A stretch of DNA of 64,000 nt from the IMG/VR virus record IMGVR_UViG_3300044632_002025; one strand, given 5' to 3'. The position numbers were made by a program, and so were the translations under genes. Shown piece by piece: positions 1 to 64,000 of the stretch (positions are counted from its first letter, which is position 1; every line of letters starts with the position of its first letter). A model generated the notes under the pieces. The model worked only from the letters and a program-made list of their open reading frames with translations. It had not been told where the DNA came from and searched no databases. The stretch comes from a virus.

Positions 1-275
1 TAAGAAATATTCAGGGAGTCGAGCCTTTGTTTTTATTAGTATATATGCGAACAGACTTTTTTTTGCGTCAGATTAAAAGGTACATGACAGGTCATGCGAT
101 TCCTACTATTTTAGTAGATGATTTGTCAAAAGTTTTAGTGCCTATTCCACCCAAATCTGAACAGCAGAGAATAGCAAAAAGTATGACCGAAATTCAAGCA
201 ATTAGAAAAGAAGCGTTAAAAGCAAGTGAGAATGTGGTTAACGAAATGAGTCTTTTGCTTGACCAATTTGAGTAA
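1..275 (+). CDS. Type I restriction-modification specificity subunit (HsdS-like), C-terminal part; ORF open at the left window edge
   Basis: The frame stays open back to position 3. The tail AIPTILVDDLSKVLVPIPPKSEQQRIAKSM fits the conserved HsdS junction motif (PIPPxxEQxxIA) followed by a helical tail. Confidence 0.6.
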   Translation, partial: RNIQGVEPLFLLVYMRTDFFLRQIKRYMTGHAIPTILVDDLSKVLVPIPPKSEQQRIAKSMTEIQAIRKEALKASENVVNEMSLLLDQFE

Positions 276-318
276 AGCAAAACAATTAAAGCTAAGACAG
301 AGGTAAAAAAAAAAAAAA

Positions 319-627
319 ATGACTAAAGAGTACAGACAAGTCGGTTCCTATTGTTGGAAACTTAGATTCGTGGGAGGTGGAGTAGTGTTGCTAACTTTCC
401 CCGTAGTAGGTGGTTTTGGAAGTAGTTTAGTGGAAGCCGTGTGTAATTTCACTGAGCAATTCGAGCATGAGCAGGATGACCAGTTTATAAAACTTATTGA
501 TGCCCACCCCGGAGAGTCTCTCACCCTCGAAAGTTTAACCTGTCTTGGTAGTTTCATCGAGGAAAGAGAAATTCTAGACCCCATTCAAGCTGGTTCCTAC
601 TTAGACTATAACTCTATACCAGACTAA
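319..627 (+). CDS. Hypothetical protein
   Basis: 102-aa ORF. The start codon is directly preceded by an A15 homopolymer (305-319). No recognisable motif. Confidence 0.35.
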   Translation: MTKEYRQVGSYCWKLRFVGGGVVLLTFPVVGGFGSSLVEAVCNFTEQFEHEQDDQFIKLIDAHPGESLTLESLTCLGSFIEEREILDPIQAGSYLDYNSIPD

Positions 628-639
628 TAATTAGCTAGG

Positions 640-954
640 TTAACCATCAATAGATACCCTATCCTCTGGTTCTAAATCAGAAAAACGGGTATCTATTTTT
701 GCACCCTGAGATAAATTGCATTTAGGACAAAGGAGAACTAAATTGTTAATATCAATAGCTAAATTAGAGTTGGAAGAATCCATTTTAGAAATTGGGAATA
801 AGTGGTGAACGTGGTAGTCTTGGGGAAGATGTTGTAAACAGCTTGGGCAAAGGAATCTTTGACTACGTTTGAGAATCTGGATAGCCGATTGTCCATTAGA
901 AGATTTCCTCCAATTAGAAAAGGTTTGTCGAATAGTTTTAGTCATAGTACCCAA
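640..954 (-). CDS. HNH endonuclease
   Basis: CPSC...HVHHLFP...NNLVLLCPKCN: two CxxC pairs flank an HH...N core, typical of HNH nucleases. Confidence 0.75.
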   Translation of the reverse strand: MGTMTKTIRQTFSNWRKSSNGQSAIQILKRSQRFLCPSCLQHLPQDYHVHHLFPISKMDSSNSNLAIDINNLVLLCPKCNLSQGAKIDTRFSDLEPEDRVSIDG

Positions 955-957
955 AAA

Positions 958-1830
958 TTAGGTTAGGTTTAGAGTCCTTACTCTCATTAGAATCCTCTCA
1001 CTACCCATAACCCCAACACATATCCAAAAAGGGTTATCACTACCATCAGGGTCTACCCCCGTATTACGATAAATTTGACCAACGGGGATGGCTAGGGATG
1101 TTTTTAGGAGATTGGATGCTACACCAATAGCTCTATTGGGACTGGCATCGTCCCTAAGCACTAAGTCGGTAGTATTTGCCCCCGGTGTAGAAGTTTGACA
1201 AGTTATTGAGTAATTGGCAATGGAGTCGGCACTTGTTCCTGTAGGTACTCTTAGAGCCGTTCTAGTATCGATATTGGGCAGGGTAGGACGACCACCCCCC
1301 CTTGAGTTAGAGGAAGAATTTAAAAAATAATAATAAGCATTTAGTGGGTAGTTTGTCCCGGTGTATAGGGGATTTTTAGCCCATCCTACCTGTCTAAAAA
1401 AGTAATTAGAGTTATCTAATGCGTTGCCACTGACATTACATCTGAACATTGAGACCGAAAAGCTATTAACAACAAAATACCAAGCACCAGCATTACTTAA
1501 ATTAAATTCACTACCCCCGCCCGGAACCTGATAAAACAAAGCACTACTCAGGCTTGAGGTATTGCTAGTATAGAGCAAATTTTCCCTGAATCTTCCATTT
1601 AGAGTAGTAGTAGGATTGTTAGAAGTATCAAAAGCCTGTGGCAATTTAAAACTAATACTTATTGTGCTGTTAGAAACGGCTAATCCAGACCCTAACTGAT
1701 TAATTAAGTCTCTTAAGTTGGGTGCGTTATTACCACCAGAAATGCGAGTATCATAAGCAAATAAATCGGAACGAAAACCCATATAGTAGTTTCCGACGTT
1801 ATCAGAGGTAATCAGATTTGGTTGACTCAT
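958..1830 (-). CDS. Hypothetical N/S/T-rich protein, possibly a virion or fibre-like component
   Basis: 290-aa ORF whose start overlaps the upstream gene stop by ATGA (1827-1830). Low-complexity N/S/T/G composition. The function is a guess. Confidence 0.5.
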   Translation of the reverse strand: MSQPNLITSDNVGNYYMGFRSDLFAYDTRISGGNNAPNLRDLINQLGSGLAVSNSTISISFKLPQAFDTSNNPTTTLNGRFRENLLYTSNTSSLSSALFYQVPGGGSEFNLSNAGAWYFVVNSFSVSMFRCNVSGNALDNSNYFFRQVGWAKNPLYTGTNYPLNAYYYFLNSSSNSRGGGRPTLPNIDTRTALRVPTGTSADSIANYSITCQTSTPGANTTDLVLRDDASPNRAIGVASNLLKTSLAIPVGQIYRNTGVDPDGSDNPFWICVGVMGSERILMRVRTLNLT

Positions 1831-2066
1831 GGCGTTCTATTAAATTGGTTAATATCTTGAGAGCAATAAAGTAAAGTACCATTTGCTGGCTGTGTGGGCG
1901 GTCGCCAGTCTGTTAATAAAGAAGTTTGAAGTTGGCAATAAAGTAAAGTTCCATCAGCAGGTTGAGGTGTGGGTCGCATACCACTAATGGCACTATCGGC
2001 TAATTGACAATAGATAAAAGTGCCATTACTAGGGATTGACGAAGTAGGGAAATAAAGCCAACGCAC
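1827..2066 (-). CDS. Small protein with three internal repeats of about 24 aa
   Basis: The motif P-x-(P/S)-x-(N/D)GT(F/L)(I/L)YCQL occurs three times. Translationally coupled (ATGA) to 958..1830. Confidence 0.5.
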   Translation of the reverse strand: MRWLYFPTSSIPSNGTFIYCQLADSAISGMRPTPQPADGTLLYCQLQTSLLTDWRPPTQPANGTLLYCSQDINQFNRTP

Positions 2067-2164
2067 TTTATTAAAAAGGAGGGGACAGCTTTAGAATGGG
2101 CGAGTATAGGGAAAAATAAATACAAACCCAAAAGAGCATAGAGAAAACCCTATGCGGCTAAGGG

Positions 2165-2193
2165 TTGACAAGGGGTAGGTCAGGAGCTATACT
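2165..2193 (+). promoter_or_regulatory. Sigma70-type promoter
   Basis: TTGACA (2165-2170), 17-nt spacer, TATACT (2188-2193). This places the real start of the downstream gene at ATG 2219. Confidence 0.6.
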
Positions 2194-2218
2194 TAGGGAA
2201 AGTTACAAGAGTAAAGAA

Positions 2219-2668
2219 ATGCAAAATGAACTTAAAGTAGGAGACCGATTAGGAGTTAAGACAAGAAATGGCTCTTTCCTAGTATTTGAGGTAAAAAGGG
2301 TCACTAGAACCTTAGCCTATGTCGAGGTAGTAAACTCAACCTGGCCAAGTGGTGAGTGGAAGGTAAAAAGAGAGATAAAACAGAATAACGGGAGAAAATA
2401 CGCAAACTGGTACGGGATTATACCCTGTGCTGTGGGTACAAGTTCTATGTTATATCTCTATGATGAGGAGTGCGGGAATTTAGAAAAAGGACGAAGAACA
2501 ACCATCGCACTGAAATATGGGGTGGAGAAACTAGAAAAAACAATTAGAAATCTACCTGCCTCAGACGGAGTAGACCGAGAAAATGCGGTTCTAAAACTTA
2601 TTAGTCTAATGGAAGAATTAAACCTAGATGTAGAACCAGTTAAACAAAGACTCGCAGGAGAGAAATAA
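2219..2668 (+). CDS. Hypothetical protein, paralog of 3041..3478
   Basis: The N-terminus MQNELKVGDRLGV..FEVKRVT parallels MKELQVGDKIAS..FEVVRTT. The start was moved from 2165 because the track start lies in the -35 box. Confidence 0.6.
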   Translation: MQNELKVGDRLGVKTRNGSFLVFEVKRVTRTLAYVEVVNSTWPSGEWKVKREIKQNNGRKYANWYGIIPCAVGTSSMLYLYDEECGNLEKGRRTTIALKYGVEKLEKTIRNLPASDGVDRENAVLKLISLMEELNLDVEPVKQRLAGEK

Positions 2669-2673
2669 GGATG
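2579..2673 (+). repeat. 95-bp direct repeat, copy 1 (3' end of 2219..2668 plus RBS-ATG)
   Basis: Aligns with 2949-3043 with about ten mismatches by eye. Confidence 0.85.
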
Positions 2674-2707
2674 TGTTTACTGGGACAATTAAACGGGATA
2701 ATCTGTT

Positions 2708-2821
2708 ATGTTGTCTTATAGTATAAGAGGGGAAACTTGCCGATTGATTAGTGCTAGGAGAGCAAACGAACGTGAGCGAAGAAAGTATCAAGAGAGTAGC
2801 CCCCAAGATGGGTATTCTTAA
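2708..2821 (+). pseudogene. Remnant of a BrnT-like (DUF497) toxin, C-terminal 37 codons only
   Basis: Translation MLSYSIRGETCRLISARRANERERRKYQES. The segment RLISARRANERERRKY matches the conserved BrnT C-terminus (RIISARKATxxERxxY). Confidence 0.45.
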
Positions 2822-2948
2822 CACAAAAGAGGAAAAGCAAGATTTAAGCGATTTAACCGATTGGGAGCGAGTTAAATCGATGAGTGATGCAGAAATCGAG
2901 GCTAATGCTTTGTCAGATACCGATGCTCTTCCTTTTGATGATGATTAG
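2808..2948 (+). pseudogene. Remnant of a BrnA/DUF4415-like antitoxin, N-terminal part only
   Basis: LTDWERVKSMSDAEIEANALSDTDALPFDDD fits the tDWxrvxxMtDeEIexaaxxDpDaxP motif. It overlaps the BrnT remnant by 14 nt as in TA operons, and the C-terminal DNA-binding part is missing. Confidence 0.45.
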
Positions 2949-3043
2949 GAAAATGCAGTTCTTAAACTTATCGGTTTAATGGAAGAAATAAACCTAGATG
3001 TAAAACCAGTTAAACAAAGACTAGCAGGAGAAAAATAAGGATG
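2949..3043 (+). repeat. 95-bp direct repeat, copy 2
   Basis: Duplicate of 2579-2673. It follows the TAG of the BrnA remnant in the same frame and ends in the ATG of 3041..3478. Confidence 0.85.
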
Positions 3044-3478
3044 AAAGAACTTCAAGTAGGGGACAAAATAGCGTCAATCGGTTACAGTTCTGCCTTTTCA
3101 GACTACTTTTCAGACTACTTTCGGGTATTTGAGGTAGTAAGAACAACACCAAAGAAAGCCAAAGTAAAATGTTTGAATGACAAAACATTTAGAGACAGAG
3201 AATTTCTCGTCGCCAGAAAGCCTTATTTCAATTCGTTTAGTGAGAAATACTGCTACCGGTTTCAGGGTGATTATACAGGGGGAGACGGGGTTTTCTTTGA
3301 TGAAGAAATTGAGAACCAATTAACTGAGTATCGAAAACTGAAAAAATTCAAGCGACAAGCTTTCATGGTTTGTGAATGGTCTAAGAATTTAGATTCCTAT
3401 ACAGAAAAAAACCATGTATTGTATGCTAAAATGGCAGAAGTGGCTCAAATTGTGGAAGAAATAAGAGGAAATGAGTAA
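3041..3478 (+). CDS. Hypothetical protein, paralog of 2219..2668
   Basis: Shared N-terminal motif with 2219..2668. Its stop overlaps the methyltransferase start (3471-3478). Confidence 0.6.
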   Translation: MKELQVGDKIASIGYSSAFSDYFSDYFRVFEVVRTTPKKAKVKCLNDKTFRDREFLVARKPYFNSFSEKYCYRFQGDYTGGDGVFFDEEIENQLTEYRKLKKFKRQAFMVCEWSKNLDSYTEKNHVLYAKMAEVAQIVEEIRGNE

Positions 3479-4499
3479 TTTCAAGTTTATCGACTTATTT
3501 GCGGGCATTGGCGGATTTCGGATAGCCCTGGAAAGTTTAGGGGGGGAGTGTGTATTTGCCTCTGAAATAGACAAATTCTGTCGACAAACCTATGAGGTCA
3601 ATTACGCCCATAAACCTGAAAACTCCGACATTCGGGAGCAGGATGAGAACCTAGTGCCAGACCACGACATATTGTGTGGGGGATTCCCATGTCAAGCCTT
3701 CTCACAGGCTGGCAAGCAGTTAGGATTTGAAGATGACCGAGGGGTACTCTTTCTGGACATAGTGAGAATCCTAAAAGCCAAAAGACCGAAAGCATTTATC
3801 TTGGAGAATGTGAAAGGTCTAATTACACATGACAAAGGGAGAACATTAACGACCATACTGAAAGCCTTGAGAGAGGACTTAGGCTACCTTGTACCTAAAC
3901 CGAGAATATTGAATGCCAAAGATTTTGGATTAGCCCAAAACCGACGGAGAGTCTTTATTGTGGGATTTCGGGGGGACTTAAATATTGGCTTATTCAGCTA
4001 CCCCTACCCCGTACCGCACAATAACTATGTCCAAAAGATTCTAGAACAAGAAGTATCCCCTAAATACTACATTTCCCAGAGGTATTGGGAAGGGTTAAAG
4101 GCGCATAAGTCCAGACACGAAGGGAAAGACAATGGATTCGGGTATCAGATTCTAGACCCCTACGGTGTTTCTAACACAATAATGGTTGGGGGACAAGGGC
4201 GGGAACGAAACTTAATTTATGACCCGTCAATAAAAAAGAGAGAAGGGCTTGACAGTAAATCTAATACAGAGTATATTAGAGTCATGACACCACGGGAATG
4301 GGCAAGACTACAAGGTTTTCCAGAAAGTTTTAAGATTGTAGTGTCCGACACTCAAGCCTATAAACAATTTGGCAATTCAGTAGCCATCCCAGTAGTGAGA
4401 ATGGTAGCACGAAACGTTTTGTTGGGACTCCAAGAAGCTGAACCAGAACTAAGCTTTTTGAATCCGACAGACTGGATACAATTACACTCAGGAATTTAA
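3471..4499 (+). CDS. DNA (cytosine-5)-methyltransferase
   Basis: Motif I FIDLFAGIGGF, motif IV GGFPCQAFS, motif VI ENV, motif VIII QNRRRVFIVG, motif X FGNSVAIPV. Confidence 0.95.
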   Translation: MSNFKFIDLFAGIGGFRIALESLGGECVFASEIDKFCRQTYEVNYAHKPENSDIREQDENLVPDHDILCGGFPCQAFSQAGKQLGFEDDRGVLFLDIVRILKAKRPKAFILENVKGLITHDKGRTLTTILKALREDLGYLVPKPRILNAKDFGLAQNRRRVFIVGFRGDLNIGLFSYPYPVPHNNYVQKILEQEVSPKYYISQRYWEGLKAHKSRHEGKDNGFGYQILDPYGVSNTIMVGGQGRERNLIYDPSIKKREGLDSKSNTEYIRVMTPREWARLQGFPESFKIVVSDTQAYKQFGNSVAIPVVRMVARNVLLGLQEAEPELSFLNPTDWIQLHSGI

Positions 4500-4502
4500 A
4501 CC

Positions 4503-4769
4503 ATGATTAACAGTTTAACCCCCTTAAAAACGACCCCCGCTTTAGACACATTTTTCAGTGTTGAAAAAACCCAGTGTCTATGCTATAAAATGCCATCCTA
4601 TGAGGATGGTTGGGTAATCCGGGGCTTGGGTCAAATAGAAGTAAAAAACCAAAACCATCTAATGTTTGGAGACACTGCCCAACTGGTAAAAGTTCCCGAA
4701 TATGCTGGAATGGAAATCCCCCTACTTTGTGTGGTAGGATTTAAAATCCTACTAGACTGGTTTGCGTAA
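4503..4769 (+). CDS. Hypothetical protein
   Basis: 88-aa ORF starting 4 nt after the methyltransferase stop. No motif recognised. Confidence 0.4.
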   Translation: MINSLTPLKTTPALDTFFSVEKTQCLCYKMPSYEDGWVIRGLGQIEVKNQNHLMFGDTAQLVKVPEYAGMEIPLLCVVGFKILLDWFA

Positions 4770-4828
4770 AATTAAACGGGGTTTACAGTTTAAAACTAGC
4801 TTAGACCCCCAAAAAAATAGGAGTAATA

Positions 4829-5386
4829 ATGTTTGAAACAATACCGTTGGAAATACTTGACAATGATGTTCTTATCACTCTATTATGTGATTTGAGAAAT
4901 GCGATAACTGATAGTTTAAAAAGAGGGAAAGAAAGCTGTAGCATATTTACCAACCAAGCAGAAGAATTTTACCTAAACGAAATGATACTGAGAGAGTTTG
5001 AAAGAGCCTTAACTCCTGAAGTAGGACAAGAGGTAAAAATTAGGAAAGGTCAAGACAGTACGGGTGTTTGCAAATACTTAGTAATAGAGGTTGTTTTAAT
5101 GAGCCAACATAAAAGATTACAAAAAGAACTAATCCCCCTAAAAAGCCTTGAAAGCTTTAAATTAACCTCGTTCTATGGTTATATGGACAGTCGTTTTCCT
5201 TACTCGCCAGTGATGGTAATGGAAGATGGTACAGAATACTGCAATTGTGCCTGTTCTAGTTTAGAAATTTGTGTATCCGCCCTAAACGAGTACGTCTACT
5301 GTGATGCGGGGTTTGACTGTGATGCGGTGTTTGTTTTTGTCCTTGAAGGAACCAAAATTATTAGAGGTTGGTATGTCCAAAATTAA
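4829..5386 (+). CDS. Hypothetical protein
   Basis: 185-aa ORF in a co-directional gene string. No motif recognised. Confidence 0.45.
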   Translation: MFETIPLEILDNDVLITLLCDLRNAITDSLKRGKESCSIFTNQAEEFYLNEMILREFERALTPEVGQEVKIRKGQDSTGVCKYLVIEVVLMSQHKRLQKELIPLKSLESFKLTSFYGYMDSRFPYSPVMVMEDGTEYCNCACSSLEICVSALNEYVYCDAGFDCDAVFVFVLEGTKIIRGWYVQN

Positions 5387-6209
5387 GTCTAACCAATTTA
5401 TCAAATCCCCCCTACGCTACCCCGGTGGTAAACAAAAGGCAGTAGACTTTCTTAGTCTATTTTTCCCCCAAGAAATTGATGCTTTTGTGGAACCTATGGT
5501 AGGGGGAGGCTCGGTAATGCTATATGTTCGGCAACATTACCCCAAAGCTGAACTATGGATTAACGACCTAAACCCAGAAGTCTACATTTTCTGGAAATCT
5601 GTAAGGGATGATTTGGACAATCTCATCAAAGGGGTAGAAGCATGGCATAGTGTTAAAAAGAACTTTTTAACAAAAGAGAAAAAGTTCTTTGAGTTCCTAA
5701 AAAATATATGCCCTGAAACTTTAGGGTTCACGAACAGAGCGGCACGGTGGTATGTTTTGAATCGTGTAACTTTTAGCGGAACGTTAGAAAGCGGGGGATT
5801 CTCCAAAGACGCTTTCCATAAGCGTTTCACAATCAGTTCTATCGAACGATTGGCGAAGCTGAAAGGGTTATTGGAGGGGACGGTAATTACCAATATAGAT
5901 TTTGAAGGTTGCCTATCCACCAAAGCAAAACAGGGGAAGTTTGTCTTTCTAGACCCCCCGTACCTATCGGCTGAGAAATCTAAGCTGTATGGGGTCAACG
6001 GGAGCCTCCACACTGGTTTTCCCCATGCGAGATTAAAAGAAGTGGTGCATGGCTTGACAAACCCAGTAATGATAACCTATGATGATAGTGAAGCGGTCAG
6101 AAACCTATACCCAGAAGAAAAGTACGAGAAAATAGCATGGGAGTTAGGGTATGGGATGACCAATGGGAAAACGGGAAAAGAGTTAATAATCCGTAGTTAT
6201 AAAAGTTGA
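5373..6209 (+). CDS. N6-adenine DNA methyltransferase, Dam/D12 class
   Basis: SPLRYPGGK, FVEPMVGGGSV (AdoMet site) and FLDPPY (catalytic DPPY). The start is set at ATG 5373 (MSKIKSNQF), where the homology begins, rather than the track start 5301. Confidence 0.9.
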   Translation: MSKIKSNQFIKSPLRYPGGKQKAVDFLSLFFPQEIDAFVEPMVGGGSVMLYVRQHYPKAELWINDLNPEVYIFWKSVRDDLDNLIKGVEAWHSVKKNFLTKEKKFFEFLKNICPETLGFTNRAARWYVLNRVTFSGTLESGGFSKDAFHKRFTISSIERLAKLKGLLEGTVITNIDFEGCLSTKAKQGKFVFLDPPYLSAEKSKLYGVNGSLHTGFPHARLKEVVHGLTNPVMITYDDSEAVRNLYPEEKYEKIAWELGYGMTNGKTGKELIIRSYKS

Positions 6210-6328
6210 CCCGATTTCTACCCTGTTTCAATGGGAACCCAAAAACCCATTTATGCTCTATTAGACCCAGTACAAGTTCGAGAAACCCATTATCAGTTAT
6301 CAGTCAATAACCATCAACCAAACAAAAA

Positions 6329-6787
6329 ATGAAACCTCTGTATAAATTAGGCAAGTATCACAATTTAGACAAGCTAAACAAAATAGCAACTGATTATTGT
6401 TATACCATTAAGTGTTTCGCAACACATAACTTTATACACCCTCTTTATGATACGAGCGAAGACTCTTATGCTTCATGGGGAACGATAGGAGTAAATTGGC
6501 ACATTGACGACATTTATAAGGGTAGAAAACATTCAATTATCCTAGTTGTTCAAAGTGACAACTATAAACTCTACTCTTCTACAGTAGGCAATAATACTTT
6601 AGAAAAACTCTTGAAAAATTGTACTCCCCCTAGAAGTATGGATAATAAAATAAACTCTTTATTAGTCCAAAGAAAAGATACTCAAAAATTAGTCTTAAAA
6701 GCGGGAGATATTTTACTACTGGACATATCCTGCTACCATAAGCTGGAAAACACAAAAAAAAACAGAAGACCCTTTTATGTTTATTAG
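6329..6787 (+). CDS. Hypothetical protein, possibly a 2OG-Fe(II) oxygenase-like fold
   Basis: WHIDD (HxD) and a later GDILLLDISCYHK (distal His) resemble the HxD...H facial triad. This is weak evidence. Confidence 0.3.
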   Translation: MKPLYKLGKYHNLDKLNKIATDYCYTIKCFATHNFIHPLYDTSEDSYASWGTIGVNWHIDDIYKGRKHSIILVVQSDNYKLYSSTVGNNTLEKLLKNCTPPRSMDNKINSLLVQRKDTQKLVLKAGDILLLDISCYHKLENTKKNRRPFYVY

Positions 6788-6867
6788 CTTAGATATTGAC
6801 TTTATTCCAAGAGTCAAGGAAGCGGTCAAGGTTGTCAATTATTTTGTTCACGATTTTTTTGTAATCA

Positions 6868-7287
6868 ATGAGGAGTAAAACAATGGGAGAATATATGGAG
6901 ACAATCGAAGAAACAATGGAAGAAGATGAAGAAACAATGGGGGAAGAAATTGAAGAATGTATGTCACCAAGCCATCGTCATTTTTGGCTTTGCTGGTATC
7001 AATTATCTCTTCTAGAGAAAAAGGTCTGTTTTTATTTCCTTTGTGGGTTCGATAACAAAGAAATTGCTAAAAAACTTTTACTAAAAACTGAAATAGTAAA
7101 TGATTATACGACGGCAATTTTAAAAAAATTTAATATTTCGACTCAACCTAAGTTTATGTTCTTTTTCTATCAGCATACGGGATGGGATATAGCCAAAGAT
7201 ATGATTGACGATGACGAAGAAGAACAATGCGCTTTATGGGGTGTTCAGAAATGTCTAATTTCGCCTGGAATATGGAAAAATATGTAG
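6868..7287 (+). CDS. LuxR/GerE-type HTH protein with an acidic N-terminus
   Basis: LSLLEKKVCFYFLCGFDNKEIAKKLLLKTEIVNDYTTAILKKFNIS fits the GerE HTH pattern (LtxrExxvlxxxxxGxsnkEIAxxL...Tv). Confidence 0.55.
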   Translation: MRSKTMGEYMETIEETMEEDEETMGEEIEECMSPSHRHFWLCWYQLSLLEKKVCFYFLCGFDNKEIAKKLLLKTEIVNDYTTAILKKFNISTQPKFMFFFYQHTGWDIAKDMIDDDEEEQCALWGVQKCLISPGIWKNM

Positions 7288-7458
7288 TTTACCTCCTTTA
7301 AGGCAATATCTAACCAGTTCCTACTAAAACAGAAAGACTAATTAATTTTCACATTGTCAAAACAGGGTTCTGTTTTAGACCCACCCTTGTTGATACTCAT
7401 TAACATTTACAATAGTTTTCTACTAAGGTTAAAGTCTAAAAGTTTTTTCTAAAACCCC

Positions 7459-7488
7459 TTGACAGACCCTGGATAACCCTGATATACT
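7459..7488 (+). promoter_or_regulatory. Sigma70-type promoter of the helicase gene, with a conserved upstream block
   Basis: TTGACA (7459-7464), 18-nt spacer, TATACT (7483-7488). The upstream block AAGGTTAAAGTCTAAAAGTTTTTTCTAAAACCCC recurs at 19728-19761. Confidence 0.6.
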
Positions 7489-7514
7489 GGATTCAACCAT
7501 TTCAAACAAAACCT

Positions 7515-9113
7515 ATGACTCAATTAACCCCATCAGTCCTAACATTAACCGATGACCAAGTTATGGCCACAAATGAACTAGAAACCTGGTGGAGAATGGG
7601 GTTACGAGAGCATCTGCTAATCGGTGCGGCGGGTACTGGAAAATCCACGCTTATAGCGCACTGGATTTCATTACACCCTGAAATCAAGGTGGTGATGCTC
7701 GCCCCTACAAACAAAGCGGCCAAAGTATTGAAAGAAAAATTAACCTTTCAGGCGGATGTGTCAACTATCCATGCCATTCTAGGGCTGGTAGTTCAAGAAA
7801 CTGGGGGAAACTACAAGGTAAAAGGTTCCAGAGTCATCAGAGACTCGGAAAGCCAAATACTGGATACTGGGTCTACAAAAATGGATAACACCTACGACTT
7901 AATAATTGTAGACGAAGTGTCTGTTATAGATTTGGAAGTCGAAACAAAAATCCGACAAAAGGCAACAGAAATAAAATCGAAAATCCTATGGGTGGGAGAT
8001 GAGTGTCAACTTCCCCCGCCAGGTAAAAAACCAAGCTCAGTGTTCAGGATTAAAAGTTCCTCAATCCTAGAACAGGTGGTGAGATTTGATGCTGGGGCTT
8101 TAAAGGTAGCCGACTACCTTAGAAAGTTAATCAAAGTCCAAACCCCTGAAAAACCACCATTGGAGCAGATTCTGCGTGGACAGGGGGAACTTGAAGAAAA
8201 GTATCACAATGTCTTTCTTCTATCGGAAGGAGATTGGTTCGGAAAAATCAGAGAATATGCGTTAGCTCAAAAGGAATATAAGGTTCTAGCACACAGAAAC
8301 GAAAAAGTCTGTAGCTATAATAACCTAATCCGAGCTTTACGGGGAATCGATGACAAACCATTTTCAAGTGGGGAGCAGTTATTATCACTAAAAAGAAATC
8401 TCTACCAAAAGTTTGAAAACGGTCAAGTGAGAAGAATATCCTTTACCAATGGGGAAGAAGTGGAAGTCGTATTCAGTCAAAAAACTGTAAAACGCTTTTG
8501 CGACCCCCTACCTGAAAAAGGCTTGGACATATTCGATGCAAAAGAAGTGGTGGATTTCACTTTAAACTTCCAGCAATGGAAAAACTATCCTGTTGAAGTC
8601 TGGGATACCGAAGTGCGGTCATTAGACAGACCTGCGGCATGGAGATTGATTTTTGTTGACCCATCAAAACATGAACAAATGGTGGACACTTTAAATCGTT
8701 CAAAAAGTATTCAGGAAGACATACAGTTTGTAACGAACGTGCTTTACCGGGTACAAGAAATGATTACTGGAAAATCAGGATATGACCGAAATATGGACAC
8801 AGAGAAATCAGCTTCAGAAATTCTGAAATACATAGGGACAGGGACACAGTACAAAGAGGAAGTAATTGCAATTGGAAATGTTTTGCAAAAAAATTGTAAA
8901 GCACTATACGGTGCTTATAAAGAATGGCAAAACCTATGTTTCCTGACCTACCACTGGAGTTATAACAATGCGATTACCGTGTATAAATCGCAAGGCTCTG
9001 GATGGGACACAGTGTTCGTAGATGGAGAGGACATTTATTCAGCCCCAAACTGGAAGAAACTGCTTTATGTGGCAGTGACACGAGCTAAAAAACAAGTGTT
9101 CATTAAGGAGTAA
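7515..9113 (+). CDS. SF1 helicase, RecD/Dda-like
   Basis: Walker A GAAGTGKST, Walker B LIIVDEVS, ITVYKSQGSGWDTVFV and LYVAVTRAKKQVFI (SF1 motifs V/VI). Confidence 0.9.
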   Translation: MTQLTPSVLTLTDDQVMATNELETWWRMGLREHLLIGAAGTGKSTLIAHWISLHPEIKVVMLAPTNKAAKVLKEKLTFQADVSTIHAILGLVVQETGGNYKVKGSRVIRDSESQILDTGSTKMDNTYDLIIVDEVSVIDLEVETKIRQKATEIKSKILWVGDECQLPPPGKKPSSVFRIKSSSILEQVVRFDAGALKVADYLRKLIKVQTPEKPPLEQILRGQGELEEKYHNVFLLSEGDWFGKIREYALAQKEYKVLAHRNEKVCSYNNLIRALRGIDDKPFSSGEQLLSLKRNLYQKFENGQVRRISFTNGEEVEVVFSQKTVKRFCDPLPEKGLDIFDAKEVVDFTLNFQQWKNYPVEVWDTEVRSLDRPAAWRLIFVDPSKHEQMVDTLNRSKSIQEDIQFVTNVLYRVQEMITGKSGYDRNMDTEKSASEILKYIGTGTQYKEEVIAIGNVLQKNCKALYGAYKEWQNLCFLTYHWSYNNAITVYKSQGSGWDTVFVDGEDIYSAPNWKKLLYVAVTRAKKQVFIKE

Positions 9114-9120
9114 GAAAAAA

Positions 9121-9276
9121 ATGAAGAAAAGGAAGACTAAAAATAAGGGTTTAACATGGGATAAAGTGTCCAAACCCCCGACCTTGGAGGAGATTCTACA
9201 AACTCTATGGGAAATGGGACATGAACCCTATAAAGTAAGAAACAAATCTTCATCAAAAAATAAAGGAGAGAATTAA
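9121..9276 (+). CDS. Small basic hypothetical protein (51 aa)
   Basis: ATG 9121 to TAA 9274-9276 fills the gap between the helicase and kinase genes. It falls below the ORF track cutoff. Confidence 0.35.
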   Translation: MKKRKTKNKGLTWDKVSKPPTLEEILQTLWEMGHEPYKVRNKSSSKNKGEN

Positions 9277-9278
9277 GG

Positions 9279-9968
9279 ATGAGAAAACTAAAACTTGTAA
9301 CCCCCGTGAGAGTTAGTGAAAATCCTATAGCCCAACAGTACATCGTAATCTCAGGGCTAAGGGGTTCAGGAAAAAGCACTTTGGTAGAAAGCTTAAAAAC
9401 CCCCTTGAACGCACTAGGAATGTGGCAAAGAATGACCCAAATAGTGCCAGAGTTGTGGGAGAATAACCCTTATATACCTCTTAACCCAGAGCCAAAGTCG
9501 AAAGAGGCAATACATTTAACCGAGTTACAACTCCAAAACGCTAAAACACAGCTAATGGTAGGACGATTCTGGTGGGAAAAGGGGTTCAACGTAATCCAAG
9601 ACACCACTTTTGAAGACATTAAATCCATCTACGCCTCGGACTACTACTTAGGGGAAAAAAGAATATTTGTGGTATCCAGCGCACTTCAGGGGCATAACCC
9701 GCACGATTACCCTAAAGAAACTTTAAGGGTATTTTTAAACCCCCCGTTTGAGTTTTTGGTATCCCGAATACAGGGAAGAAGTCGGGGGTACGAGGAGCTA
9801 ACCCCTATGTTCAAAGAAGCACTAATAGCGGAATACGAAGAATACCAAAAGCTAGTAAGCTATCGTATGTGCTATGACCATAATTCAGGAAAAGTGCTAG
9901 AAATAGTTAATCTCCAGTTAGAACCGATGGAAATAGTGGACAGGATAGTGAAAACCATACAAAGATAG
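9279..9968 (+). CDS. Deoxynucleoside kinase family protein
   Basis: P-loop ISGLRGSGKSTL, ELWENNPYIPL, IQDTTFEDIKSIYA and SRIQGRSRGYEE parallel the dNK motifs (GxGKST, ExxxxNPxL, DRs..vFa, RixxRGRxxE). Confidence 0.65.
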   Translation: MRKLKLVTPVRVSENPIAQQYIVISGLRGSGKSTLVESLKTPLNALGMWQRMTQIVPELWENNPYIPLNPEPKSKEAIHLTELQLQNAKTQLMVGRFWWEKGFNVIQDTTFEDIKSIYASDYYLGEKRIFVVSSALQGHNPHDYPKETLRVFLNPPFEFLVSRIQGRSRGYEELTPMFKEALIAEYEEYQKLVSYRMCYDHNSGKVLEIVNLQLEPMEIVDRIVKTIQR

Positions 9969-9981
9969 GTGAAAACACCTA

Positions 9982-10038
9982 TTGACAGAAAGTGAAAAAT
10001 TAGATAATATAGAGTTGTAAAGAAAAACAACTCTATAT
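9982..10038 (+). promoter_or_regulatory. Promoter with a 12-bp perfect hairpin over the -10/leader
   Basis: TTGACA (9982-9987), 17 nt, TAATAT (10005-10010). ATATAGAGTTGT (10007-10018) pairs with ACAACTCTATAT (10027-10038) just before ATG 10043. Confidence 0.5.
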
Positions 10039-10042
10039 TATT

Positions 10043-10609
10043 ATGGAACCAGTATTTGACAAAGAGACAGAAAGAATCGTAATTCTAACAGAGATGCTAA
10101 TAAAAGAAAAGTTTGAGACTTTCCTGAAAACACTACAAAAGGCACAAATGCCATTAGTGGGAAAAATATCACTGTATAGTGATACCATAGAAACATTAGT
10201 GGGGCTAGGTTATGAAGCAGTTGCAGAAAGATATTTTGACTGGCGTAACCGTTGTTACCCCTTAGAGGAGACAAGAGGGTGGTATGAGGTTTTACCCTTA
10301 GAAGTCGAAGGTAATGTTTACTATGTAGGGTACAATTTTAGCTCGAATTATGAGCTATCGGCGTTCCTGTTAAAAAATTACCATGCCTACGTTCTGTGCC
10401 AAAGTTTAATATTGGGGGGAAATTACGAAGAGTATGTAAGGATGTTCAAAGTCTCTAAGGCGGATTTGCTGGATAAATGGCTACTTCACCATGGAACCTT
10501 GGCCATGTTTGACATGGAAAAAAACCTAATAGCAGGGCAGAAAAATAGAGCAGACCTACTGACGTTTATTTCTGACAATTTCGGTTCAACCATTGTAGCC
10601 CTGAGTTAG
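10043..10609 (+). CDS. Hypothetical protein
   Basis: 188-aa ORF downstream of its own promoter. Confidence 0.5.
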   Translation: MEPVFDKETERIVILTEMLIKEKFETFLKTLQKAQMPLVGKISLYSDTIETLVGLGYEAVAERYFDWRNRCYPLEETRGWYEVLPLEVEGNVYYVGYNFSSNYELSAFLLKNYHAYVLCQSLILGGNYEEYVRMFKVSKADLLDKWLLHHGTLAMFDMEKNLIAGQKNRADLLTFISDNFGSTIVALS

Positions 10610-10614
10610 CAATA

Positions 10615-11121
10615 ATGTACACTTTTCAAGAACAGCTTAAAAAAGGTCAAGCCGTTGAGCAACGGGTAATCCAGATGCTTGAGGAGTTAGGAAAACCTCT
10701 CAAATTGGCGGAAATGGTTGACCAAAGAAGGGGGATAGATTGTTTTGTGGGGGAATACTCCTTAGAAATAAAGAGTGACTTCAAAGCTAAACAGACCCGA
10801 AACTTTTACTTAGAGATAGAATTACCCCAAGACAAGTTGGGTTGGGTGATGAGTTGCCAAGCAGACCGGTTAGTTCTGGTTTGCGGGGACAATCTATTAT
10901 TCACAACACCTGACTATCTAAGAAGTAAAATAGAACATTGGAAAAGCAGATACCCTATTAAACCCTGTCACAATGCCAACGGGTATTGGTCAAAAGGAGT
11001 CCTTGTACCCTGTAAGGAAGTAAATGGGGAAAGGCTATCCTGGGGCGAAAATAAGGTAAGATTAAGTAAGATATTTGATGTAGGGTTTAACCCAAAGTTA
11101 GCAAAATGTTATCAATATTAA
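10615..11121 (+). CDS. Hypothetical protein, possibly a PD-(D/E)xK nuclease fold
   Basis: GIDCFVGEYSLEIKSD gives a D...ExK arrangement. Weak evidence. Confidence 0.35.
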   Translation: MYTFQEQLKKGQAVEQRVIQMLEELGKPLKLAEMVDQRRGIDCFVGEYSLEIKSDFKAKQTRNFYLEIELPQDKLGWVMSCQADRLVLVCGDNLLFTTPDYLRSKIEHWKSRYPIKPCHNANGYWSKGVLVPCKEVNGERLSWGENKVRLSKIFDVGFNPKLAKCYQY

Positions 11122-11657
11122 AGAATCATCCACCAGTGGTCGTAGCGTATGTAGCGGGGGTAATTGAGGCAAAAGCATCGGTAGGTTTAACTGTAGAAAC
11201 AGCTAGAGATATTGTCTACCCTAGTATAGAGCTTTACCATAAGAGTGCGGATTACCTGTATCTAATGCAGAGTTATATCGGAGGAACGGTAACGAAGAAA
11301 AAAAGGAGTAAACAGTTTAAGCTGTTTGTAAGGTATCAGAATGCGGCGGATGTCCTAGAAGACATAGAACCCTACTGTCTGATACTTAAACCGCTAATTG
11401 AAAAACTCTTAGAGTACCAGAATTGGGTGATTAGCAGACCCTGCCCGACTAAATATGGGGCATTTGCCAGAAAACAAACAACGGACAAATACATATTTGA
11501 GGTCATACAACTGAAAATAGAAGTAGAAACAGCAAATTCAATGAGCTTAACGGAGTCACGGTTCATTCACCCCGTCACAAAAAAAGTCTTAGGGGAGAAG
11601 TTAAGACGACTCTATGGTGGTGAACTACCAGAAGAAACTGAAACCACCCAAGATTAA
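11106..11657 (+). CDS. LAGLIDADG-like homing endonuclease (free-standing)
   Basis: VAYVAGVIEAKASVGL resembles the LAGLIDADG motif. It is followed by the typical ...YIGGTV...FKLFV...LEDIEPYCLILKP layout. Confidence 0.45.
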   Translation: MLSILKNHPPVVVAYVAGVIEAKASVGLTVETARDIVYPSIELYHKSADYLYLMQSYIGGTVTKKKRSKQFKLFVRYQNAADVLEDIEPYCLILKPLIEKLLEYQNWVISRPCPTKYGAFARKQTTDKYIFEVIQLKIEVETANSMSLTESRFIHPVTKKVLGEKLRRLYGGELPEETETTQD

Positions 11658-11831
11658 AGTGAAAGTCTTTAATTACGGAAAAAATGTTAAGCACTAAAGT
11701 TCCAAGCATGGTCAACGTGCTAAAAAGTTTGGCACTGGTAGGGGCAGTAGGTCTTGTATGGGTTCTACAATCAGAAAAACTTATCACCGCCCCAAGCCCC
11801 CCCAAAGTAATAACAATTTCTAATACCGGAA

Positions 11832-11998
11832 CCCCTTGACATCTAATCTACTCTCAGTTATACTGGGGTTAACCCAACAAAAACTGGTTAAGTGAGAACC
11901 AAGCTTAATTAATCAGGGTTAAACCCCCTTTAACTGGGGTAAAACGGGCAGTTAGCTCGTGTTAGCTTGTGGAGTGGAGTTAAGCCGTCTTACCCACT
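11832..11998 (+). promoter_or_regulatory. Promoter plus conserved long leader of the DNA polymerase gene (copy A)
   Basis: TTGACA (11836-11841), 17 nt, TATACT (11859-11864). The next ~125 nt are near-identical to the inverted copy at 48141-48290. Confidence 0.65.
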
Positions 11999-13873
11999 GT
12001 GAAGCAAGAAATCAATGTTAGTCAAAGTAAACATTTTTATAACGGTCTAATGCCAAGGTTAAACGAAGTAGGAATCCCACTTATCCCTGAATCCATGCGG
12101 AAGCAACTATTCGGAGGGGAACGTCAAAAGCCCTTCGCTGGTAGTGTTAAATTGGCTAAAGCTGAATTAGCCCGATTTGGACTGGATAATGTGGAAGTCG
12201 ATGTACCAGAAGACATTGAATTTGAGTTACCCCCACTACAGGGGGCAGACCTGGAAGAACATTTCAATAAAATAGCAGAATCCCAAGCCCAACCTTATTT
12301 ATCTATCGCAGAACAAATGGCCAGAGCCGTTATTCCAGCGAGACCCCACGAAATTCTGTTACGTCCAGGTTGGACGTGCTATGAACCAGGTGAAGAACCC
12401 TACCCCGTTCCGTACCCAGCAGAAGATGGACTGGTGTATGACGTGGAAGTTGCTGTAAGAAGTTCAAATTACCCTGTGATGGCTAGTGCTGTCTCACCCG
12501 TAGCTTGGTACTTTTGGGTTTCTCCGAAGTTGGCAACAGATGGCAGTGATGTCCTCTGTCCGCTAGGAAATAGCCCTAAACTGGTAGCTGGGTGGAATTG
12601 TTCTTATGATAAACAAAGAACCCTTGAACCGTATAGCCTAGAGTTAGGCGGACTCCGATTTTGGGATGTCATGTCCATGCACCAATGCGTGGGAGGGCTT
12701 TCTTCTAAACAACGTCCCCTAAGTCTAAAAAATGCCAAAGCAAAAGCTAATGGTGAGGACGCTGGATTAGATTATGCCTCTGCATGGCTTGATGTAAGCT
12801 CTGGTAATTCTTTAAAAGATGCCGCTCGGTTATACCTGGGTGTTGAGATGTCCAAAGACGACCGAGATTATTTTGTTACTGGAACCTTGCTTGAAATCAA
12901 AAATCGTTTTCAACAATTAGCTGACTATTGTGTGAAAGACACTGAGATTACCTTCAAACTTTATAAGCTATTGTGGGCAAGATTTCGGGAAAAATGCCCA
13001 TCTAACGTGACTTTCTTTGGGATGCTAGAAATGGGTACGGCTATCCTGCCTATTACCCGTGAATCGTGGTTCGGTTATATAGACAGAGCCGAAAGTAAAT
13101 TTGTTGAAGAAAAAACCCGTGTTGAGAAACATTTGCGTCTATTGGCAGATGAAGCGGTTGAGGGATTCTTAAACGGGAGTCTTGACCCAAAACTAGACCC
13201 GTGGTTATGTAATCTGGATTGGACTATGCCTTCTTCCCGGGCAAAAATCATGAAGGATAAGCCTGAGTGGTACAGAAAATTATTTAAGGGGGAAAAAATC
13301 AATCTAACGGTGAAAACCCAGTGTACTCCTTACTTACTTCGTTTAAAATGGTTTGACTACCCACTCTACCACCATCCCAAAAGAAAATGGGGCTTTGTGA
13401 CACCAGTTGGGGAAGAAGTCGAATCCAATTTAGACCCAATTTATCTAAATGATGTCGGGGAAGAAGTGGGGGAAACTGAAGCGACTAAGGTGTACTACCC
13501 TATACCCCATAAAGACGGGGATGACTCAAATGTGGGTTGCCCACTATCCAAAGATTATTTGTCTGAAATGGAGAAAGGGGTGCTAAACTCTGATTTCCCT
13601 GAAGCAAAACAAGCTCTTGAAGCGGCAATTTCCTGTTCGTACTGGGTATCAGTACAAAGTCGGGTAAAATCCCAGTTTGTTGTGATGAACAAAGACAACC
13701 AAACGGGATATATTATTCCCCAGATGGTGGTAGCAGGGACAGTCACGGGACGGGCAGTAGAAAGCACTTGGCTGACAGCATCTAACAGCAAAAAGAACCG
13801 TATAGGAAGCGAGATTAAAACCACAATTCGGATTCCTGAAGGTTATTTGCAAATCGGTGCTGATGTTGACAGT
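11999..13873 (+). CDS. Family A DNA polymerase, Pol-gamma-like, exon 1 (3'-5' exonuclease domain and polymerase N-part up to motif A)
   Basis: Exo motifs VYDVEVAV, AGWNCSYDKQ and YCVKDTEITFKLY. It ends ...IGADVDS, the first half of the Pol gamma motif A (GADVDSQELW). A GTG start at 11999 is possible, or ATG near 12050. Confidence 0.9.
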
Positions 13874-14771
13874 TAACACAATGGCTGTCGTTAAATCCCT
13901 TTAACTGCTGGAAAATCCAGTTAAGCCTTTACACCACGACCCTTTTAGGATACAATTAGGGTAGCGTTTAAAAAGTTAAAGGTTATGGACAATCAGCAGG
14001 AAAGCCTAGCTACAATCCCCGGTTTTAGATACTACAGTGCCTCTAAAACGGGTCGTATCTACTCCCACCTAACACAAAAATACCTGAAGCCTGTACCAGA
14101 TAAGTGGGGTTACTACCGAGTGACCGTCAAAGATGACAATGGTAAATGGTCTAAGAAAACCATACACCGATTAGTTGCTTTCGCTTTTTTACCAAACCCT
14201 GAAGGGTTCCCAGTAGTTCACCACATAGACGACTGCAAAACTAATAATTGTCTTGATAACTTAGAATGGTGTACCTACTCTCACAATAACCGCATGGATT
14301 TTGTTTTGAAGGGAGAGGGAAGAAAGGTCAGAAGAATGAAAGGTATAAACCAATTTGCTGAAACAAGAGAACGTATTAAAGATAGGGTATTGGAACTTAA
14401 AGCCCAAGGATTATCTAACGTTCGGATAGGAAAGCTAGTGGGAGTTTCAGGTGTCACGGTGGGAAAGGTTGTACAGGAATCTTCATCGACTAGAGAAAAG
14501 CTCAATAAACTAGAGGATAAGGAAGTTATAAAAATCTTTTTGGATGATGGGACTCAATCTGGTATAGCCGAGAAATACTCTGTTAGCCAAAATACAGTCT
14601 CATGTATAAAGAGAGGTAAGCTGTACCACAAACTCTTAAAGTCTAAAGGCCTAGTATCGTAGGGCTTAAGCAAGCTCGAAATGGGGGACACGGGAAACCG
14701 TGAAGATATAGTCAAATCTGTAGGGAAACTTACAGAGAATAGTCGGAAGCGGGCTATTCGTAATACAAATG
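13874..14771 (+). mobile_element. Group I intron carrying an HNH homing endonuclease gene
   Basis: The 5' exon ends in U (13873). P1 forms between GACAGU (13868-13873) and GCUGUC (13884-13889) with a U-G wobble at the splice site. The intron ends in G (14771). The 3' core contains GAAGATATAGTC and two GAAA-capped hairpins (CACGGGAAACCGTG, CTGTAGGGAAACTTACAG). Confidence 0.8.
13985..14662 (+). CDS. HNH homing endonuclease (NUMOD4-like N-terminus, HNH_3 core, C-terminal HTH)
   Basis: IPGFRYYSASKTGRIYS, VVHHIDDCKTNNCLDNLEWCTYSHN and GLSNVRIGKLVGVSGVTV. The gene lies entirely inside the intron. Confidence 0.85.
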   Translation: MDNQQESLATIPGFRYYSASKTGRIYSHLTQKYLKPVPDKWGYYRVTVKDDNGKWSKKTIHRLVAFAFLPNPEGFPVVHHIDDCKTNNCLDNLEWCTYSHNNRMDFVLKGEGRKVRRMKGINQFAETRERIKDRVLELKAQGLSNVRIGKLVGVSGVTVGKVVQESSSTREKLNKLEDKEVIKIFLDDGTQSGIAEKYSVSQNTVSCIKRGKLYHKLLKSKGLVS

Positions 14772-15623
14772 CAAGAGTTATGGTTATCCGACTTATTTGG
14801 TGATTCAAAGGTAGGGCTTATTGGGGGAACCCCTGCCAGTTTCCAAACCCTAGCGGGGCGCAAGGAGGATGGCAGTGATGTCCATTCAATGACCGCAAAA
14901 TTGCTGGGTGTGACCAGAGATGAAGCAAAAATTTCGGTCTACAGCCGGAGATATGGAGCCGGGTTAACTGCGATGACTAATTATCTGAGACAGTTCCGAA
15001 AATCTTTGACTTCCTCTCAGGCTAAACAGATTGCCACAGAGATGTTTACCAAAACCAAGGGGAAGAAAATTGAAGGACAATGGAAATTGGGTAGCGAGTC
15101 TGCAATGTTCAATGAAATGGAAAGGGTTGCTACCTCCCGCGACCCCCGAACCCCCGCTTTAGGGAGAACCTTAAGCGACGCTTTGCACCCCCGGTATACT
15201 GGTAATCGGGACTTCATGACCTCCAAAGTAAACTGGGTTTGCCAAAGTTCTGGTGTAGACTTTATGCACCTCTGTCTAACCGCCACATCCTATCTATGTC
15301 GAGAGTACAAAATTAACGCCCGCCTATGTATCACGATTCACGACGAGTACCGTTACATCGTAAAGAAAGAAGATTCAGCGAGGTTTTGCTTGGCCTTCCA
15401 GATTGCCCACCTCTGGACTCGTGCGATGTTCTGCTATTCAGTGGGGATATACGACCTCCCCGCATCAGTAGCATGGTTCTCTGGGGTGGACATCGACTTC
15501 ACAATTCGTAAGTCTCCAGACAGTCCAGCGATTACACCAAGTCAACCTCAAGGATTACCGTTAGGAAAACTCCGAACGATGCCTGAGATTTTGAAAGCAA
15601 CTGGTGGTTCTTTAACTAAATAG
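14772..15623 (+). CDS. Family A DNA polymerase, Pol-gamma-like, exon 2 (motifs A second half, B, C)
   Basis: Starts QELWLSDLFGD. Motif B is RDEAKISVYSRRYGAG and motif C is ITIHDEYRYIVKKED...IAHLWTRAMF, closely paralleling the Pol gamma motifs as I recall them. Confidence 0.9.
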   Translation, partial: QELWLSDLFGDSKVGLIGGTPASFQTLAGRKEDGSDVHSMTAKLLGVTRDEAKISVYSRRYGAGLTAMTNYLRQFRKSLTSSQAKQIATEMFTKTKGKKIEGQWKLGSESAMFNEMERVATSRDPRTPALGRTLSDALHPRYTGNRDFMTSKVNWVCQSSGVDFMHLCLTATSYLCREYKINARLCITIHDEYRYIVKKEDSARFCLAFQIAHLWTRAMFCYSVGIYDLPASVAWFSGVDIDFTIRKSPDSPAITPSQPQGLPLGKLRTMPEILKATGGSLTK

Positions 15624-15630
15624 GCCTTAA

Positions 15631-15656
15631 AAAAGGGGGTTTCGATGCCCCCTTTC
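15631..15656 (+). terminator. Hairpin after the polymerase gene
   Basis: AAGGGGG (15633-15639) pairs with CCCCCTT (15648-15654). The downstream T tract is poor. Confidence 0.4.
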
Positions 15657-15690
15657 GCCCAAAGTAGTTCTGAAAAGCAAGGGGTAAAAA

Positions 15691-15957
15691 ATGTGGATTG
15701 AATATGTAAATGCAGATGTCATTAGGCTTCTAATTGCGTTAAGTCCAAATAAAATGGCTAGAATGGAGGAATTAGAGGAACTAAAATTAGATGACTTAGA
15801 ATTAGCCTTAGTATTTGGTATTGAGTTGGGAGCAGTAGAAGTGGTAGAACCAGTTATTTATTTTGCCAAACCAGAAGCATATTTCAGACTGTCCCAAATG
15901 GGATTAAAAATGAGAATTTACTTAGAAAAATTAGACAACCTTTTTAGCGATGCGTAA
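15691..15957 (+). CDS. Hypothetical protein
   Basis: 88-aa ORF overlapping the next ORF by 8 nt. Confidence 0.45.
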   Translation: MWIEYVNADVIRLLIALSPNKMARMEELEELKLDDLELALVFGIELGAVEVVEPVIYFAKPEAYFRLSQMGLKMRIYLEKLDNLFSDA

Positions 15958-16165
15958 GAAAAAGCAAAATACAGAAATCAATACCCGTCTTTTAAAGTTA
16001 ATCCTTAAAGCGGGGTTTATCTTGGGGGATACAAAGAACCCTGAATTAAGGTATTTAGCCAAGTTAGGGTTAATACGTCCAGTGGCGTTAATCGGAACAA
16101 GTCATGAAGTCTATATTATGACTTTTAACGGTGAATATTTCTTAAGAACTCAGTGCTTCTCGTAG
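15950..16165 (+). CDS. Hypothetical protein
   Basis: 71-aa ORF. Its 3' end overlaps the convergent gene 16150..16575. Confidence 0.4.
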   Translation: MRKKKQNTEINTRLLKLILKAGFILGDTKNPELRYLAKLGLIRPVALIGTSHEVYIMTFNGEYFLRTQCFS

Positions 16166-16575
16166 AAAGTATGTAAAATCCAAGATGTCCACAAACCAAA
16201 GATAGCTTGAACAGACGATACCATAGTAAAATAAGTAGAGAACGAGGTTAAAAGTGGTAAAGGGGCAACCCTAACCAGATTTACTAGGGTAATAACCAAA
16301 GGATAAGTACGAGATACCCAAATTAAAGTTTGAGCATTAGCTTTGGGGATAGGCTCAGACTTTTGTAGTTTATTTCGGAGAAAAAAGCTTAAAACAGGTA
16401 TACTAAAATCGACAAGACTAGACAATAAAAGTAAATAAGTCTGTTGGAGTTGGTCATCACTAAGTCCACCAAATAGACGAACCAGGGTCGTAGAAAAATA
16501 GATTACGCCAACCCCCACAAAGAACTCCCTACCGATTTGGGACTTTACATCTGCCATTTCCAAATTATTTGCCAC
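16150..16575 (-). CDS. Multi-pass membrane protein
   Basis: About four hydrophobic segments (e.g. FFVGVGVIYFSTTLVRLFGG, LLLLSSLVDFSIPVLSFFL). Overlaps the upstream gene by 11 nt. Confidence 0.55.
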   Translation of the reverse strand: MANNLEMADVKSQIGREFFVGVGVIYFSTTLVRLFGGLSDDQLQQTYLLLLSSLVDFSIPVLSFFLRNKLQKSEPIPKANAQTLIWVSRTYPLVITLVNLVRVAPLPLLTSFSTYFTMVSSVQAIFGLWTSWILHTFYEKH

Positions 16576-17152
16576 TCAAATATTGCCCCAAATCTGTTAA
16601 AAGTTTCAAAGTGAACACATCCAAATATTGAGCGTAGTTATCACTGATAGAATTAAAATCATCATCGGGGGGAGGGGAGAGTAAGTTCCCACCTGCCTTA
16701 TTAGCAGAAACAATAACGGATAAGCGGTAGGAATCAGAAACCTGAGTAATAGTGACTAAAATCTTAGTTTTCTCCCAAAAAACCGGAGTAATTAAACCCT
16801 TAGTGAAACCTAAATCAGCCCTAACATTCTCATTAGAACGAACAATAAGAGCTTGAGGGAACCGATGTTTTAAAAAGACGGAGACAGATTGAGTAAGAGC
16901 ATTTAGAGTCCCCGCACTCATAACACAGCCCTTACTAAGCTCTAATGGGGAAGACTGAAGGCTATATTTTCCAAGAAAGAAAATGGTTGTATCCAAATTG
17001 TAGGTTAAATTTAAGGGAGTACCAGGATAGCAAAACTTCGCTGGTGGGGGGTTCAGGGCGGGGGGATTATTATCTTGAGCTTGAAAAAGGAAAACAGCTA
17101 TCATGAGCAGTTCCCAAAAAATAAGGGATAGATAAATAAAAATTCGTAACAT
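16565..17152 (-). CDS. Secreted or membrane-anchored hypothetical protein
   Basis: N-terminal hydrophobic segment LRIFIYLSLIFWELLMIAVFLF followed by a proline-rich linker. Confidence 0.55.
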   Translation of the reverse strand: MLRIFIYLSLIFWELLMIAVFLFQAQDNNPPALNPPPAKFCYPGTPLNLTYNLDTTIFFLGKYSLQSSPLELSKGCVMSAGTLNALTQSVSVFLKHRFPQALIVRSNENVRADLGFTKGLITPVFWEKTKILVTITQVSDSYRLSVIVSANKAGGNLLSPPPDDDFNSISDNYAQYLDVFTLKLLTDLGQYLSGK

Positions 17153-17256
17153 AAGTTTACTAACATGGTCTGCCTTAGTAGAGTGGGTGCTACTCTTAAA
17201 AAAGTCTTAACGCTCAATATTAATTGATGACTTGACAAAAGGAGTTCACACGGTCT

Positions 17257-17625
17257 ATGATAAAAAAACAAAGAAAACCCCAAGAGGTAAAAATGGAAAA
17301 AATGGAAGAAATGGAACTTTTAAGCCCTTCGTATCATGCGGGCAAACTTCTGGATGCACAATTGCGTAAAGAGGAAGAACTAAGCTTAAATGCAGAAGAT
17401 TCCGTAGAAGTGCCTGGGGAAATCCCTACCCCTGAATACTGGGAAATACAAGGGAAAAGGATTTACCCAGAGAACAAAGTGGTGTACTTTGCTTGGACAG
17501 GAGAAAAAGCAGAGTTATTGCTAGGCGTAGTTCGAGCAGTAGAAAATACCAAGTTGGTCTTATCCGTGAATGGGAAAACGGTAAACTTATTCCCTGGGGA
17601 AAAAACGGTTGCTATTGTGGAATAA
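17257..17625 (+). CDS. Hypothetical protein
   Basis: 122-aa ORF divergent from the membrane gene pair. Confidence 0.45.
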   Translation: MIKKQRKPQEVKMEKMEEMELLSPSYHAGKLLDAQLRKEEELSLNAEDSVEVPGEIPTPEYWEIQGKRIYPENKVVYFAWTGEKAELLLGVVRAVENTKLVLSVNGKTVNLFPGEKTVAIVE

Positions 17626-17635
17626 TCCCTATACA

Positions 17636-18082
17636 ATGGGGAATATTGAAAGTTCTACCCTAAAAGAGCTTGAAAAAGCCCAAAAAGAGGGTAGAACTCC
17701 TATTATTGTGGACACTAAGGGGGGAGAGTTAGATATAGCGATAGAGTTAGCCCAAATGTGTAGTACACCTGTACTGGTCAGAAGGGCTATAAGTGCGGGC
17801 GGTGTATTCGCACTACTGATAAAATCAGAATTAAGATTTTGTGAAAAAGGTGGATTCCTATTGCTCCATGAGCCAGTAGCGAGCAAGAAACTACTATCAG
17901 AGAAAGAAGCGGAAATAATAGTTGACAAAAAGATAGAGTTAGTAAAAGAATTACAGAAAGTTAACCCCCAAATACCCTTTGAGCAGTTTAGCAAATGGTT
18001 GAAAAAGGGTATTTGTTTTGCGGACACGGGGTTAGCAGAAAAATTCTTCTTTAAGGTGGAAAATGAAAACCACCCCCAATAG
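17636..18082 (+). CDS. ClpP-like (S14 family) serine protease, short form
   Basis: IIVDTKGGELD..RRAISAGGVFALL..RFCEKGGFLLLHEP aligns by eye with the ClpP segment INSPGG..GQAASMGAFLL..RFCLPNSRVMIHQP, including the catalytic Ser and His. Start set at ATG 17636. Confidence 0.55.
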   Translation: MGNIESSTLKELEKAQKEGRTPIIVDTKGGELDIAIELAQMCSTPVLVRRAISAGGVFALLIKSELRFCEKGGFLLLHEPVASKKLLSEKEAEIIVDKKIELVKELQKVNPQIPFEQFSKWLKKGICFADTGLAEKFFFKVENENHPQ

Positions 18083-18085
18083 TCT

Positions 18086-18538
18086 TTAACGCTGGTATGT
18101 AATTTTAAGGGGGATTTCTTTAATCCCCTGTTTTAGTGTGGCGGACAATAGTGGAACTACCGTGTTTCGGAAAGTAGCACGATTTTCGATAACAATACAC
18201 CCTGCTGAACCTGGGACATTGGCATCATCGTGTAAACCCAGTTCAGACCGACCATAACCGGGGACGGGGGAGGGTAAAATAGGGTAAAACATACCTTCAA
18301 TACCTTTGGTAGCAAGAAAATAACCTTCAGTAGAAATGGTGTATTCACTATAAGGGGGTAACAAACCCTTACCTTTAGTCTTATAGTGGGTGTGATTCTG
18401 AAACCCAGTAGCACCAGAAGTAGCGACTACGGCACAAAGTTGTTTGCCCTCCGAATCACGAAGAACAAAAGTACCCCAAAGTAGTTCGGTACTTTGACGA
18501 GGACGAAAAATATATTCAGCAGAAACAGGATAAGACAT
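18086..18538 (-). CDS. YkuD-like L,D-transpeptidase-fold protein, possibly a cell wall enzyme
   Basis: ELGLHDDANVPGSAGCIVIEN fits the YkuD catalytic pattern H...S-x-GC(I/V). A late-type motif lies upstream at 18660-18677. Confidence 0.5.
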   Translation of the reverse strand: MSYPVSAEYIFRPRQSTELLWGTFVLRDSEGKQLCAVVATSGATGFQNHTHYKTKGKGLLPPYSEYTISTEGYFLATKGIEGMFYPILPSPVPGYGRSELGLHDDANVPGSAGCIVIENRATFRNTVVPLLSATLKQGIKEIPLKITYQR

Positions 18539-18772
18539 AGAAAAAAGTCTAAAACAGGGTGAACCATTTTAGGAATCGAGCGGGGGGTTTACTTTTTTTT
18601 TTTCTTTTTCTAGGGTGGTCAAATCAAGAGCATTTAACTCCCTATCTCCTGTAAATAGTTTTGGGCGTTATTGTCTATCAACAACGAAGACTTCAAATAC
18701 TAATGGGGTAAATAGGGTGGTAGATTCCCCCCCCGACTACGCCCAAAACAGTTGAAAAAGGGGGAAAAGTAA

Positions 18773-19480
18773 GTGACAATTAAAGAAATATTAAATCCAA
18801 TAGGGAATAACGTGATTAATTGGATATTCCCAACAAATAATGAATGGGGAATACCCGTCTTGAGCTTAGATATGCAAGGAAAATGGCCAGAGTTACCAAT
18901 AAACATCTGGGGAGCAAAGGCAAGAACGAATAAATTAAAGGGAACAATATTCCATTACACTGATGACTATAGAATGTCGGGACATTGGAAAAATCCCTCA
19001 AAACTGATTGAAACAGAAATAACTTTAGTGGGGGAAGTAAACTATACGATTTCCTTACAAAGTCCAAAAGCAATAGCAATCCAGAAGGTATTCCAAAAAA
19101 GATGGCTATCCCGTTATTGGGGGGAAGCGGGGATAAAAATCCTAGTAGACCTGAATGTACCGACGGAGTTTGAAGAAATCGCCTTATTAGGAGTACCGAA
19201 AGGGTGGAAAGCCTACTGTACACATGGATATAGTGAAAGAATCCAAGCAACATACGATGAGTATGAGATGGCCTGTCGTCATGCCCAGAGTAGAGAAATC
19301 TATTTCACAGTATACGGGGGAGGACGGAAGGTAAAAGAGGAGTGTGAAAAGATGGGATGGGTTCATGTAGTGGAGGAATCTGACAGAGCGAGAGGAAGAT
19401 TCAAAGATGAATTTTCGATAAAAGATTATGTGGTAGAGACTGCTAAAGTAGTAGAAAGTCAAAAAGTCAGGGCATTTTAG
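18773..19480 (+). CDS. Hypothetical protein, faint DUF4417-like pattern
   Basis: 235-aa ORF with a GTG start. The pattern FHYTDDYR...GEVNYTISL...RWLSRYWGEAGIKILVDL resembles DUF4417 as I remember it. Unverified. Confidence 0.35.
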   Translation: MTIKEILNPIGNNVINWIFPTNNEWGIPVLSLDMQGKWPELPINIWGAKARTNKLKGTIFHYTDDYRMSGHWKNPSKLIETEITLVGEVNYTISLQSPKAIAIQKVFQKRWLSRYWGEAGIKILVDLNVPTEFEEIALLGVPKGWKAYCTHGYSERIQATYDEYEMACRHAQSREIYFTVYGGGRKVKEECEKMGWVHVVEESDRARGRFKDEFSIKDYVVETAKVVESQKVRAF

Positions 19481-19547
19481 GGGGGGTGTGATTTCCGCCC
19501 AAACCAGATGTGGACAGTCTAATAATGGAATACAGGAAGAAACTAAG

Positions 19548-19715
19548 ATGGTAAAGCCAACCGGTGGAGACGGTCGCCCTGACCGTAGAGAGAGAAAAAA
19601 ATCGAGTCCTAACGTAGTAGAGCGTGCGTTTGGGGCAGTAGGAGACAATCAAAAAAAGAGAGATTCCGCTTCGAGGACTGTAGAGGAAGCTTTTAAAAAA
19701 GGCAGAAAGGGTTAA
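19548..19715 (+). CDS. Small basic hypothetical protein
   Basis: ATG 19548 is preceded by AGGAAGAAACTAAG. The product is 55 aa and K/R rich. Confidence 0.35.
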   Translation: MVKPTGGDGRPDRRERKKSSPNVVERAFGAVGDNQKKRDSASRTVEEAFKKGRKG

Positions 19716-19761
19716 ACCACCTTTAACTAAGGTAAAGTCTAAAAGTTTTTTCTAAACCCCC

Positions 19762-19790
19762 TTGACATCCAATCCACTCTCTGTTATACT
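19762..19790 (+). promoter_or_regulatory. Sigma70-type promoter of the same family as 7459, 11836 and 48286
   Basis: TTGACA (19762-19767), 17 nt, TATACT (19785-19790), then GGGGTTAACCCAACAAAAAC as in the polymerase and sigma leaders. Confidence 0.65.
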
Positions 19791-19821
19791 GGGGTTAACC
19801 CAACAAAAACCAGAACCTGAA

Positions 19822-20118
19822 ATGGCTGTATTAGAACCAGAAAGACCAGATGATAATGATTATCATAAGCTAGTCGAAGCGCAAATAGACCTGCCACTAG
19901 AGTACCAATTAAAACTATCACTACTGCTGAGAGCAATAGAGGCAGAGTTTTCGCTGGATAAAGACCCGTCAGCAACACACATTAGATTCCCGAAAGAAGA
20001 CTTACAAAAAATTGTCAACCGACTAAAAGGAATGTACTCCGAGATGTACTGTAATATGGTAGCAACACAATTGTTCACCCAGAAAGCATTAGCGGAGAAA
20101 TGGGGCATTGAAAAATGA
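19822..20118 (+). CDS. Hypothetical protein
   Basis: Start moved to ATG 19822 because the track start is the -35 box. Confidence 0.5.
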   Translation: MAVLEPERPDDNDYHKLVEAQIDLPLEYQLKLSLLLRAIEAEFSLDKDPSATHIRFPKEDLQKIVNRLKGMYSEMYCNMVATQLFTQKALAEKWGIEK

Positions 20119-20144
20119 CCCCTGACAACCATAATCAGCCAATA

Positions 20145-20169
20145 AAAACCCTATCAAACTAGGGTTTTT
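20145..20169 (+). terminator. Rho-independent terminator
   Basis: AAAACCCTA / TAGGGTTTT 9-bp stem, 6-nt loop, trailing T. Confidence 0.55.
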
Positions 20170-20184
20170 CCCTAGTCAAAAAAT

Positions 20185-21735
20185 ATGCTTGAACAAGAAA
20201 GAAACGAGAAAAAGAAAGAGTTATTTAACACAATACCCTATGGATTAGCCCTTACTGGACGGGTAAGGGACTGGGGTAAACAACCTCAAGGACGACTCCC
20301 AGTTAGCTGTACTGTGTTCGATGTCCAAGACAGTATGGAAGGTAAAGACGGTATCGAAGATTCTTGGTTATTTACGAGTCACGGATTAAGAAATGCGGCT
20401 GGAGTAGCAATTAATCTATCGAATCTAAGACCTGCGGGGACTCAGAATGAGTTAGGGTTAACGGCATCTGGGCCAGTAAGTTTTACGGAGTTCTATTCTA
20501 AGATGAATGAAATCCTCCGTCGTGGGGGAATTTTCAAAAACGGAGCTTGCACGATTTACCTAGACTACGACCACCCTGACATTGAGAAATTTATCAATTG
20601 CAATGAATTTGCCAATGCGTGGGTAAAATTGGCAGTCTATGTAGACGAAGGAATCCGTAACCACCCAATCAAGAAACTACTAGCTAAAGCAGTAGACGAA
20701 GGTACTGTATGGTTAGCCAAGAAATGGTGGGATAAGGAGGGAGAACGTCTGTTCTCAAACGTTTGCCTTGAAATCGGGCTTAAAAGTCGTGCGACCTGTC
20801 TAATCTCTAATGAAAATTACGGATTACTGGAGCCAGAAGACTTCCCACAAGCATATCGGGAAGGGGCAGAATGGCTGTGCCAACTCCATGCAATCACCGG
20901 TGTGGGAGAGACAGGTCGATACCTGAGTCCTGAAGAAGACCGACAAATAGGATTAGGGGTTATTGGATTAGCATCGTTTTTAGCGATTCAAAAAGTAAAA
21001 TACGCTGAATTTGTCGATGCTTTGGAAGAATACGAAATCCTAACTTCAGGGTTCCGGGAGGACATCATCAAAGAGAACGAAGGGAATGACTATTTCATTG
21101 GTGGATGTTCGAGACCAATATACCTAGTCCATAAAATAGCTCTAGGCTTCATGGAAGCGGCGGTAGTGGGACGTAAGTACAATATGGATAGAATCTTTAC
21201 TGTAGCTCCAACTGCAACGAGTTTCACAAAAAACTTTGACAAGTTAGGGTATGCAATCACCCCTGAAATCAGCCCACCGCTAGGTCGGGAAATTGAAAGA
21301 ACATCCGAAACATTTGGTTCACAGATGTTCGCTTTTCATCCCGATGTAGAAATTGCGTCGGAAGTAGGGTGGGACGTTCAATGGAGACTACTGAACGGAT
21401 GGCAACGGTTGATGGATTCCACTGGATTAGGTCATTCGATTTCTTCCAACATTTGGGATACTTGCCCTGTCAATGAACAGTTCATTGACGACTTTATGGA
21501 TGCGGACATCAAAACGACCTATTATCGCCTCTCAACCCTTCAACAGGCAAATGACAAATCTGGCTATATTTCAGATGAGGCACTAGAAAAATTAGGTTAT
21601 CTTCCCTCGAAAGAAATGGATGAAGTAGACGACTTATTTGCGGAGTTATTTGGAGAAACCGACCCGACCCCAACCCCTGTTCAACCCGTGTGCAACATTG
21701 GTGACGGGTACTGTGAGGCCTGCGGCGGAGACTAA
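20185..21735 (+). CDS. Ribonucleotide reductase large (catalytic) subunit, minimal 516-aa form
   Basis: FSNVCLEIGL matches the NxCxE thiyl-radical loop (E. coli SNLCLEIALP). Also VSCTVFDV, VAPTATS and the C-terminal CEACGG cysteine pair. No ATP-cone. Confidence 0.85.
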   Translation: MLEQERNEKKKELFNTIPYGLALTGRVRDWGKQPQGRLPVSCTVFDVQDSMEGKDGIEDSWLFTSHGLRNAAGVAINLSNLRPAGTQNELGLTASGPVSFTEFYSKMNEILRRGGIFKNGACTIYLDYDHPDIEKFINCNEFANAWVKLAVYVDEGIRNHPIKKLLAKAVDEGTVWLAKKWWDKEGERLFSNVCLEIGLKSRATCLISNENYGLLEPEDFPQAYREGAEWLCQLHAITGVGETGRYLSPEEDRQIGLGVIGLASFLAIQKVKYAEFVDALEEYEILTSGFREDIIKENEGNDYFIGGCSRPIYLVHKIALGFMEAAVVGRKYNMDRIFTVAPTATSFTKNFDKLGYAITPEISPPLGREIERTSETFGSQMFAFHPDVEIASEVGWDVQWRLLNGWQRLMDSTGLGHSISSNIWDTCPVNEQFIDDFMDADIKTTYYRLSTLQQANDKSGYISDEALEKLGYLPSKEMDEVDDLFAELFGETDPTPTPVQPVCNIGDGYCEACGGD

Positions 21736-21749
21736 CTCTAGTTCTAAAA

Positions 21750-21808
21750 GGGTTAACCAAAATTTAACCAAGTTAACCCTTGACAAACCCTTTGAACCCT
21801 GTTAAAAT
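21750..21808 (+). promoter_or_regulatory. Promoter with upstream GGGTTAACC-N-GTTAACCC element (plus-strand copy)
   Basis: GGGTTAACCAAAATTTAACCAAGTTAACCC abuts TTGACA (21780-21785), then 17 nt and TAAAAT (21803-21808). Confidence 0.65.
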
Positions 21809-21837
21809 AGTAAAAACACCAAGAGCAAGATTTAGAC

Positions 21838-22059
21838 ATGGAAGAATACACTAGAGAAGAATTAATAAATATATCCCGTATTCTCCTGTTCGGTTTGCAT
21901 CTACAAGCAACGGAAGCGGGTAATGGAAGCGGGTTAAGTACAAGAACTGTAATATCTGGGGAGATATGGGATAAGATGTATGAAGGTGAATTAACCTTTT
22001 ACTTCCTTGTAAATCCTGATGGGGACTTAGTAATCACTACCCAACTCCAGACGACCTAA
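21838..22059 (+). CDS. Hypothetical protein
   Basis: 73-aa ORF downstream of the promoter at 21780. Confidence 0.45.
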   Translation: MEEYTREELINISRILLFGLHLQATEAGNGSGLSTRTVISGEIWDKMYEGELTFYFLVNPDGDLVITTQLQTT

Positions 22060-22064
22060 TTTTC

Positions 22065-22126
22065 AACCCAATGTCTAGTACAGGTGTTCTTCTATAACCC
22101 AATGTCTAGTACAGGTGTTCTACTAT
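22065..22126 (+). repeat. Two tandem 31-bp repeats containing CTAGTACAGGTGTTC
   Basis: AACCCAATGTCTAGTACAGGTGTTCT(T/A)CTAT occurs at 22065-22095 and 22096-22126, just upstream of 22149. Confidence 0.8.
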
Positions 22127-22148
22127 AAACCCAATCTAAAGGTGAAAA

Positions 22149-22427
22149 ATGGCTAAACTCTATGTGACGAAACTCTGCCTGACTAATGGGGTATACGAGG
22201 CAGAAGGGGATATTAAGGGGGAATCCTCCTATGTCCATCTGAGATACAGTTATGGTGCGAAAGACTATCTTCAGTTGGGGAGAGACGTTTTTGAGTCAAT
22301 CGAAGAAGCTAAAGAAGATTTCCTAAAACGAAAAGAAAAAGAAATCTCAAGTATGGAAAAGAAATTGGCTGAGTTAAAGGAATTAGAGTTTTTCTATGCT
22401 AAAAAGGTAAATACTGTTGACACCTGA
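22149..22427 (+). CDS. Hypothetical protein
   Basis: 92-aa ORF with a K/E-rich helical C-terminus. Confidence 0.45.
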   Translation: MAKLYVTKLCLTNGVYEAEGDIKGESSYVHLRYSYGAKDYLQLGRDVFESIEEAKEDFLKRKEKEISSMEKKLAELKELEFFYAKKVNTVDT

Positions 22428-22476
22428 CTAACCAAGTGTTATACTGTGATTAAATCAGCAAAGCGGAGATTTCAAA

Positions 22477-22737
22477 ATGGCAATTAGACTGGAGTTAGAA
22501 GGTGGGAAATATATCATTGTTCAAGAAGATAAACCACACCAATTTTACGCATTACGACACGGTGAAAAATGGCGAGATTTAATGGGAGATGGCTTGGTAC
22601 TAGCATTGTGTCAGCAGTTAAGTGACACACAGGAACTAGCCCAGAAACTACAAGACAGCCTAACTTTCGTAGAGGAAGAAATACTTGAACTCGGACAATA
22701 CTTTGAAGAACGGAACAGAAATTATCCCCTGAAATGA
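22477..22737 (+). CDS. Hypothetical protein
   Basis: 86-aa ORF. Confidence 0.45.
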   Translation: MAIRLELEGGKYIIVQEDKPHQFYALRHGEKWRDLMGDGLVLALCQQLSDTQELAQKLQDSLTFVEEEILELGQYFEERNRNYPLK

Positions 22738-22758
22738 CCCCCTAACCGGTAAAAAGAG

Positions 22759-23646
22759 ATGGAACTACTTCACTACCCAACTCAAAAACAAATGGAAATG
22801 CTCAAAAATCAAGCTGAAAAAATGTTAAATAACCAAACCCCAGTACTAACGATGCTAAAACCTGAATTTGCTGACTTAAAACCATTACCGAAACTGGTTA
22901 TCTGTTTTGGGGAGTCTGGCTCTGGGAAATCGGAGTTCCAACGGATTTTAGAATCTTGTCTCCATTTTTCCTGGATTCACCCAATTAATGACTTTAAACA
23001 ATTCCTGGAGCGAAAATTTGGTTTACAGGAGGGGGCGATGCACACCCCTGAAGGAAAAGCCACAAAGTTTGAGTTCAATAAGTTTTTATCCAAAGACTTA
23101 GAAATCCATCTGTATTGGTTCTTAGCAGACCACTATGGTATTACCGGAATTGAAACGCCAGACTATGTTAATGGAACAGGGAAAACACTAGGTACAATCA
23201 CCAGACTAATGGTAGACCGTATATTTGCCCAAGCCAAAACTTTAGGGGAAATAGAAACCCTGGCTTGGAAAGAAATGAAAGACATTGACCCTCATTTTTC
23301 TCTACCCTATGTCAGACGAGAATTAACCCGGTTACTGCGAGAAGGCAAGGACGTAGTAATGTTGGCAATAAGAAACCAGCATGAACAAGTTTTAATCCAG
23401 GAGGTAATGGAGCAAGGTAACTGTATTCCCCATTTAGTAAAAATTAACCGTCCTGGTTATGAAGGCTTATTTACTGATGTGGAACAAGATGAGATGTTCA
23501 ATGCTTTGCATGGGGTAGTTCCTAAAACCCAAATCTACTTGAGGACTAATTACTTCCCCACTTTAGCAGAGTGGAAAGCTGAGTGTTACGAATTAGGGTA
23601 CTTTCTGAAGTATAGTCTGGGTTTACCAGGTTTGACCCTATCTTAA
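22759..23646 (+). CDS. P-loop NTPase/kinase-like protein
   Basis: Walker A FGESGSGKSEF. No further motif recognised. Confidence 0.45.
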   Translation: MELLHYPTQKQMEMLKNQAEKMLNNQTPVLTMLKPEFADLKPLPKLVICFGESGSGKSEFQRILESCLHFSWIHPINDFKQFLERKFGLQEGAMHTPEGKATKFEFNKFLSKDLEIHLYWFLADHYGITGIETPDYVNGTGKTLGTITRLMVDRIFAQAKTLGEIETLAWKEMKDIDPHFSLPYVRRELTRLLREGKDVVMLAIRNQHEQVLIQEVMEQGNCIPHLVKINRPGYEGLFTDVEQDEMFNALHGVVPKTQIYLRTNYFPTLAEWKAECYELGYFLKYSLGLPGLTLS

Positions 23647-24048
23647 CCACAATTTAACGATGAGAAAATAAAAACATTAAAATCTCTTAATCAGAGAATT
23701 TCCGAATTAGAACAGTTAAGTTTTTCAGTCCAGACCCGTTCTGAACTATATAAACCTGTCTAGACCCGTTCAGACCTTGTTAACGCCCAAACAATACAGC
23801 CCAGTGTAGCCAAAAGCCGCACTGGGTATAGCTTTGTGTCCGCCCAGACCAAAAAGTTAAAAAACAAAAAAAATTTGGATGAGGAATAACTGACGCTTTA
23901 GGGGATACTTAAAAGAGGGGTATGGGGGGTCTACGGTAGAGTTTAATCGGGGCTAGAACAAGCGGAACAGGGGTAAGACAGGGTTAAGATAGTTAACCAT
24001 TGCAAAGAAGCTTTAAAGGGGGTTAAACTAGGGATTAACCAATCCAGA

Positions 24049-24213
24049 CTAAGGAGTAGATTTAGGAATAGATAGGGCTAGAACCCCAGCAATAAGGGTA
24101 GTAGTGGCATCTACTAATTTGGGGGCGTACTTATCGGGTTCTTTAATGGATAGGATACCTAAAAAAACAAAGCCTATAGAGGCCAGGTACATAATTATCT
24201 GACAGGGTTTCAT
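24049..24213 (-). CDS. Small two-segment membrane peptide (54 aa)
   Basis: MKPCQIIMYLASIGFVFLGILSIKEPDKYAPKLVDATTTLIAGVLALSIPKSTP. Below the ORF track cutoff, and coding status is uncertain. Confidence 0.3.
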   Translation of the reverse strand: MKPCQIIMYLASIGFVFLGILSIKEPDKYAPKLVDATTTLIAGVLALSIPKSTP

Positions 24214-24393
24214 ATTACATGAGCTAGATTACACATTTAGGATGAGCGATTGTGGGATGCTAGTTTTACTCACCAGTTTGCAAGCAACAGCTAATGCTTA
24301 ATCGAGAAGAATATGGTTGTACTAAGTATACGCCATGCAACAAGGTGACTGTAAGAGTATGGTTGTACTGGGGTAAGGCTGTACTAGGGATAC

Positions 24394-24437
24394 AAAAAAG
24401 CTAGTGGACTGCTTTTAAACTGCCCACTAGCTTTTTT
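24394..24437. terminator. Bidirectional rho-independent terminator
   Basis: A6-GCTAGTGG ... CCACTAGC-T6. It lies downstream of the minus-strand gene 24496..26169. Confidence 0.65.
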
Positions 24438-24495
24438 GTACAGAACGTGCTTTAGGGTGATTCCTGGTACTGAACCCCGTTAGTTCCTTTTGATA

Positions 24496-26169
24496 CTAGA
24501 TAAGCTGAAAGAAATTTGCCGCAACAAACTGTCCTACAGCTAACCCCATGTTAAAAGAATCAATACTAGCCTCCCGGACGTGAACTCCGCCATAAACACG
24601 GCTGAGGGCATCTTCCAATCCCGCTTCATAGAAGCTATCGAAATGACGAACGATACCTGGAAGTTCTTGGGAGACAGCACTAAACACATAGTTGTCACCA
24701 AAATACTCGGTCATCACTCCCGCAAATGCTCCCCCCATGGCAGAATGTCCTGACATATAATCTGGGAAAGGTGGGGAATTAACCCCCATTAATTCTGACA
24801 GCAAGGGTTTCCAATTGGGGTCGCCCACCGTATCAGCTATCCCGTCATTAGCCGCAAATCCTCCAGCAATTACGTCATCGGGGCGAGGTTGGAGTTCAGT
24901 GTATTTTTCTTTCCAAGCAACGATTACCGAATCTGCCAGCGCAGTATTTAAAGCGGCAAATAGGCTGGCATCTTCTTGTAAGGTATTGCCCTCACGCACG
25001 GCGATTTCTTGAGCAATTTGATTTAAGTGACCATAGGGACGGAAGGTATCAGCCCGGTCATAAGCCCAGAAAACAGCCATTTCTGTCTGGTCTGCATTGC
25101 GTAAAGTGGTAGTGAGAGCAGTGTTTTCCAATCCCCCATAGAGCCGGACTTCTTCAATTTCTTGGGCATACAATGTAGGATTTGTGTCAGGACGGCCATC
25201 AAGAGTCACATCAAGTTGATTGTCCGCAACAAACTGGTCAATGTCGCCAATTGTCCAAGTATCTACTCCCCCCCAATTCGCACCAACTGCTACCCCAGCA
25301 GTAGGGCCGGAGGTTTCTGGTCGCCAAACGTAGTCTCCCAGTGGCGGAGTGAAAGGTGTATTGTCGTTAGAACCATCATTAGCCCGTAAATTGATGCTCT
25401 GATTGGCCACTGAAATACCAAAATCAAACCCCTGGCTTTTCGCAATGGCACTGTCCTGAATCTCTGCCAGAGAATTAGATAATTGCTGTGAGAACAAACT
25501 ACTTTGTCCAGGTAATTGAGTAGAAAGAACTTGATAAGCCGCACCAACTACCGCCGCCTCTAACGAGGTATTTGTTGGTGCGTTCACATTTACAGCGTAG
25601 GAGGGATATAAAGTGTTGAAGGCATTGACCGTATCATAGACGGCAGTAGAAACCAACGCCATTAAGCGAGAACCTACTGTCGGTGCGACTCCCCGACCCG
25701 CTTTTCCTTCAGCTTGAATTGCATTTAAGGCGACCGCATTCCAGTCGATGACGGCGTTAGTATTGAGTCCCGATACTAATTTACTGGTGACATTATTGGT
25801 TTCCAGTTGTTCGGCAATTTGGTTATTTGCATCAACTTGAGCGATGAGAAAGTAAGCCCCTGGAGCGATGACTGAAGTATTGTTTTGATACGTTAAGTCC
25901 AAGGTAACTGACTGCCCAGCATTTAGGTTCAAGTTTGTGCTGACACTGGTGAGTAAGGCATCGTTACTGTCAATCTGACCGTCAGTAGAAATGTACAGGT
26001 TGACAGTAATGAGACCATTGGCAATCCCCGCTCGATTGGTGACAGAACTGAGACCTTTATTGGTAAGAATTACCTGTGCGCTTCCCTGAGACCCGAAGTC
26101 AACCGTAGTTGGTAAATTTATCGTGCCAAAACTGGCCACTAAATCTGGTAGATTAGGAAAGTTGAACAT
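24496..26169 (-). CDS. Vanadium-dependent haloperoxidase / PAP2 (acid phosphatase) superfamily protein with an N-terminal CARDB-like domain
   Basis: KYTELQPRP (Kx6RP), YMSGHS (PSGH-like) and SRVYGGVHVRE (SRx5H) are the three PAP2/V-haloperoxidase motifs. The N-terminal ~130 aa resemble CARDB (VTLDLTY...YFLIAQVDANNQIAE.ETNN). Confidence 0.75.
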   Translation of the reverse strand: MFNFPNLPDLVASFGTINLPTTVDFGSQGSAQVILTNKGLSSVTNRAGIANGLITVNLYISTDGQIDSNDALLTSVSTNLNLNAGQSVTLDLTYQNNTSVIAPGAYFLIAQVDANNQIAEQLETNNVTSKLVSGLNTNAVIDWNAVALNAIQAEGKAGRGVAPTVGSRLMALVSTAVYDTVNAFNTLYPSYAVNVNAPTNTSLEAAVVGAAYQVLSTQLPGQSSLFSQQLSNSLAEIQDSAIAKSQGFDFGISVANQSINLRANDGSNDNTPFTPPLGDYVWRPETSGPTAGVAVGANWGGVDTWTIGDIDQFVADNQLDVTLDGRPDTNPTLYAQEIEEVRLYGGLENTALTTTLRNADQTEMAVFWAYDRADTFRPYGHLNQIAQEIAVREGNTLQEDASLFAALNTALADSVIVAWKEKYTELQPRPDDVIAGGFAANDGIADTVGDPNWKPLLSELMGVNSPPFPDYMSGHSAMGGAFAGVMTEYFGDNYVFSAVSQELPGIVRHFDSFYEAGLEDALSRVYGGVHVREASIDSFNMGLAVGQFVAANFFQLI

Positions 26170-26366
26170 TTGACTCCTTTATTAAGTATATGTCTAATAT
26201 ATCAGGGTTTACTAGGTATTGTCAAGCCCTCATATATTAGAATAACTTATCTATAACTATGGGCGTTGCTTATACATGGATACACCGATTGACAATATGG
26301 TTAAGGATGGACTAAGATAGACAATACACCCAAAATAATAACAGACCCTAGATTAGGATAAAAGAT

Positions 26367-27128
26367 ATGTCAGAGCAAGCGATTTTCGGTAAACTATTCA
26401 AGGCCAAGAGAAACTGGTCTGTAATGCCGATACAATCTGGAAACTGTGTACCTGGAGCAGAAAAGACCGTACAGAAAGCACTTCAGGCACGGTTATTGGA
26501 ACTACCCGTAGGCGAATGGATTAAAGAAGGAGCCAGACGGGAAAAGCGTTGGTTAAGCGAAGATGGCTTGCGTTTGTTGGCCTCTAATTTTAAAGATGAG
26601 CAAAAACACGATGAGCAATTAGATTATTGCTACCGTAACTTAACTCTATGTGACCGTGAGACTAAAGCGGAAATAGAAAAGGAATCTCAAGAAATCATCC
26701 AGAAATGGTTCAAGATGGGTGAAAAATACCACCCCATCTTAGTCACTTGGATTGCTGAACAATCTGTATTCTTTCCCGTACTAACCATCTACCGAAGACT
26801 AGGCGGTGTACAGTTGGCTAGTGTGGCCTCCGAGATTAGTCGAGATGAGGCTATCCATGCCCGTACCAATGGTACTATGTCAAAAATGCTAGGTCAACAA
26901 ATAACGCCTGAATTAGACGACCTAAGACAGGAAACGATGGAATGGCTCACCAGTGACTTAGATGGCTCTATAGATGGCATTTACGGGCAACAGAAAAGCT
27001 ATCTTGACCAGTCTTACAAACTACTACATGAGGGAAATTATATAGAGTTTAAAGATACCAGTGCCGCTATCATGGTGGGATTCTTTGAGACCCACCGTAG
27101 CCATATCCCCCGCTACGGAACCGTATAG
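26367..27128 (+). CDS. Ferritin-like diiron-carboxylate protein, RNR small-subunit (R2)-like
   Basis: ISRDEAIHARTNG parallels E. coli R2 IARDEALHLTGTQ. A first ExxH candidate is EQKH, and there is a Glu 30 residues before the second ExxH. At 253 aa it is shorter than canonical R2. Confidence 0.5.
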   Translation: MSEQAIFGKLFKAKRNWSVMPIQSGNCVPGAEKTVQKALQARLLELPVGEWIKEGARREKRWLSEDGLRLLASNFKDEQKHDEQLDYCYRNLTLCDRETKAEIEKESQEIIQKWFKMGEKYHPILVTWIAEQSVFFPVLTIYRRLGGVQLASVASEISRDEAIHARTNGTMSKMLGQQITPELDDLRQETMEWLTSDLDGSIDGIYGQQKSYLDQSYKLLHEGNYIEFKDTSAAIMVGFFETHRSHIPRYGTV

Positions 27129-27144
27129 TCCTAACCCTTGCAAT

Positions 27145-27174
27145 AAACCCACCCAATCAAGGGTGGGTTTTGGA
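27145..27174 (+). terminator. Hairpin terminator after the R2-like gene
   Basis: AAACCCACCC / GGGTGGGTTT 10-bp stem with a 6-nt loop, followed by a weak T tract. Confidence 0.5.
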
Positions 27175-27196
27175 TTTAATAGGGAGGTTCAAATTG

Positions 27197-27577
27197 TCAC
27201 GGCTTTTGAAGGAACAAGCACCCTAGAACATTCGAGGGGTTATCCGAATCTCGGACGATTGCGCCAGGGGCCAAGCAGTCCGTTCGCCCTTGCTTACTAG
27301 CGGCCGCCGCCACTAGCCCCGATACAATGTAAAACGTCCCATCCACAGGGTCGGGTAATCCCACAATTTCCCCGTAGATGACAGCTTCTACAGGGATACC
27401 GTCAATAGGTTCCGATGGTTGGTTGTCCAGTTTAACACGGGGGAGAATCCCTGATGCTGGGATTTCTTTGTGAATCACGATTGATTCTTTGGTTCCCAAG
27501 AATTGTTTCTTAGCATCCTGAGTGATGCTAGTTCTGCCTAAAATTGTGATGTTGTGCGGGGTAGCGTTTATTAGCAT
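27197..27577 (-). CDS. Hypothetical protein
   Basis: 126-aa ORF with its own promoter (GGCTTGACA...TATAGT, 27600-27640) preceded by a 15-bp-arm hairpin. Confidence 0.6.
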   Translation of the reverse strand: MLINATPHNITILGRTSITQDAKKQFLGTKESIVIHKEIPASGILPRVKLDNQPSEPIDGIPVEAVIYGEIVGLPDPVDGTFYIVSGLVAAAASKQGRTDCLAPGAIVRDSDNPSNVLGCLFLQKP

Positions 27578-27687
27578 AATCTTAGCTCCGTTGGTATGTT
27601 ACTACTATATCAGGGTTTATTAGGTATTGTCAAGCCCTAATTAATAAGGATTTCTTATAGTTGAATGATAAGAAATCCTTATAGGGG

Positions 27688-27969
27688 TTAGTCTTTTTTG
27701 GCTAAATATTCCCGATAAAGTCTTTCCCGCTCTATCCAGAAACTGGACGGAGTTCCTAACACTAACTCTATCTGTAAAGCGGTATCGCTAGTAATCTCCG
27801 CTTTACCTTTTATGACCTCATTGATAGTCTCTCTTGGTCTGCCCATGCGTTGGGCGAGTTCCGATTGAGACATATTTCTTTCCTCTAGGATTTCAGCAAG
27901 GGTTTCACCTGGTGGAGAAATAAAATCCGGTACATACCTGTTCTCAATAGTATTAGTCATGGGTGTCAT
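27688..27969 (-). CDS. higA: HigA-family XRE-type HTH antitoxin-like protein (solitary)
   Basis: PPGETLAEILEERNMSQSELAQRMGRPRETINEVIKGKAEITSDTALQIELVLGTPSSFW follows the HigA/VapI pattern HPGEiLxE...GlsqxeLAxxLgvsrxtIneivnGkrxIt.dmAlrLaxxfGts.xfW. Confidence 0.8.
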   Translation of the reverse strand: MTPMTNTIENRYVPDFISPPGETLAEILEERNMSQSELAQRMGRPRETINEVIKGKAEITSDTALQIELVLGTPSSFWIERERLYREYLAKKD

Positions 27970-28047
27970 CTTAGAAGTTCCTCTTGTTTTGGTTTGAATC
28001 TGGTTAACCCGGTGAAGTGAGTGGGTTAACCCTTTGCTTATGTTTCC

Positions 28048-28112
28048 ATTATGCCTTACTTTTTAGGGTCTGTCAACCCTTTTTAAAGTGGACACTTTCT
28101 AAACTGTCCACT
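28048..28112 (-). promoter_or_regulatory. Palindrome-plus-promoter cassette (drives the higA-like gene)
   Basis: On the minus strand: AGTGGACA-N10-TGTCCACT (28087-28112), TTGACA (28071-28076), 17 nt, CATAAT (28048-28053). Confidence 0.6.
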
Positions 28113-28119
28113 GTCTCAC

Positions 28120-28269
28120 TTAGTAAGGTTTGCATTCACCACTGACCACTTCCAAGTCCGTACAGACTTTATTATTCGCCAGTGGTGATTCCTGAGAGAG
28201 ATTAACCACCCCCCACAGAATAAAAGGAGCCAATAAAGTAAATACTGCCAGTGTGTAAATTTTGTTCAT
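28120..28269 (-). CDS. Small hydrophobic-N-terminus peptide (49 aa)
   Basis: MNKIYTLAVFTLLAPFILWGVVNLSQESPLANNKVCTDLEVVSGECKPY. Own TTGACA-N17-CATAAT promoter upstream (about 28284-28312). Below the ORF track cutoff. Confidence 0.3.
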   Translation of the reverse strand: MNKIYTLAVFTLLAPFILWGVVNLSQESPLANNKVCTDLEVVSGECKPY

Positions 28270-28489
28270 TGCACATTTCCGTTCTATGTATCAATTATGC
28301 CTTACTTTTTAGGGTCTGTCAAGTAGGTCAATCATTAATCTTTCTCATAGGATTGATAATGGTAACTTATATAAGATTAGCTTAACCGTTAGATAGTTTT
28401 TACTTATATAAGTCTTACTTAAGAAATTGATAAGGCTACCTTATCTGAGGGCGGCCTTTAAGATTTATTTATTTTTGGTTTTATCTAGT

Positions 28490-28723
28490 AACCGTTGTAC
28501 CCGTTCTTGCATCTTTACCCACGCATAACTTGTATAGGCATAGGTGAACCTACCCACTCACGCACCTGCAATGGACTCCCCTACACGCACCTGCAATGAA
28601 CCTACCCACTCACACACCTGCAATAAACTCCTTTACCTGCAATAAACCCACCCCTGATTAAGATTGCAGGGGTGGGTTTATTGGTATGTATCCATTATAG
28701 CAAAGTTGGGTCTAGGTTGTCAA
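28490..28723 (-). ncRNA. Candidate noncoding transcription unit with ATTGCAGG repeats
   Basis: TTGACA (28718-28723), 18 nt, TATAAT (28694-28699). The transcript would start with a perfect 17-bp hairpin (28639-28655/28666-28682), then four ATTGCAGG-containing repeats and a conserved block. No ORF of 60 aa or more. Confidence 0.35.
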
Positions 28724-28777
28724 GCCCCAATCAATAAGGATTTCTTATCATTCAACCATAAGAAATCCTTATTGGGG

Positions 28778-29200
28778 TTAGGCTTTAGAGGTTAAAGCTT
28801 CAACTAATTGGGCTTTTTTCAAACTTCCATAGTTTTTAACTTTTTTCTTACGAGCCATAGCTTTCAATTCTCGGATATTTAGGTTTGTAAGGGTAAAATC
28901 AGGGACAGGTTCAACGGTGGCAGGGACAGGTTCAAGGGTAAAATCAGGAACAGGTTCAGGGGTAAAATCAGGGACAGGTTCAGGGGTAAAATCAGGGACA
29001 GGTTCAGGGGTAAAATCAGGGACAGGTTCAACGATGGTCGGAGGGGTTTCTACCCCTACAAAGGATTTATGGGGGGTTTTAGTAAAAACCTCGTCAATGA
29101 AGTGGATACAAGCTGATACCGATGCAAAGAACATTAGAACAGAGATACTAAAATGAACCGTTTGTCCTAGAATTAGATTAGCCAGTTGATAATTTGACAT
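28778..29200 (-). CDS. Membrane-anchored protein with (EPVPDFTP)5 linker and a C-terminal Rho_N/HeH-like motif
   Basis: N-terminal hydrophobic segment VHFSISVLMFFASVSACIHF, five tandem EPVPDFT(P/L) units (24-bp DNA repeats, about 28925-29040), and a tail LNIRELKAMARKKKVKNYGSLKKAQLVEAL like Rho_N/SAP/HeH motifs. Confidence 0.6.
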   Translation of the reverse strand: MSNYQLANLILGQTVHFSISVLMFFASVSACIHFIDEVFTKTPHKSFVGVETPPTIVEPVPDFTPEPVPDFTPEPVPDFTPEPVPDFTLEPVPATVEPVPDFTLTNLNIRELKAMARKKKVKNYGSLKKAQLVEALTSKA

Positions 29201-29277
29201 TCGATTTGTCCTCTTGTTTTGGTTTGAACTTGGTTAACCCGGTGAAGTGAGTGGGTTAACTTTTTGCCTATGTTACT

Positions 29278-29342
29278 ATTATGGCATTTTTCATCCAGTA
29301 TGTCAAGTCTTTTTGGAGTGGACAGTTTAGGAAGTGTCCACT
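29278..29342 (-). promoter_or_regulatory. Palindrome-plus-promoter cassette (drives 28778..29200)
   Basis: AGTGGACA-N10-TGTCCACT (29317-29342), TTGACA (29301-29306), 17 nt, CATAAT (29278-29283). Confidence 0.6.
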
Positions 29343-29351
29343 GTCCACTGT

Positions 29352-29657
29352 CTAAGCCTCTACTACCCTTCCATATTCTATAAACTGGAATACTTGTTCA
29401 TTTACAGGGTCATTCCAGTTCACAATCACATTCCCTGTTTTAAACTCCAAGTCTGCCATAAAGTCAACTAACTCAGATAAATCAGCATTATATTCTAACC
29501 ATTCCTTTATTCCTTCTTTAACATCCCCCTTCTGTTCTATTTTTTCGTCAATATCCAATAGCTCACTACTGTCTATCGTTAACTCTTGACACTGAAAAAA
29601 GGATTTATCGTACCGACCGTACCCAATTAATTTGATAGAGCTTTTAACGTACTTCAT
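29352..29657 (-). CDS. Accessory family F1 protein (paralog of 30164..30448 and 36887..37189)
   Basis: Shared MKY..VKS...EKI.Q.GDVKEGI.EWL.YN...DFMADLEFK.GNV.V.W.DP core. Confidence 0.65.
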   Translation of the reverse strand: MKYVKSSIKLIGYGRYDKSFFQCQELTIDSSELLDIDEKIEQKGDVKEGIKEWLEYNADLSELVDFMADLEFKTGNVIVNWNDPVNEQVFQFIEYGRVVEA

Positions 29658-29764
29658 GGTTTTTGGTTCCTGTTTGTTTTGGTTTATGTATCTACTATAG
29701 CAATATTTCTAGGGTCTGTCAAGTAGGTAAATCATTAATCTTTCTTATGGGATTGATAATGGTT

Positions 29765-30007
29765 ACTTATATAAGATTAACTTAACCGTTAGATAGTTTT
29801 TACTTATATAAGATTAGCTTATCCGTTAGATAGTTTTTACTTATATAAGATTAGCTTATCTGTTAGATAGTTTTTACTTATATAAGATTAGCTTATCCGT
29901 TAGATAGTTTTTACTTATATAAGATTAGCTTATCCGTTAGATAGTTTTTACTTATATAAGATTAGCTTATCCGTTAGATAGTTTTTACTTATATAAGATT
30001 AGCTTAT
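29765..30007. repeat. Tandem array, 37-bp unit, 6.6 copies
   Basis: ACTTATATAAGATTAGCTTATCCGTTAGATAGTTTTT starts at 29765, 29802, 29839, 29876, 29913, 29950 and 29987 (partial). Each unit holds the 10-bp palindrome CTTATATAAG. Confidence 0.95.
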
Positions 30008-30163
30008 GGGATGTACTCCCCTACACACCTGCAATGAACTAACCCCTACACACCTGCAATAAACTCCCCTACACATACCTGCAATGGACTAACCCTTGTC
30101 AACCCTTTTTGAGGTGGACAGTTTGGGAACTGTCCACTTTCTAAGCCCCTAGTTACGGGTTAT

Positions 30164-30448
30164 TTAGTAATCCCCATAGTAACAATCACAGAATTTATTC
30201 TCACTTTCAGGGTCTGTCCAGTCTATAACTACATTCCCAGAGCTAAATTCTAAGTCGGCCATAAAGTCAGTAATTCCAGAATAATCACCAGCATTATCTA
30301 TTATCCATTCTTTGACAACCCCCCTTACTTCATGGCCTGCTTTAACTTTTTCCTCAATTTCCATTAATTGATAGCTGTCTAGAGTAATTCCTAGACACTG
30401 TAATGGGTCATACCATCTGATTAAACTTTTAACTACTGTGTACTTCAT
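30164..30448 (-). CDS. Accessory family F1 protein
   Basis: MKYTVVKSLIR...VVKEWIIDNAGDYSGITDFMADLEFSSGNVVIDWTDPESE, paralogous to 29352 and 36887. Confidence 0.65.
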   Translation of the reverse strand: MKYTVVKSLIRWYDPLQCLGITLDSYQLMEIEEKVKAGHEVRGVVKEWIIDNAGDYSGITDFMADLEFSSGNVVIDWTDPESENKFCDCYYGDY

Positions 30449-30487
30449 TTTCGCTTTCCTCGTTGGTTTGTTTCGGTTTATGTTTCT

Positions 30488-30552
30488 ATTATGGCATTGT
30501 TCCTAACCCTTGTCAACCCTTTTGGGAGTGGACAGTTTAGAAAGTGTCCACT
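30488..30552 (-). promoter_or_regulatory. Palindrome-plus-promoter cassette (drives 30164..30448)
   Basis: AGTGGACA-N10-TGTCCACT (30527-30552), TTGACA (30511-30516), 17 nt, CATAAT (30488-30493). Confidence 0.6.
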
Positions 30553-30650
30553 GTCTGCTTTAAACTTTTTTCAAGAGTTAATGTATTAGGATAACTTATC
30601 AGGGTTATAATAGTTACTAATGGGTTAGGGTTAACTCTTGATTATTTTTT

Positions 30651-30992
30651 CTAGGCAGGTATAGCGTACCGTGTACGGTCTAGGCTTTCATGGGCATCGA
30701 TAGTATTGTTTAACCAGACCGTAACGACTGTCCAGTGTAGGGGTGTTTTGGCAGAAAGCACCATGACCAAGTCTTTGGTGCTTGAGTATTGAAAACGGTA
30801 AACATATTGGGGAACTTCTCTGGTCAAGTTTAATTCTATCAACTTACCGCTTGAGGGTTTTATGACAGTCGGTAAATCAATAGCACCGTCTGTCATGGCC
30901 TCTATCCGTGCATGGTTGCTGTACCGTAGGCTACGTTTAGCTATAGGAAACTGGAAATCTTTAGGAAACCCTATCAAATAGTGGTAAATCAT
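30651..30992 (-). CDS. Hypothetical protein
   Basis: 113-aa ORF with its own TTGACAGACCCTAGAAATATTGCTATAGT promoter. Confidence 0.55.
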   Translation of the reverse strand: MIYHYLIGFPKDFQFPIAKRSLRYSNHARIEAMTDGAIDLPTVIKPSSGKLIELNLTREVPQYVYRFQYSSTKDLVMVLSAKTPLHWTVVTVWLNNTIDAHESLDRTRYAIPA

Positions 30993-31303
30993 GGTTGGTA
31001 CTTATCAGGGGGGCTTGTTTTCTTTCATGTTACTACTATAGCAATATTTCTAGGGTCTGTCAAGTAGTTCATTCATTAATCTTTCTTATGGAATTGATAA
31101 TGGTAACTTATATAAGATTAGCTTATCAGAGTCGTCCATCATTACCCACGCATAACCCGTATAGGTGTAGGGGGGAGTTCACCTACACACACACACCTGC
31201 AATGAAAACACACCAACCAACGAGGTTAGGGTTTTCATTGTGGCAATATTTCTAGGGCCTGTCAAGGGTTAACCAGTTTAAATTTTGGTTAACCCTGAGT
31301 TAA

Positions 31304-31696
31304 CTATTCAAACCGGTATAAGTCAATATACCCTTTGGTTTTTAGAATTTCTACCAATGAATAAGGGAAATGATTAGCTAAGTCTATGAACCATAATCGG
31401 TCATAAATTATACTTAACTCACCATCATAATCACAGTAATAATCATCAGTCAGGAAAAAGTAATCTCCCATGCCCTCAACACGAGGAGATAACCATTCGT
31501 CGCATAACGCATCCTCTAACAAGTCATACCATAAGTAATCCGCAGGTTTATCGAAAAACTCTGGATTTTCCTCTAATTCTTGAAAAAATGCTAAAGTAGG
31601 GACTAGGTATATTACATCATCCAGTCTATAGATACTAATGTATTCCCCCTCACGCACTAGGTTGTCTTGGAATCTTTCGCTTAGTATGAATAACAT
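31304..31696 (-). CDS. Acidic hypothetical protein
   Basis: 130-aa ORF rich in D/E/Y/W. Own GGCTTGACA...TATAGT promoter (about 31725-31760). Confidence 0.6.
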   Translation of the reverse strand: MLFILSERFQDNLVREGEYISIYRLDDVIYLVPTLAFFQELEENPEFFDKPADYLWYDLLEDALCDEWLSPRVEGMGDYFFLTDDYYCDYDGELSIIYDRLWFIDLANHFPYSLVEILKTKGYIDLYRFE

Positions 31697-31870
31697 TTTT
31701 TGGCTCCCTTTTGGTTCGGTATGTTACTACTATATCAGGGTTTACTAGGTATTGTCAAGCCCTCAACTATTAGAATTTCTTATCAGTGGGTATAAGAGAA
31801 ACTTATCCACTCCGTCGTCCATCTTTACCCTCACATAACCCGTATAGGCATAGGTGAACCTACTTACTCA

Positions 31871-31940
31871 CATACCTGCAATGGACTCCCCTACACATAC
31901 CTGCAATGGACTCCCCTACACATACCTGCAATGGACTCCC
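31871..31940. repeat. Tandem 25-bp repeat, 2.8 copies (CATACCTGCAATGGACTCCCCTACA)
   Basis: Units at 31871, 31896 and 31921 (partial). Member of the CCTGCAAT/ATTGCAGG repeat family. Confidence 0.9.
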
Positions 31941-31980
31941 TAATCCTATTGGTTGGGTTAGGGAGTATTGCAGGGGTTAA

Positions 31981-32358
31981 TTATCCTTGATGTACACAGT
32001 AGTTAAAATCATATTCAAACAATAACAGATTGACTCGCCGGAAAAGAGAATCGTAACGGTCTGAACGAAGATGTAGGGAGTAGGATGTATAGTAGTATTG
32101 GTCTGGGTCTGGGTCTTCTGGGTCTTCACTGGAAAACCAATTGCTTAAGTCGTTAGAACTGTTAGCGACAATCCCTAAACTGTGCGCTAATTTGATTAGA
32201 TTATCCAAGCCTATTTCCGATATTTCTTGCCAGTAATCCTCAGAAGAATAATCAGATTCGTAGTGAGTACCCTTGAAATAATACCCTTGTTCCAAATATC
32301 CCCAATCGAATGCTGACTCTGGTGTAACATACTGATAGACGATTCTAAATTGAGACAT
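31981..32358 (-). CDS. Acidic hypothetical protein
   Basis: 125-aa ORF rich in D/E/Y/S, with a promoter containing the GGGTTAAC element at 32412-32447. Confidence 0.6.
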   Translation of the reverse strand: MSQFRIVYQYVTPESAFDWGYLEQGYYFKGTHYESDYSSEDYWQEISEIGLDNLIKLAHSLGIVANSSNDLSNWFSSEDPEDPDPDQYYYTSYSLHLRSDRYDSLFRRVNLLLFEYDFNYCVHQG

Positions 32359-32460
32359 AATCGGTTTCCTTTTTGGTTGGTTGTTACTATTATAGCAGTT
32401 TTTTTCTAGACTGTCAAGGGTTAACTTGGTTAAATTTTGGTTAACCCTGAGTTGAGTTTA

Positions 32461-32563
32461 GTCTAAGGAATCTTCATCCTCATCTTCATCTTCATCCTGC
32501 TGGTCGGTTATTTCACGGGCTATTTCCTCACAGGCATACCAGACCTCTAACATATCAGCCCGT
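32461..32563 (-). pseudogene. 3' remnant of a family F4 gene (truncated copy of 32966..33319)
   Basis: 32461-32545 aligns with 32966-33057 (acidic tail and ...YACEEIAREITDQQ). After an internal deletion of about 30 bp the match stops and abuts the stop codon of 32564..32872. Confidence 0.7.
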
Positions 32564-32872
32564 TTAAAATTTAAATCTTCCGTAGGGGCTTAGATAGAAC
32601 TCTGTAATATCCTCTTGGTTAGGTGGGAATGCCTCTACCCATTCACTTATAGCATCTATCAATAAATCTCGGTCGCCTGTCATTCGGGATAAATTCTGAT
32701 AGAATACTTTGTCATCCCAGTAGAACAAGTGTACGTCTCCCAGTGGGTTTTCTAAGTCGGAAATTTCTAATCCATCTTCCGCTAGTAACTGCTCACAGGT
32801 TCGGATTTGAGCAAAGATTTCTTGTAATTCACTGGTTGACAGTGTTTCTAGATACGAGAGGTAAGTAAACAT
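32564..32872 (-). CDS. Accessory family F2 protein (paralog of 33421..33723)
   Basis: MFTYLSYLETLSTSELQEIFA...CEQLLAEDGLEISDLENPLGD...LIDAISEWVEAFPPN, shared almost residue for residue with 33421..33723. Confidence 0.7.
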   Translation of the reverse strand: MFTYLSYLETLSTSELQEIFAQIRTCEQLLAEDGLEISDLENPLGDVHLFYWDDKVFYQNLSRMTGDRDLLIDAISEWVEAFPPNQEDITEFYLSPYGRFKF

Positions 32873-32965
32873 AATCGGTTTCCTTGTAATGTCACTATTA
32901 CAGCAGTTTTTTTCGGGACTGTCAAGGGTTAACTTGGTTAAATTTTGGTTAACCCTGAGTTAAGG

Positions 32966-33319
32966 TTAGTCTAAGGAATCTTCATCTTCATCCTCATATT
33001 CATCTTCATCCTGCTGGTCGGTTATTTCACGGGCTATTTCCTCACAGGCATACCAGACCATGAGGTTATAAAACGAATCTAGACTTTCTAACATATCAGC
33101 CCGGCTAAAAGAGGAAATCATTTTAGCCACGTTGGTATAGCCCAATTGTTTCGCTTGTTCAACTGCATATTTCCAGATTGAAACCCCGTACTTTTCCCAT
33201 AACTTAACACAGTCCGATGTATAGGATATATAGGGAAAACCCATGTCTGCTCCGTAACTTGCAATATCTTTAGCATACTCGTAAAGATTTTCCTCAAACC
33301 ATTCTTTAAATTCTCTCAT
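32966..33319 (-). CDS. Accessory family F4 protein with an acidic tail
   Basis: Start moved to ATG 33319 (MREFKEWFEE) because the track start is the -35 TTGACA. The C-terminus is DQQDEDEYEDEDEDSLD. Confidence 0.65.
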   Translation of the reverse strand: MREFKEWFEENLYEYAKDIASYGADMGFPYISYTSDCVKLWEKYGVSIWKYAVEQAKQLGYTNVAKMISSFSRADMLESLDSFYNLMVWYACEEIAREITDQQDEDEYEDEDEDSLD

Positions 33320-33420
33320 TTTTTTTTTCCTCGTTGGTTGGTATGTGTCCATTATGGCATTTTTTCGGGGGTCTGTCAAGGGTTAACTTGGTTAAATTTT
33401 GGTTAACCCTTGATTAAGTT

Positions 33421-33723
33421 TTAGCACTTAAATGTTCCGTAGGGTGTTAAAAAGAACTCGGCAGAACCCTTTCGGTTAGGTGGAAATGCCTCTACCCAAT
33501 CACTTATAGCATCTATCAAAAAATCTCGGTCGTCTTCCATTGTGGATAAATTCTGATAGAATATTTTTTCATCGTAGTACAAGTCGTCCCCCAGTGGGTT
33601 TTCTAAGTCGGAAATTTCTAATCCATCTTCTGCTAGTAATTGCTCACAAGTTAAGTTTTCAGCAAAGATTTCTTGTAATTTACTGGTTGACAGTGTTTCT
33701 AGATACCGGAGGTAAGTAGTCAT
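33421..33723 (-). CDS. Accessory family F2 protein
   Basis: Paralog of 32564..32872. Confidence 0.7.
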   Translation of the reverse strand: MTTYLRYLETLSTSKLQEIFAENLTCEQLLAEDGLEISDLENPLGDDLYYDEKIFYQNLSTMEDDRDFLIDAISDWVEAFPPNRKGSAEFFLTPYGTFKC

Positions 33724-33830
33724 AATCGGTTTCCTTTTTGGTTGGTTGTTACTATTATGGCATTGTTTAAGGGGTAAAGTCTAGTGGACAGTTAAGGAAC
33801 TGTCACACTCCCTACTTAACTAGGTTAAGT

Positions 33831-34187
33831 TTATGCAGGTCTTTTATAGCCGTTTTGAAGCGGTGTGTCAAGGGCTAACCTGATTAAGTCTATGTGTGTT
33901 TTTCTGGTTTCTAGGAACTCCGGACGGTTACGGGTTATCACCTTGAGTTGATACCCGTAGTGTTCCTCTAGGTATTTTTTATCCCATGAATAATCATAAA
34001 AAGTGGCAGGGAAAGTATTGTTAATAACCTCACAGGGGTCACATGAACCATGCTCCCCTACATATTCCCATGATAGACATTTATAGGGGTTATCGCAACT
34101 GACGATTTCTGGAAAAATGGCGATAATACGCCAAGTGTATTTTTCCCATTTACGGAAGATTACTTTTGTGGGGTTTTCAGTGGTCAT
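33831..34187 (-). CDS. Accessory family F3 protein (paralog of 34285..34611)
   Basis: Shared KVIFRKW.KY...IIAIFPEIVS.DNPY.CLSW.YVG.HGSCDP...GYQLKVITRNR.EFLE. Confidence 0.7.
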   Translation of the reverse strand: MTTENPTKVIFRKWEKYTWRIIAIFPEIVSCDNPYKCLSWEYVGEHGSCDPCEVINNTFPATFYDYSWDKKYLEEHYGYQLKVITRNRPEFLETRKTHIDLIRLALDTPLQNGYKRPA

Positions 34188-34284
34188 AATTGGTTTCCTC
34201 GTGATGTTTTCATTATAGCACTTTTCGGGGGACTGTCAAGGGTTAACTTGGTTAAATTTTGGTTAACCCGTGATTAAGTTGAGG

Positions 34285-34611
34285 TTAGACTAGAAACTGT
34301 GCCATGCGAGCTATTTCAGCTTCTCTGATTTCTAGGAACTCCCGACGGTTTCGGGTTATTACCTTGAGTTGATAGCCGTATTGTTTTTCTAGGACTTCCT
34401 TATCCCAAGCATATTCATCGGGACTTGCCGGTACAGTATCGCTAATGACCCAATGGGGGTCACATGAACCATGCCCTCCTACATATACCCATGATAGACA
34501 TTCATAAGGGTTATCCGTACTGACGATTTCTGGAAAAATGGCGATAATACTATTTGAGTATTTTACCCATTTACGGAAGATTACTTTTGTCGGGGAGTTG
34601 TCAGTAGTCAT
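34285..34611 (-). CDS. Accessory family F3 protein
   Basis: Paralog of 33831..34187. Confidence 0.7.
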   Translation of the reverse strand: MTTDNSPTKVIFRKWVKYSNSIIAIFPEIVSTDNPYECLSWVYVGGHGSCDPHWVISDTVPASPDEYAWDKEVLEKQYGYQLKVITRNRREFLEIREAEIARMAQFLV

Positions 34612-34737
34612 AATGTTTCCTCTTTGGTTGGTATGTTACTATTATGGCATTGTCTAAGGGTAAAGTCTAGTGGACAGTTAAGGAACTGTCACACTCCCTA
34701 CTTAACTAGGTTGGATTGAGTTTAACTTAGTTGAACT

Positions 34738-35130
34738 CTATTCTAAGTAAATCCATCCACGAATGGCCATAGAGTCGCACTCACCAAAATTTTTTGAAGC
34801 TTCAGAAAGTCGGTCTAAGACCGCCTTATCACAACCTTTCTCATCCCAGAACCCAGAACCATAACGATTACGGTTTAGATAGAAGTTATGACCAACGTGG
34901 TCTTCGCTAAACCCAGACTCTAGAAAGATATTAATATCCTCTTGGTTTTCGCTTACGAATCGTTCTACATCATCCCGTGCGGACAGTAGTGATTTTTTGG
35001 TGAAACCGTGACCCATTTTAGGGAAATCCTCTCCATTTTCCCCCTGACAACACCATTCTGCGGCCGTTAAATAACCACTTATAAAGGGGAAAACATCATC
35101 AGGGACGTGGTTAGGGTTAAATTGGGGCAT
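34738..35130 (-). CDS. Hypothetical protein
   Basis: Start set at ATG 35130 (MPQFNPNHV) behind an AGGAG RBS. Contains GHNFYLNRNRYGSGFWDE, a motif I recall from uncharacterised phage/plasmid proteins. Confidence 0.55.
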   Translation of the reverse strand: MPQFNPNHVPDDVFPFISGYLTAAEWCCQGENGEDFPKMGHGFTKKSLLSARDDVERFVSENQEDINIFLESGFSEDHVGHNFYLNRNRYGSGFWDEKGCDKAVLDRLSEASKNFGECDSMAIRGWIYLE

Positions 35131-35161
35131 ATTTTTGGCTCCTGTGCTTGGTTTTAAGGGT

Positions 35162-35434
35162 TTAAGTCTGTGTGTCAAGATTAAATTTCTTGCCAGAGTA
35201 GGTTTTTTTGCAATCATTACACTGGAACACGGAGTAAGGTTTTCCGTTTACATCCTTTTTAGTGGCTCGTTTCCGAACATTAAATGAACCGCAATGGGGG
35301 CATCGTTTTCCGACTAGGTATTCATAAAAACCTTTAGATTTTTTTAACCATTGTTCATCGGAAATAATTCCTTCTCCCCAATCTGATAAATCGGGCAAAA
35401 TTTTGGACAGAATTGGTAATCTTGAATGAGTCAT
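35162..35434 (-). CDS. Zinc-ribbon protein
   Basis: CPHCGS...CNDCKK: two CxxC pairs in a 90-aa basic protein. Confidence 0.55.
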   Translation of the reverse strand: MTHSRLPILSKILPDLSDWGEGIISDEQWLKKSKGFYEYLVGKRCPHCGSFNVRKRATKKDVNGKPYSVFQCNDCKKTYSGKKFNLDTQT

Positions 35435-35554
35435 ACGTTTTAATTGGTAAGGGTTAAATGGGGTTAGATTGGGTTAGGAAGATTCACTACTTGTCAAGGG
35501 TTAACTAGGTTAAATTTTGGTTAACCCTTGATTAAGGTTAGGACAGGGTTAATT

Positions 35555-36172
35555 CTAATTGGATACCGTCTTCCCAACGAGTAACATTAGTGCATCAAGT
35601 AAATCCGACCGTTGTGGTGTGCTTAAATCTTCAAATCCGAAACTACCATGTAAACCCTGATATACTTCACATATACTAACTGTTTCATCGTTTAGATAGT
35701 CTAAGAATGGATTTATGACCTTTAGTAAGTCTTCTGGGGATACCAATAGGTCTATTTCATGACGATACTTATAGGCTATTTTGTCCTCTAATTCTGGTAA
35801 TATCTCCAAAATTTCCTTAGCACACTCATTACATCCTGTCTCGTTCCAATATTCCATCCATTTTTCATTTAGTATTTCACCGTACACTTGTTCGTCTAGC
35901 AGGTAATAAACGGTCTTTGTCTTCTCAATAAGGTTGTCAATCTCTTCCACTAGGGGACTATCCTTTTTTAACAGGATGGCTGTAAACCGTCCGAAAAACC
36001 CACGAAAACTAGCTTCTATACAGTCCTCATTGTTAATAAAACGGGATAGCACTCGATAGTTCGCCATATCCATTAAATCCGACGCATCGGACTGTGAATA
36101 GACAACATAATATCCTTCGTAGTTTATGCCAAAGAAGTTATCTTGGCATAATTTCAGGTGTTTCGCTTTCAT
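35555..36172 (-). CDS. Hypothetical protein
   Basis: 205-aa ORF, the largest in the island. No motif recognised. Confidence 0.6.
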   Translation of the reverse strand: MKAKHLKLCQDNFFGINYEGYYVVYSQSDASDLMDMANYRVLSRFINNEDCIEASFRGFFGRFTAILLKKDSPLVEEIDNLIEKTKTVYYLLDEQVYGEILNEKWMEYWNETGCNECAKEILEILPELEDKIAYKYRHEIDLLVSPEDLLKVINPFLDYLNDETVSICEVYQGLHGSFGFEDLSTPQRSDLLDALMLLVGKTVSN

Positions 36173-36190
36173 TTTTTCCTTCCTTGATTG

Positions 36191-36240
36191 GTTTAGATTG
36201 GTTTAGATTGGGTTAGATAGGGTTAGATTGGGTTAGATTG
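36191..36240. repeat. Five tandem decamers (G(G/T)TTAGATTG)
   Basis: They fill the gap between the stop of 36243..36515 and the start of 35555..36172. Confidence 0.85.
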
Positions 36241-36242
36241 GG

Positions 36243-36515
36243 CTAGTAGGTATGAAATCCCTTGCTATCGAAGCAAAATAACTCCATATAAGTTCGAGAA
36301 ATTTTAGAATGAACAAAAGCCTTAATCTTTATTTGATTTTCTGGCATCCAAGCTTCTAAAGTAGTATAATATGACTTTAAGAAGCTTTTTAGTTGTGCAT
36401 TATTCTTGACTTCTAAATCAAAGCTTAATCGATTTTGAATCTCGCCAGTTGTATCCTTAATTAAGCGATTTTCAGAGTTGCGAACTTCAAAACAAATAAC
36501 AAATTTTTCCGACAT
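36243..36515 (-). CDS. Hypothetical protein
   Basis: 90-aa ORF. No promoter of its own, so probably co-transcribed with 36573..36776. Confidence 0.55.
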   Translation of the reverse strand: MSEKFVICFEVRNSENRLIKDTTGEIQNRLSFDLEVKNNAQLKSFLKSYYTTLEAWMPENQIKIKAFVHSKISRTYMELFCFDSKGFHTY

Positions 36516-36572
36516 TTTGCCCTCTTTTGTGTTTCTACTGTTTACCGATAACTGATAACTGATGACTGATAA

Positions 36573-36776
36573 TTAATCCTCTAATTCCCAATCTACATAA
36601 TCGAGATTATCACGCCAGTCAAGCAGATTGGGCATCTCATTCTCATCCCCAAAACTAAGCGTGATAGCCGGGTAGATGTTTTCAAGCAATTCTAAGGCTT
36701 GTTTTTTGCTAGAAGCGGGCAAGGTTACTTCCAATTCAATGCGAAGTATTCCAGTAAATTCTTTAAGTTTTGTCAT
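36573..36776 (-). CDS. Small acidic hypothetical protein
   Basis: Start moved to ATG 36776 (MTKLKEFTG) because the track start is the -35 box. Confidence 0.5.
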   Translation of the reverse strand: MTKLKEFTGILRIELEVTLPASSKKQALELLENIYPAITLSFGDENEMPNLLDWRDNLDYVDWELED

Positions 36777-36795
36777 TGTTTCCTCGTTGGTATCC

Positions 36796-36860
36796 ATTAT
36801 GGCATTTTTCATCTGGTCTGTCAAGTCTTTTTGGAGTGGACAGTTTAGGAAGTGTCCACT
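36796..36860 (-). promoter_or_regulatory. Palindrome-plus-promoter cassette
   Basis: AGTGGACA-N10-TGTCCACT (36835-36860), TTGACA (36819-36824), 17 nt, CATAAT (36796-36801). Confidence 0.6.
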
Positions 36861-36886
36861 GTCTAAGCCCTTAGCTACGGGTTATA

Positions 36887-37189
36887 TTAGTCTTCATCGG
36901 AGTAACAATCCCTGAATTTATATTCACTTTCAGGGTCTGTCCAGTCTATAACTACATTCTCCGATTTAATTTCCAAGTCTGCCATAAAATCAGTTGGCAT
37001 TCCCTGAAAATCCCCAGTATTATACAGTAACCATTCCTCTATTCCTTCTTTAACATCTCCATTCTGTTTTATTTTTTCCTCAATGCCATCTAATTGATAG
37101 CTGTCTAGGAAAATCTCTTGACACTGTTCTTGACCGTACCAACCGTACCCGATTAGTCTTACGAAGCTTTTAACTACTATGTACTTCAT
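36887..37189 (-). CDS. Accessory family F1 protein
   Basis: Start moved to ATG 37189 (MKYIVVKSF). Carries the DFMADLEIKSENVVIDWTDPESE core. Confidence 0.65.
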   Translation of the reverse strand: MKYIVVKSFVRLIGYGWYGQEQCQEIFLDSYQLDGIEEKIKQNGDVKEGIEEWLLYNTGDFQGMPTDFMADLEIKSENVVIDWTDPESEYKFRDCYSDED

Positions 37190-37226
37190 GATTTTTGGTT
37201 TCCTGTTTGTTTTGGTTGATGTGTCT

Positions 37227-37291
37227 ATTATGGCATTGTTTTTCTGGACTGTCAACCTTTTTTGGGGTGGACAGTTTAGGAAGTGTCCACT
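37227..37291 (-). promoter_or_regulatory. Palindrome-plus-promoter cassette
   Basis: GGTGGACA-N10-TGTCCACT (37266-37291), TTGACA (37250-37255), 17 nt, CATAAT (37227-37232). Confidence 0.6.
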
Positions 37292-37517
37292 AGGGGTTGA
37301 ATTGGGGATAACTGTCTCTCAAACGTCCCCTGTACTCTTGACAGTATTCACTAAAGTCAAAACTGTTACTTCCCATATAGATTGTATGCACCAATTGAGT
37401 ACCGTGCAAATGGTACACCCTGCGACTGAAAAATCCTACTCCCCGTTCTATATATCGGGGGAAAATTTCCCCATTGGGTTTAGGGAGATTACCTATAAAT
37501 ATTTTGCTCTCGTCCAC
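37290..37517 (-). CDS. Hypothetical protein
   Basis: 75-aa ORF with a GTG start behind ACAGGAG. Confidence 0.45.
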   Translation of the reverse strand: MDESKIFIGNLPKPNGEIFPRYIERGVGFFSRRVYHLHGTQLVHTIYMGSNSFDFSEYCQEYRGRLRDSYPQFNP

Positions 37518-37550
37518 TTGTTTGACTCCTGTTTTTCGGCTTATGTGTCT

Positions 37551-37615
37551 ATTATGGCATTGTTCATCTGGTCTGTCAAGTCTTTTTGGAGTGGACAGTT
37601 TAGGAAGTGTCCACT
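37551..37615 (-). promoter_or_regulatory. Palindrome-plus-promoter cassette
   Basis: AGTGGACA-N10-TGTCCACT (37590-37615), TTGACA (37574-37579), 17 nt, CATAAT (37551-37556). Confidence 0.6.
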
Positions 37616-38171
37616 AGGGGTTTTACTAGGGATACTTCACATTGTTTTGATTGGTTCCCACTTGTTTGACTCCTGTTTTTCTTTCGATGTCACTACTATA
37701 GCAGTGTTTTCTATGGTAGTGCAACCCCTAGTGGACACTTTGATAATTGGCACACTGGGTAATATTTACCCCTCTTCCCTATGTTTAGTACAAGTGTACC
37801 AAAGGATGGGCTTCATCGGCTGACGTGAAAGCCTTATTTGTACCTGCAATTCATTTACCACAGGTTAAGATTTGGTTATGGTTGGCGGGAAAGCCTTATT
37901 CGTGCCTGCAATGTTTTTACACTTAACCCAGTCTTAACCTCTCTTAACCCAGTCTTAACCCAGTCTTAACCCATCTTCCCTATGTCTAGTACAAGTGTAC
38001 CAAAGGGTGGGCTTCATCGGCTGACGTGAGACTCAGATTTGTGCCTGCAATGTTTTTTACGCCCTAAACTCCCCTTTAACACTTGGGCTAGTACAAGTGT
38101 ACTAGGGGTGGAGGAGGTGTCCGCCCAAACTATATTGGACAAGATAATTATTCCTAGCTAGGATAGAAAAT

Positions 38172-38456
38172 ATGGCTTTAACTTTTGCCCCCCCAGTCCC
38201 CGCAAGTGGACATTATCAACTAGACCCTTTATATGTTAACTCCGGTGTTGACATCGTTCGTGCTTCTTACGGTTATGATTTGAATGGTACTGCTGATGCT
38301 GACCAATTACTTCAACGTCAAGCCATCATTGCTCTTTTAGAGTTTGCTATCGAAGATACCGCTTTCGTTAATGCTATTCAGGCAATTGCCGCTACTGCTG
38401 GTGTTACTACCCCTGTTTCCTTCGTTTCGGCGTTGGTTACTAAATTAACTGCTTAA
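38172..38456 (+). CDS. Hypothetical protein
   Basis: 94-aa ORF. The GTGTCCGCCCAAAC motif (38117-38130) lies 42 nt upstream. Confidence 0.5.
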   Translation: MALTFAPPVPASGHYQLDPLYVNSGVDIVRASYGYDLNGTADADQLLQRQAIIALLEFAIEDTAFVNAIQAIAATAGVTTPVSFVSALVTKLTA

Positions 38457-38503
38457 TCCGTCCTAATCTGGGTCTGATTCAGCCTTAACCAAGCCCCCCA
38501 GTC

Positions 38504-38743
38504 ATGGGTGGGTATTTTTTTGTACCTATTCCCCTTATTGCAAGCATATTATTATTAAGTCCCAAACCCCTTTCCATAATGGTTTTTTTATTGCTTTTAG
38601 CTTCTTTAATGGTCTTTGCCATTACTATTGTAGCCATTGTTGGTTTACTGTTGGCTTACCGTCAACCTCCTGAACCTCAACGCTTTGATGATTTATCCGA
38701 TTTCGATTTATTAGACCCTAGGGAATTTGCTGACCGTAATTAA
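38504..38743 (+). CDS. Small membrane protein with holin-like topology
   Basis: Two hydrophobic segments followed by a charged tail (PEPQRFDDLSDFDLLDPREFADRN). The holin role is a guess. Confidence 0.45.
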   Translation: MGGYFFVPIPLIASILLLSPKPLSIMVFLLLLASLMVFAITIVAIVGLLLAYRQPPEPQRFDDLSDFDLLDPREFADRN

Positions 38744-39033
38744 ACCGTCAACAACCACACATTTTTGTTGTGTTCTAATGGGTGATAAGGGGTCATCCTT
38801 TTGGGTGATGGGTGTGGATAACTTTAACCCCCTTGAACAGTACAAATGAACTAATATATAACTGTATAGTTATATAATTATATGGTCAAAAAGTGCTTTT
38901 TGTGTGGCTGAAATCAGCCCCTAACCCTAAACCTTCCTAATTTCGCCTCCAAAATGATGTATAATGATGTATATCAAACTCCTGGTCGGTATTGGTTTTC
39001 TCTGGTCAACCTAAAGGATTGTGAGACAATTAT

Positions 39034-39164
39034 GAAAAAGAGTTATGGTGGATTTTACCATTATTTGGGGTTGAGGGGGAAAAAGAGTTATGGTGAATTT
39101 CACCATTATTATCTTAGGTGGAAAAAGAGTTATGGTAATTTTTACCATTATTATCTTGGGTTGG
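39034..39164. repeat. Three tandem repeats of about 43 bp, each with the palindrome ATGGTnnATTTnACCAT
   Basis: Copies start at 39034, 39078 and 39121. The middle copy is the perfect palindrome ATGGTGAATTTCACCAT. They lie upstream of the HTH gene at 39307. Confidence 0.85.
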
Positions 39165-39306
39165 GGGGGGTGGGGATTTGTTGAGAAATGTTTCTTCGGT
39201 TAAAGCTCTTTGAGTGTCTTATCATACCTAAGATTGGCTCAGGGTCAGCCTTTTAGACTATACGCCCAATCCAGAAATTGGATTCTAAAACTATTTATAG
39301 AGGGAT

Positions 39307-39798
39307 ATGAGAAAGAAAGACGTTAGAATGAGCAAAGAGGTCGTGGAACAAACCAAAAAATTGTTCCAAATCTATAAACTGGGAGGGGTGTCTGTTAGGA
39401 CTTTAGCAGAACGGTTCGATATTCCCTGGACTACTTTAAGAGATAGATTTCGTTCCCAATATGGAAAACAGTATACCAAACATAGAGCAGATGAAGGGAC
39501 TGTCCATGCTGTGATTAAAGAACATTTAAGTCGTCTAGAAGGTATTCACTTACGCAGGGCGGCTGAATGGTATCGGAAGAATCAAGCAGAACTCCTAATG
39601 CAAGCTCTTGAAGACCAAATGAATCCAGGGCAACGACCTAAAGTATATACCGAACGTCGTATGGATTCTGATACCAAAGCTATGTGTCGTTTGAACCATG
39701 ATATAGGGTCTTCTCCTTATTTATCCGATGGTAGGTATGAACCTAAAATCGATGGTGAAGATTCAGACGAACCTTTACCATCAGACTTTTGGGATTAA
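39307..39798 (+). CDS. HTH DNA-binding protein
   Basis: GGVSVRTLAERFDIPWTTLRDRF is a helix-turn-helix-like segment near the N-terminus. Confidence 0.5.
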   Translation: MRKKDVRMSKEVVEQTKKLFQIYKLGGVSVRTLAERFDIPWTTLRDRFRSQYGKQYTKHRADEGTVHAVIKEHLSRLEGIHLRRAAEWYRKNQAELLMQALEDQMNPGQRPKVYTERRMDSDTKAMCRLNHDIGSSPYLSDGRYEPKIDGEDSDEPLPSDFWD

Positions 39799-39859
39799 TT
39801 GGGTCTAACGGGGTCTAACGGGGTCTGACCCATCCTCAACCCTACCTGACCCCTCCTGA

Positions 39860-39880
39860 CCCCTTTGGAAGGGGTTTTTT
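39860..39880 (+). terminator. Rho-independent terminator
   Basis: CCCCTT-tgg-AAGGGG followed by T6. Confidence 0.7.
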
Positions 39881-39952
39881 ATTGTCAACCCCCAGTCTGC
39901 CCCGGTTAAGCTGGGGGGTGGTTCAAATGTACTAGACAAAGATGAACTGGGG

Positions 39953-40108
39953 GGGGTAGGGGGGGGTTCTCTTTTTTCAGGGCGACCCTTCCTATTCCAT
40001 CCCCCCCAAGTTTGACAGGGCTTAACTGGGTTTGACCCCTAGACCCCCTTTTACCTTGGGTATGAGTATTTATACCTATCCCTAAAGACATAGTACGGGG
40101 TTTGACCC
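39953..40108. repeat. Direct repeat of about 156 bp, copy a
   Basis: GGGGTAGGGGGG...TTTTCAGGGCGACCC...GGTATGAGTATTTATACC...CATAGTACGGGGTTTGACCC recurs at 40291-40448. Confidence 0.85.
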
Positions 40109-40290
40109 GACCAGACCCCGTTTAACCACTTCCACCCAACCTGACCCAGTTAGCTAAGGGTGGAAGTGGGGGGGTTCTTGGGTTTTTTTATGGAGACCTC
40201 CTTGATTCCACTTGGTCGGATTGGGTTGAATCTGGTTTGACCCTGCCAGCCCCAGCCTAAGCCAACCAGCCCCAGCCATTCCTTACTAAG

Positions 40291-40448
40291 GGGGTAGGGG
40301 GGTTAGGTTGGTTTTTCAGGGCGACCCCCCTTATTTCATCCCTCCCAAGTTTAACAGGGCTTAACTGGGTTTGACCCCCCAGACCCCCTTTTACCTTGGG
40401 TATGAGTATTTATACCTATTTCTAAAGACATAGTACGGGGTTTGACCC
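40291..40448. repeat. Direct repeat of about 156 bp, copy b
   Basis: See 39953-40108. A third unit starts at about 40497 but diverges after about 25 bp. Confidence 0.85.
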
Positions 40449-40670
40449 TGCCAGACCAGTCTTAGCCAACCAGTCCCAACTATTCTATACTAGGGGGGTA
40501 GGGGGGGTTAGGTTGGTTTTTATAACGGACAGTTATAACTCCGCACCTGGTCTGACCTGTTTTAGCCCGGTTCAACCCCAGTTTAATACATTTGTACTAT
40601 ATAAATCCACAACTGGGGGGGTTCGAGGCATTTTTCACCCCCCTAGTTTCCCCTTTAGACTCAGATGAAA

Positions 40671-40742
40671 CCCAGTCTGGCCATGTTCAACCCAGTCTGG
40701 TCATGTTCAACCCCGTCTGGCCATGCTTAACCCAGTCTGGTA
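40671..40742. repeat. Tandem 20-bp repeat, 3.5 copies (CCCAGTCTGGCCATGTTCAA)
   Basis: Units at 40671, 40691, 40711 and 40731 (partial). Confidence 0.9.
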
Positions 40743-41280
40743 CAAGTGTACTAAGGGTCTAACAAGTAGGGGGGTTACTTGAATCTGAAATTCTCTCCGA
40801 ACCCCCCCACTTGCCCCCTTAGACCCAGGTGAAACCTAGACAGGACAAGGTTTCCAGGTTGCCCCCTGACTTCCCCTATTAGGACTTAATTGCCGTTGTT
40901 GATGATGGTTAGACCAAGTTTAAAATCTGTCAAAAGTTCAGTGTTTTAAGGGTTGCAAAATATTCACGCCCAAGTTATAATAGGGAAAGAGTCTTGAGGT
41001 CAAATTATACTCTAGGACAAACATTTAACCTAACCATTTTTAGGAAATGTATAAATGGATACATTTTGGGTCAAACTGGGGCTTAAGGGACACCAACATC
41101 GTCAAACCATTCCAGCATGGGGTTTGCGGGGGATTTGCCAAGTCGAAACTGGAGTAGATAGGGCTAACTGGGAAATTGATGCCCTGGACATAAAAAACCA
41201 AAGCAACCCCCCCACTTGATGGGTTAAAACAGGGCTATATCTTTAGAGGTAGGTATAAATACTCATACCTTGTACATAAC

Positions 41281-41350
41281 GGTTAGTCGAGGGCAGTGCG
41301 GGGAGAATTAGTCCTCCCCTGTAGAAAAAACTGACCTACCCCCCCCCACC
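41281..41350. repeat. Direct repeat of about 70 bp, copy a
   Basis: GGTTAGTCGAGGGCAGTGCGGGGAGAATTAGTCCTCCCCTGTAGAAAAAAC... recurs at 41372-41440. It contains the hairpin GGGGAG..CTCCCC. Confidence 0.85.
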
Positions 41351-41371
41351 CCCCCTAGGAGATGAGAGACT

Positions 41372-41440
41372 GGTTAGTCGAAGGCAGTGCGGGGGGAATT
41401 AGGTCTCCCCCGTAGAAAAAAACTTATCCACCCCCCTACC
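41372..41440. repeat. Direct repeat of about 70 bp, copy b
   Basis: See 41281-41350. Confidence 0.85.
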
Positions 41441-41616
41441 TACCCCGTTGACGGGTTAACCTAGAAACTCTACGGGGTCGGGACTTCAGTAACAACTAGG
41501 GGGGTTATTTTAGGATTCAGACCCCCCCTAGTTGGGAATTTAATACCTAAAACAAATAGGGTTTTATCAACTCTAAACAGGTTAGACATTGATAAAACCT
41601 ATTCGCTATGTTAGCC

Positions 41617-42351
41617 TTACTCTAAACCAATTTGTTTGATTTTGCCAATTTCACAAGCCTTTTTGACAGCTTCAAATGGTTCTAAACCATCTTCAACAAT
41701 AAATCTGGAAGCTAATTCTTCTGCAAACTTTAGCTCTCTTAAGGCTTCAGTAGGAATATGGTCACGGATAGCTCCTGATTCCTTAAGTTGATAGTGGTCT
41801 TTGGCTTGTTTTGATTTAACGCCTAAGACTAGCCCATTGAGATAGTCTGTAGAATTAGGATAGATGAACTTTTTGTAATTAGAACTTAGTTCTGGGTTAT
41901 TTTCCAAATAATATTTGAAAGAGTCAGTTAGGGTGCGACGGGCGATTTTGCTTTCAACTCTGGTTTGGAGACGGTCATTGCGTTCTTCTTCAGTACGTTG
42001 AATATTGAAAGCATGGTCTAAGCGACGTTCTAAAGATTCTACCAAACAGGAAAAAGCTACGGCTTGGCATTTTTTGTTGCCCAGTTGAGCATAAGCACTT
42101 ACTATAGTACAAAAGGTCTCCATACCCATAAGTCTAGCTAATGCGTTAGTACCCTCTACATGAACCTTCTCAACAGAAAGATTGTCCAGTGCCAGTAAGG
42201 GTTTGGCGTATTTTTTACCGGTTGAGTCACCTATAAGAATATCTAATGCTTTGCAACCATTTTGGGACATAGCATAGCTACCATCAGGTAATTGATACCC
42301 TTCAAGTTGGATGCCGCCTAATTTAATTGTGGCTTTTTTGGCTTTGTTGTT
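41617..42351 (-). CDS. Hypothetical protein
   Basis: Start set at ATG 42351 (MNNKAKKATIKLGG). The track start overlaps the TATAAT box at about 42401-42406. Confidence 0.55.
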   Translation of the reverse strand, partial: NNKAKKATIKLGGIQLEGYQLPDGSYAMSQNGCKALDILIGDSTGKKYAKPLLALDNLSVEKVHVEGTNALARLMGMETFCTIVSAYAQLGNKKCQAVAFSCLVESLERRLDHAFNIQRTEEERNDRLQTRVESKIARRTLTDSFKYYLENNPELSSNYKKFIYPNSTDYLNGLVLGVKSKQAKDHYQLKESGAIRDHIPTEALRELKFAEELASRFIVEDGLEPFEAVKKACEIGKIKQIGLE

Positions 42352-42456
42352 CATAGCTAAATTCCAGTCTGTGAAAAAGAATAACAGACCATAAATCAAT
42401 TATAGCAATTTGTCAATGTTCAGACAATGTGAAAAATACGGAAATCCTGACCCCTG

Positions 42457-42476
42457 TTAGACAATAACGCCCAAAG
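42457..42476 (+). promoter_or_regulatory. Late-type motif TTAGACAATAACGCCCAAAG
   Basis: The same 17-mer core occurs at 58055-58074 (+) and 18660-18677 (-). Related CGC(C/T)CA(A/G)AC copies lie upstream of other structural genes. Confidence 0.4.
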
Positions 42477-42513
42477 CAGAAAATGTAAACCCAAGTGTAC
42501 AATTAAAAGAGAT

Positions 42514-43131
42514 ATGACACCGGAAGAAATTAAACTATTATTAGAGGAATCGCAACAGGCGTTTCTATCCCAACTACAAGGGGAATTGGGAACGCTAAAG
42601 GCAGGCATCTTAAGCGAGGTAGACCGAAAAAACAGTGGATTGGCGAGTAGTCTACAAAAATCCTGGGATAAAAAAACCACTAAAGCACCCGAACCTGAGC
42701 CAGAATTAGAAGTGGAAGTGGAGACACCCAAACAGAAACTAAGTCTTCAAGCCCTACAGAAACAGATTGAAGATTTGAAAAAACAGTCAGAGGAAAAAGA
42801 CAGAAAAATAGTTGCCAAAGAATTAGAATCCACATTAAATGCAACAATCTCCAAATTTAAACCGCTAGACTTAGGAATTGCGACCAAAGCCTTTAAGCTA
42901 CAGTACGAGGATAACTTAGTTTACGAGGATGGTGTAGCCTTTGTCAAAAATGGGGATAATGTGGAAAGTCTGGATGAGGCGTTAGGAAAATTCCTAGAAA
43001 CTGATTTCGGTAAAAGTCTATTACCCCCGACATCCAAAGCTCGTGGTGCTGGATTAAAACCCCAAAACAGTAGCCCTGCCCCCACAGAGGGGAAACGGGA
43101 CATTCTGGAAGATTTGTTTATTGAGGATTAA
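42514..43131 (+). CDS. Scaffolding-like protein
   Basis: 205-aa K/E-rich, predicted helical protein immediately upstream of the capsid gene. Assignment is by position and composition only. Confidence 0.45.
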   Translation: MTPEEIKLLLEESQQAFLSQLQGELGTLKAGILSEVDRKNSGLASSLQKSWDKKTTKAPEPEPELEVEVETPKQKLSLQALQKQIEDLKKQSEEKDRKIVAKELESTLNATISKFKPLDLGIATKAFKLQYEDNLVYEDGVAFVKNGDNVESLDEALGKFLETDFGKSLLPPTSKARGAGLKPQNSSPAPTEGKRDILEDLFIED

Positions 43132-43142
43132 GTTAAGGTTAA

Positions 43143-43165
43143 GAGGGTTCTAAAACAGAACCCTC
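43143..43165. terminator. Hairpin between convergent genes
   Basis: GAGGGTTCT-aaaac-AGAACCCTC. Confidence 0.5.
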
Positions 43166-43170
43166 CCCCC

Positions 43171-43488
43171 CTACCCCAAATTACCCCAAACGAGTCCATC
43201 ATGGGTAGTCAGGCAATATAGAGCCTCGACTACCTTAATTAGTTTTAAAGTCAGAAACGGGGTAAGTTCGGGTAGTTTAGAGAGGGCAAACAAATCACGA
43301 ATGATACCATCAAAAGCATTACAACGGATAACAGAAAGACTAACACAGATAGGGTTGTTATAGTCAGAAGAACCTAGTAGGGCAAGGCGTTCAGCCAATT
43401 CATAGGGGGCGGAGTCGAGACCAGAGATAAGGAAAGAAATATTGCAATGGGTCTCAAACTTTTCCAATTCCAACTGAAATATACGCAT
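43171..43488 (-). CDS. Hypothetical protein inserted antisense between the scaffold-like and capsid genes
   Basis: ORF with probable start MRIFQLELEKF (ATG 43488). Confidence 0.45.
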   Translation of the reverse strand: MRIFQLELEKFETHCNISFLISGLDSAPYELAERLALLGSSDYNNPICVSLSVIRCNAFDGIIRDLFALSKLPELTPFLTLKLIKVVEALYCLTTHDGLVWGNLG

Positions 43489-43645
43489 CTTAACACCTAC
43501 CAATATTTAGACTTAGATTGAGCGGAGTAAAAAGGGGTTCGCCCATTTCCTATTATAGAGGCGAACTACGGCCTATTGAACAGTAGAAACCCTGTGTGGG
43601 ATAAAACACAAAAGAATCTACTGAAAATAATAGGAAAATTAGAAA

Positions 43646-44692
43646 ATGGCAAAGCTTAATTTAGCAGTAGTCAACACGATTTTTTCGGAATTGTTGACCA
43701 AAGAGGTAAACCGTGAAGCAACCTTCTTGTCGTTGCTGTCGAAGTTACCCGAACGTAAGTCCAATATCCAGTGGTCTGTAGGAGTTGGTGGAACGCAAGC
43801 AACGGGAGTAGCAATTACTGGTTCAGCACCTGCGGCCAGCCAAGACGTAACTATTCCGGCACAGTTACCCATCAATAGTTCTTCGTTACAATCTACTTTC
43901 ACCTTGAACTTGAAAGAGATTGAGGAAGCTAAAGAAATGGTTTCCAATGCAGAATTACGTCAGTTGCTGTCTGCACAAATGCGTAATGCAGTAGACGAAC
44001 AAGCTACTACTTTAAACCGTAAATTATACAATGGAACCGGTGCGATTTCTGATGGAGGAATCATCGGTCTATCCATTGCGGCTGGTACTGGAGATTATGC
44101 GGGTATTCCTTCAGCGACCTACCCTTTATGGCAAGGACAGGTCGTAGATTGCTGGGATGCCGCCGCCGCCGCCGCCGACAAACGCCAAGCCTTAAAAACC
44201 GACTTTATGCTGGAATTAGACCGTAAAATCCGCTACCGTCCTGGTCGGTATGACCTAATCCTAACTACCCCTAAAGTCGTTGAACAATACAAGAAAGTCT
44301 TTGAAGCCAATCGTAGCTTCCAAATCATGACTTTTGACGGCAACCGAGTTCCTTTGGTGGACTTAGGATTCAACGTGGCTGGTTACATGGGAACCCCAAT
44401 CATCGATGATGTGTATTGTAACCGTACCCGTACTGCGGCTGAATCGGCCATTACCACTGCTCTCGGTACTGATGTTGACGAAGGTGTAATGTATTTCTTA
44501 CGTCGTGAAGACTTAACGTTCTATTCCGCACCCGTACAGAACTCGTTTTCGGCTAACGGTGTTTATACCTTAATGCGTCAACTGGCTCAAACTAGCTTGT
44601 ATGTGGACAACTTCGTAGTTGGTTGTATTGCCCAGTTGCAATTAGCCACTCGGAAAAACGTTGGAGTTATCCGTAATATTAAAGTCGCCTAA
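43646..44692 (+). CDS. Major capsid protein (probable)
   Basis: 348 aa, follows the scaffold-like gene and is followed by a strong terminator. The N-terminal pattern is reminiscent of T7 gp10-type capsid proteins. Unverified. Confidence 0.6.
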   Translation: MAKLNLAVVNTIFSELLTKEVNREATFLSLLSKLPERKSNIQWSVGVGGTQATGVAITGSAPAASQDVTIPAQLPINSSSLQSTFTLNLKEIEEAKEMVSNAELRQLLSAQMRNAVDEQATTLNRKLYNGTGAISDGGIIGLSIAAGTGDYAGIPSATYPLWQGQVVDCWDAAAAAADKRQALKTDFMLELDRKIRYRPGRYDLILTTPKVVEQYKKVFEANRSFQIMTFDGNRVPLVDLGFNVAGYMGTPIIDDVYCNRTRTAAESAITTALGTDVDEGVMYFLRREDLTFYSAPVQNSFSANGVYTLMRQLAQTSLYVDNFVVGCIAQLQLATRKNVGVIRNIKVA

Positions 44693-44711
44693 GACTTAAT
44701 AAACCCTAAAT

Positions 44712-44739
44712 CACCCCTTTAACGGGGGGTGGTTTTTTG
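44712..44739 (+). terminator. Rho-independent terminator after the capsid gene
   Basis: CACCCC...GGGGTG stem followed by T6. Confidence 0.7.
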
Positions 44740-44843
44740 TCCTTACCCCACGCCTAAGTGTACGGGAATCCCTACTGAAAGACCGTAGATAATGCTGGAA
44801 AAATTGGCATATAATGGAAGGGAACATACATTATAGGTCAAAT

Positions 44844-45521
44844 ATGGCTATCATTCCAAGCAATCAGACTGAATTACTCGCTTTCGTTTCCCAAGATGCC
44901 AGTGAACAAGGGAATTTGTCAATCCGTGGCGTGGCGAAAATGGTGGGAGTAGACGATATGTCTATCATCCGAGCCTGTAAATTTCTAGAGATATACATGG
45001 AGGATGAAACTATAAAGCCGTCCGATACCGTTCTACTATTGGATTATTTATCTGAAACAGATAGTACATTATTATCCGAAAGTTTTGTTAGACGCTTTGG
45101 CTTACTGGGTATTTATGCTTCGACAATCCATTTGTTTGATGGGGTGAGTTTAGGACAAGCTTATAAGACAGCCGCACTAAGTTCTGAGGATTGCCTCAAA
45201 GGATTATTTCAGCAAACTAACAAGGGGAAAAGTAAGGTTACAGGCTATATTTATTGGATACAGCAAGCTACAACAGGTTACACAAAGATAGGGGTTAGTG
45301 TAGACCCCTATAAAAGACTAAGTTCATTACAAGTGGCATCGCCTACCCGTTTAACCTTAATACATAAAAAGCGGTATAATAATTGTGATTTATATGAAAT
45401 AGAGAAACGTATTCACAGACAATATAAAGAATATCATGTCTTAGGCGAATGGTTTGCGCTACCTCAAGATGTGGTCACTAATTTAACTAAGTCCAATAGT
45501 AAGTCTAACGGATTAGGCTAA
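44844..45521 (+). CDS. T5orf172 / GIY-YIG-like domain protein
   Basis: GYIYWIQQATTGYTKIGVSVDPYKRLSSLQ...LYEIEKRIHRQYKEYHVLGEWFALP fits the T5orf172 pattern (vYi...KIG.t.n..R...l...lE..lH..f...r..gEWF). Start set at ATG 44844, downstream of TATAAT at 44806-44811. Confidence 0.6.
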   Translation: MAIIPSNQTELLAFVSQDASEQGNLSIRGVAKMVGVDDMSIIRACKFLEIYMEDETIKPSDTVLLLDYLSETDSTLLSESFVRRFGLLGIYASTIHLFDGVSLGQAYKTAALSSEDCLKGLFQQTNKGKSKVTGYIYWIQQATTGYTKIGVSVDPYKRLSSLQVASPTRLTLIHKKRYNNCDLYEIEKRIHRQYKEYHVLGEWFALPQDVVTNLTKSNSKSNGLG

Positions 45522-45536
45522 ACTAAACAAAATGGG

Positions 45537-45562
45537 GAGGGTCTAAAAGCCCTCTTTTTTTT
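45537..45562 (+). terminator. Rho-independent terminator
   Basis: GAGGG...CCCTC stem followed by T8. Confidence 0.55.
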
Positions 45563-45643
45563 GTCCTTACCAGTCTTAACAAAACTTAACATGGGTAAAA
45601 CCACAACGCTCAAACTAAATAAAACACCTGCCAAGAGATAAAA

Positions 45644-46003
45644 ATGCTGTTCACACCAGATGAAATATCTAGAATTAAAATAGCACTTGGGTATGAAGAA
45701 TTTCCTAAGTATGAAGCTGATGTGCAGTTCATGCTAGAAGTGATTGAAGACGAAGTGCGCTATAACAGAATCTTATTTCTACTGGACAAAGTGGAAGAAA
45801 TAGATAGTAAAATACAACAATATGTAGAGAAACTCTATGTAGAACAGGTAGAGGGTATAACTTTGAACTATGAAAAAGTGGTACTGGGATTGAAAAAAGA
45901 AGGTCTGCGGAGACTAAAAGAATTGTCTTGGCAGACCAACTTAGATATAAGAAACTCCCCGTTCAAAGGCGGGGAGTCAGGGTTTAGCTTTGTCGCCTAT
46001 TGA
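45644..46003 (+). CDS. Hypothetical protein
   Basis: 119-aa ORF. The ACAACGCTCAAACTAAA motif (45603-45619) lies upstream. Confidence 0.5.
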   Translation: MLFTPDEISRIKIALGYEEFPKYEADVQFMLEVIEDEVRYNRILFLLDKVEEIDSKIQQYVEKLYVEQVEGITLNYEKVVLGLKKEGLRRLKELSWQTNLDIRNSPFKGGESGFSFVAY

Positions 46004-46446
46004 GAAAAGGGAGGTAGTTTACAGGTTTCTGTTGTTTTGATTAGGAACTGGAGTTGCTCGGCTTTCATCAAGACATCAGAGTAGTCTACCCCATCTTGAA
46101 TATGCCAAGACCAATATTTTAGGTCATCCATGACTTCTTCCAATTCCAATCGGGTAGCGATTTCTGCTTGACGTGCCATGTCTTTGTCTTCTGGGGGTAG
46201 AAATTGTACAGTACCGCCTTTGAAGGGGGGATTCTCGGTAATTAACCAAATTACTTGAGGTACGATACCTGTTTTTATTTTAGTCCAAGCAAGGTAATAC
46301 TTTCCTCGGCAAAAAACAACTGCCATATCCCCATTTTGCTTTAACTCAGTCACTTCAAAAATCGCCCCCCCACAAGGTTCTCCCTCAAAACAATCTTGAC
46401 CCCGTAGGATGAAGACATCGCCTAATTCGAGAAATCCCTTAGTCAT
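45997..46446 (-). CDS. Hypothetical protein
   Basis: 149-aa ORF, last gene of the minus-strand block that runs sigma, ThyX, this ORF. Confidence 0.5.
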   Translation of the reverse strand: MTKGFLELGDVFILRGQDCFEGEPCGGAIFEVTELKQNGDMAVVFCRGKYYLAWTKIKTGIVPQVIWLITENPPFKGGTVQFLPPEDKDMARQAEIATRLELEEVMDDLKYWSWHIQDGVDYSDVLMKAEQLQFLIKTTETCKLPPFSQ

Positions 46447-46675
46447 ATAAACTCCTTGTTAGTTGTGTTCAGTTTAACAGATTACAATACCGTTGTCAAC
46501 CCTGGGATGAGGTGAAAAGACAACCCCATCCTTCAGAATCTTTGATGTGCTGTTCTAACCAGTGGTCGAGCAAATCCTCTGCATCATCCGTTTCCGTCTC
46601 AGCCAGAGTAGTCAGGATGTCAAGGTTTTCAATGAAAGTCCTAGTTTTCCGTGGTCAAAGGGACGGGTTTTACTC

Positions 46676-47632
46676 CTAAAGATGAGAATCTTGGTCAGAA
46701 TCAAAAAAGTCCTTTGCTTCTAAATCGGAGTTAAATGGCTTAACCCATTGGGTAATTTTTTGGCGGATTTCAGTCCCATTAAGAATCCTGGTATCTTTTT
46801 CCATAGCAGAGTCACCAGACTCACCTGTAAAAAATTTACGGGCAGGAACCCAACCAATAAACCCGCCACACATCACAGATGCGTCGATGGCTACGGCAGT
46901 ATGCTCTAAAGCTGACCAATGCTTTGAGCTAACTAGACGTAAAAATAGTTTAACATCCTTTTCCACATCCATATTCCCTTCGTGGTTTAGGTAAGACACT
47001 CTCGCACAACGAGAGGCTGACAGAGCAATGAGTAAAAGAGTATTACCTTTGTACAGTTCTCTTTCCTCATGGGTTACATAGGGCAGATGCAAACCACCAT
47101 CTGATAGGATATAAGCAGAACATTTGTGGTAAGCCTCAAGCATTAAGCGGGCTACTTTTCTAATCTCTGGCTGGGCTTTTTCAGAAGTACGAAGTTCAAA
47201 AAAGTTGAACCATTGAGTGCCGGTCAGCACCACATCCACCATTTGAAAAGGCTCAGTAAGTCGGTTCACAATTTCTTTATGAACCCCAAGCAGGTTCAAT
47301 AAATTAGCCCAAAACCGTTGGGAGTGCATGGAGCAGAACCATACAAGGTCAGCTAATTTAGCCTTTAGACCCGTCAGGGGCTTACCAGCTTGCATTCCTG
47401 ACTTATTCGTACCCCATTGGTCAGGGTGATAGGGATTCTCTACTAATTTTCGGTCTTTTTTCTTAATCGGAACAGCCCGATTCGACTCGGTATTAGAGGA
47501 CAAAATACGGTGTTTATTGAGTTGAGCTAAGACAAATCGGGGAATACGAATTTGAAAAGTGGTAATAGTGTCGCCTGTGATGGAATTGACACTTTGTTCG
47601 ATGACCTTAGCGTGGTATTGGGTAGGTTTCAA
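46676..47632 (-). CDS. thyX: Flavin-dependent thymidylate synthase (ThyX-like)
   Basis: KHRILSSNTESNR matches the ThyX signature RHRxxSxxxxSxR with the first R replaced by K. It is preceded by IPRFVLAQL, and HWSALEH appears later. Confidence 0.7.
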   Translation of the reverse strand: MKPTQYHAKVIEQSVNSITGDTITTFQIRIPRFVLAQLNKHRILSSNTESNRAVPIKKKDRKLVENPYHPDQWGTNKSGMQAGKPLTGLKAKLADLVWFCSMHSQRFWANLLNLLGVHKEIVNRLTEPFQMVDVVLTGTQWFNFFELRTSEKAQPEIRKVARLMLEAYHKCSAYILSDGGLHLPYVTHEERELYKGNTLLLIALSASRCARVSYLNHEGNMDVEKDVKLFLRLVSSKHWSALEHTAVAIDASVMCGGFIGWVPARKFFTGESGDSAMEKDTRILNGTEIRQKITQWVKPFNSDLEAKDFFDSDQDSHL

Positions 47633-48120
47633 GAATTTGCTCCTAATTTCTTAATTTTTCTGACTTCTGACTTATAAGTTCGCAGGGTAAGACCCAGAGT
47701 TTTAGCTATTACCTCTTGGGTAAGACCCATTAGACGTTTGCGGACAATTTGCTTTTGGAGGGGGGTGAGTTTTGACCAGAAGAGGTTCAGGGTCATTTGG
47801 TATTCAGTGGAATCGACTAGGGATGCCATATTGTCTAGGGGAAAATCTCGAAGTTGGCATTCCATGACATAGGTTTTGTGCCGAATAAGGCGGAACCTTT
47901 TGCGAATATCCAACCAGCAATAGCTGGTGAGCGTTCCTTTGTTGGGGTTCCAAGTCTTAAGTTTTTCTAGAACCAGACAAAGACCTTCCTGAAAGTAATC
48001 CTCTCCTTTGACTGACGTATCACGCATAGCACGACGGATAGCGGGGATTTGGGATTTAACCAAATTTAGTTTAGACGTTTCACAGGCTTGTTGTTCGATG
48101 GTTAGATGACAGTATTCCAT
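47629..48120 (-). CDS. Phage sigma-70 family (group 4/ECF-like) sigma factor
   Basis: Region 2-like EDYFQEGLCLVLEKLKTWNPNKGTLTSYCWLDIRKRF and region 4 HTH LTPLQKQIVRKRLMGLTQEVIAKTLGLTLRTYKSEVRKI. Start set at ATG 48120 because the upstream part belongs to the shared leader. Confidence 0.7.
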   Translation of the reverse strand: MEYCHLTIEQQACETSKLNLVKSQIPAIRRAMRDTSVKGEDYFQEGLCLVLEKLKTWNPNKGTLTSYCWLDIRKRFRLIRHKTYVMECQLRDFPLDNMASLVDSTEYQMTLNLFWSKLTPLQKQIVRKRLMGLTQEVIAKTLGLTLRTYKSEVRKIKKLGANS

Positions 48121-48290
48121 GACAGAGGTTTTGAATTTTAGACGGCTTAACCCCACTCCACAAGCTAACTGCTCGTTTTACCCTAGTTAAAGGGGGTTTT
48201 AACCCTGATTGATTAAGCTTGGTTCTCACTTAACCAGTTTTTTGTTGGGTTAACCCCAGTATAACAGAGAGTAGATTAGGTGTCAAGGGG
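48121..48290 (-). promoter_or_regulatory. Promoter plus conserved long leader of the sigma factor gene (copy B, inverted)
   Basis: On the minus strand: TTGACA (48281-48286), 17 nt, TATACT (48258-48263). The leader is near-identical to 11865-11989. Confidence 0.65.
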
Positions 48291-48345
48291 TTTGAGAAAA
48301 AATCGCCCAAAGCTAAGTTAGACCCCGCTTGGAGTATAACTGAGG

Positions 48346-51300
48346 ATGCCAGAACAGCAAGGATACAATGTATCGTCACTATTTGTTTCGATAGGATTAG
48401 ATACAAGTCCAGCAGAAAGAACTTTAAACCAATTTGAGAACTTATTGCAAAGTTCTGTAAATCGGTTAATCTTCACATTTACAGAAGACGTATCGCAAAG
48501 ATTCGCCAGAAGTTTTGAAGGTCTAGGTCGTGGCATTGGTAACTCTGTCCAAAGAAGTCTGAACGAGGCTATGGGGCAAACCAAGAGAATTGAGAAAGAA
48601 GCCACAGAATCCTTAGCAAATATAAATAAAGCGGCTCAAACAGGTTTAAGTGAAGTATCAAGTGCCACAACTGGGGCTTTAAGTGAGGTCAACAAAGCCT
48701 TAAAAGATTTAGAAGCCAATTCCAAAAAAACCTTAGAAAACACTCAAAAAGAAGTAAAACGACAATTAGACGGTATAAGAAATTTAGCGGCATCCTCCAA
48801 TCTAGACCAAGATAAGGTAATAGGGGCGATGGCCGGTAGTCTTTCTAGGCAACTAAAAGCGATGGACTTTTCGCAAATAGAGGGGAGTTTACAAGCTATT
48901 CAAAGAAAAGCTTTAGATTTAGGGTCTACACTGGAAAAACAGGTAGGAGACATAAGAAATAGCCTAGCCCAACCTGCGGAAGAATTAGAAAAGGCATTAA
49001 ATAACTCGTTAAAAAAGACCCAAGAAGCAGTAGGAATAGCTGACAAAGCCTTAGAAGAATCTGGGGTAAAATTTGCTGAAAAAGTAGGTTCAGCCTACAA
49101 ACAAGCATCGGAAACTTTTGCTAAAGAAGGAGTAGGTTCAGCAGAGAAAGCGATAAATAGTCTATCAAAAGGTGTAGAATCCGCAATTAAAGAATATGAG
49201 AGAGCGGTAGAAAGTACAGCCAACGATTTGTCTAAAAAAGCGCAACAGTTTCAAGTCTTGGGTACAACTGTGGCCATGGCTGAAGCCGAAAGACTTTATG
49301 CTTTAGCCAATAGTGTTCGTTTAACGTCAGTGAACACCATAGCATCAGTGAGAGAAAGTGCTACCCAAGCAACCCAAAGCATATCCAAAGAAATGGGTAA
49401 AGCGGGGAGTGAAGCGGGGTCTGCATTCGGAGGTGGATTTGGAGCGGCTTTAGGGGGGGTCGTTGGTGGCCCGGTGGGAAGTCTTCTAGGTGCGGCAATA
49501 GCAGAAGCCCTGGCCAACGGACTTCAGTTAGCTTTAAACTCCAGAATGGAGGTCATTAAAGCTACTCTCGGCGGTTATATGAACACGGTAGCCCGTGGGA
49601 TGATGAACTTTGCCGAAGAAGAAAGGCGTATAAACATGGGTTTATATGTTACGGGGAAAAGGGAAGGCTTTGGACAAGATAGTGAGGAATTTAACACAAA
49701 ATCTAAGGACGTACAGAGGGCAGTTACCTTGACTGCATCTGACCTGTCTTATGGACGGGTAGAAATTGCGGAACTATTCAAACAATTGGTAAAAGCCGGG
49801 TTTAATTATAATGAGATTATAGGTGGAACAACCCCCGAAGAAATGAGACGGGGGGCATTGTATCAAACTGCTGGTTTAGGGGAAGCAGTAGAGTTACCAG
49901 GAGACCAATTAGATGAAACCAGCATCTTAGTAAAACAATTTAAAATGGCATTCCCTGAAAATAGTATAAAAACTATTGTTAGAGAAATCGCCGCATTGGG
50001 ACTGTCCACTCCTGCCCAATTTGATAGATTTAAATATGCAACTCAGGATTCGCTATCTGCGGCGGCCGTAGCTGGAATCCCGATGAGAGATGTGATGCAA
50101 GGGTTTGCAACGATGTTTAACTTAAGTACCCCTGAAGTAGCGGGTACAATGTTAAAAACCATCTACAACGGTATAAGTGGGGGTAATGTAAACCGCCAGA
50201 TGTACGGGGTAGTGTCCAAGTATTATCAGGGAGAGGATGGGCAAGGAGATTTACTAACAGCATTAAGAAATCCTGGAGACTTTGCCGCAGAATTTGCTAG
50301 ATTAGACACTGTGATGGATTCAATCCTGAAAAAGGGTGAGGCAGTGGGAATTGCGGGGATGGAGAATGTAACAGGAGACTATTACAAAAGTCTAGGGTTA
50401 CAAGAACAAGCAGATATGAGGGCTAGAGGGGTATCTAATCTGTTCGGTGGTGGAGACACCTTCCAAATTGGTTATAGAAACTTAACTCTTGAAGGACGTG
50501 AAAAAGCAGAAGAACAAAAACGAGAGTTTGCCAACTTTAATAATGAGAAAGACGGGGAATTACTACCCGACTTCATTCGACTGCGCCAAAAGGGATTAAA
50601 GGGGGCAATGGAGTTAATCGAATCCACCAAAGAAAACGTGGAATCGTTTGCCGCTAAATTGGCTCCTGGTTTTACTCAAATGGTGCTATTTTTCAACAAA
50701 GTAGCCAACGAGTTAACTGCTGGTATGGAGAAGTTTTCCGGGCCACTGGAGAGAATATCTGAAAAATTAGGCGAAGTATTTGGCAATCTATCAGAGAATA
50801 AACTCATTGATAAATTTGTGGATGGAATTTCCAGTACAATGGGTAATGTTGGTAGAATCTTTGAGAACTGGTTAAACTCAGCAATAGAATTTGTATCTAA
50901 AGGGGAAAACGTAGATACAGTATTTTTAAATCTTAACAATCTGTTATCGGATTTTGCGGGGTTAATGCAAAACCTAGCAGTAGCATTTAAGTCATTTCTA
51001 CCTTTGATAAACGAAGCCACTGGTGCATTATCTAAAGCGGGGGTAGAGTCCGAAGTAAGACAAGTTTCAGAAGAACTAAAAATCAGGGGAGTAGGAGAGG
51101 TTAGTGAAAGAGTATTTAACTATGGGAGTCAAGTAGGCAATGTAGAGGGAATTAAAATTACAAACTCCGAGGCACTAGGGACAGTATCGGAGGAAGAAGC
51201 TAAACAAATAGCAAAATCCATTAAGGGTAAAAGCTCTACTGCCACACAAAGTTATATAAGAACTGGGAGAGAACGGTCTCATGCTGGAATGTTTGGGGCA

Positions 51301-54300
51301 GTAACAGCCCCAGAAAGTTTTGCGGATGTGGATGAATCTACCAGTGTTGGGTTAATCCAACAAGGAATGAAAAGGGTAGAAGCTAACGGTAGAACCTACT
51401 ATATAACCGGAGGTACAGGGGAGGGTCAGAGTCAGTTTTACGAATTAATAGATGGTGATTTTAGAAAGGCCACAGGAACAATCGACTCAGACCCTAAAAC
51501 CCGTGAAAATCTGATAGAAACTCTAATGCCTAGGGAGGGGAATAATCCCCCCCCAATGGATTTATCAACGGCTGGTATGGGGTCATTCCTAAATCCTAAA
51601 ATACTGGCAGAAATCGCTAAGGAAAATGGGAATCTTAAAAACCGTCAAGCCGCCACATTAGAAGCCCAACAATCAAGAGTTCGGGACTTATTTGGTAATA
51701 ATGCAGTTTTTGATGAGAAAACAGGGAAAGTAAGAGAACAGGATAGTGAGGGTAACAGAGCAGATTTATCTTCTAGTAGTTTCGGTACAGAGGCATTATC
51801 CAAAACCCCTGAACGTCTGAATGCCTTAATCCGTACTGGGGCAGGTCTAGAGGGAAGTTCTGCGGAGCAAGCCCTAAGAGAAACGGCAAGCAGAAGCAAA
51901 ATCACCAATCTACAAACAATTACTGGTCTATCTTCTGGTAAAACCAAAGGTAAAGAGGGGGAAGCCTTCTTATTAAGTCAAGCAGATGTCTTAGAAACGG
52001 TAAGGAGAAATGAGAAAGAAGGGGCGGACATAGCCAAAACTGCTTCGGAGTTAACACAAGACACAACCAAAGAATTAGAGGAAGCCCTACGGAAAAAGGG
52101 ACAATTAAAACCTGCGTGGGATAGAATTAAGAAACAGATTGAGTCTGGAGAAATTGTAGGGGACAGCACAACGTTCCTAGAACAATTTATCACAAAAGCC
52201 CGTGAAAAGGTAAGCGACAATAAAACCCCGTTTGCCGAAAGAAATGCAATGAATGAGAATTTAATTGCATTGACTAAAGATTTAAACACGGATAAACCAA
52301 AACCTTTAGAAAAACCTGGGGCAGTTAAAGAAGGTGTTCCTGCTGACCTAGAAAAGTACCGTCGTCTTATTGACGATATGAACCGGAGCAGAATTGAGCA
52401 AGAAAACCAGATTCTCCAACTAAGGCAAAAATCTTTAGAATTGGAGCGTCAATCTTTTGTGTTGGCTACGGCATTTAAAGGACAAGTAAATGCTAATTTG
52501 GAGCAATTCTTTGGTATCTTAAGTCAGGCAGAAAATACCCTGTTAGGGAATCAGACAAAACTAAGACAAATAGACCAATTCTTTGTTGACCGTCGGAACA
52601 ATCTTGCTAATCAGTTTAAAGATGTAAACCCGCAGGTAGGTGGGGGCATCCAGGACAACTATGAGGGTACGGGGCAACCAGTATTTGTACCTAAAGCATC
52701 CCCTGATAAAAATGTTAATGCACTATCTAAAGACTTGATAAAAGGGCAATTAGATGCTATCAAAGAGAAACAGAATGAAAGGGCTGAGATTGCTAAACAG
52801 AATGAGCTAATTCAGCGTAATCTTACCCAACAAATAAGAAATGCTGTAGCCCAAACGTTCCAACAAGCCACAAACACAGCAACTGGGTTAGCCTCATCTT
52901 TCGGGGGTAACAGTGAGTTTATGGTAAAAACCACTCAACTCTTTGATGGGGTAAGAACTCAAGGGGTACAATTAGCTCAACAAATACAAGCCTTAAAAGT
53001 TATTCAACAGACAAATCCTAGTGGTTTTGGGGCGCAGGATGCTAAAGCCCTCTCAGGATTAGAAGGTGTATTTAAGCAAATTCCCAGGATGCTGAAGGAA
53101 GCGTTAGGAGACGCACTTGCTTCCCTACTCCGTCAGGTAAATACTTTCTTCCAAGACCTATCAGAACGGTCTAGACAAAGAAGTAATGAATTGATGGGTA
53201 TGGTGATGCCTGGTGGAGCTTCTTCGGGTTTATTGACGATTGTGGGGGACTTACAAAATAGTCTGTTCAAAAATCAACAAGAGAGTTTAGAACTACAACA
53301 AGAATCTTCACAGATAAGAAGACAAGTAGAGCTAAACCGTTCACTGGGGGCTGTGTTCCCTGACCAATTCTTTGCCCAAAAAGTATCGATGGGTGAGGCA
53401 TCTATAGGTGTGAATGATGCAAAAAGAGGGGGGTTAGAGTTAGAAGCTAAAAATCTCCTAGAGACTTCCAAAATTAAAGCCAATATAACCTACTTCAACA
53501 GCTTTATTGAGTTATTTCAAGGAGCTAGAGGTCTTAGCAGAGGATTCAGTAGTGTCTCAGATGCTGTAACAGAAGTAGAGCAAAGACGAGAAGCAATTAC
53601 TAAATCTATCTTCGACTTAGAAACTCAAATACAGCTAATGGAATCTCAACTTGAGACCATGAATAGTGTATTTGGTTCTCTGAGTTTAGTTGACCGTGAG
53701 AGACTAGAAGAAGGTAAGAAATATTTAGAGCAACAAAAACAAGCCACAATAGCCCTTCAAAAAATCAATGATGCACTAAGAGGGGAATTAGGGAAATTGG
53801 CAATAGCTAAAGTCCAAGAGGATGCTAGGGGTAATGCTCAAAGTGCATTGATGGAATCTAATTCTGCCCGGTCACAAATTCTCGGAATGTCAGATTCCCG
53901 GTCTACTCGTAGGGAAGCCGCTTCTATAGATTTAGAAAATTCCCGTATTGATGCAATAAAAAGAGTAACAGAAGCTACTCTCAAAAGTGCTGAAGAAAGA
54001 GCTAATATAGTTGCAGAATTAGCCAACATGGACTCAAATGCGGCTAAGGGTATGTATAACACACCTGAAGCTCAAGCGGAAATAGCTAGAAAATATGTTG
54101 AGTACCAATCTCGACTCATAGCAATAGACAATGAAGTTGGGAATGCCCGTGTGATGGCGTACAACAACTTAAAAGTCCAAGTTGAAAAATCTGCCTTAGA
54201 GTTGGATGAAGGCTATCGTGCAAACGTTCAAATAGCCAATACTGTTGATGGGGCTTTCTCCAATCTTTATGATATTCTCACCGACTCCAGTAAATCTTTT

Positions 54301-56184
54301 GCTGATAGAATGAGAGATTTTTCCCAGAGTTTAATCAAAGACTTTGGACGGATAGGTTGGGAACAATTGAGGGATGTGATTGTATCCCCCTTCAAGGATA
54401 TGCTAACTAAAAGAGACACATCTGGGATATTAAACCCAAGTATGCCTGATTTTAGTAGGGTGGGGGCTAATTTAAACTTCCAGTCCGCCGCAATGTCCAA
54501 CCCTGACGACCCGAAATCGAAGGAAAAACTCAGAGAGCAAATTTTAGCTGTAGATGCCCAACAACAAACAGCATTAAAAGAGTTAAACGAGAGAATGCGT
54601 CGTCAAATAGTTTCCTCTGCCAACATAGATGATGCGGGCAAAGCGGCTTCTACGATGTATTCAACTTTGGCCAAGGAAATTGCTAACAACACTAAGGACG
54701 CTGAATTATCTAAATTAATCTCAATAGGTTCTGCGAATGGTCAAGAAGGTATGGCAACAAATATTGCCTTACAAACTTCCATTCAAGAAAACATCAAAAA
54801 CACGCTGTTGCAAAGTCAGACTACACTGAAAGAGATTTTAGTTAAGTTAAGCTCTAATACTGTACAAAACCCAACAGCTAATCCTCAATATTCTTCAACC
54901 GCTAACACCCAGTATCCTAGTAACTTTGGTGCTGAGATTCTACCCCCGCCTCCTAACGTAAAACCTGGTACAAAGCCCCAAACTGGCTCCCAGTCTAATG
55001 TTTTACCTGCTCCCCCCAGTGTTGGGCAAACTCCGGTTAAACCCCAACCTAAACCTAAACCAGTTGTCAATGAACAAGCAGTAGATTACCAATTGAATAA
55101 CAACCCTGCCAACGCAGAGTTTAATCGTTTGTTCAAAGAGAGAAAGAGACAAGGATTGACAGGGGGAACCCTAGAGAGAACTGGGAAACCAGAAGTACCA
55201 CAACCGCTTAAGGATGAGGACACCCGGAGGATTCTGGATGACCAGTTAAGAAGGGGGATGTTTAAAAATGAGAAGAATCGCACTCGTAGAAATCTACAGA
55301 ATCAGTTAAGAAGTTCTACCCCTAATGAAACTCTTGTTTCAGGGTTAATGGGGGATATGCCGGTAGATTGGTTTGGGGCTTCAACCCCCACTTCTAACTT
55401 CCAATCCCTAACTAATCTCCAAATGGGTACAGGATTAGACCGACTTATCCTTGACAATCTTCAAACGGGTTCAGGATTAAACCCTGGCAATTTCTTAATG
55501 GGTTTAGGGCTACAACAAGGGCAAGGGCAAGGATTTGGTGCTACCCCAGCTTTCTCATTGGAAAATTTAGATATGCTCAGTGTCGCCTCCCAACAAGGGG
55601 GTGGAGGTTGGTTATCTAAATTTCTAGGGGGAATGGGGGGTATGAACTGGATGAGCATGGGTATGATGGCATTACCCTTTATCATGTCCCTATTTAATTC
55701 TGGGAAGCGTAAAAGATACAACTCCGGAGGGGTTGTCCCCGGTGCTGGTACTACCGATACTGTACCTGCCATGTTAACTCCTGGTGAGGGGATTTTAACC
55801 AACGCTGGTATGTCCAGAATTGGTGGTGAGAAAAATCTTTATGCCTTGAACTCTGGCAGTCTGAAAATGGGGGCGATTCAACCCCCCAAAAACTTAGGGA
55901 TGCCCAATCTACCTACCGCAGAAGCCAACAAGAGTAAGAGTGCAATACCCGTTCCAGTTAAAACGGAGGCTGAAAAAACGATAGCCCAATATATGGGTGG
56001 TAATGAGGAATACAGCTTACCACCAATTGAACTATCGTACACCAGCACTACCATAGCTGGTCAAAATTATGTTACCGAACAAATGTTCAAGTCGGCCATT
56101 GAGCAATCAGTGGAACGGGCTAAAATGGAAGTTTTCGGTACATTAAAAAATTCCCCCAACACTAGGCGTAAATTGGGGCTTTGA
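48346..56184 (+). CDS. Tail tape measure protein (2612 aa)
   Basis: Very long, A/Q/E/K-rich helical ORF directly upstream of tail-tip genes. G-rich hydrophobic patches, and the C-terminal motif TDTVPAMLTPGEGIL is common in tape measure proteins. Confidence 0.85.
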   Translation: MPEQQGYNVSSLFVSIGLDTSPAERTLNQFENLLQSSVNRLIFTFTEDVSQRFARSFEGLGRGIGNSVQRSLNEAMGQTKRIEKEATESLANINKAAQTGLSEVSSATTGALSEVNKALKDLEANSKKTLENTQKEVKRQLDGIRNLAASSNLDQDKVIGAMAGSLSRQLKAMDFSQIEGSLQAIQRKALDLGSTLEKQVGDIRNSLAQPAEELEKALNNSLKKTQEAVGIADKALEESGVKFAEKVGSAYKQASETFAKEGVGSAEKAINSLSKGVESAIKEYERAVESTANDLSKKAQQFQVLGTTVAMAEAERLYALANSVRLTSVNTIASVRESATQATQSISKEMGKAGSEAGSAFGGGFGAALGGVVGGPVGSLLGAAIAEALANGLQLALNSRMEVIKATLGGYMNTVARGMMNFAEEERRINMGLYVTGKREGFGQDSEEFNTKSKDVQRAVTLTASDLSYGRVEIAELFKQLVKAGFNYNEIIGGTTPEEMRRGALYQTAGLGEAVELPGDQLDETSILVKQFKMAFPENSIKTIVREIAALGLSTPAQFDRFKYATQDSLSAAAVAGIPMRDVMQGFATMFNLSTPEVAGTMLKTIYNGISGGNVNRQMYGVVSKYYQGEDGQGDLLTALRNPGDFAAEFARLDTVMDSILKKGEAVGIAGMENVTGDYYKSLGLQEQADMRARGVSNLFGGGDTFQIGYRNLTLEGREKAEEQKREFANFNNEKDGELLPDFIRLRQKGLKGAMELIESTKENVESFAAKLAPGFTQMVLFFNKVANELTAGMEKFSGPLERISEKLGEVFGNLSENKLIDKFVDGISSTMGNVGRIFENWLNSAIEFVSKGENVDTVFLNLNNLLSDFAGLMQNLAVAFKSFLPLINEATGALSKAGVESEVRQVSEELKIRGVGEVSERVFNYGSQVGNVEGIKITNSEALGTVSEEEAKQIAKSIKGKSSTATQSYIRTGRERSHAGMFGAVTAPESFADVDESTSVGLIQQGMKRVEANGRTYYITGGTGEGQSQFYELIDGDFRKATGTIDSDPKTRENLIETLMPREGNNPPPMDLSTAGMGSFLNPKILAEIAKENGNLKNRQAATLEAQQSRVRDLFGNNAVFDEKTGKVREQDSEGNRADLSSSSFGTEALSKTPERLNALIRTGAGLEGSSAEQALRETASRSKITNLQTITGLSSGKTKGKEGEAFLLSQADVLETVRRNEKEGADIAKTASELTQDTTKELEEALRKKGQLKPAWDRIKKQIESGEIVGDSTTFLEQFITKAREKVSDNKTPFAERNAMNENLIALTKDLNTDKPKPLEKPGAVKEGVPADLEKYRRLIDDMNRSRIEQENQILQLRQKSLELERQSFVLATAFKGQVNANLEQFFGILSQAENTLLGNQTKLRQIDQFFVDRRNNLANQFKDVNPQVGGGIQDNYEGTGQPVFVPKASPDKNVNALSKDLIKGQLDAIKEKQNERAEIAKQNELIQRNLTQQIRNAVAQTFQQATNTATGLASSFGGNSEFMVKTTQLFDGVRTQGVQLAQQIQALKVIQQTNPSGFGAQDAKALSGLEGVFKQIPRMLKEALGDALASLLRQVNTFFQDLSERSRQRSNELMGMVMPGGASSGLLTIVGDLQNSLFKNQQESLELQQESSQIRRQVELNRSLGAVFPDQFFAQKVSMGEASIGVNDAKRGGLELEAKNLLETSKIKANITYFNSFIELFQGARGLSRGFSSVSDAVTEVEQRREAITKSIFDLETQIQLMESQLETMNSVFGSLSLVDRERLEEGKKYLEQQKQATIALQKINDALRGELGKLAIAKVQEDARGNAQSALMESNSARSQILGMSDSRSTRREAASIDLENSRIDAIKRVTEATLKSAEERANIVAELANMDSNAAKGMYNTPEAQAEIARKYVEYQSRLIAIDNEVGNARVMAYNNLKVQVEKSALELDEGYRANVQIANTVDGAFSNLYDILTDSSKSFADRMRDFSQSLIKDFGRIGWEQLRDVIVSPFKDMLTKRDTSGILNPSMPDFSRVGANLNFQSAAMSNPDDPKSKEKLREQILAVDAQQQTALKELNERMRRQIVSSANIDDAGKAASTMYSTLAKEIANNTKDAELSKLISIGSANGQEGMATNIALQTSIQENIKNTLLQSQTTLKEILVKLSSNTVQNPTANPQYSSTANTQYPSNFGAEILPPPPNVKPGTKPQTGSQSNVLPAPPSVGQTPVKPQPKPKPVVNEQAVDYQLNNNPANAEFNRLFKERKRQGLTGGTLERTGKPEVPQPLKDEDTRRILDDQLRRGMFKNEKNRTRRNLQNQLRSSTPNETLVSGLMGDMPVDWFGASTPTSNFQSLTNLQMGTGLDRLILDNLQTGSGLNPGNFLMGLGLQQGQGQGFGATPAFSLENLDMLSVASQQGGGGWLSKFLGGMGGMNWMSMGMMALPFIMSLFNSGKRKRYNSGGVVPGAGTTDTVPAMLTPGEGILTNAGMSRIGGEKNLYALNSGSLKMGAIQPPKNLGMPNLPTAEANKSKSAIPVPVKTEAEKTIAQYMGGNEEYSLPPIELSYTSTTIAGQNYVTEQMFKSAIEQSVERAKMEVFGTLKNSPNTRRKLGL

Positions 56185-56285
56185 CCAGGTTTAGGGGTTT
56201 AATTGAAATTCCCTAACAGAATCTTTCTTCGTCTCTTAAGTCAAACTGTATCGCTCAAACTAAAAGAAACCTGCCTTAATTTCGG

Positions 56286-58058
56286 ATGCCTTTAGAATTT
56301 CCGTCAAATCTAGCCCCCAACTTCTTTCATGTGGATAAACTACCCGATTACGGGCTAAAACTACATGAAAACGAATTAGGACGGGAAATTAGACGTTTTA
56401 CAGAGACTACAGGGAATGAAACAGAGTTAAGAGTTCTTTATACGGGGATGAGGGCTACGGAGGTAAATACTCTTTTATCCTTTTTCAGGGATACAAAGGG
56501 GACATTTGAAGCTTTTACCCTGCCAACAAGTTTTTACTTAAGTCCTGATGAAATCACTAACTCTTTGGCAGGATTAGACGACACAGAAACTTGGCGTTTC
56601 CTAAGACAACCAATAATAAAAACAATTATAAGTGATATTTACCAGACCGAAATAAACCTTATTTCGCTGAAAGAACCACCATCCCAAAGTTCAGGAAATG
56701 TAGTGGGGTTTGTGGAATCAGTGGTTTTAAGTTTAACACCTTCAAAAATAACACTAGCCCCCCTTCTTGTTAGTAGGGTTTTTGATTCAATCCAGTTGGA
56801 TTTTAGCGAGGGGGGTTCAACAGTTATTCCTAGAACTACCGCCCTACTCACTAATTTAAACTTTAGTCTAGCTAGTCTGACTACTTTGGCTAATGCGGGG
56901 GCGGGGGCATCATCTGGCAGTCTAAACTTTAGTCTACCCATAGTGATTCCCAGAATACCGGTGCTTATGGGTTTTGAATCTATAACACTAGAGTTAACAC
57001 AAGGTAGTACAGGTTACTATGAATTAGCAGGATGGGATGAAATGCAAAGCATAATAGTTTCTGGGACTTTTACATCGACATTAAGAACAATCCATCTGGT
57101 GAATACAGGTAGTGGTGTGGCATCCACAACTTTACCCTCAAATGCCCCTGATAATTCAATAATCATCTACTCGGATTATGCCGGTACAAGTAGCCAAAGC
57201 CCCACGGGGTTTGGGTTAAATAGTTTTACCCTGAACGCTCCTGCGGGTCAAACAATTCAGGGGCAAAATAGTAGGGTTTTTAACGTTGAAAACACTTCTA
57301 TTCAGTTGATAAAGAAAGGAACCCGTTGGAATATAGTAGGGACAGAATTGGCTACTGGAAATTCTAGTGGTGGTAATAATTTGCCAGTGGAGTCCCTTCA
57401 AACTCAGAACGGAGGTAACTTAGATTTAAATACTAATCAAGCTGGGAAAATTCTTGCAAATAGTGTCAACACCAGTAACTTTAATTTAACTTTAACTCAA
57501 AATACTTTATTTATTAACGGTTGGTACTGCTATGTAAGAAATGATAGTAATTGTATCATCACTGTAAATCCCTCATCGGGTGTAACAATAAACCATAGTA
57601 ACGGTTTAACACTAGGTCAAAATGAGTTAGGATTACTAATATGTAATGGAAGTAACAATTGGTATTTCCAAAAGCTATCTAACTTTATAAAATCGATTGG
57701 GAACGGGCTTAACTTATCTGGAGCGGGGGCATTAGCAACGACACCCCTTACAGAATCCATGGATGGGCAAATTGACTCCCCATCAAACAAAACATACACT
57801 TTAATAGCCAGTGCTAGATATGGTTTCACTATTGAAAACTTAACAGTCTTTACTACCAGTGGAACTTGTACTGTTGCCGTCCAAATTAATGGGGTAAATG
57901 TAGGGGCATTAAGTGGTATTAACGTGACTAGCTCTAGTCAAACTGTTAATAGTACGACGGCCAAGACAGTAACCACGGGACAACGAGTAACCTTCGTGGT
58001 ATCTAGTAACAGTAGTGCTAGTGAATTGGTTTTCTCTCTAGGAACCCTGAGAACTTAG
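56286..58058 (+). CDS. Tail protein: N-terminal gpM-like (distal tail) domain fused to an S/T/N-rich fibre-like C-terminal part
   Basis: The first ~130 aa are paralogous to 58527..58919, 63356..63790 and 63787.. (LPDYGL..E.RRF..., FF..TKG..EAFTLP, WRF..P, Y.TE..LISL). Confidence 0.6.
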   Translation: MPLEFPSNLAPNFFHVDKLPDYGLKLHENELGREIRRFTETTGNETELRVLYTGMRATEVNTLLSFFRDTKGTFEAFTLPTSFYLSPDEITNSLAGLDDTETWRFLRQPIIKTIISDIYQTEINLISLKEPPSQSSGNVVGFVESVVLSLTPSKITLAPLLVSRVFDSIQLDFSEGGSTVIPRTTALLTNLNFSLASLTTLANAGAGASSGSLNFSLPIVIPRIPVLMGFESITLELTQGSTGYYELAGWDEMQSIIVSGTFTSTLRTIHLVNTGSGVASTTLPSNAPDNSIIIYSDYAGTSSQSPTGFGLNSFTLNAPAGQTIQGQNSRVFNVENTSIQLIKKGTRWNIVGTELATGNSSGGNNLPVESLQTQNGGNLDLNTNQAGKILANSVNTSNFNLTLTQNTLFINGWYCYVRNDSNCIITVNPSSGVTINHSNGLTLGQNELGLLICNGSNNWYFQKLSNFIKSIGNGLNLSGAGALATTPLTESMDGQIDSPSNKTYTLIASARYGFTIENLTVFTTSGTCTVAVQINGVNVGALSGINVTSSSQTVNSTTAKTVTTGQRVTFVVSSNSSASELVFSLGTLRT

Positions 58059-58074
58059 ACAATAACGCCCAAAC
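58055..58074 (+). promoter_or_regulatory. Late-type motif TTAGACAATAACGCCCAAAC
   Basis: Identical core to 42457-42476. It lies 28 nt upstream of ATG 58102. Confidence 0.4.
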
Positions 58075-58101
58075 TAAGTCTAGTAAACCCGATAAAAACC
58101 T

Positions 58102-58524
58102 ATGCCATCATTTTTATTCAACGATGCTAAAACTAAAATTCTACAAGCGTTACTAGACCTTGATGGGGATACGTTTTATGCGTGTTTAGTAACAGCCAGT
58201 CCTGCGGCCACTGTAACCCAAAGAACCGGGTTGACCGAAGCTACAGGGGGTAATTATGCAATACAGGCTTTAACTGGAAGAATACTGGACAACCCGACGG
58301 CTTCGACTGTCAGATGGACATTCTCAAATCCTATTTGGAACAATTTGACTACTGCAAACTCCGCCCCAATAGTTGGGATGGTGATTGTGAAACAAGCTAG
58401 TGGAAGTCCTGCTACATCCGACCAACCAGTATGTTTTTTAGAGTTTAACACTGCTTTTACCCCAAGTGGAGCCACGTTCCAAGTGGATATTCCAGTTAAC
58501 ACCGGTATCCTAACCGCAACCTAA
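58102..58524 (+). CDS. Hypothetical tail-module protein
   Basis: 140-aa ORF tightly packed between tail genes. Confidence 0.55.
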   Translation: MPSFLFNDAKTKILQALLDLDGDTFYACLVTASPAATVTQRTGLTEATGGNYAIQALTGRILDNPTASTVRWTFSNPIWNNLTTANSAPIVGMVIVKQASGSPATSDQPVCFLEFNTAFTPSGATFQVDIPVNTGILTAT

Positions 58525-58526
58525 TC

Positions 58527-58919
58527 ATGTCTGGATTTACTTATCCCTCCCTAGTTCCCAACGTTATCGACAACTTAGAGTTGCCAGATTTCGGTGTAAA
58601 GATATACGACAATGATGACGGGTCTGAGACTCGGAGATTCGTTCATCAAACAGGGAACCATACCAAAATATTGTTAAAATATGAGGGGAGAAGTGAAATT
58701 GAAGTTTCGTCTCTAATCAATTTTTGGGGTCTGGTTAAGGGTATGAAGGAGGCCTTCATACTCCCTGAAGGAATTAATCGTCACCCTAGTGCTTACCAAT
58801 CCGGTATTAGCTTATTAGGGGATACAACTCTTTGGCGATTTGAAGCCCCCATTAAAATTGTTACAGTCTTTACAAAAATTTATAATTTTGATGTACCCCT
58901 AATTTCAGTAATTCAGTAA
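58527..58919 (+). CDS. gpM-like minor/distal tail protein
   Basis: LPDFGVKIYDNDDGSETRRF...LINFWGLVKGMKEAFILP...LWRFEAP...YNFDVPLISV follows the lambda gpM pattern as I recall it (FGDGYsQR ... FLeehgG..sF.W.PP ... f.aeFeqV). Confidence 0.5.
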   Translation: MSGFTYPSLVPNVIDNLELPDFGVKIYDNDDGSETRRFVHQTGNHTKILLKYEGRSEIEVSSLINFWGLVKGMKEAFILPEGINRHPSAYQSGISLLGDTTLWRFEAPIKIVTVFTKIYNFDVPLISVIQ

Positions 58920-58948
58920 CGATAACGCCCAGACTATAGAAAAGTTGA

Positions 58949-59449
58949 GTGATAAAACTGATGACAGCCCAAGCCCCACACTTATCACCTGAACATTTCT
59001 ATGGAAGATTGGTGTATCTGAAAACAAAGGAAGGTACAGAATACTACTTTCAGAATTTTCAGACAGCCCCCTACAGCTTTGAAGGGGAGAATTATCTCTA
59101 TCTTCCTTTCAGTATGTTATCTAGTAAAGAAGATTTGGAGATAAGTTCGTCTTCAGTGGAGATAATGTTGGCCAACACTGAAACACTCAGAAACTTATTA
59201 AGGGAGACTGATATTAGAGGGTGTAGGCTTAGAGTATACACAATCTTTCCCGAAGAAGAAGGGGCTATTTATGAAACACAAAATACCCGAATATCTTCCT
59301 ACTCTTTTCAAAAGGGAGTAGTCAGTGTCAGTTGTCGTTCCCCTGTAGATGCCATTTCTAATCAAATACCCTCTAAAGTATTTGACCCAGAAGTGTTCCC
59401 AGAGCTACCGTATGTGAACAGTGTAAAAACTAACTATAGACCCTTATAA
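58949..59449 (+). CDS. gpL-like minor tail protein
   Basis: Position after the gpM-like gene, plus the pattern LVYLKT..GTEYYFQN......Y.FEGENYLYLPF......VEIMLANTE...L......GCRLRVYTIF, comparable to lambda gpL. The start may be ATG 58961. Confidence 0.5.
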   Translation: MIKLMTAQAPHLSPEHFYGRLVYLKTKEGTEYYFQNFQTAPYSFEGENYLYLPFSMLSSKEDLEISSSSVEIMLANTETLRNLLRETDIRGCRLRVYTIFPEEEGAIYETQNTRISSYSFQKGVVSVSCRSPVDAISNQIPSKVFDPEVFPELPYVNSVKTNYRPL

Positions 59450-59452
59450 ATC

Positions 59453-59896
59453 ATGGAAACACCATATACACCCACTCCCTCAGTATTTGACTTTCAAGGT
59501 ATCCCCTATGCTTGGGGTGGTAAATCCTATAAAGAAGGACTGGATTGTTTTGGATTAACGAACCAAGTCTATAGAAAATTTAATTGTGAGCAGATTAATG
59601 GTTATGATTGGGTCTATGGGGAGTATGGCTCTGATTCTGATTTACCTACTGGTAAATTGGCGGAACTTTGTGATACTCTGGAACGAGAAGAAAGCCAAGT
59701 AATATCAACTTTAGACCTGGTTCTTATTGATTGGTGGGGTAAACACGGTTTAGGAGTTATTGTAGAACACATGAACCAAAAATATGTGGTATATACAGGG
59801 AGTGCTGGTACTGGAACTAGCGCATTTATCCCCCTTAGAAGAATTAAACAACGAATAGTTAAATCTTGGAAATGTGTTAAGGGGGGCGGAAAGTGA
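59453..59896 (+). CDS. NlpC/P60-family tail peptidase (gpK-like)
   Basis: GIPYAWGGKSYKEGLDCFGLTNQVY carries the NlpC/P60 catalytic Cys context. Positioned as lambda K. Confidence 0.7.
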   Translation: METPYTPTPSVFDFQGIPYAWGGKSYKEGLDCFGLTNQVYRKFNCEQINGYDWVYGEYGSDSDLPTGKLAELCDTLEREESQVISTLDLVLIDWWGKHGLGVIVEHMNQKYVVYTGSAGTGTSAFIPLRRIKQRIVKSWKCVKGGGK

Positions 59897-61506
59897 TTAA
59901 CCCTGAGAAAAATTTTCAAGACTTCTTTTTTAGTCTAAGTTTAAAAACAGAGTCTAAACTTGCCAATGTTCCCGTGTCCGTGGTTAGTGAAGATTTAAAA
60001 ATTTATAATGGGAGAATGGGTGGAGCAATTGCTCTGGGTATTGTAGGGGGGGCAATCGGGTTTTTCACGGGGGGTACAAGTTTCCTTTTCACCGGTTTAA
60101 CTCTAGGATTTGCTCTGGGTTCTGCCTTATTTGGCTCAGAGCCTAAAAAGAAGAAAAAACCCCGTGCGCCTAGTTCTTCTTTTTCCTCCATGTCTGGGGA
60201 TGATATAGCAATACAAGGCTCCGCTATTCCAATTATTTATGCTAGTAGAAGCAAAAACCCTAAAGGGGGAGTTAGGGCTACTGGGAAACTAATTGCTTGT
60301 AAAGTGGAAAATCTTGGTGATTCAGCTTATCAGTACAATATTATTGCCCTTAGCTTAGGGGAAATAGGCACAATAGATTCCAGTCTAATGCTTATCGATG
60401 GCCAAACAATAGAGAGATTCTATGCTGAAGATTTAACCTTTAATTATTTAATTGGGACTCCTACTTACTATAATGATGCGGCACAGGGTAGTTTACCTAC
60501 CGAATTTAACTTCTTTGGTCAGTGTATAACTCCTAACACCTATAATCTACTTGGTTCGTCCAGAAGGGCGCAATCTAAATCTACCTCCCAACAAGGGACA
60601 ACGGTAGCAATTAATACTTGGCAAACCTCTAATTGTTATGTTTCTGGGCGCAATGGTAATTCAGTCCTAATAACAAAAAATGCGGGTTCAACAAGTAACC
60701 CCGATGCCTACGCCCAGTCTAATGAAAATGTTAGGGATGGGGGCGGTAGTATAGGTTGGAGTCTAACAAACAATCGTAGGGTAGCGGTAGGTTACGGTAC
60801 TAGGGGTAGTAGCAATATTACTTATGGCATCCTTAACGACATTGTAGTTACCCCCCAGCCTGTCCCCCCGTCTCCCCCTCCCCCCGCCGAACCCCTTACT
60901 GTTACTACTTATCCCGTCGTTTTAATCCATAACGGTTCACCAGTAGCTATCTCCGGTGCAACTTGGTCAGTAAATGACACCTTTCAAGTTGAGTTGGGTA
61001 ATGACGGGGGTAATAAAGTGGTTAAATATAGCCAAAATGGAAATCTCCTAGTGGCGTACTCCGGTGTGAATTGGGGTAGTCTTCCAGCTAAGGGGGTAAT
61101 TTATGATATAGGGACATCCATAAACATAACTTCTTCTGTGGGTATAAGTTTCCCCACTGGTAATTTTGGGGTAGATGTTGTAAACTCTACTCAAGATACT
61201 GCCACACTGGTAGTCTATGAAGATGAGCAAGATTCTATTGAAAATTGGAGTCGCTTCACACCTGCTGAAATTTATGAGGTTAACTCTGCTAGATTTAGGG
61301 TACTAAAGAAAAACGATGCAAGCCGTCAAATCACTATTACCCCCTCAGTCAATATATCAGAAGATGATGACATTTATTGTGTTTGGGAATCTTATTATCA
61401 AACCAGTAAAAAAGTGACCAATATTGTGATAAATTTTGAAGGTATGTTTTTCTCTCGTAGAAAACCGGTTAATGCTGATTCTGGGAAAGCAGGAGGTAAA
61501 AAGTAA
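59893..61506 (+). CDS. Tail assembly/tip protein with a gpI-like glycine-rich hydrophobic N-terminal segment
   Basis: GGAIALGIVGGAIGFFTGGTSFLFTGLTLGFALGSALFG is followed by a K-rich stretch. Positioned between the K-like and J-like genes. Confidence 0.4.
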   Translation: MINPEKNFQDFFFSLSLKTESKLANVPVSVVSEDLKIYNGRMGGAIALGIVGGAIGFFTGGTSFLFTGLTLGFALGSALFGSEPKKKKKPRAPSSSFSSMSGDDIAIQGSAIPIIYASRSKNPKGGVRATGKLIACKVENLGDSAYQYNIIALSLGEIGTIDSSLMLIDGQTIERFYAEDLTFNYLIGTPTYYNDAAQGSLPTEFNFFGQCITPNTYNLLGSSRRAQSKSTSQQGTTVAINTWQTSNCYVSGRNGNSVLITKNAGSTSNPDAYAQSNENVRDGGGSIGWSLTNNRRVAVGYGTRGSSNITYGILNDIVVTPQPVPPSPPPPAEPLTVTTYPVVLIHNGSPVAISGATWSVNDTFQVELGNDGGNKVVKYSQNGNLLVAYSGVNWGSLPAKGVIYDIGTSINITSSVGISFPTGNFGVDVVNSTQDTATLVVYEDEQDSIENWSRFTPAEIYEVNSARFRVLKKNDASRQITITPSVNISEDDDIYCVWESYYQTSKKVTNIVINFEGMFFSRRKPVNADSGKAGGKK

Positions 61507-63359
61507 TGGGTGGTAAGACGCAAGCTGACGCATCCAATTTTGAAGATATTTATCCCTATGGGGTAGCCTTTGATGTATACATACAACCTCTGACTAATGA
61601 GGAAGGTGAACCAATAGCTTTTTCTGAGGGAAATTGGCAATTCTTAAAGACAATTTTTATTAGGGAGAAATCTGAGAATGCTAAACAGTTTAAGTTTGAG
61701 ATTCGTAATCTCCCTTATGGTCGCTACTATGTTAAGTTAAAACCGTATACTACTGCCCCTAGTAGCACATCAAATACCATAAAATTAAGTTGTACGGGGG
61801 AAAATGCGGAAATAACTACCCCTTACACTCTAAGAGGAAAAAATGTAGGCTTAAGGGGGGAGTTCTCATCGCAACCTTCTAACCAAGATATGGCAAAAAC
61901 CATTAACTATGATGAGGAAAAGAGAATAGTATCGTCAGAAAGTGGTGCGCCCATCCGAATTACCACTGTTTCAGAAGTTGTCATACCCTCTGAAATAAGT
62001 AAAATTGCTAACTACAAGGGTGTAGCAATAGTGGGAGTGAAAATAAAGGCCTCTGACCGTATAAGTTCATCACCTGAAGTATCCTTCTTTGTCTCAGAAG
62101 GGAGAAAGATTCGTAATCATCTTCACTATGGGACTCAACAATCTCTGACCCCTTCAAATCAAATTACTGATACTACCGTAGACTATTCAGAAATCCCTGA
62201 GTTAACCATTGGTCAAACCAAAGTAAGAAACTTAGATACTAAACAAGAGGGTGGTGTTACAGCTTTATCTAATAACCGTATCACGGCGGGTATTACCCTA
62301 AACCCAAAAGACCGCTATATTGTTTTTAATTATGCGGCTTCTAATTATTTCCCAGATATTTATGTGGATTGGCTAATTAACCCCGAAGGTGGTTTAGGTG
62401 CTGTTATTGATGGGGATGAGGACATTGATTACTCCTCAATTGTAGAGACTAGAAAATTTGTCCGAGAGAATGGATTCTTTTGGGACGGGGTTATCTCGGA
62501 AACAGAAAGTTTATCTTCTAAAGTAACTCAAGAAGCTGGTCTATCCTTACTCTACCCTTATTCACCTAATGGGTTATTCGGATTGACTATGGAGAACGAG
62601 GATAGATTACCAATAGCAGTTTTTAACTCATCTAACATCCTTAAAGATTCCTTTGAAGAAAGTGTTCTACCTTGGCAAGATACCAGCGTTAACCAAGTGA
62701 TTGTGGTCTATACGGATGGTACTGATAATCAACGCCCTGCTACCGCCGTTATAGCCCGTACACAAGAATTAGATAATGGCTGGGAAAAGTTAAACTCCAT
62801 CACTATCCAAGCTCCTTCGATTACCAATCCTGAACAGGCTAAAACCGTGGCAGGGGTAACTCTTAACTCTAAACGATTACAAGACCGTAACATTCGATTT
62901 AGAACTGCCACTCAGGGTTTATTCTTATCCCCTGGTGAAGCCATTTTAGTTCAACATCAGACCACTGAATTTAGTTATGAACTGTCTGGTTATGTGACTG
63001 AGACGGAGGATTATGATACCTTGGGGCAAACACAAAGAGTTCTTTTATCTCGTTACCCTTCACCATTTATAACTTCCGATTACCGTGCCACAATCCAACT
63101 CCAGACTACCGGTGAAGTTATCACTGATTTGCCATTTACTCTGGAACAAGTGGGTGGTAAAACTTATATGAATCTTAGTGAACTACCGTCGCCCGTATCC
63201 CTGTATGACCCTGTGGTTGTTGGTAGAGATATGATTGAAAATAAAGTTTATCGTATACAATCTCTTTCCATAAGTGAATCAGGAGAAATAAGTATCGATG
63301 CCGTAATTTGGTCGGATAAGCTTTTCGATTTCACTAATCTGGAGTTTATTTTCCAATGA
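61506..63359 (+). CDS. gpJ-like central tail hub / host specificity protein
   Basis: YKGVAIVGVKIKASDRISSSPEVSFFVSEGRKI and ITNPEQAKTVAGVTLNSKRLQDRNIRFRTATQGLFLSPGEAILV parallel lambda J YPNTALVGVQVDSEQFGS..RGRIL and CTSRGQAHRAGLWLIKTELLETQTVDFSVGAEGLRHVPGDVIEI. Confidence 0.7.
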   Translation: MGGKTQADASNFEDIYPYGVAFDVYIQPLTNEEGEPIAFSEGNWQFLKTIFIREKSENAKQFKFEIRNLPYGRYYVKLKPYTTAPSSTSNTIKLSCTGENAEITTPYTLRGKNVGLRGEFSSQPSNQDMAKTINYDEEKRIVSSESGAPIRITTVSEVVIPSEISKIANYKGVAIVGVKIKASDRISSSPEVSFFVSEGRKIRNHLHYGTQQSLTPSNQITDTTVDYSEIPELTIGQTKVRNLDTKQEGGVTALSNNRITAGITLNPKDRYIVFNYAASNYFPDIYVDWLINPEGGLGAVIDGDEDIDYSSIVETRKFVRENGFFWDGVISETESLSSKVTQEAGLSLLYPYSPNGLFGLTMENEDRLPIAVFNSSNILKDSFEESVLPWQDTSVNQVIVVYTDGTDNQRPATAVIARTQELDNGWEKLNSITIQAPSITNPEQAKTVAGVTLNSKRLQDRNIRFRTATQGLFLSPGEAILVQHQTTEFSYELSGYVTETEDYDTLGQTQRVLLSRYPSPFITSDYRATIQLQTTGEVITDLPFTLEQVGGKTYMNLSELPSPVSLYDPVVVGRDMIENKVYRIQSLSISESGEISIDAVIWSDKLFDFTNLEFIFQ

Positions 63360-63790
63360 GCAATCTTTCTTTTCCTGCTATAACTCCTGATTTTATGCGA
63401 GAGATTGAATTACCTCCTTATGGTATCCATATAGTGACATTCCCTGATGGGGGGGAAGTTCGACAAGTCCTATCAGAGCAAAGCACAAAGTCCAAAGTCA
63501 AACTAGAGTTTATTAACCGTAATGCTGTTGAAGTAGGAAATGTGTTAAACTTTTATAAGAATACCAGAGGTGTTTTTGGTAGTTTTACACTACCCCTATC
63601 TATTTGGCGACACCCTCTAGTATTGACAAATGCCTATTCCAATCTCCTGAAAAATATTGTCTGGCGTTTTGACCGTCCAATTAGTATAAAAACCATTAGA
63701 CAAGATGTATACTCTTTTGATACCTACCTAATATCCGTATCGCCTGTAACACCGCCTAACCCCAATAGTTTCCCTGACCAAATTCTATGA
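63356..63790 (+). CDS. gpM-like domain protein (third paralog)
   Basis: LPPYGIHIVTFPDGGEVRQV...VLNFYKNTRGVFGSFTLP...VWRFDRP...YSFDTYLISV. Confidence 0.5.
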   Translation: MSNLSFPAITPDFMREIELPPYGIHIVTFPDGGEVRQVLSEQSTKSKVKLEFINRNAVEVGNVLNFYKNTRGVFGSFTLPLSIWRHPLVLTNAYSNLLKNIVWRFDRPISIKTIRQDVYSFDTYLISVSPVTPPNPNSFPDQIL

Positions 63791-64000
63791 GTTTCCCTAA
63801 CTTTCACCCTACAAGAATTGAGGGCTTTACTCTCCCTGATTTCGGACTTCTAACCATTGAAGACCAAGCAGGGGAAGAGCGTAGAGCTATGCAATACACT
63901 GGTGGTAGGGATGCTAAGTTGGACGTTTTTTTTGAAGGGCTTAATGAGTCTCAAATTCTTGAACTATTAGATTTCTATAAAAATATTTATAGCTCTGGGA
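63787..64000 (+). CDS. gpM-like domain protein (fourth paralog), partial, runs off the right edge
   Basis: ATG 63787 overlaps the previous stop (ATGA). Translation MSFPNFHPTRIEGFTLPDFGLLTIEDQAGEERRAMQYTGGRDAKLDVFFEGLNESQILELLDFYKNIY. Not in the ORF track because it is open-ended. Confidence 0.55.
   Translation, partial: MSFPNFHPTRIEGFTLPDFGLLTIEDQAGEERRAMQYTGGRDAKLDVFFEGLNESQILELLDFYKNIYSSG

Follow-up and report, generated by a model that had tools for sequence, protein, structure and literature searches.

With a probability of about 0.92, the window, by which we mean the whole 64-kb stretch of viral DNA analysed here, carries a Pol gamma-type DNA polymerase gene that is interrupted in its motif A by an endonuclease-bearing group I intron of subgroup IA2, an element for which we infer splicing and homing. 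The elements of the locus are as follows.

12050..13873, + strand: polymerase exon 1, encoding the exonuclease domain, the linker and the first half of motif A (...GADVDS)
13874..14771, + strand: group I intron, 898 nt, IA2-type, assigned from an Rfam match, covariation and intron-less alleles
13985..14662, + strand: homing endonuclease gene, 225 aa, assigned from Pfam and homology to I-HmuI
14772..15623, + strand: polymerase exon 2, encoding QELW (second half of motif A), motif B (RDEAKISVYSRRYGAG) and motif C (ITIHDEYRYIV)

The interrupted polymerase gene

Mechanical translation yields two open reading frames for the polymerase, one at 11999-13876 with a GTG start at 11999 and the C-terminus ...IGADVDS*, the other at 14769-15623 with the N-terminus MQELWLSDLFGD, and every sequence feature named in an earlier first-pass annotation of this DNA was found where that annotation had placed it. 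That annotation had proposed that joining 13873 to 14772 recreates motif A, and the joined sequence indeed comprises 2727 nt in frame, encodes 908 amino acids and restores GADVDSQELW. In Pfam, exon 1 corresponds to DNApol_Exo (PF18136), the exonuclease domain of mitochondrial polymerases (E 6.6e-80), and exon 2 to DNA_pol_A. Residues 18-901 of the joined protein align with yeast Mip1 (9c51, E 7e-195), ungapped across the junction GADVDS|QELW, and the protein can likewise be aligned end to end, with no gap at the junction, with human POLG (E 6e-170). The PF18136 domain and a homology that extends along the entire protein, motifs A, B and C included, place the enzyme in the POLG/Mip1 clade, as the first-pass annotation had suspected, and its relatives in INPHARED comprise only 11 phage records, every one of them a cyanophage. 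Since the homology to Mip1 and to the polymerase of Microcystis phage Mic1 starts at residue 18, translation probably begins at ATG 12050 rather than at GTG 11999, which would give a protein of 891 instead of 908 amino acids. In the favoured reading the window derives from a long-tailed cyanophage related to Mic1, and its replicative DNA polymerase belongs to the Pol gamma type known from mitochondria.

The insertion is of phase 0 and separates the Ser codon of motif A from the Gln codon that follows it. Its exact boundaries are fixed by two intron-less relatives with 88% amino acid identity, L016 and L017, because these read ...GADVDSQELALSDL... continuously across the very junction that had been predicted. 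Besides these two empty alleles, the same site is occupied in Mic1 (298 nt), L003, L019 and L022 by inserts of 294-298 nt that lack an endonuclease gene, and in L005, L007, L020 and the window by introns that carry one. The intron of the window opens with UAA, so that unspliced RNA would yield only a truncated exon-1 product. The ATG of 'MQELW' at 14769-14771 consists of the final three bases of the intron, terminal G included; it is missing in Mic1, where the intron ends in ...CAGGG, and is therefore not a conserved start codon.

Evidence for and predicted structure of the ribozyme

In a scan by E-value of 4227 Rfam families, Intron_gpI (RF00028) was the only RNA match in the 64-kb window (35 bits, E 3.1e-5). 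The whole window has zero matches at the curated gathering cut-off, which for this family is 50 bits and represents an annotation threshold and not a structural definition. The model is unable to bridge the ~640 nt of ORF insertions in the window. The orthologous intron of Mic1, which lacks the endonuclease gene, matches over the full length of 1-253 with 45.5 bits (E 2e-10), likewise under the 50-bit cut-off, and this match places P1 at the predicted splice site.

To this we add a covariation analysis of 50 proposed pairs in 10 family members. Across the alignment 95.8% of cells are paired, and compensatory changes occur in 36 of the 50 pairs, figures that have to be read with the construction of the alignment in mind: it was built from core-only constructs in which ORF-only loops were deleted at boundaries chosen by the analyst, and therefore leans towards the proposed structure. 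Shuffled controls reached 78% pairing and slid partners 35-43%, and none of 500 shuffles matched the observed values. Covariation supports P1, P3, P4, P5, P6, P7, P7.2, P8, P9 and P9.1, and RNAalifold independently recovers the same helices; MAFFT on lightly trimmed constructs misaligned the distant members. Cells of P4, P5, P8 and P9 that appear unpaired in Mic1, L013, L014 and L025 are alignment slips where hairpin lengths differ, and in the window all core helices are fully paired. The loop-deleted constructs reveal a covarying P3/P7 pseudoknot core (P3-P4-P5-P6 and P7-P3'-P8), which together with the sub-threshold Rfam match supports the assignment as a group I intron. An intein or a group II intron was set aside in view of the stop at the first intron triplet, the group I core and the lack of intein or reverse-transcriptase domains. 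The predicted structure comprises the following parts.

13868..13889, + strand: P1, exon GACAGU (13868-13873) with internal guide GCUGUC (13884-13889)
13896..13901, + strand: P3 5' strand UCCCUU, pairing with GGGGGA (14683-14688)
13907-13911 and 13993-13997, + strand: P4, GCUGG/UCAGC, from alignment and covariation
13916-13918 and 13987-13989, + strand: P5, UCC/GGA, from alignment and covariation
13919-13984, + strand: P5 extension containing the hairpin ACCCU/AGGGU (13939-13962)
13999..14482, + strand: P6, whose extension holds the NUMOD4-HNH-HTH coding part
14486..14492, + strand: P7 5' strand within the endonuclease ORF, with U14486, bulged C14487 and GACUA (14488-14492)
14493..14658, + strand: enlarged P7.1 region, encoding the second HTH, at the C-terminus of the endonuclease
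14659-14661, + strand: G-U-A linker between P7.1 and P7.2
14662-14677, + strand: P7.2, covarying hairpin GGGCUU-AAGC-AAGCUC
14683-14688, + strand: P3 3' strand, from covariation
14689-14702, + strand: P8, GAAA-loop hairpin CACGG-GAAA-CCGUG
14703-14708, + strand: J8/7, AAGAUA
14709-14714, + strand: P7 3' strand, UAGUC-A
14718-14723 and 14730-14735, + strand: P9, CUGUAG/UUACAG, compensatory change in 5 of 6 pairs
14738-14744 and 14752-14758, + strand: P9.1, AAUAGUC/GGCUAUU, compensatory change in 6 of 7 pairs
after P9.1 to 14771, + strand: 3' tail, ending at terminal G14771

The first-pass annotation had described a 5' exon ending in U with a 6-bp P1 and a U-G pair at the splice site, a terminal G, and a 3' core with GAAA hairpins; these were found as U13873-G13884, G14771, GAAGATATAGTC at 14702-14713 and the GAAA loop of P8. 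The U-G pair at the splice site is present in all sequences compared (8 of 8), and the other pairs of P1 vary in a compensatory manner with the host gene. P1 is 100% paired, and four of its six pairs are altered on both strands in L025 (CACGGCU/GGUCGUG) and L006 (AGAGGGU/GCUCUCU), both located in other host genes; where the intron occupies other genes, P1 is wholly different yet still paired. P3 is also 100% paired, with compensatory change in 5 of 6 pairs, and L007 has compensatory changes in its P5a hairpin (AUCCC/GGGAU). In P6, GGA 13999-14001 pairs with UCU 14480-14482, CCU 14005-14007 with AGG 14475-14477 and UACAAUC 14011-14017 with GGUUGUA 14467-14473; RNAalifold finds the proximal part with four pair types, whereas the distal pairings are our own reading and recur in L007 and L025.

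The 5' strand of P7 pairs with UAGUC 14709-14713 and A14714. It forms part of the 11-mer TTCATCGACTA at 14482-14492, which is identical to J6/7-P7 of Mic1 and has 2 matches in the window versus 0.22 expected. The flanking pair of P7 covaries (U-A, A-U, C-G); the five central pairs are invariant across the family and therefore uninformative. With its bulged nucleotide, the J8/7 consensus and the terminal G, P7 has the features of a guanosine-binding helix. P7.1 is canonical in Mic1, L003, L013, L014 and L025, and orthologues without the endonuclease gene have only UCC-GAAA-GGA at this position, whereas the P7.1 of the window is enlarged and holds coding sequence, the putative pairing at its base (GA/UC) being weak. 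P7.1 and P7.2 are linked by G-U-A, which is a hallmark of IA2 introns (PMC3428280), and by its predicted structure the intron is of the IA2 type. P10 is weak, at about 2 bp.

In an early version of the structure the endonuclease gene took the place of P7.1, its ATG lay in J6/7-P7, and P7 was assigned to a degenerate strand close to where the ORF ends (GUCUA at about 14636 or GCCUA at about 14645). This version was discarded because the exact 11-mer for J6/7-P7 lies at 14482-14492, because AUGGACAAUCAGC aligns with P5'-P4' of the introns lacking the endonuclease gene, and because in L025 the homologous ORF ends in a canonical P7.1 straight after the P7 strand. The region of the ribonucleotide reductase-like gene (19500-24500) holds no further intron; it contains a single 516-aa ORF and has zero Rfam matches.

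The endonuclease frame and alternative readings of the locus

The middle ORF was annotated at first pass as a NUMOD4/HNH endonuclease in an internal loop. The enzyme class stands, with HNH_3 at 30.6 bits (cut-off 24.8) and NUMOD4 at 28.2 bits (cut-off 23.4) in Pfam and a match to the I-HmuI structure 1u3e (E 9e-10 over NUMOD4 and HNH) in which the catalytic His and Asn are aligned; the single loop does not, as the ORF spans core strands. Its start codon AUG 13985 adjoins and overlaps the 3' strand of P5, and the frame runs through P5', P4', P6, P6' and the guanosine-site strand of P7 before it ends, with the stop UAG 14660-14662, at the GUA linker before P7.2. The order of domains is NUMOD4, HNH_3, HTH, a linker SSSTRE encoded by J6/7-P7 and a second HTH inside the enlarged P7.1. 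By homology, with 695 homologues found, the protein is an I-HmuI-like NUMOD4-HNH homing endonuclease and not a regulator. One source labels it a 'predicted transcriptional regulator'.

Could the two polymerase ORFs instead be translated separately and assemble non-covalently as a true split polymerase, the insert being a free-standing endonuclease cassette? Both halves are open reading frames, an ATG is present at 14769 and the annotation of Mic1 lists two separate CDSs. The break, however, falls inside catalytic motif A, between two residues that adjoin each other in every solved Pol gamma, the ATG belongs to the intron's own 3' end and is replaced by CAGGG in Mic1, the insert has a covarying ribozyme core, and a gene cassette does not explain inserts of 294-298 nt without any endonuclease gene. 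We thus consider a split polymerase exceedingly improbable. Very unlikely, too, is a decaying relic in which the ORF through P7 and P7.1 has crippled self-splicing, so that excision is inefficient or depends on a host or phage protein factor. A relic would fit the position of the ORF on five core strands, a P7.1 bigger by ~165 nt, the drop in Rfam score from 45.5 bits without the endonuclease gene to 35 bits in the window and the weak P10, but the core helices of the window are all fully paired, two diverged endonuclease-bearing lineages (~68% nucleotide identity) both keep an intact core with compensatory changes, the polymerase is presumably essential, and efficient self-splicing is known for the intron of Pf-WMP3, the ORF of which has a similar position (PMC3428280).

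According to the favoured reading of an endonuclease-bearing group I intron, the transcribed intron would fold into P1 and P3-P9.1 with P7.1 and P7.2 and without P2, bind guanosine at P7 and cut after U13873, which would then be joined to C14772, after the terminal G14771, to give one polymerase of 908 (or 891) amino acids. Since the endonuclease frame covers the P5 3' strand, P4', P6 and the P7 5' strand, a ribosome in transit would compete with folding of the ribozyme on any single RNA molecule, and with the frame threaded through the P7 strand and a second HTH gained within P7.1, translation and splicing are possibly mutually exclusive per RNA. In mixed infections the endonuclease would presumably attack polymerase alleles that lack the intron, nicking or cutting them close to the site of insertion, and repair would copy the intron and flanking exon sequence into the cut alleles, a homing cycle suggested by the enzyme family and the population evidence.

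Known relatives and probable mobility of the intron

The element is not new in kind, as an orthologue has been published for Mic1 (MN013189) and introns of the same design are present in Pf-WMP3, SPO1 and PhiI; our understanding of how such elements work is unchanged by the present findings. IA2 introns in family A polymerase genes with HNH nicking endonucleases are found in the Bacillus phages SPO1/SP82 (I-HmuI/I-HmuII) and in the T7-like phages PhiI/W31 (see also PMC3428280). These phages differ from the window in their Gram-positive or enteric hosts, their insertion sites and the position of the ORF (P6a in PhiI/W31), and their endonucleases share only 25–35% amino acid identity with the enzyme described here.

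For Mic1, the DNA polymerase gamma gene has been described as containing a 298-bp insert that lies between ORF86 and ORF85 (Yang et al. 2020, PMC7156551), where it is called only 'an intron', with no typing, structure or splicing given; the Mic1 transcriptome paper (PMC11237433) makes no mention of splicing. Both phages share an orthologous host gene (61% amino acid identity in exon 1), an identical insertion point (GACAGU|...|CAAGAG) with the same P1 and a homologous ribozyme core, the 3' 112 nt being 87% identical, whereas the Mic1 intron lacks an endonuclease gene and differs further in its longer P5 extension, its short P6 and a P7.1 of 10 nt. In the window and in Mic1 alike, the two 'DNA polymerase gamma' CDSs should be joined in annotation. 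Pf-WMP3, like the window, represents a freshwater cyanophage with an intron in a family A DNA polymerase gene that is of the IA2 type, has P7.1 and P7.2 joined by G-U-A, lacks P2, begins with UAA and contains an HNH ORF extending from a start in P6a across P7 as far as P7.2; its self-splicing and the nicking by its enzyme I-PfoP3I have been shown experimentally (2012, PMC3428280), whereas both are predicted for the element of the window. In contrast to the window, the Pf-WMP3 polymerase is T7-like and not of the Pol gamma type, the insertion lies in the finger subdomain (Pro363/Asn364), and the HNH motif of I-PfoP3I is C-terminal; that of the window is N-terminal, as in I-HmuI.

An empty site, an ORF-less intron and two diverged ORF-bearing introns form a clean natural series at one catalytic-motif site, with which the homing of group I introns in phages from the environment could be studied through its whole cycle. 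The intron of L005 differs from that of the window by 1 mismatch in 898 nt (99.9% identical), and identity in the 300-nt flanks is 99% or higher as compared to 96.6% for exon 1 and 95.2% for exon 2 overall, this relative being 3-5% diverged elsewhere. Because empty, endonuclease-less and endonuclease-bearing alleles share the site and L005 has a near-identical intron with seemingly co-converted flanks, a single IA2 intron/HNH lineage may at present be spreading by homing among freshwater cyanophages in nature; the near-identity of intron and flanks could partly stem from selection on motif A instead of recent transfer. In L025, the intron interrupts a Pol I-like gene, where it lies in motif A at D-x-x-x|Q-E just as it does in the Pol gamma-like genes, and its endonuclease is 61% identical, which is compatible with a crossing of the lineage between the deeply divergent Pol gamma-like and Pol I-like clades of family A polymerases. 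That ongoing homing, a jump between these clades and a switch between translation and splicing hold jointly is, in our judgement, an even bet. As a possible tool, the endonuclease is a candidate for a site-specific nickase, with a target sequence that Pol gamma genes conserve. The ribozyme core was also found in phages that are unrelated, in the terminase gene among others, and a core-pattern scan of genome contigs returned one match, a Leptotrichia MAG contig with the terminase intron.

Polymerase gene and exon junction

The first-pass annotation had described a mitochondrial Pol gamma-like DNA polymerase gene that is interrupted in motif A by a group I intron with an HNH homing endonuclease, and this finding is real and its interpretation correct, the element being a further case of a well-known kind. 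We infer splicing and homing from the structure, from comparative data and from relatives that have been characterised by experiment. The three ORFs lie at the positions at which they had been placed.

Open reading frames of the interrupted gene
11999-13876, + strand: ORF 1, ends IGADVDS-stop; DNApol_Exo match
13985-14662, + strand: ORF 2, 225 aa; NUMOD4, HNH_3 and helix-turn-helix families
14769-15623, + strand: ORF 3, begins MQELWLSDLFGD; DNA_pol_A match

Pfam assigns the exonuclease domain of the mitochondrial polymerase (DNApol_Exo, E 6.6e-80) to the first ORF and DNA_pol_A to the third. Joining 13873 to 14772, the proposed junction, yields 2727 nt in frame and restores GADVDSQELW. The joined product of 908 aa aligns with yeast Mip1 (9c51) over residues 18-901 (E 7e-195), ungapped at the junction, and, as had been suggested as a check, with human POLG (E 6e-170); motif B (RDEAKISVYSRRYGAG) and motif C (ITIHDEYRYIV), both claimed for the downstream ORF, fall within the aligned blocks. 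Since the homology begins at residue 18, the ATG at 12050 is the likely start codon. The polymerase type is indeed uncommon in phages, as relatives occur in only 11 records of the phage collection, all from cyanophages (Mic1, A-HIS1/2, the S-TIM5 group and S-CBWM1).

Alleles without the intron, which the annotation had proposed to look for in related phages, were obtained by a protein-guided scan of viral contigs: L016 and L017 encode a polymerase 88% identical over 341 aa that is uninterrupted across the same junction (...GADVDSQELALSDL...). While their DNA reads GATGTCGATTCA/CAGGAATTGGCT at the insertion site (slash), all intron-bearing alleles read GA(C/T)GT(T/G)GACAGT/CAAGAGTTATGG, and the two types differ in the Ser codon and nearby synonymous positions exactly at the bases that pair in P1. 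The target of the predicted endonuclease probably lies at these positions as well.

Sequences at the insertion site
L016-type intron-less target: GATGTCGATTCACAGGAATTGGCT
Recoded intron-plus junction: GATGTTGACAGTCAAGAGTTATGG

The closest isolate is Microcystis phage Mic1, in which exon 1 shows 61% aa identity. It has its polymerase split at the same point by an insert of 298 nt, which differs from that of the window in that it is without an ORF. A polymerase genuinely split into two polypeptides is unlikely because the break falls within motif A, because the downstream ATG (that of 'MQELW') is formed by the final three intron bases and is not conserved in Mic1, and because such ORF-less inserts exist. 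A decaying intron that splices poorly is possible, but not favoured, given that two lineages bearing the homing endonuclease gene, only ~68% identical, retain all core helices with compensatory changes.

Ribozyme core and path of the endonuclease ORF

In the Rfam scan, run on the whole window, no match was returned at the gathering threshold, and in E-value mode Intron_gpI was the sole match (35 bits, E 3.1e-5), with only the 3' part of the alignment being sensible. The model fitted the ORF-less Mic1 intron over its full length (45.5 bits, E 2e-10), placing P1 right at the 5' splice site that had been predicted; both scores lie below the cut-off of 50 bits. The assignment as a group I intron is supported by covarying helices in an alignment of core constructs from ten family members (A3), in which ORF-filled or hypervariable distal loops were deleted and the scored structure was drawn from the window. 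Its 50 pairs are 95.8% paired (shuffles 78.4%, slid partners 35-43%), both sides change in 36 of them, and none of 500 shuffles matched these values, whichever measure was taken. RNAalifold independently recovered P1, P3, P4, P5, proximal P6, P7.2, P8, P9 and P9.1. In L025 and L006, related introns in other host genes, P1 is of wholly different sequence and fully paired, in line with an internal guide sequence matched to its own host exon. The window intron lacks P2, carries P7.1 and P7.2, joined by G-U-A, between P7 and P3', and opens with UAA; it resembles in these features the Pf-WMP3 intron of the IA2 design (PMC3428280), a match that would place it in this subgroup.

The annotation had further located a NUMOD4/HNH ORF in an internal loop. 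Its domains stand, with NUMOD4 and HNH_3 each above the curated Pfam cut-off next to helix-turn-helix families. The protein aligns with the I-HmuI structure 1u3e across NUMOD4 and HNH (E 9e-10), the catalytic His and Asn positions included, and has 695 homologues in a large protein collection and matches in 1087 phage records. I-HmuI is a nickase. The same is described for I-PfoP3I (PMC3428280), and on account of both the predicted endonuclease would be expected to nick.

The first reading needs correcting mainly in the position of the ORF, whose predicted path is not confined to one loop and extends from the P5 3' strand to the G-U-A linker. The AUG at 13985 lies partly in the 3' strand of P5, from where the frame runs through the P4' (13993-13997) and P6 5' strands, and the part coding for NUMOD4-HNH-HTH fills the P6 extension, from which the frame returns into the core via P6' (14467-14482) and crosses J6/7 and the P7 5' strand (UUCAUCGACUA, 14482-14492, codons Ser-Ser-Ser-Thr-Arg). 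We place the P7 5' strand here because this 11-mer is identical to J6/7-P7 of Mic1 (2 matches in the window vs 0.22 expected), because the homologous ORF of L025 ends ...VQESSQTI-stop in a canonical P7.1 (UCUA-GAAA-UAGA) directly 3' of CAGACUA, and because the base that flanks the P7 bulge and the one 3' of UAGUC change together as a pair (U-A in Mic1 and the window; A-U in L007, L020, L006, L013 and L014; C-G in L003, L022 and L025). In the window and L007 lineages, ~57 further codons for a second HTH (GerE/Sigma70_r4-like) lie within a P7.1 enlarged by ~165 nt, and the stop UAG (14660-14662) takes in part of the G-U-A linker together with the first base of P7.2. An ORF threaded through the core is not new, since that of Pf-WMP3 is already known to span P6a to P7.2 (PMC3428280).

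Related introns and probable mobility

Pattern scans of other contigs yielded further intron loci.

Intron loci from pattern scans
L003, L019, L022: Pol gamma, same site; insert 294 nt, without ORF
L007, L012, L023, L020: Pol gamma, same site; insert 894 nt; 224-aa endonuclease ~48% identical to that of the window
L005: Pol gamma, same site; insert nearly identical to that of the window
L002, L004, L006, L008-L011, L024: large terminase, Leptotrichia-type phages; related core; GIY-YIG-like ORF in P6
L013, L015: 288-kb phage contig and 136-kb viral contig; related core
L014: related core; LAGLIDADG-like ORF 5' of P3

The terminase introns (L006, L024, L002, L004, L008-L011) break the gene at ..ILFRG/LDDPLKVTS.., contain the ribozyme core with its P7.2 22-mer identical and are hosted by AT-rich phages and one Leptotrichia MAG contig.

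The single polymerase site occurs in three states: empty, with an ORF-less intron and with an ORF-bearing intron. Window and L005 are 96.6% identical over exon 1 and 95.2% over exon 2, the intron matches at 897 of 898 positions and the 300 nt on each side at >= 99%. Hence, 13574-15071 holds ~5 mismatches in 1.5 kb vs ~50 expected, with the two phages differing by 3-5% outside it. The stretch has the look of a recent co-conversion tract. Homing with co-conversion of flanking exon produces such a pattern; selection on motif A may contribute.

The nearest partial endonuclease homologue (P0003; 164 aa, 61% identity) is located in L025, a related IA2 intron at 2891-3621 of ENA LIAN20-1 scaffold_3809, whose host gene encodes another kind of family A polymerase, one that is Pol I-like (DNA_pol_A_exo1 and DNA_pol_A). 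Since BLASTP aligns its split point IAGIDFTA/QEVL with IGADVDS/QELW ungapped, this intron occupies the homologous motif A position. With blastn, the P7-P7.2-P8 core of the Mic1 intron gave short matches in MG592459 (Vibrio phage 1.084.O; 99026-99104), OR532847 (Klebsiella phage RCIP0053; 21216-21269) and PQ867851 (16505-16539); they sit in unannotated or 'hypothetical' stretches and may be unannotated IA2 introns.

Other genes of the window

The genome is siphovirus-like, with a major head protein, a tape measure protein of 2612 aa and a tail protein, and shares with Mic1 the gene order helicase, small ORFs, polymerase. The 2612-aa ORF (48346-56184, + strand) has weak tape-measure matches, and its length points to a very long tail of the kind that Mic1-like siphoviruses have. 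A haloperoxidase/phosphatase-like gene, unusual for a phage, lies at 24496-26169 (- strand), where an ORF of 557 aa combines CARDB, PAP2 and vanadium chloroperoxidase N-terminal domains. A compact ribonucleotide reductase-like ORF of 516 aa (20185-21735, + strand) matches the Pfam barrel-domain profile over no more than its first 131 positions, and neither an intron nor an Rfam match was found near it. A C-5 cytosine DNA methyltransferase is encoded at 3471-4499 (+ strand; PF00145, E 1e-97).

Follow-up and report, generated by a model that had tools for sequence, protein, structure and literature searches.

What kind of locus is a tract of about 10 kb in which every gene is short and all genes are read from one strand? 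The tract (hereafter, the island) lies within the window, a stretch of 64,000 nucleotides of viral DNA (IMG/VR record IMGVR_UViG_3300044632_002025); all island features given below by coordinates are on the minus strand. By homology, the window belongs to a Mic1-like cyanosiphophage of ~100 kb. The DNA polymerase gamma shares 60.7% identity with its homologue in Microcystis phage Mic1, and nrdB adjoins the island in the opposite orientation, the same arrangement as for Mic1 gp50-gp60. The Mic1 gp50-gp73 block is the syntenic counterpart of the island and contains homologues of eight island families. Mic1 gp49-gp73 are early transcripts by RNA-seq (PMC11237433). The early timing proposed in the initial annotation gains indirect backing, since the Mic1 homologues gp50-gp73 are early (PMC11237433). 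The island would be the early-gene, hyperplastic region of this phage.

The island comprises 22 short ORFs; from 27.2 to 37.8 kb, every credible ORF (31-205 aa) lies on the minus strand, as had been described. The 10-kb extent of the cassette locus also stands, except that its last cassette (27197..27577) falls just outside the start originally assigned. The products are acidic and rich in aromatic residues relative to those of the 48 remaining window genes, with a median pI of 4.56 vs. 6.55 (p = 0.0009) and an aromatic content of 13.4 vs. 10.1% (p = 0.002).

Both strands of the 64 kb were scanned with a strict promoter pattern, TTGAC[AT]-N16-18-[TCG]A[TC]A[AG]T. The minus strand yielded 16 matches, all between 27633 and 37579, vs. 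1.08 ± 1.05 expected from shuffled sequence; the plus strand gave none, and elsewhere in the 64 kb one weak match was found. Four further promoters carry one deviating hexamer (32897-32925, 33754-33783, 34641-34669, and 37695-37724), which brings the total to the approximately 20 sigma70 promoters first reported. Of the 17 minus-strand sites listed as strict or near-strict, 15 have the extended -10 element (TGn). With a TTGACA -35 box, a 17-bp spacer, and a TGn-extended (C/T)ATAAT, these ~20 near-perfect promoters would be fired by the primary-sigma RNA polymerase of the host directly upon DNA entry. Behind each promoter, a short leader rich in A and C would lead to a Shine-Dalgarno sequence and a small ORF, and therefore most genes are predicted to form their own transcription units. 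The earlier claim of a private promoter for almost every gene holds for most genes but not for the five genes between 36773 and 34738, which are probably one operon from P36824; the island is not entirely monocistronic. No own intact promoter was found upstream of g36243, g35555, g35162, and g34738, and the conserved five-gene core from g36573 to g34738 would be transcribed off this single promoter.

A palindrome is located 5' of 15 of the 18 promoters, in agreement with the initial annotation. Type A (GTGGACA-N10-TGTCCAC) has 8 matches in the window (7 exact, all in the island) vs. 0.17 expected, and its modules carry an A-tract immediately 5' of the -35 box. Type A modules with TTGACA-N17-CATAAT drive g28778 (29278..29341), F1b (30488..30551), F1c (37227..37290), g37290 (37551..37614), g36573 and probably also the next four genes in the direction of transcription (36796..36859), and, with the loop flipped, g27688 (28048..28111). 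Type B (GGTTAACC-N13-GTTAACC) occurs at 8 sites, giving 16 matches (both strands each) vs. 0.26 matches expected. Its modules drive g31981 (32389..32446) and F3a (34212..34268) from 12/12 consensus promoters, F2a (32897..32954) from TTGACA-N17-TGTAAT, and F4 (33351..33408) from TTGACA-N17-CATAAT; one more, with TTGACA-N17-CACAAT (31237..31294), has no ORF behind it. Type C, a 40-bp palindrome in two copies, is joined to TTGACA-N18-TATAGT in C1, driving g27197 (27604..27682), and to a 12/12 consensus promoter with no ORF behind it in C2 (28694..28773); a degenerate type C-like module with TTGACA-N18-TATAGT drives g31304 (31729..31810). Modules of type D, a variant of type A, drive F2b (33754..33809; TAGACT-N18-CATAAT, extended -10) and F3b (34641..34695; TAGACT-N17-CATAAT). 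Type R modules drive g28120 (28294..28412; 37-nt units with CTTATATAAG and TTGACA-N17-CATAAT), as well as F1a (29694..29762) and g30651 (31035..31116), both from TTGACA-N17-TATAGT. The first module of the island (37695..37756) combines an imperfect palindrome, GTGTGCCA..TGTCCAC, with TTGCAC-N18-TATAGT.

The four paralog families proposed earlier were recovered by blastp. Family F1 (44-59% identity) includes F1a (101 aa, 29352..29657), F1b (94 aa, 30164..30448), and F1c (100 aa, 36887..37189). The F2 pair (74% identity) consists of F2a (102 aa, 32564..32872) and F2b (100 aa, 33421..33723), and the F3 pair (71% identity) of F3a (118 aa, 33831..34187; a homologue of Mic1 gp53/gp54) and F3b (108 aa, 34285..34611). 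Family F4 is represented by a full copy (117 aa, 32966..33319) with DUF7222 (Pfam PF23864, E 3.6e-9) and an acidic tail, and by a 31-aa remnant. Singletons number approximately 12, rather than the nine counted initially.

Two singletons match the HigA-like HTH and zinc-ribbon proteins already recognized, namely g27688 (93 aa, 27688..27969; HigA-family/Xre HTH, Pfam HTH_3 E 7.4e-11, NCBIfam TIGR02607 score 54.9 at a cutoff of 47.7), beside which no HigB partner was found, and g35162 (90 aa, 35162..35434; Mic1 gp52 homologue). Mic1 homologues are also available for g36573 (66 aa, 36573..36773), the most conserved early protein (73% identity to gp56), g36243 (90 aa, 36243..36515; gp55), and the acidic g35555 (205 aa, 35555..36172; gp59), and g31981 (125 aa, 31981..32358) is related to the gp60/gp64/gp72 family, with a weak match to PDB 6L2W (E 0.096). 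The 140-aa g28778 (28778..29200), an analogue of Mic1 gp63, has an N-terminal TM helix, PEPVPDFT repeats encoded by 24-nt coding repeats, and a C-terminal Rho_N/HeH domain (Pfam Rho_N, E 1e-7). The basic protein g30651 (113 aa, 30651..30992; phrog_24108, E 3e-18) has homologues in Streptomyces phages and Xanthomonas jumbo phages, and g34738 (130 aa, 34738..35130; phrog_1915), which lacks its own promoter, in enterobacterial, Caulobacter, and Brevundimonas phages. The remaining products are a 49-aa hydrophobic peptide with an L010 orthologue (g28120, 28120..28269), the ORFan g31304 (130 aa, 31304..31696; pI 4.05, net charge -20, 21% aromatic), and g37290 (75 aa, 37290..37517), which starts with GTG.

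Non-coding elements are interspersed among these genes. NC1 (28420..28693; fold z = -2.95), a putative transcript from P28723, combines a 16-bp GC-rich hairpin, which bears a U-rich tail, with about four G-rich repeats of 25 nt (ATTGCAGGTGTGTG...), a block of 60 nt that is conserved, and a GATAAG hairpin. Three 25-nt G-rich repeats form NC2 (30018..30095), NC3 (31117..31236) is a single-repeat copy putatively transcribed from P31265, and NC4 (31811..31980; three 25-nt repeats, fold z = -3.85) lies directly 3' of the g31981 stop codon. At 29763..30007, a 37-nt unit is repeated 6.6 times in tandem (77% A+T). All three decayed units noted in the initial annotation were located: an 11-codon mini-ORF behind a promoter (37626..37661), a remnant of a g37290-like cassette; a promoter stump retaining the type A palindrome and TTGACA without a -10 box, fused to NC2 (30086..30137); and the F4 remnant, corresponding to the C-terminal end of F4 (32458..32553; blastp). 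In a decayed type B module (35481..35526), TTGACA is kept and decamer repeats take the place of the -10 box; its counterpart in strain B has an intact promoter.

Cassette turnover, formerly deduced from such remnants, is seen directly when the same locus is compared among haplotypes. Three to four metagenomic haplotypes have backbones that are 86-99% identical, and in those compared, W, B (L010/L052), and C (L051+L014/L054), the flanks are 95-99% identical. Within these flanks the locus is not invariant. Cassette content and order differ; F1 is present in one, two, three, or at least four copies per haplotype, and F2, F3, and F4 are single in some haplotypes and double in others. The HTH gene together with g27197 in one haplotype is replaced by a KTSC gene in another. 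In strain C, the F1d cassette has a type A module on both sides, whereas W has one there, and an NC element with an R-type promoter is joined to F1a; the module of g31304 is type B in strain B vs. type C-like in W. On the plus strand, a promoter-bearing type B module is also present after nrdA.

The junctions between haplotypes fall in the palindrome-promoter modules of ~90 bp. Junctions between genes would be enriched by selection against broken genes alone, and orthologous ORFs are essentially full length across haplotypes, with variation in the C-terminus or repeat number of F4, g28778, and g35555. The comparative data show recombination of cassettes at the modules. Running from stop codon through palindrome and promoter to leader, and coming in a few sequence types that recur along the island, the modules serve as portable homology, and through unequal or ectopic exchange between them whole cassettes are duplicated, deleted, reordered, and replaced while ORFs are left unbroken.

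The palindromes themselves most likely form RNA or DNA stem-loops, which would attenuate read-through or stabilize 3' ends. The upstream regions of W have a mean folding energy of -10.0 vs. -5.9 kcal/mol for the background (p = 5e-5), a statistic that is not based on independent cases because the modules arose as duplicates of one another. Downstream of the 557-aa gene there is a canonical terminator that has a stem resembling type A and A/T tracts. No U-tracts were found at the promoter-associated hairpins of the island, and the corresponding upstream regions of Mic1 are not structured above background (p = 0.79). The same kind of palindrome-promoter module is shared by Mic1, L065, and L067, but 12 Mic1 modules retain the sequence motif and not the hairpin potential; thus, the group as a whole does not conserve a function as terminator or stem-loop. 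Given hairpins that lack U-tracts and a hairpin potential that is not kept in Mic1, the terminator role is inferred rather than shown.

The anti-defense role initially proposed for the locus gains one concrete case, missed at first, whereas the acidic families lend it no support. The last cassette, g27197 (126 aa, 27197..27577), encodes a predicted Crn4b-like ring nuclease, matching PADLOC Unk_01 (E 7.6e-17) and Crn4b in PDB 9R7B (E 2.1e-6 with the single sequence, 1.4e-4 with the profile). Residues T6, H8, and R109 are invariant across the family and line up with the T/H/R catalytic residues of Crn4 (PMC12830947). Ma-LMM01 and MaMV, unrelated myophages of Microcystis, carry homologues with 60-63% identity, and others are found in early regions of further lake phage contigs. 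Microcystis has type III-B systems with Csx1/CARF effectors (PMC11855584). Homology suggests that g27197 is probably an anti-type-III-CRISPR enzyme, which would cleave the cyclic oligoadenylates produced by host type III CRISPR and so disarm CARF effectors. The suggestion that the acidic families are DNA mimics or defense inhibitors found no support: the F1 model has a confident fold with no match in the PDB, and the others are ORFans. For the F1-F4 families and the singletons, a role in host takeover or counter-defense is presumed, and the island products would in general be early accessory proteins.

Taken as a whole, we consider it rather probable that this is a Mic1-like early cassette island shuffled through its modules and encoding early accessory products, a predicted ring nuclease among them. 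The likeness to PeSL cassettes is borne out by its layout of a stem-loop, a consensus early promoter, and a small ORFan. The island resembles the PeSLs of T4-type phages in recombination behavior, although the present phage lineage is unrelated to the T4-type phages.

The minus strand carries all credible ORFs of the early-gene island (27.2–37.8 kb), each encoding 31–205 aa. A strict promoter pattern (TTGAC[AT], a spacer of 16–18 nt, and [TCG]A[TC]A[AG]T), scanned over both strands of the 64-kb window, gave 16 minus-strand matches, all located between 27633 and 37579, no plus-strand matches, and one weak site elsewhere in the window, versus 1.08 ± 1.05 matches in shuffled sequence. A consensus promoter scan of the region identified three 12/12 and twelve 11/12 matches, mostly with a TGn extended −10 element. 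Four more promoters (32897–32925, 33754–33783, 34641–34669, and 37695–37724) have one deviating hexamer and, together with the 16 strict matches, account for the approximately 20 promoters counted in the initial annotation. The private promoter that had been assigned to almost every gene was found for most of them, the exceptions being g36243, g35555, g35162, and g34738 (island genes are named by coordinate), which lack an intact promoter; the block 36773–34738 is probably one operon read from the promoter P36824. The −10 element in front of g35162 has been overwritten by decamer repeats in the window and is intact in a related strain. Short tandem repeats of 7–20 nt (GATTGGGTTA, ATCAGTT, CTTAACCCAGT, and others) occupy intergenic positions 36186–36246, 35451–35477, 36547–36572, 37922–37977, 39801–39864, and 40669–40740, and it is one such array that has overwritten the g35162 promoter.

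The four paralog families of small acidic proteins distinguished earlier were borne out (44–59% identity within F1, 74% in F2, and 71% in F3, with F4 represented by a gene and a 31-aa remnant), and the decayed units, namely the mini-ORF, the promoter stump, and the F4 remnant, were all located. The last cassette of the island (27197–27577) falls just beyond the limits originally assigned to it. On the coding strand, the layout is fixed: an upstream stop codon is followed by a palindrome, the −35 element, spacer, and −10 element, an A/C-rich leader, and AGGAAA/GGAG with the ATG, which form the 3′ end of every module, i.e., of the ~90-bp palindrome and promoter units between cassettes. In type A modules, CCAAAAAGAC stands immediately 5′ of TTGACA, while type B adjoins the −35 element with no A-tract. 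A type B palindrome with TTGACA-N17-TAAAAT was also observed on the plus strand (21750–21808), 16 nt past the nrdA stop codon, where it precedes a 73-aa ORF (~21838–22059, plus strand). This shows that the module is portable.

Among the genes of the window are those for an SF1 helicase, a DNA polymerase with a mitochondrial-type exonuclease domain, a ribonucleotide reductase, and tail proteins. The polymerase is 60.7% identical to the DNA polymerase gamma of the Microcystis siphophage Mic1 and about 30% identical to the next relatives. No nucleotide match to the island was found among 50,697 phage records. Small genes of opposite orientation (gp50–gp60 and gp62–gp73) lie on both sides of nrdB in Mic1, and homologues of the island proteins were identified there by tblastn: F1 corresponds to gp50, the zinc-ribbon protein to gp52, F3 to gp53 and gp54, g36243 to gp55, g36573 to gp56 and gp58 (up to 73% identical), g35555 to gp59, the g31981 family to gp60, gp64, and gp72, and the Rho_N protein to gp63. 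The island is orthologous to the published Mic1 early cluster (MN013189; PMC7156551, PMC11237433), with which it shares the position beside nrdB, the orientation relative to the replication genes, these single and multicopy homologues (two of F3, two of g36573, and three of the g31981 family), and repeated promoter-containing motifs as well as ATCAGTT heptamers. The promoter-containing motifs occur 10 and 8 times in the early region of Mic1, and the heptamers are common to that region and the Microcystis genome (PMC7156551); in the window, they occur at 36547–36572. Mic1 modules consist of TGTGACA-N10-TGTCACA, or a degenerate form of it, followed by TTGACA/TGGACA-N17-CATAAT; the same kind of module is carried by the related metagenome contigs L065 and L067, the slot in L067 holding different GC-rich hairpins. 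Since gp49–gp73, except for gp61 and gp67, are expressed early (0.5–2 h) by RNA-seq (PMC11237433), homology supports the early timing originally proposed for the island, whose genes would be transcribed in the same period.

The two clusters differ in several respects. Their proteins are only 35–73% identical and they have no nucleotide similarity, and the order and copy numbers of cassettes are not the same. Mic1 lacks the Crn4-like gene, F2, F4, g31304, g30651, and g34738, whereas the window lacks the TnpB-like gp49 of Mic1 at the corresponding position, and module types B and C and the non-coding repeat elements of the window were not seen in Mic1.

Contigs of the same phage population were collected from several lake metagenomes by exact-protein and pattern look-ups. 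Three to four haplotypes could be read, with flanks that are 95–99% identical and orthologous ORFs that are essentially full length. In the window haplotype (W), the cassettes follow in transcription order as g37290, F1c, g36573, g36243, g35555, the zinc-ribbon gene, g34738, F3b, F3a, F2b, F4, and F2a, and then the F4 remnant, g31981, g31304, g30651, F1b, F1a, g28778, g28120, the HTH gene, and g27197. Strain B (L010; also L052/L053, with two F1 copies) has a single F1, F2, F3, and F4, with F1a and F1b absent; g31304 stands ahead of g31981 and g28120 ahead of g28778, and a KTSC-domain gene takes the place of the HTH gene and g27197 behind the same type C module. The KTSC gene (L010 4140–4373, minus strand, 77 aa) was assigned by eye from its sequence and the annotation of Mic1 gp68/gp71. 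In strain C (L051+L014, L054), an extra F1 copy (F1d) lies between F1c and g36573, F3 is single, and F1a directly follows g31981. Order, copy number, and replacement of cassettes thus differ among haplotypes with nearly identical flanks; the locus is not invariant among related phages, and the rapid cassette turnover read from the decayed units was confirmed by cassettes gained and lost between strains.

Two details point to the modules as the sites of exchange. F1d has a type A module on each side, with the same 3′ UTR, palindrome, and promoter and with differing leaders, where W has one module; this junction has the deletion/insertion geometry proposed for PeSLs, the promoter-early stem-loop cassettes of T4-type phages (PMC2839356). 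Furthermore, g31304 is preceded by a type B module in strain B versus a type C-like module in W, i.e., promoter modules have been swapped between genes. Taken together, the haplotypes provide new evidence for module-mediated shuffling in a cyanosiphophage.

Several palindrome types occupy the slot upstream of the −35 element. Type A (GTGGACA-N10-TGTCCAC) matches the window at eight places versus 0.17 expected; the seven exact matches all fall within the island. Type B (GGTTAACC-N13-GTTAACC), which abuts the −35 element, has eight sites, including 31267–31294, 32419–32446, 32927–32954, 33381–33408, 34241–34268, and 35499–35526; counted on both strands, these give 16 matches versus 0.26 expected. 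Type C is a 40-bp palindrome in two copies, and type D is a type A variant ahead of a weak −35 element. Palindromes are present in 15 of the 18 W modules, and three promoters are preceded instead by single units of a 37-nt AT-rich repeat (28322, 29722, and 31063). The upstream regions have a mean folding energy of −10.0 kcal/mol versus −5.9 kcal/mol for random 45-mers (p = 5e-5), with copies that are related by duplication, not independent, and single values that are modest. In Mic1, the corresponding regions show no excess of structure over background (p = 0.79), which speaks against a stem-loop function conserved in the group. The type A element before the HTH gene (28087–28112) and the one before F1b (30527–30552) are exact reverse complements of each other, including the loop. 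The former has hence undergone inversion, probably through recombination within its arms; the type A-like elements of Mic1 have the orientation seen at 28087.

The island also contains non-coding (NC) elements, found in four copies on the minus strand (28420–28693, 30018–30095, 31117–31236, and 31811–31980). The element begins with a hairpin (CCTGCAAT/ATTGCAGG) and continues with one to four tandem 25-nt G-rich units with the core ATTGCAGGTGTGTG, a conserved block of ~60 nt (GGTTCACCTATGCCTATACGGGTTATG..GGGTAAAGATG), and GATAAG..CTTAT hairpins. Two copies stand behind consensus promoters with no ORF and one in a 3′ UTR, and the repeat number varies by strain. Such promoter-driven non-coding repeat elements are a new finding. 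Mini-ORFs within them were discarded as coding sequences, their peptides not being conserved between copies, and no tRNA genes were found. An array at 29763–30007 comprises 6.6 copies of the 37-nt unit (98% identity, 77% A+T) and contains the palindrome CTTATATAAG; in the Microcystis myophage Ma-LMM01, a 42-bp × 6.7 array lies near the Crn4-like gene. Mimicry of CRISPR repeats (Racr) by the 25-nt and 37-nt repeats was rejected, as they have no spacer structure and no known likeness to the ends of cyanobacterial repeats. Matches to the pattern ATTGCAGGT-N15-17-ATTGCAGGT in viral contigs were mostly due to chance, and that in L030 is an unrelated coding repeat.

Whether the palindromes act as RNA or as DNA bears on what their repetition means. 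They could be operator or activator sites at which a dimeric phage or host protein times the early promoters, for example by shutting them off, so that their repetition would reflect regulation rather than recombination. Type A is palindromic through most of its presumed loop (AGTGGACA.TTT...AAA.TGTCCACT) and functions either way round, 12 Mic1 modules that are unable to form a hairpin still keep the motif TGCCAGTTTAGAAAGTGTCAC, and no U-tract was found behind any island hairpin. Type B can alternatively be read as three TTAACC direct repeats spaced by 11 and 9 bp (GTTAACCA-AAA-TTTAACCA-A-GTTAACCC), which resemble the cyanobacterial Pho box, PyTTAAPyPy(T/A) with 11-bp periodicity; phosphate-responsive early promoters, if such they are, would be of interest. 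Against operators, at least four unrelated palindrome sequences share one slot, and the more distant relative L067 has other GC-rich hairpins in the same position. The palindrome centers fall at about −48 to −64, at variable distances from the −35 element and without helical phasing, on which ground positional activator sites were rejected. In addition, strain B lacks g27688, the sole HTH gene of the island, and yet retains types A, B, and C. After the gene for a 557-aa protein, a canonical bidirectional intrinsic terminator (24390–24440, minus strand; A6, an 11-bp stem, T6) includes a type A-like stem, which suggests that the island hairpins derive from terminators. Since four unrelated palindromes share the slot at unphased distances and the HTH gene is dispensed with in strain B, we infer that attenuation or 3′-end protection is the more likely role; operator sites are a live rival, albeit an unlikely one. 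A second alternative regards the cassettes as incidental and the non-coding spacers, with their promoters, G-rich 25-nt repeats, and AT-rich 37-nt array, as the functional heart of the island, in the form of transcription-primed (R-loop) replication origins or decoy RNAs. The consensus promoters P28723 and P31265 are indeed followed by no ORF, the repeats have 40–44% G on the transcribed strand and are succeeded by the 77% A+T array, the core of the G-rich units recurs as a 14-mer past a terminator in the Mic1 early region (Mic1 63101), and the folds predicted for the NC elements are more stable than those of shuffled controls (z = −2.95 and −3.85). These features have to be set against a repeat number that ranges from 1 to 4 across strains and copies, a strong terminator-like hairpin within ~15 nt after P28723, no GC-skew inflection beyond that explained by the strand switch, and the lack of any Rfam match for the island at a permissive threshold or for the window at the gathering threshold, and we regard this alternative as very improbable.

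Several observations were made elsewhere in the window. The 557-aa protein (24496–26169, minus strand) combines CARDB, vanadium-chloroperoxidase N-terminal, and PAP2 domains and is encoded by an unusual phage gene that is missing from the related contigs L010–L012, which have a repeat of ~200 nt instead. A sequence of ~200 nt occurs twice in the window in opposite orientations (11824–12045, plus strand; 48140–48302, minus strand), in one case immediately ahead of the DNA polymerase gene and running into its start, and twice more in L010. Upstream of the island, about 1.8 kb (39800–41600) contains no ORF of at least 62 aa and several tandem repeats; a similar unannotated gap of 3 kb (53.9–56.9 kb) precedes gp50 in Mic1. 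The motif TAGTACA / GTACACTTGTAC is found in non-coding DNA outside the early promoters (22065–22135, plus strand; 24330–24400 and 37780–38110, minus strand), including a 31-nt × 2.2 repeat immediately before the gene at 22149, and may be a promoter motif of another temporal class.

The clearest functional prediction concerns g27197. Its product matches the PADLOC model Unk_01 (PDLC01138, “unknown small protein sometimes fused to CARF”) with an E-value of 7.6e-17 and, among PDB entries, Crn4b (9R7B, 2.1e-6), Crn4a (9SMA, 0.011), and 9QS9 (0.015); a profile of the 24-member g27197 family matches Crn4b 9R7B with an E-value of 1.4e-4. Unk01 has been renamed Crn4, a nuclease that cleaves cA3, cA4, and cA6 and requires a conserved Thr/His and an Arg (T13/H15/R112 in Crn4a, H17/R103 in Crn4b; Chi et al., 2025, PMC12830947). 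The motifs NATPH (T6, H8) and VRD (R109) are invariant in all 24 family members and align with LTPH and VRD of Crn4b, so that g27197 combines a family-model match with conserved catalytic residues. No Pfam match was obtained even at E = 10, and assignment to DUF1874/AcrIII-1 was therefore rejected. The clade is tight and highly conserved (176 clusters at 60% identity or more) and was found only on phage contigs; a contig scan for Crn4-like genes returned only phage contigs mis-binned into Lake Mendota MAGs. Homologues with 60–63% identity are present in the Microcystis myophages Ma-LMM01 and MaMV, and those in the early regions of other lake phage contigs adjoin a Cro-like HTH gene. The gene is absent from Mic1 and from four contigs covering the junction (L009–L012). 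Type III-B CRISPR systems equipped with Csx1/CARF effectors are present in Microcystis hosts of the MaMV phages (PMC11855584), and according to published work a type III-B system is induced upon infection by Mic1. Because of the Crn4 matches, the invariant catalytic residues, and the type III-B systems in Microcystis, a phage ring nuclease destroying the cyclic oligoadenylate signal is the best-supported predicted function of this cassette. Compared with the characterized enzymes (9R7B, 9SMA), g27197 has the same size and keeps the N-terminal TPH and the C-terminal VRD, and, like the phage and plasmid orthologues of Crn4b, it is carried by a mobile element and not by a CRISPR locus; identity to the solved Crn4b is ~30%. 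The viral ring nuclease AcrIII-1/Crn2 is a further parallel, by analogy. Rare phage copies were already noted by the authors of Crn4 (PMC12830947); a Microcystis-phage clade of putative Crn4b-like genes that form strain-variable early cassettes is new. This predicted anti-CRISPR, common to unrelated Microcystis phages (Ma-LMM01/MaMV and Mic1-like) and variable between strains, would be relevant to bloom persistence despite abundant type III CRISPR systems.

The island proteins are more acidic than those of the other 48 window genes (median pI 4.56 versus 6.55, p = 0.0009) and more aromatic. Pfam, PHROGs, and NCBIfam yielded only generic or unknown-function matches, apart from the HTH, Rho_N, DUF7222, and zinc-ribbon proteins. 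Twelve island proteins searched together against the 50,697 phage records matched Mic1 only, and their concatenation gave linker or acidic-tail noise against PDB sequences. The gene g31304 is an ORFan with four clusters, and the homologues of g30651 and g34738, found in distant phages, are annotated as “hypothetical”. Only five clusters are close to F1, while a profile search of 1.84 billion representatives revealed 105 small relatives. Modeling of F1 from 8 sequences gave a poor result (pLDDT 57), whereas the AlphaFold model from 71 sequences reached a pLDDT of 92. Foldseek found no PDB match for it (best E 0.07, TM ≤ 0.33) and one viral protein in BFVD, nameless there (A0A4Y5TR32, 105 aa, 36% identical). 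F1, which has approximately 100 small, divergent relatives and varies from 1 to at least 4 copies in strains that are nearly identical, is a new and widespread small family of variable copy number whose predicted fold is unmatched. The product of g27688 is a HigA-type HTH protein (TIGR02607, 54.9 bits, above the 47.7 cutoff; HTH_3, E 7.4e-11). A HigBA toxin–antitoxin pair was rejected, as its neighbors, a 49-aa hydrophobic peptide and the Crn4-like gene, have their own promoters and no toxin domain.

The initial annotation proposed an anti-defense or host-takeover locus, and the anti-defense part found support in one gene, g27197. A broader alternative would make the whole region a dedicated anti-defense island, in which most cassettes, F1–F4 included, inhibit Microcystis defenses as DNA mimics, signal sponges, or Acr proteins and changes in copy number are an adaptive “accordion”. 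The predicted ring nuclease cassette next to an HTH gene, as in acr-aca pairs, the small acidic ORFans behind early promoters, their varying presence and copy number among strains, and the plentiful defense systems of Microcystis all fit it. On the other side, none of the families other than g27197 matches any anti-defense or defense-related model, and the structure prediction for F1, although confident, ran against the idea, being unlike any solved mimic or sponge. Likeness to DNA mimics of the Ocr/ArdA type is limited to net charge, the sole shared feature, with no PDB fold match for F1 and no PDB sequence match for the others, and acidity by itself is weak evidence. The core g36573–g34738 is conserved and syntenic with Mic1, which is a better fit to a general takeover function. 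We therefore consider a dedicated anti-defense island possible and somewhat doubtful. F1–F4, g31304, and g36573 form a shortlist for host-takeover and counter-defense screening, in a host that is not yet genetically manipulable. A more far-reaching proposal combines F1 as a new counter-defense or takeover factor whose dosage is set by amplification through the modules, much as in the “gene accordion” of poxviruses, with the ATTGCAGGTGTGTG repeat RNAs as functional decoy or priming RNAs and PeSL-type shuffling as a general convergent mechanism of tailed phages; we would not expect it to hold as a whole and rate it below the anti-defense island.

The closest architectural parallel is found in the PeSLs of T4-type myophages (Arbiol et al., 2010, PMC2839356; Comeau et al., 2014, PMC4122927). 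Both are composites of an upstream stop codon, a stem-loop, in the island a putative one, a host σ70-consensus promoter with an A-rich tract, a Shine–Dalgarno sequence, and a start codon, and the putative stem-loop upstream of the −35 element corresponds to one of five described PeSL subclasses. The island has host σ70-like promoters (16 strict matches versus 1.08 expected, three at 12/12, mostly with an extended −10 element) and, in type A modules, an AT-rich tract, with the Shine–Dalgarno sequence and start codon at the 3′ end of the module. In both systems the modules flank small ORFans clustered in a plastic region; here, all strict promoters but one are in the island, and most products have homologues only in the Mic1 group. 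Close relatives likewise differ by module-bounded insertion, deletion, or replacement of whole cassettes, as seen in the haplotype comparison and at F1d. Unlike PeSLs, the island belongs to an unrelated lineage, that of a cyanobacterial siphovirus similar to Mic1, which has DNA polymerase gamma and siphovirus tail genes, rather than that of a T4-like phage, and its module sequences are unrelated to theirs. Its stems are weaker, are not polyG/polyC, and lack U-tracts, several module types occur together, and hairpin potential is not conserved in Mic1. The PeSL-like layout recognized at the outset is thus well founded as architecture. The island matches T4-type PeSLs in every testable feature except a conserved stable stem-loop and homology, the latter being excepted because the two lineages are unrelated. 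The resemblance is an analogy: whole cassettes are shuffled by modules in a siphophage of freshwater cyanobacteria, remote from the T4-like phages for which PeSLs were described.
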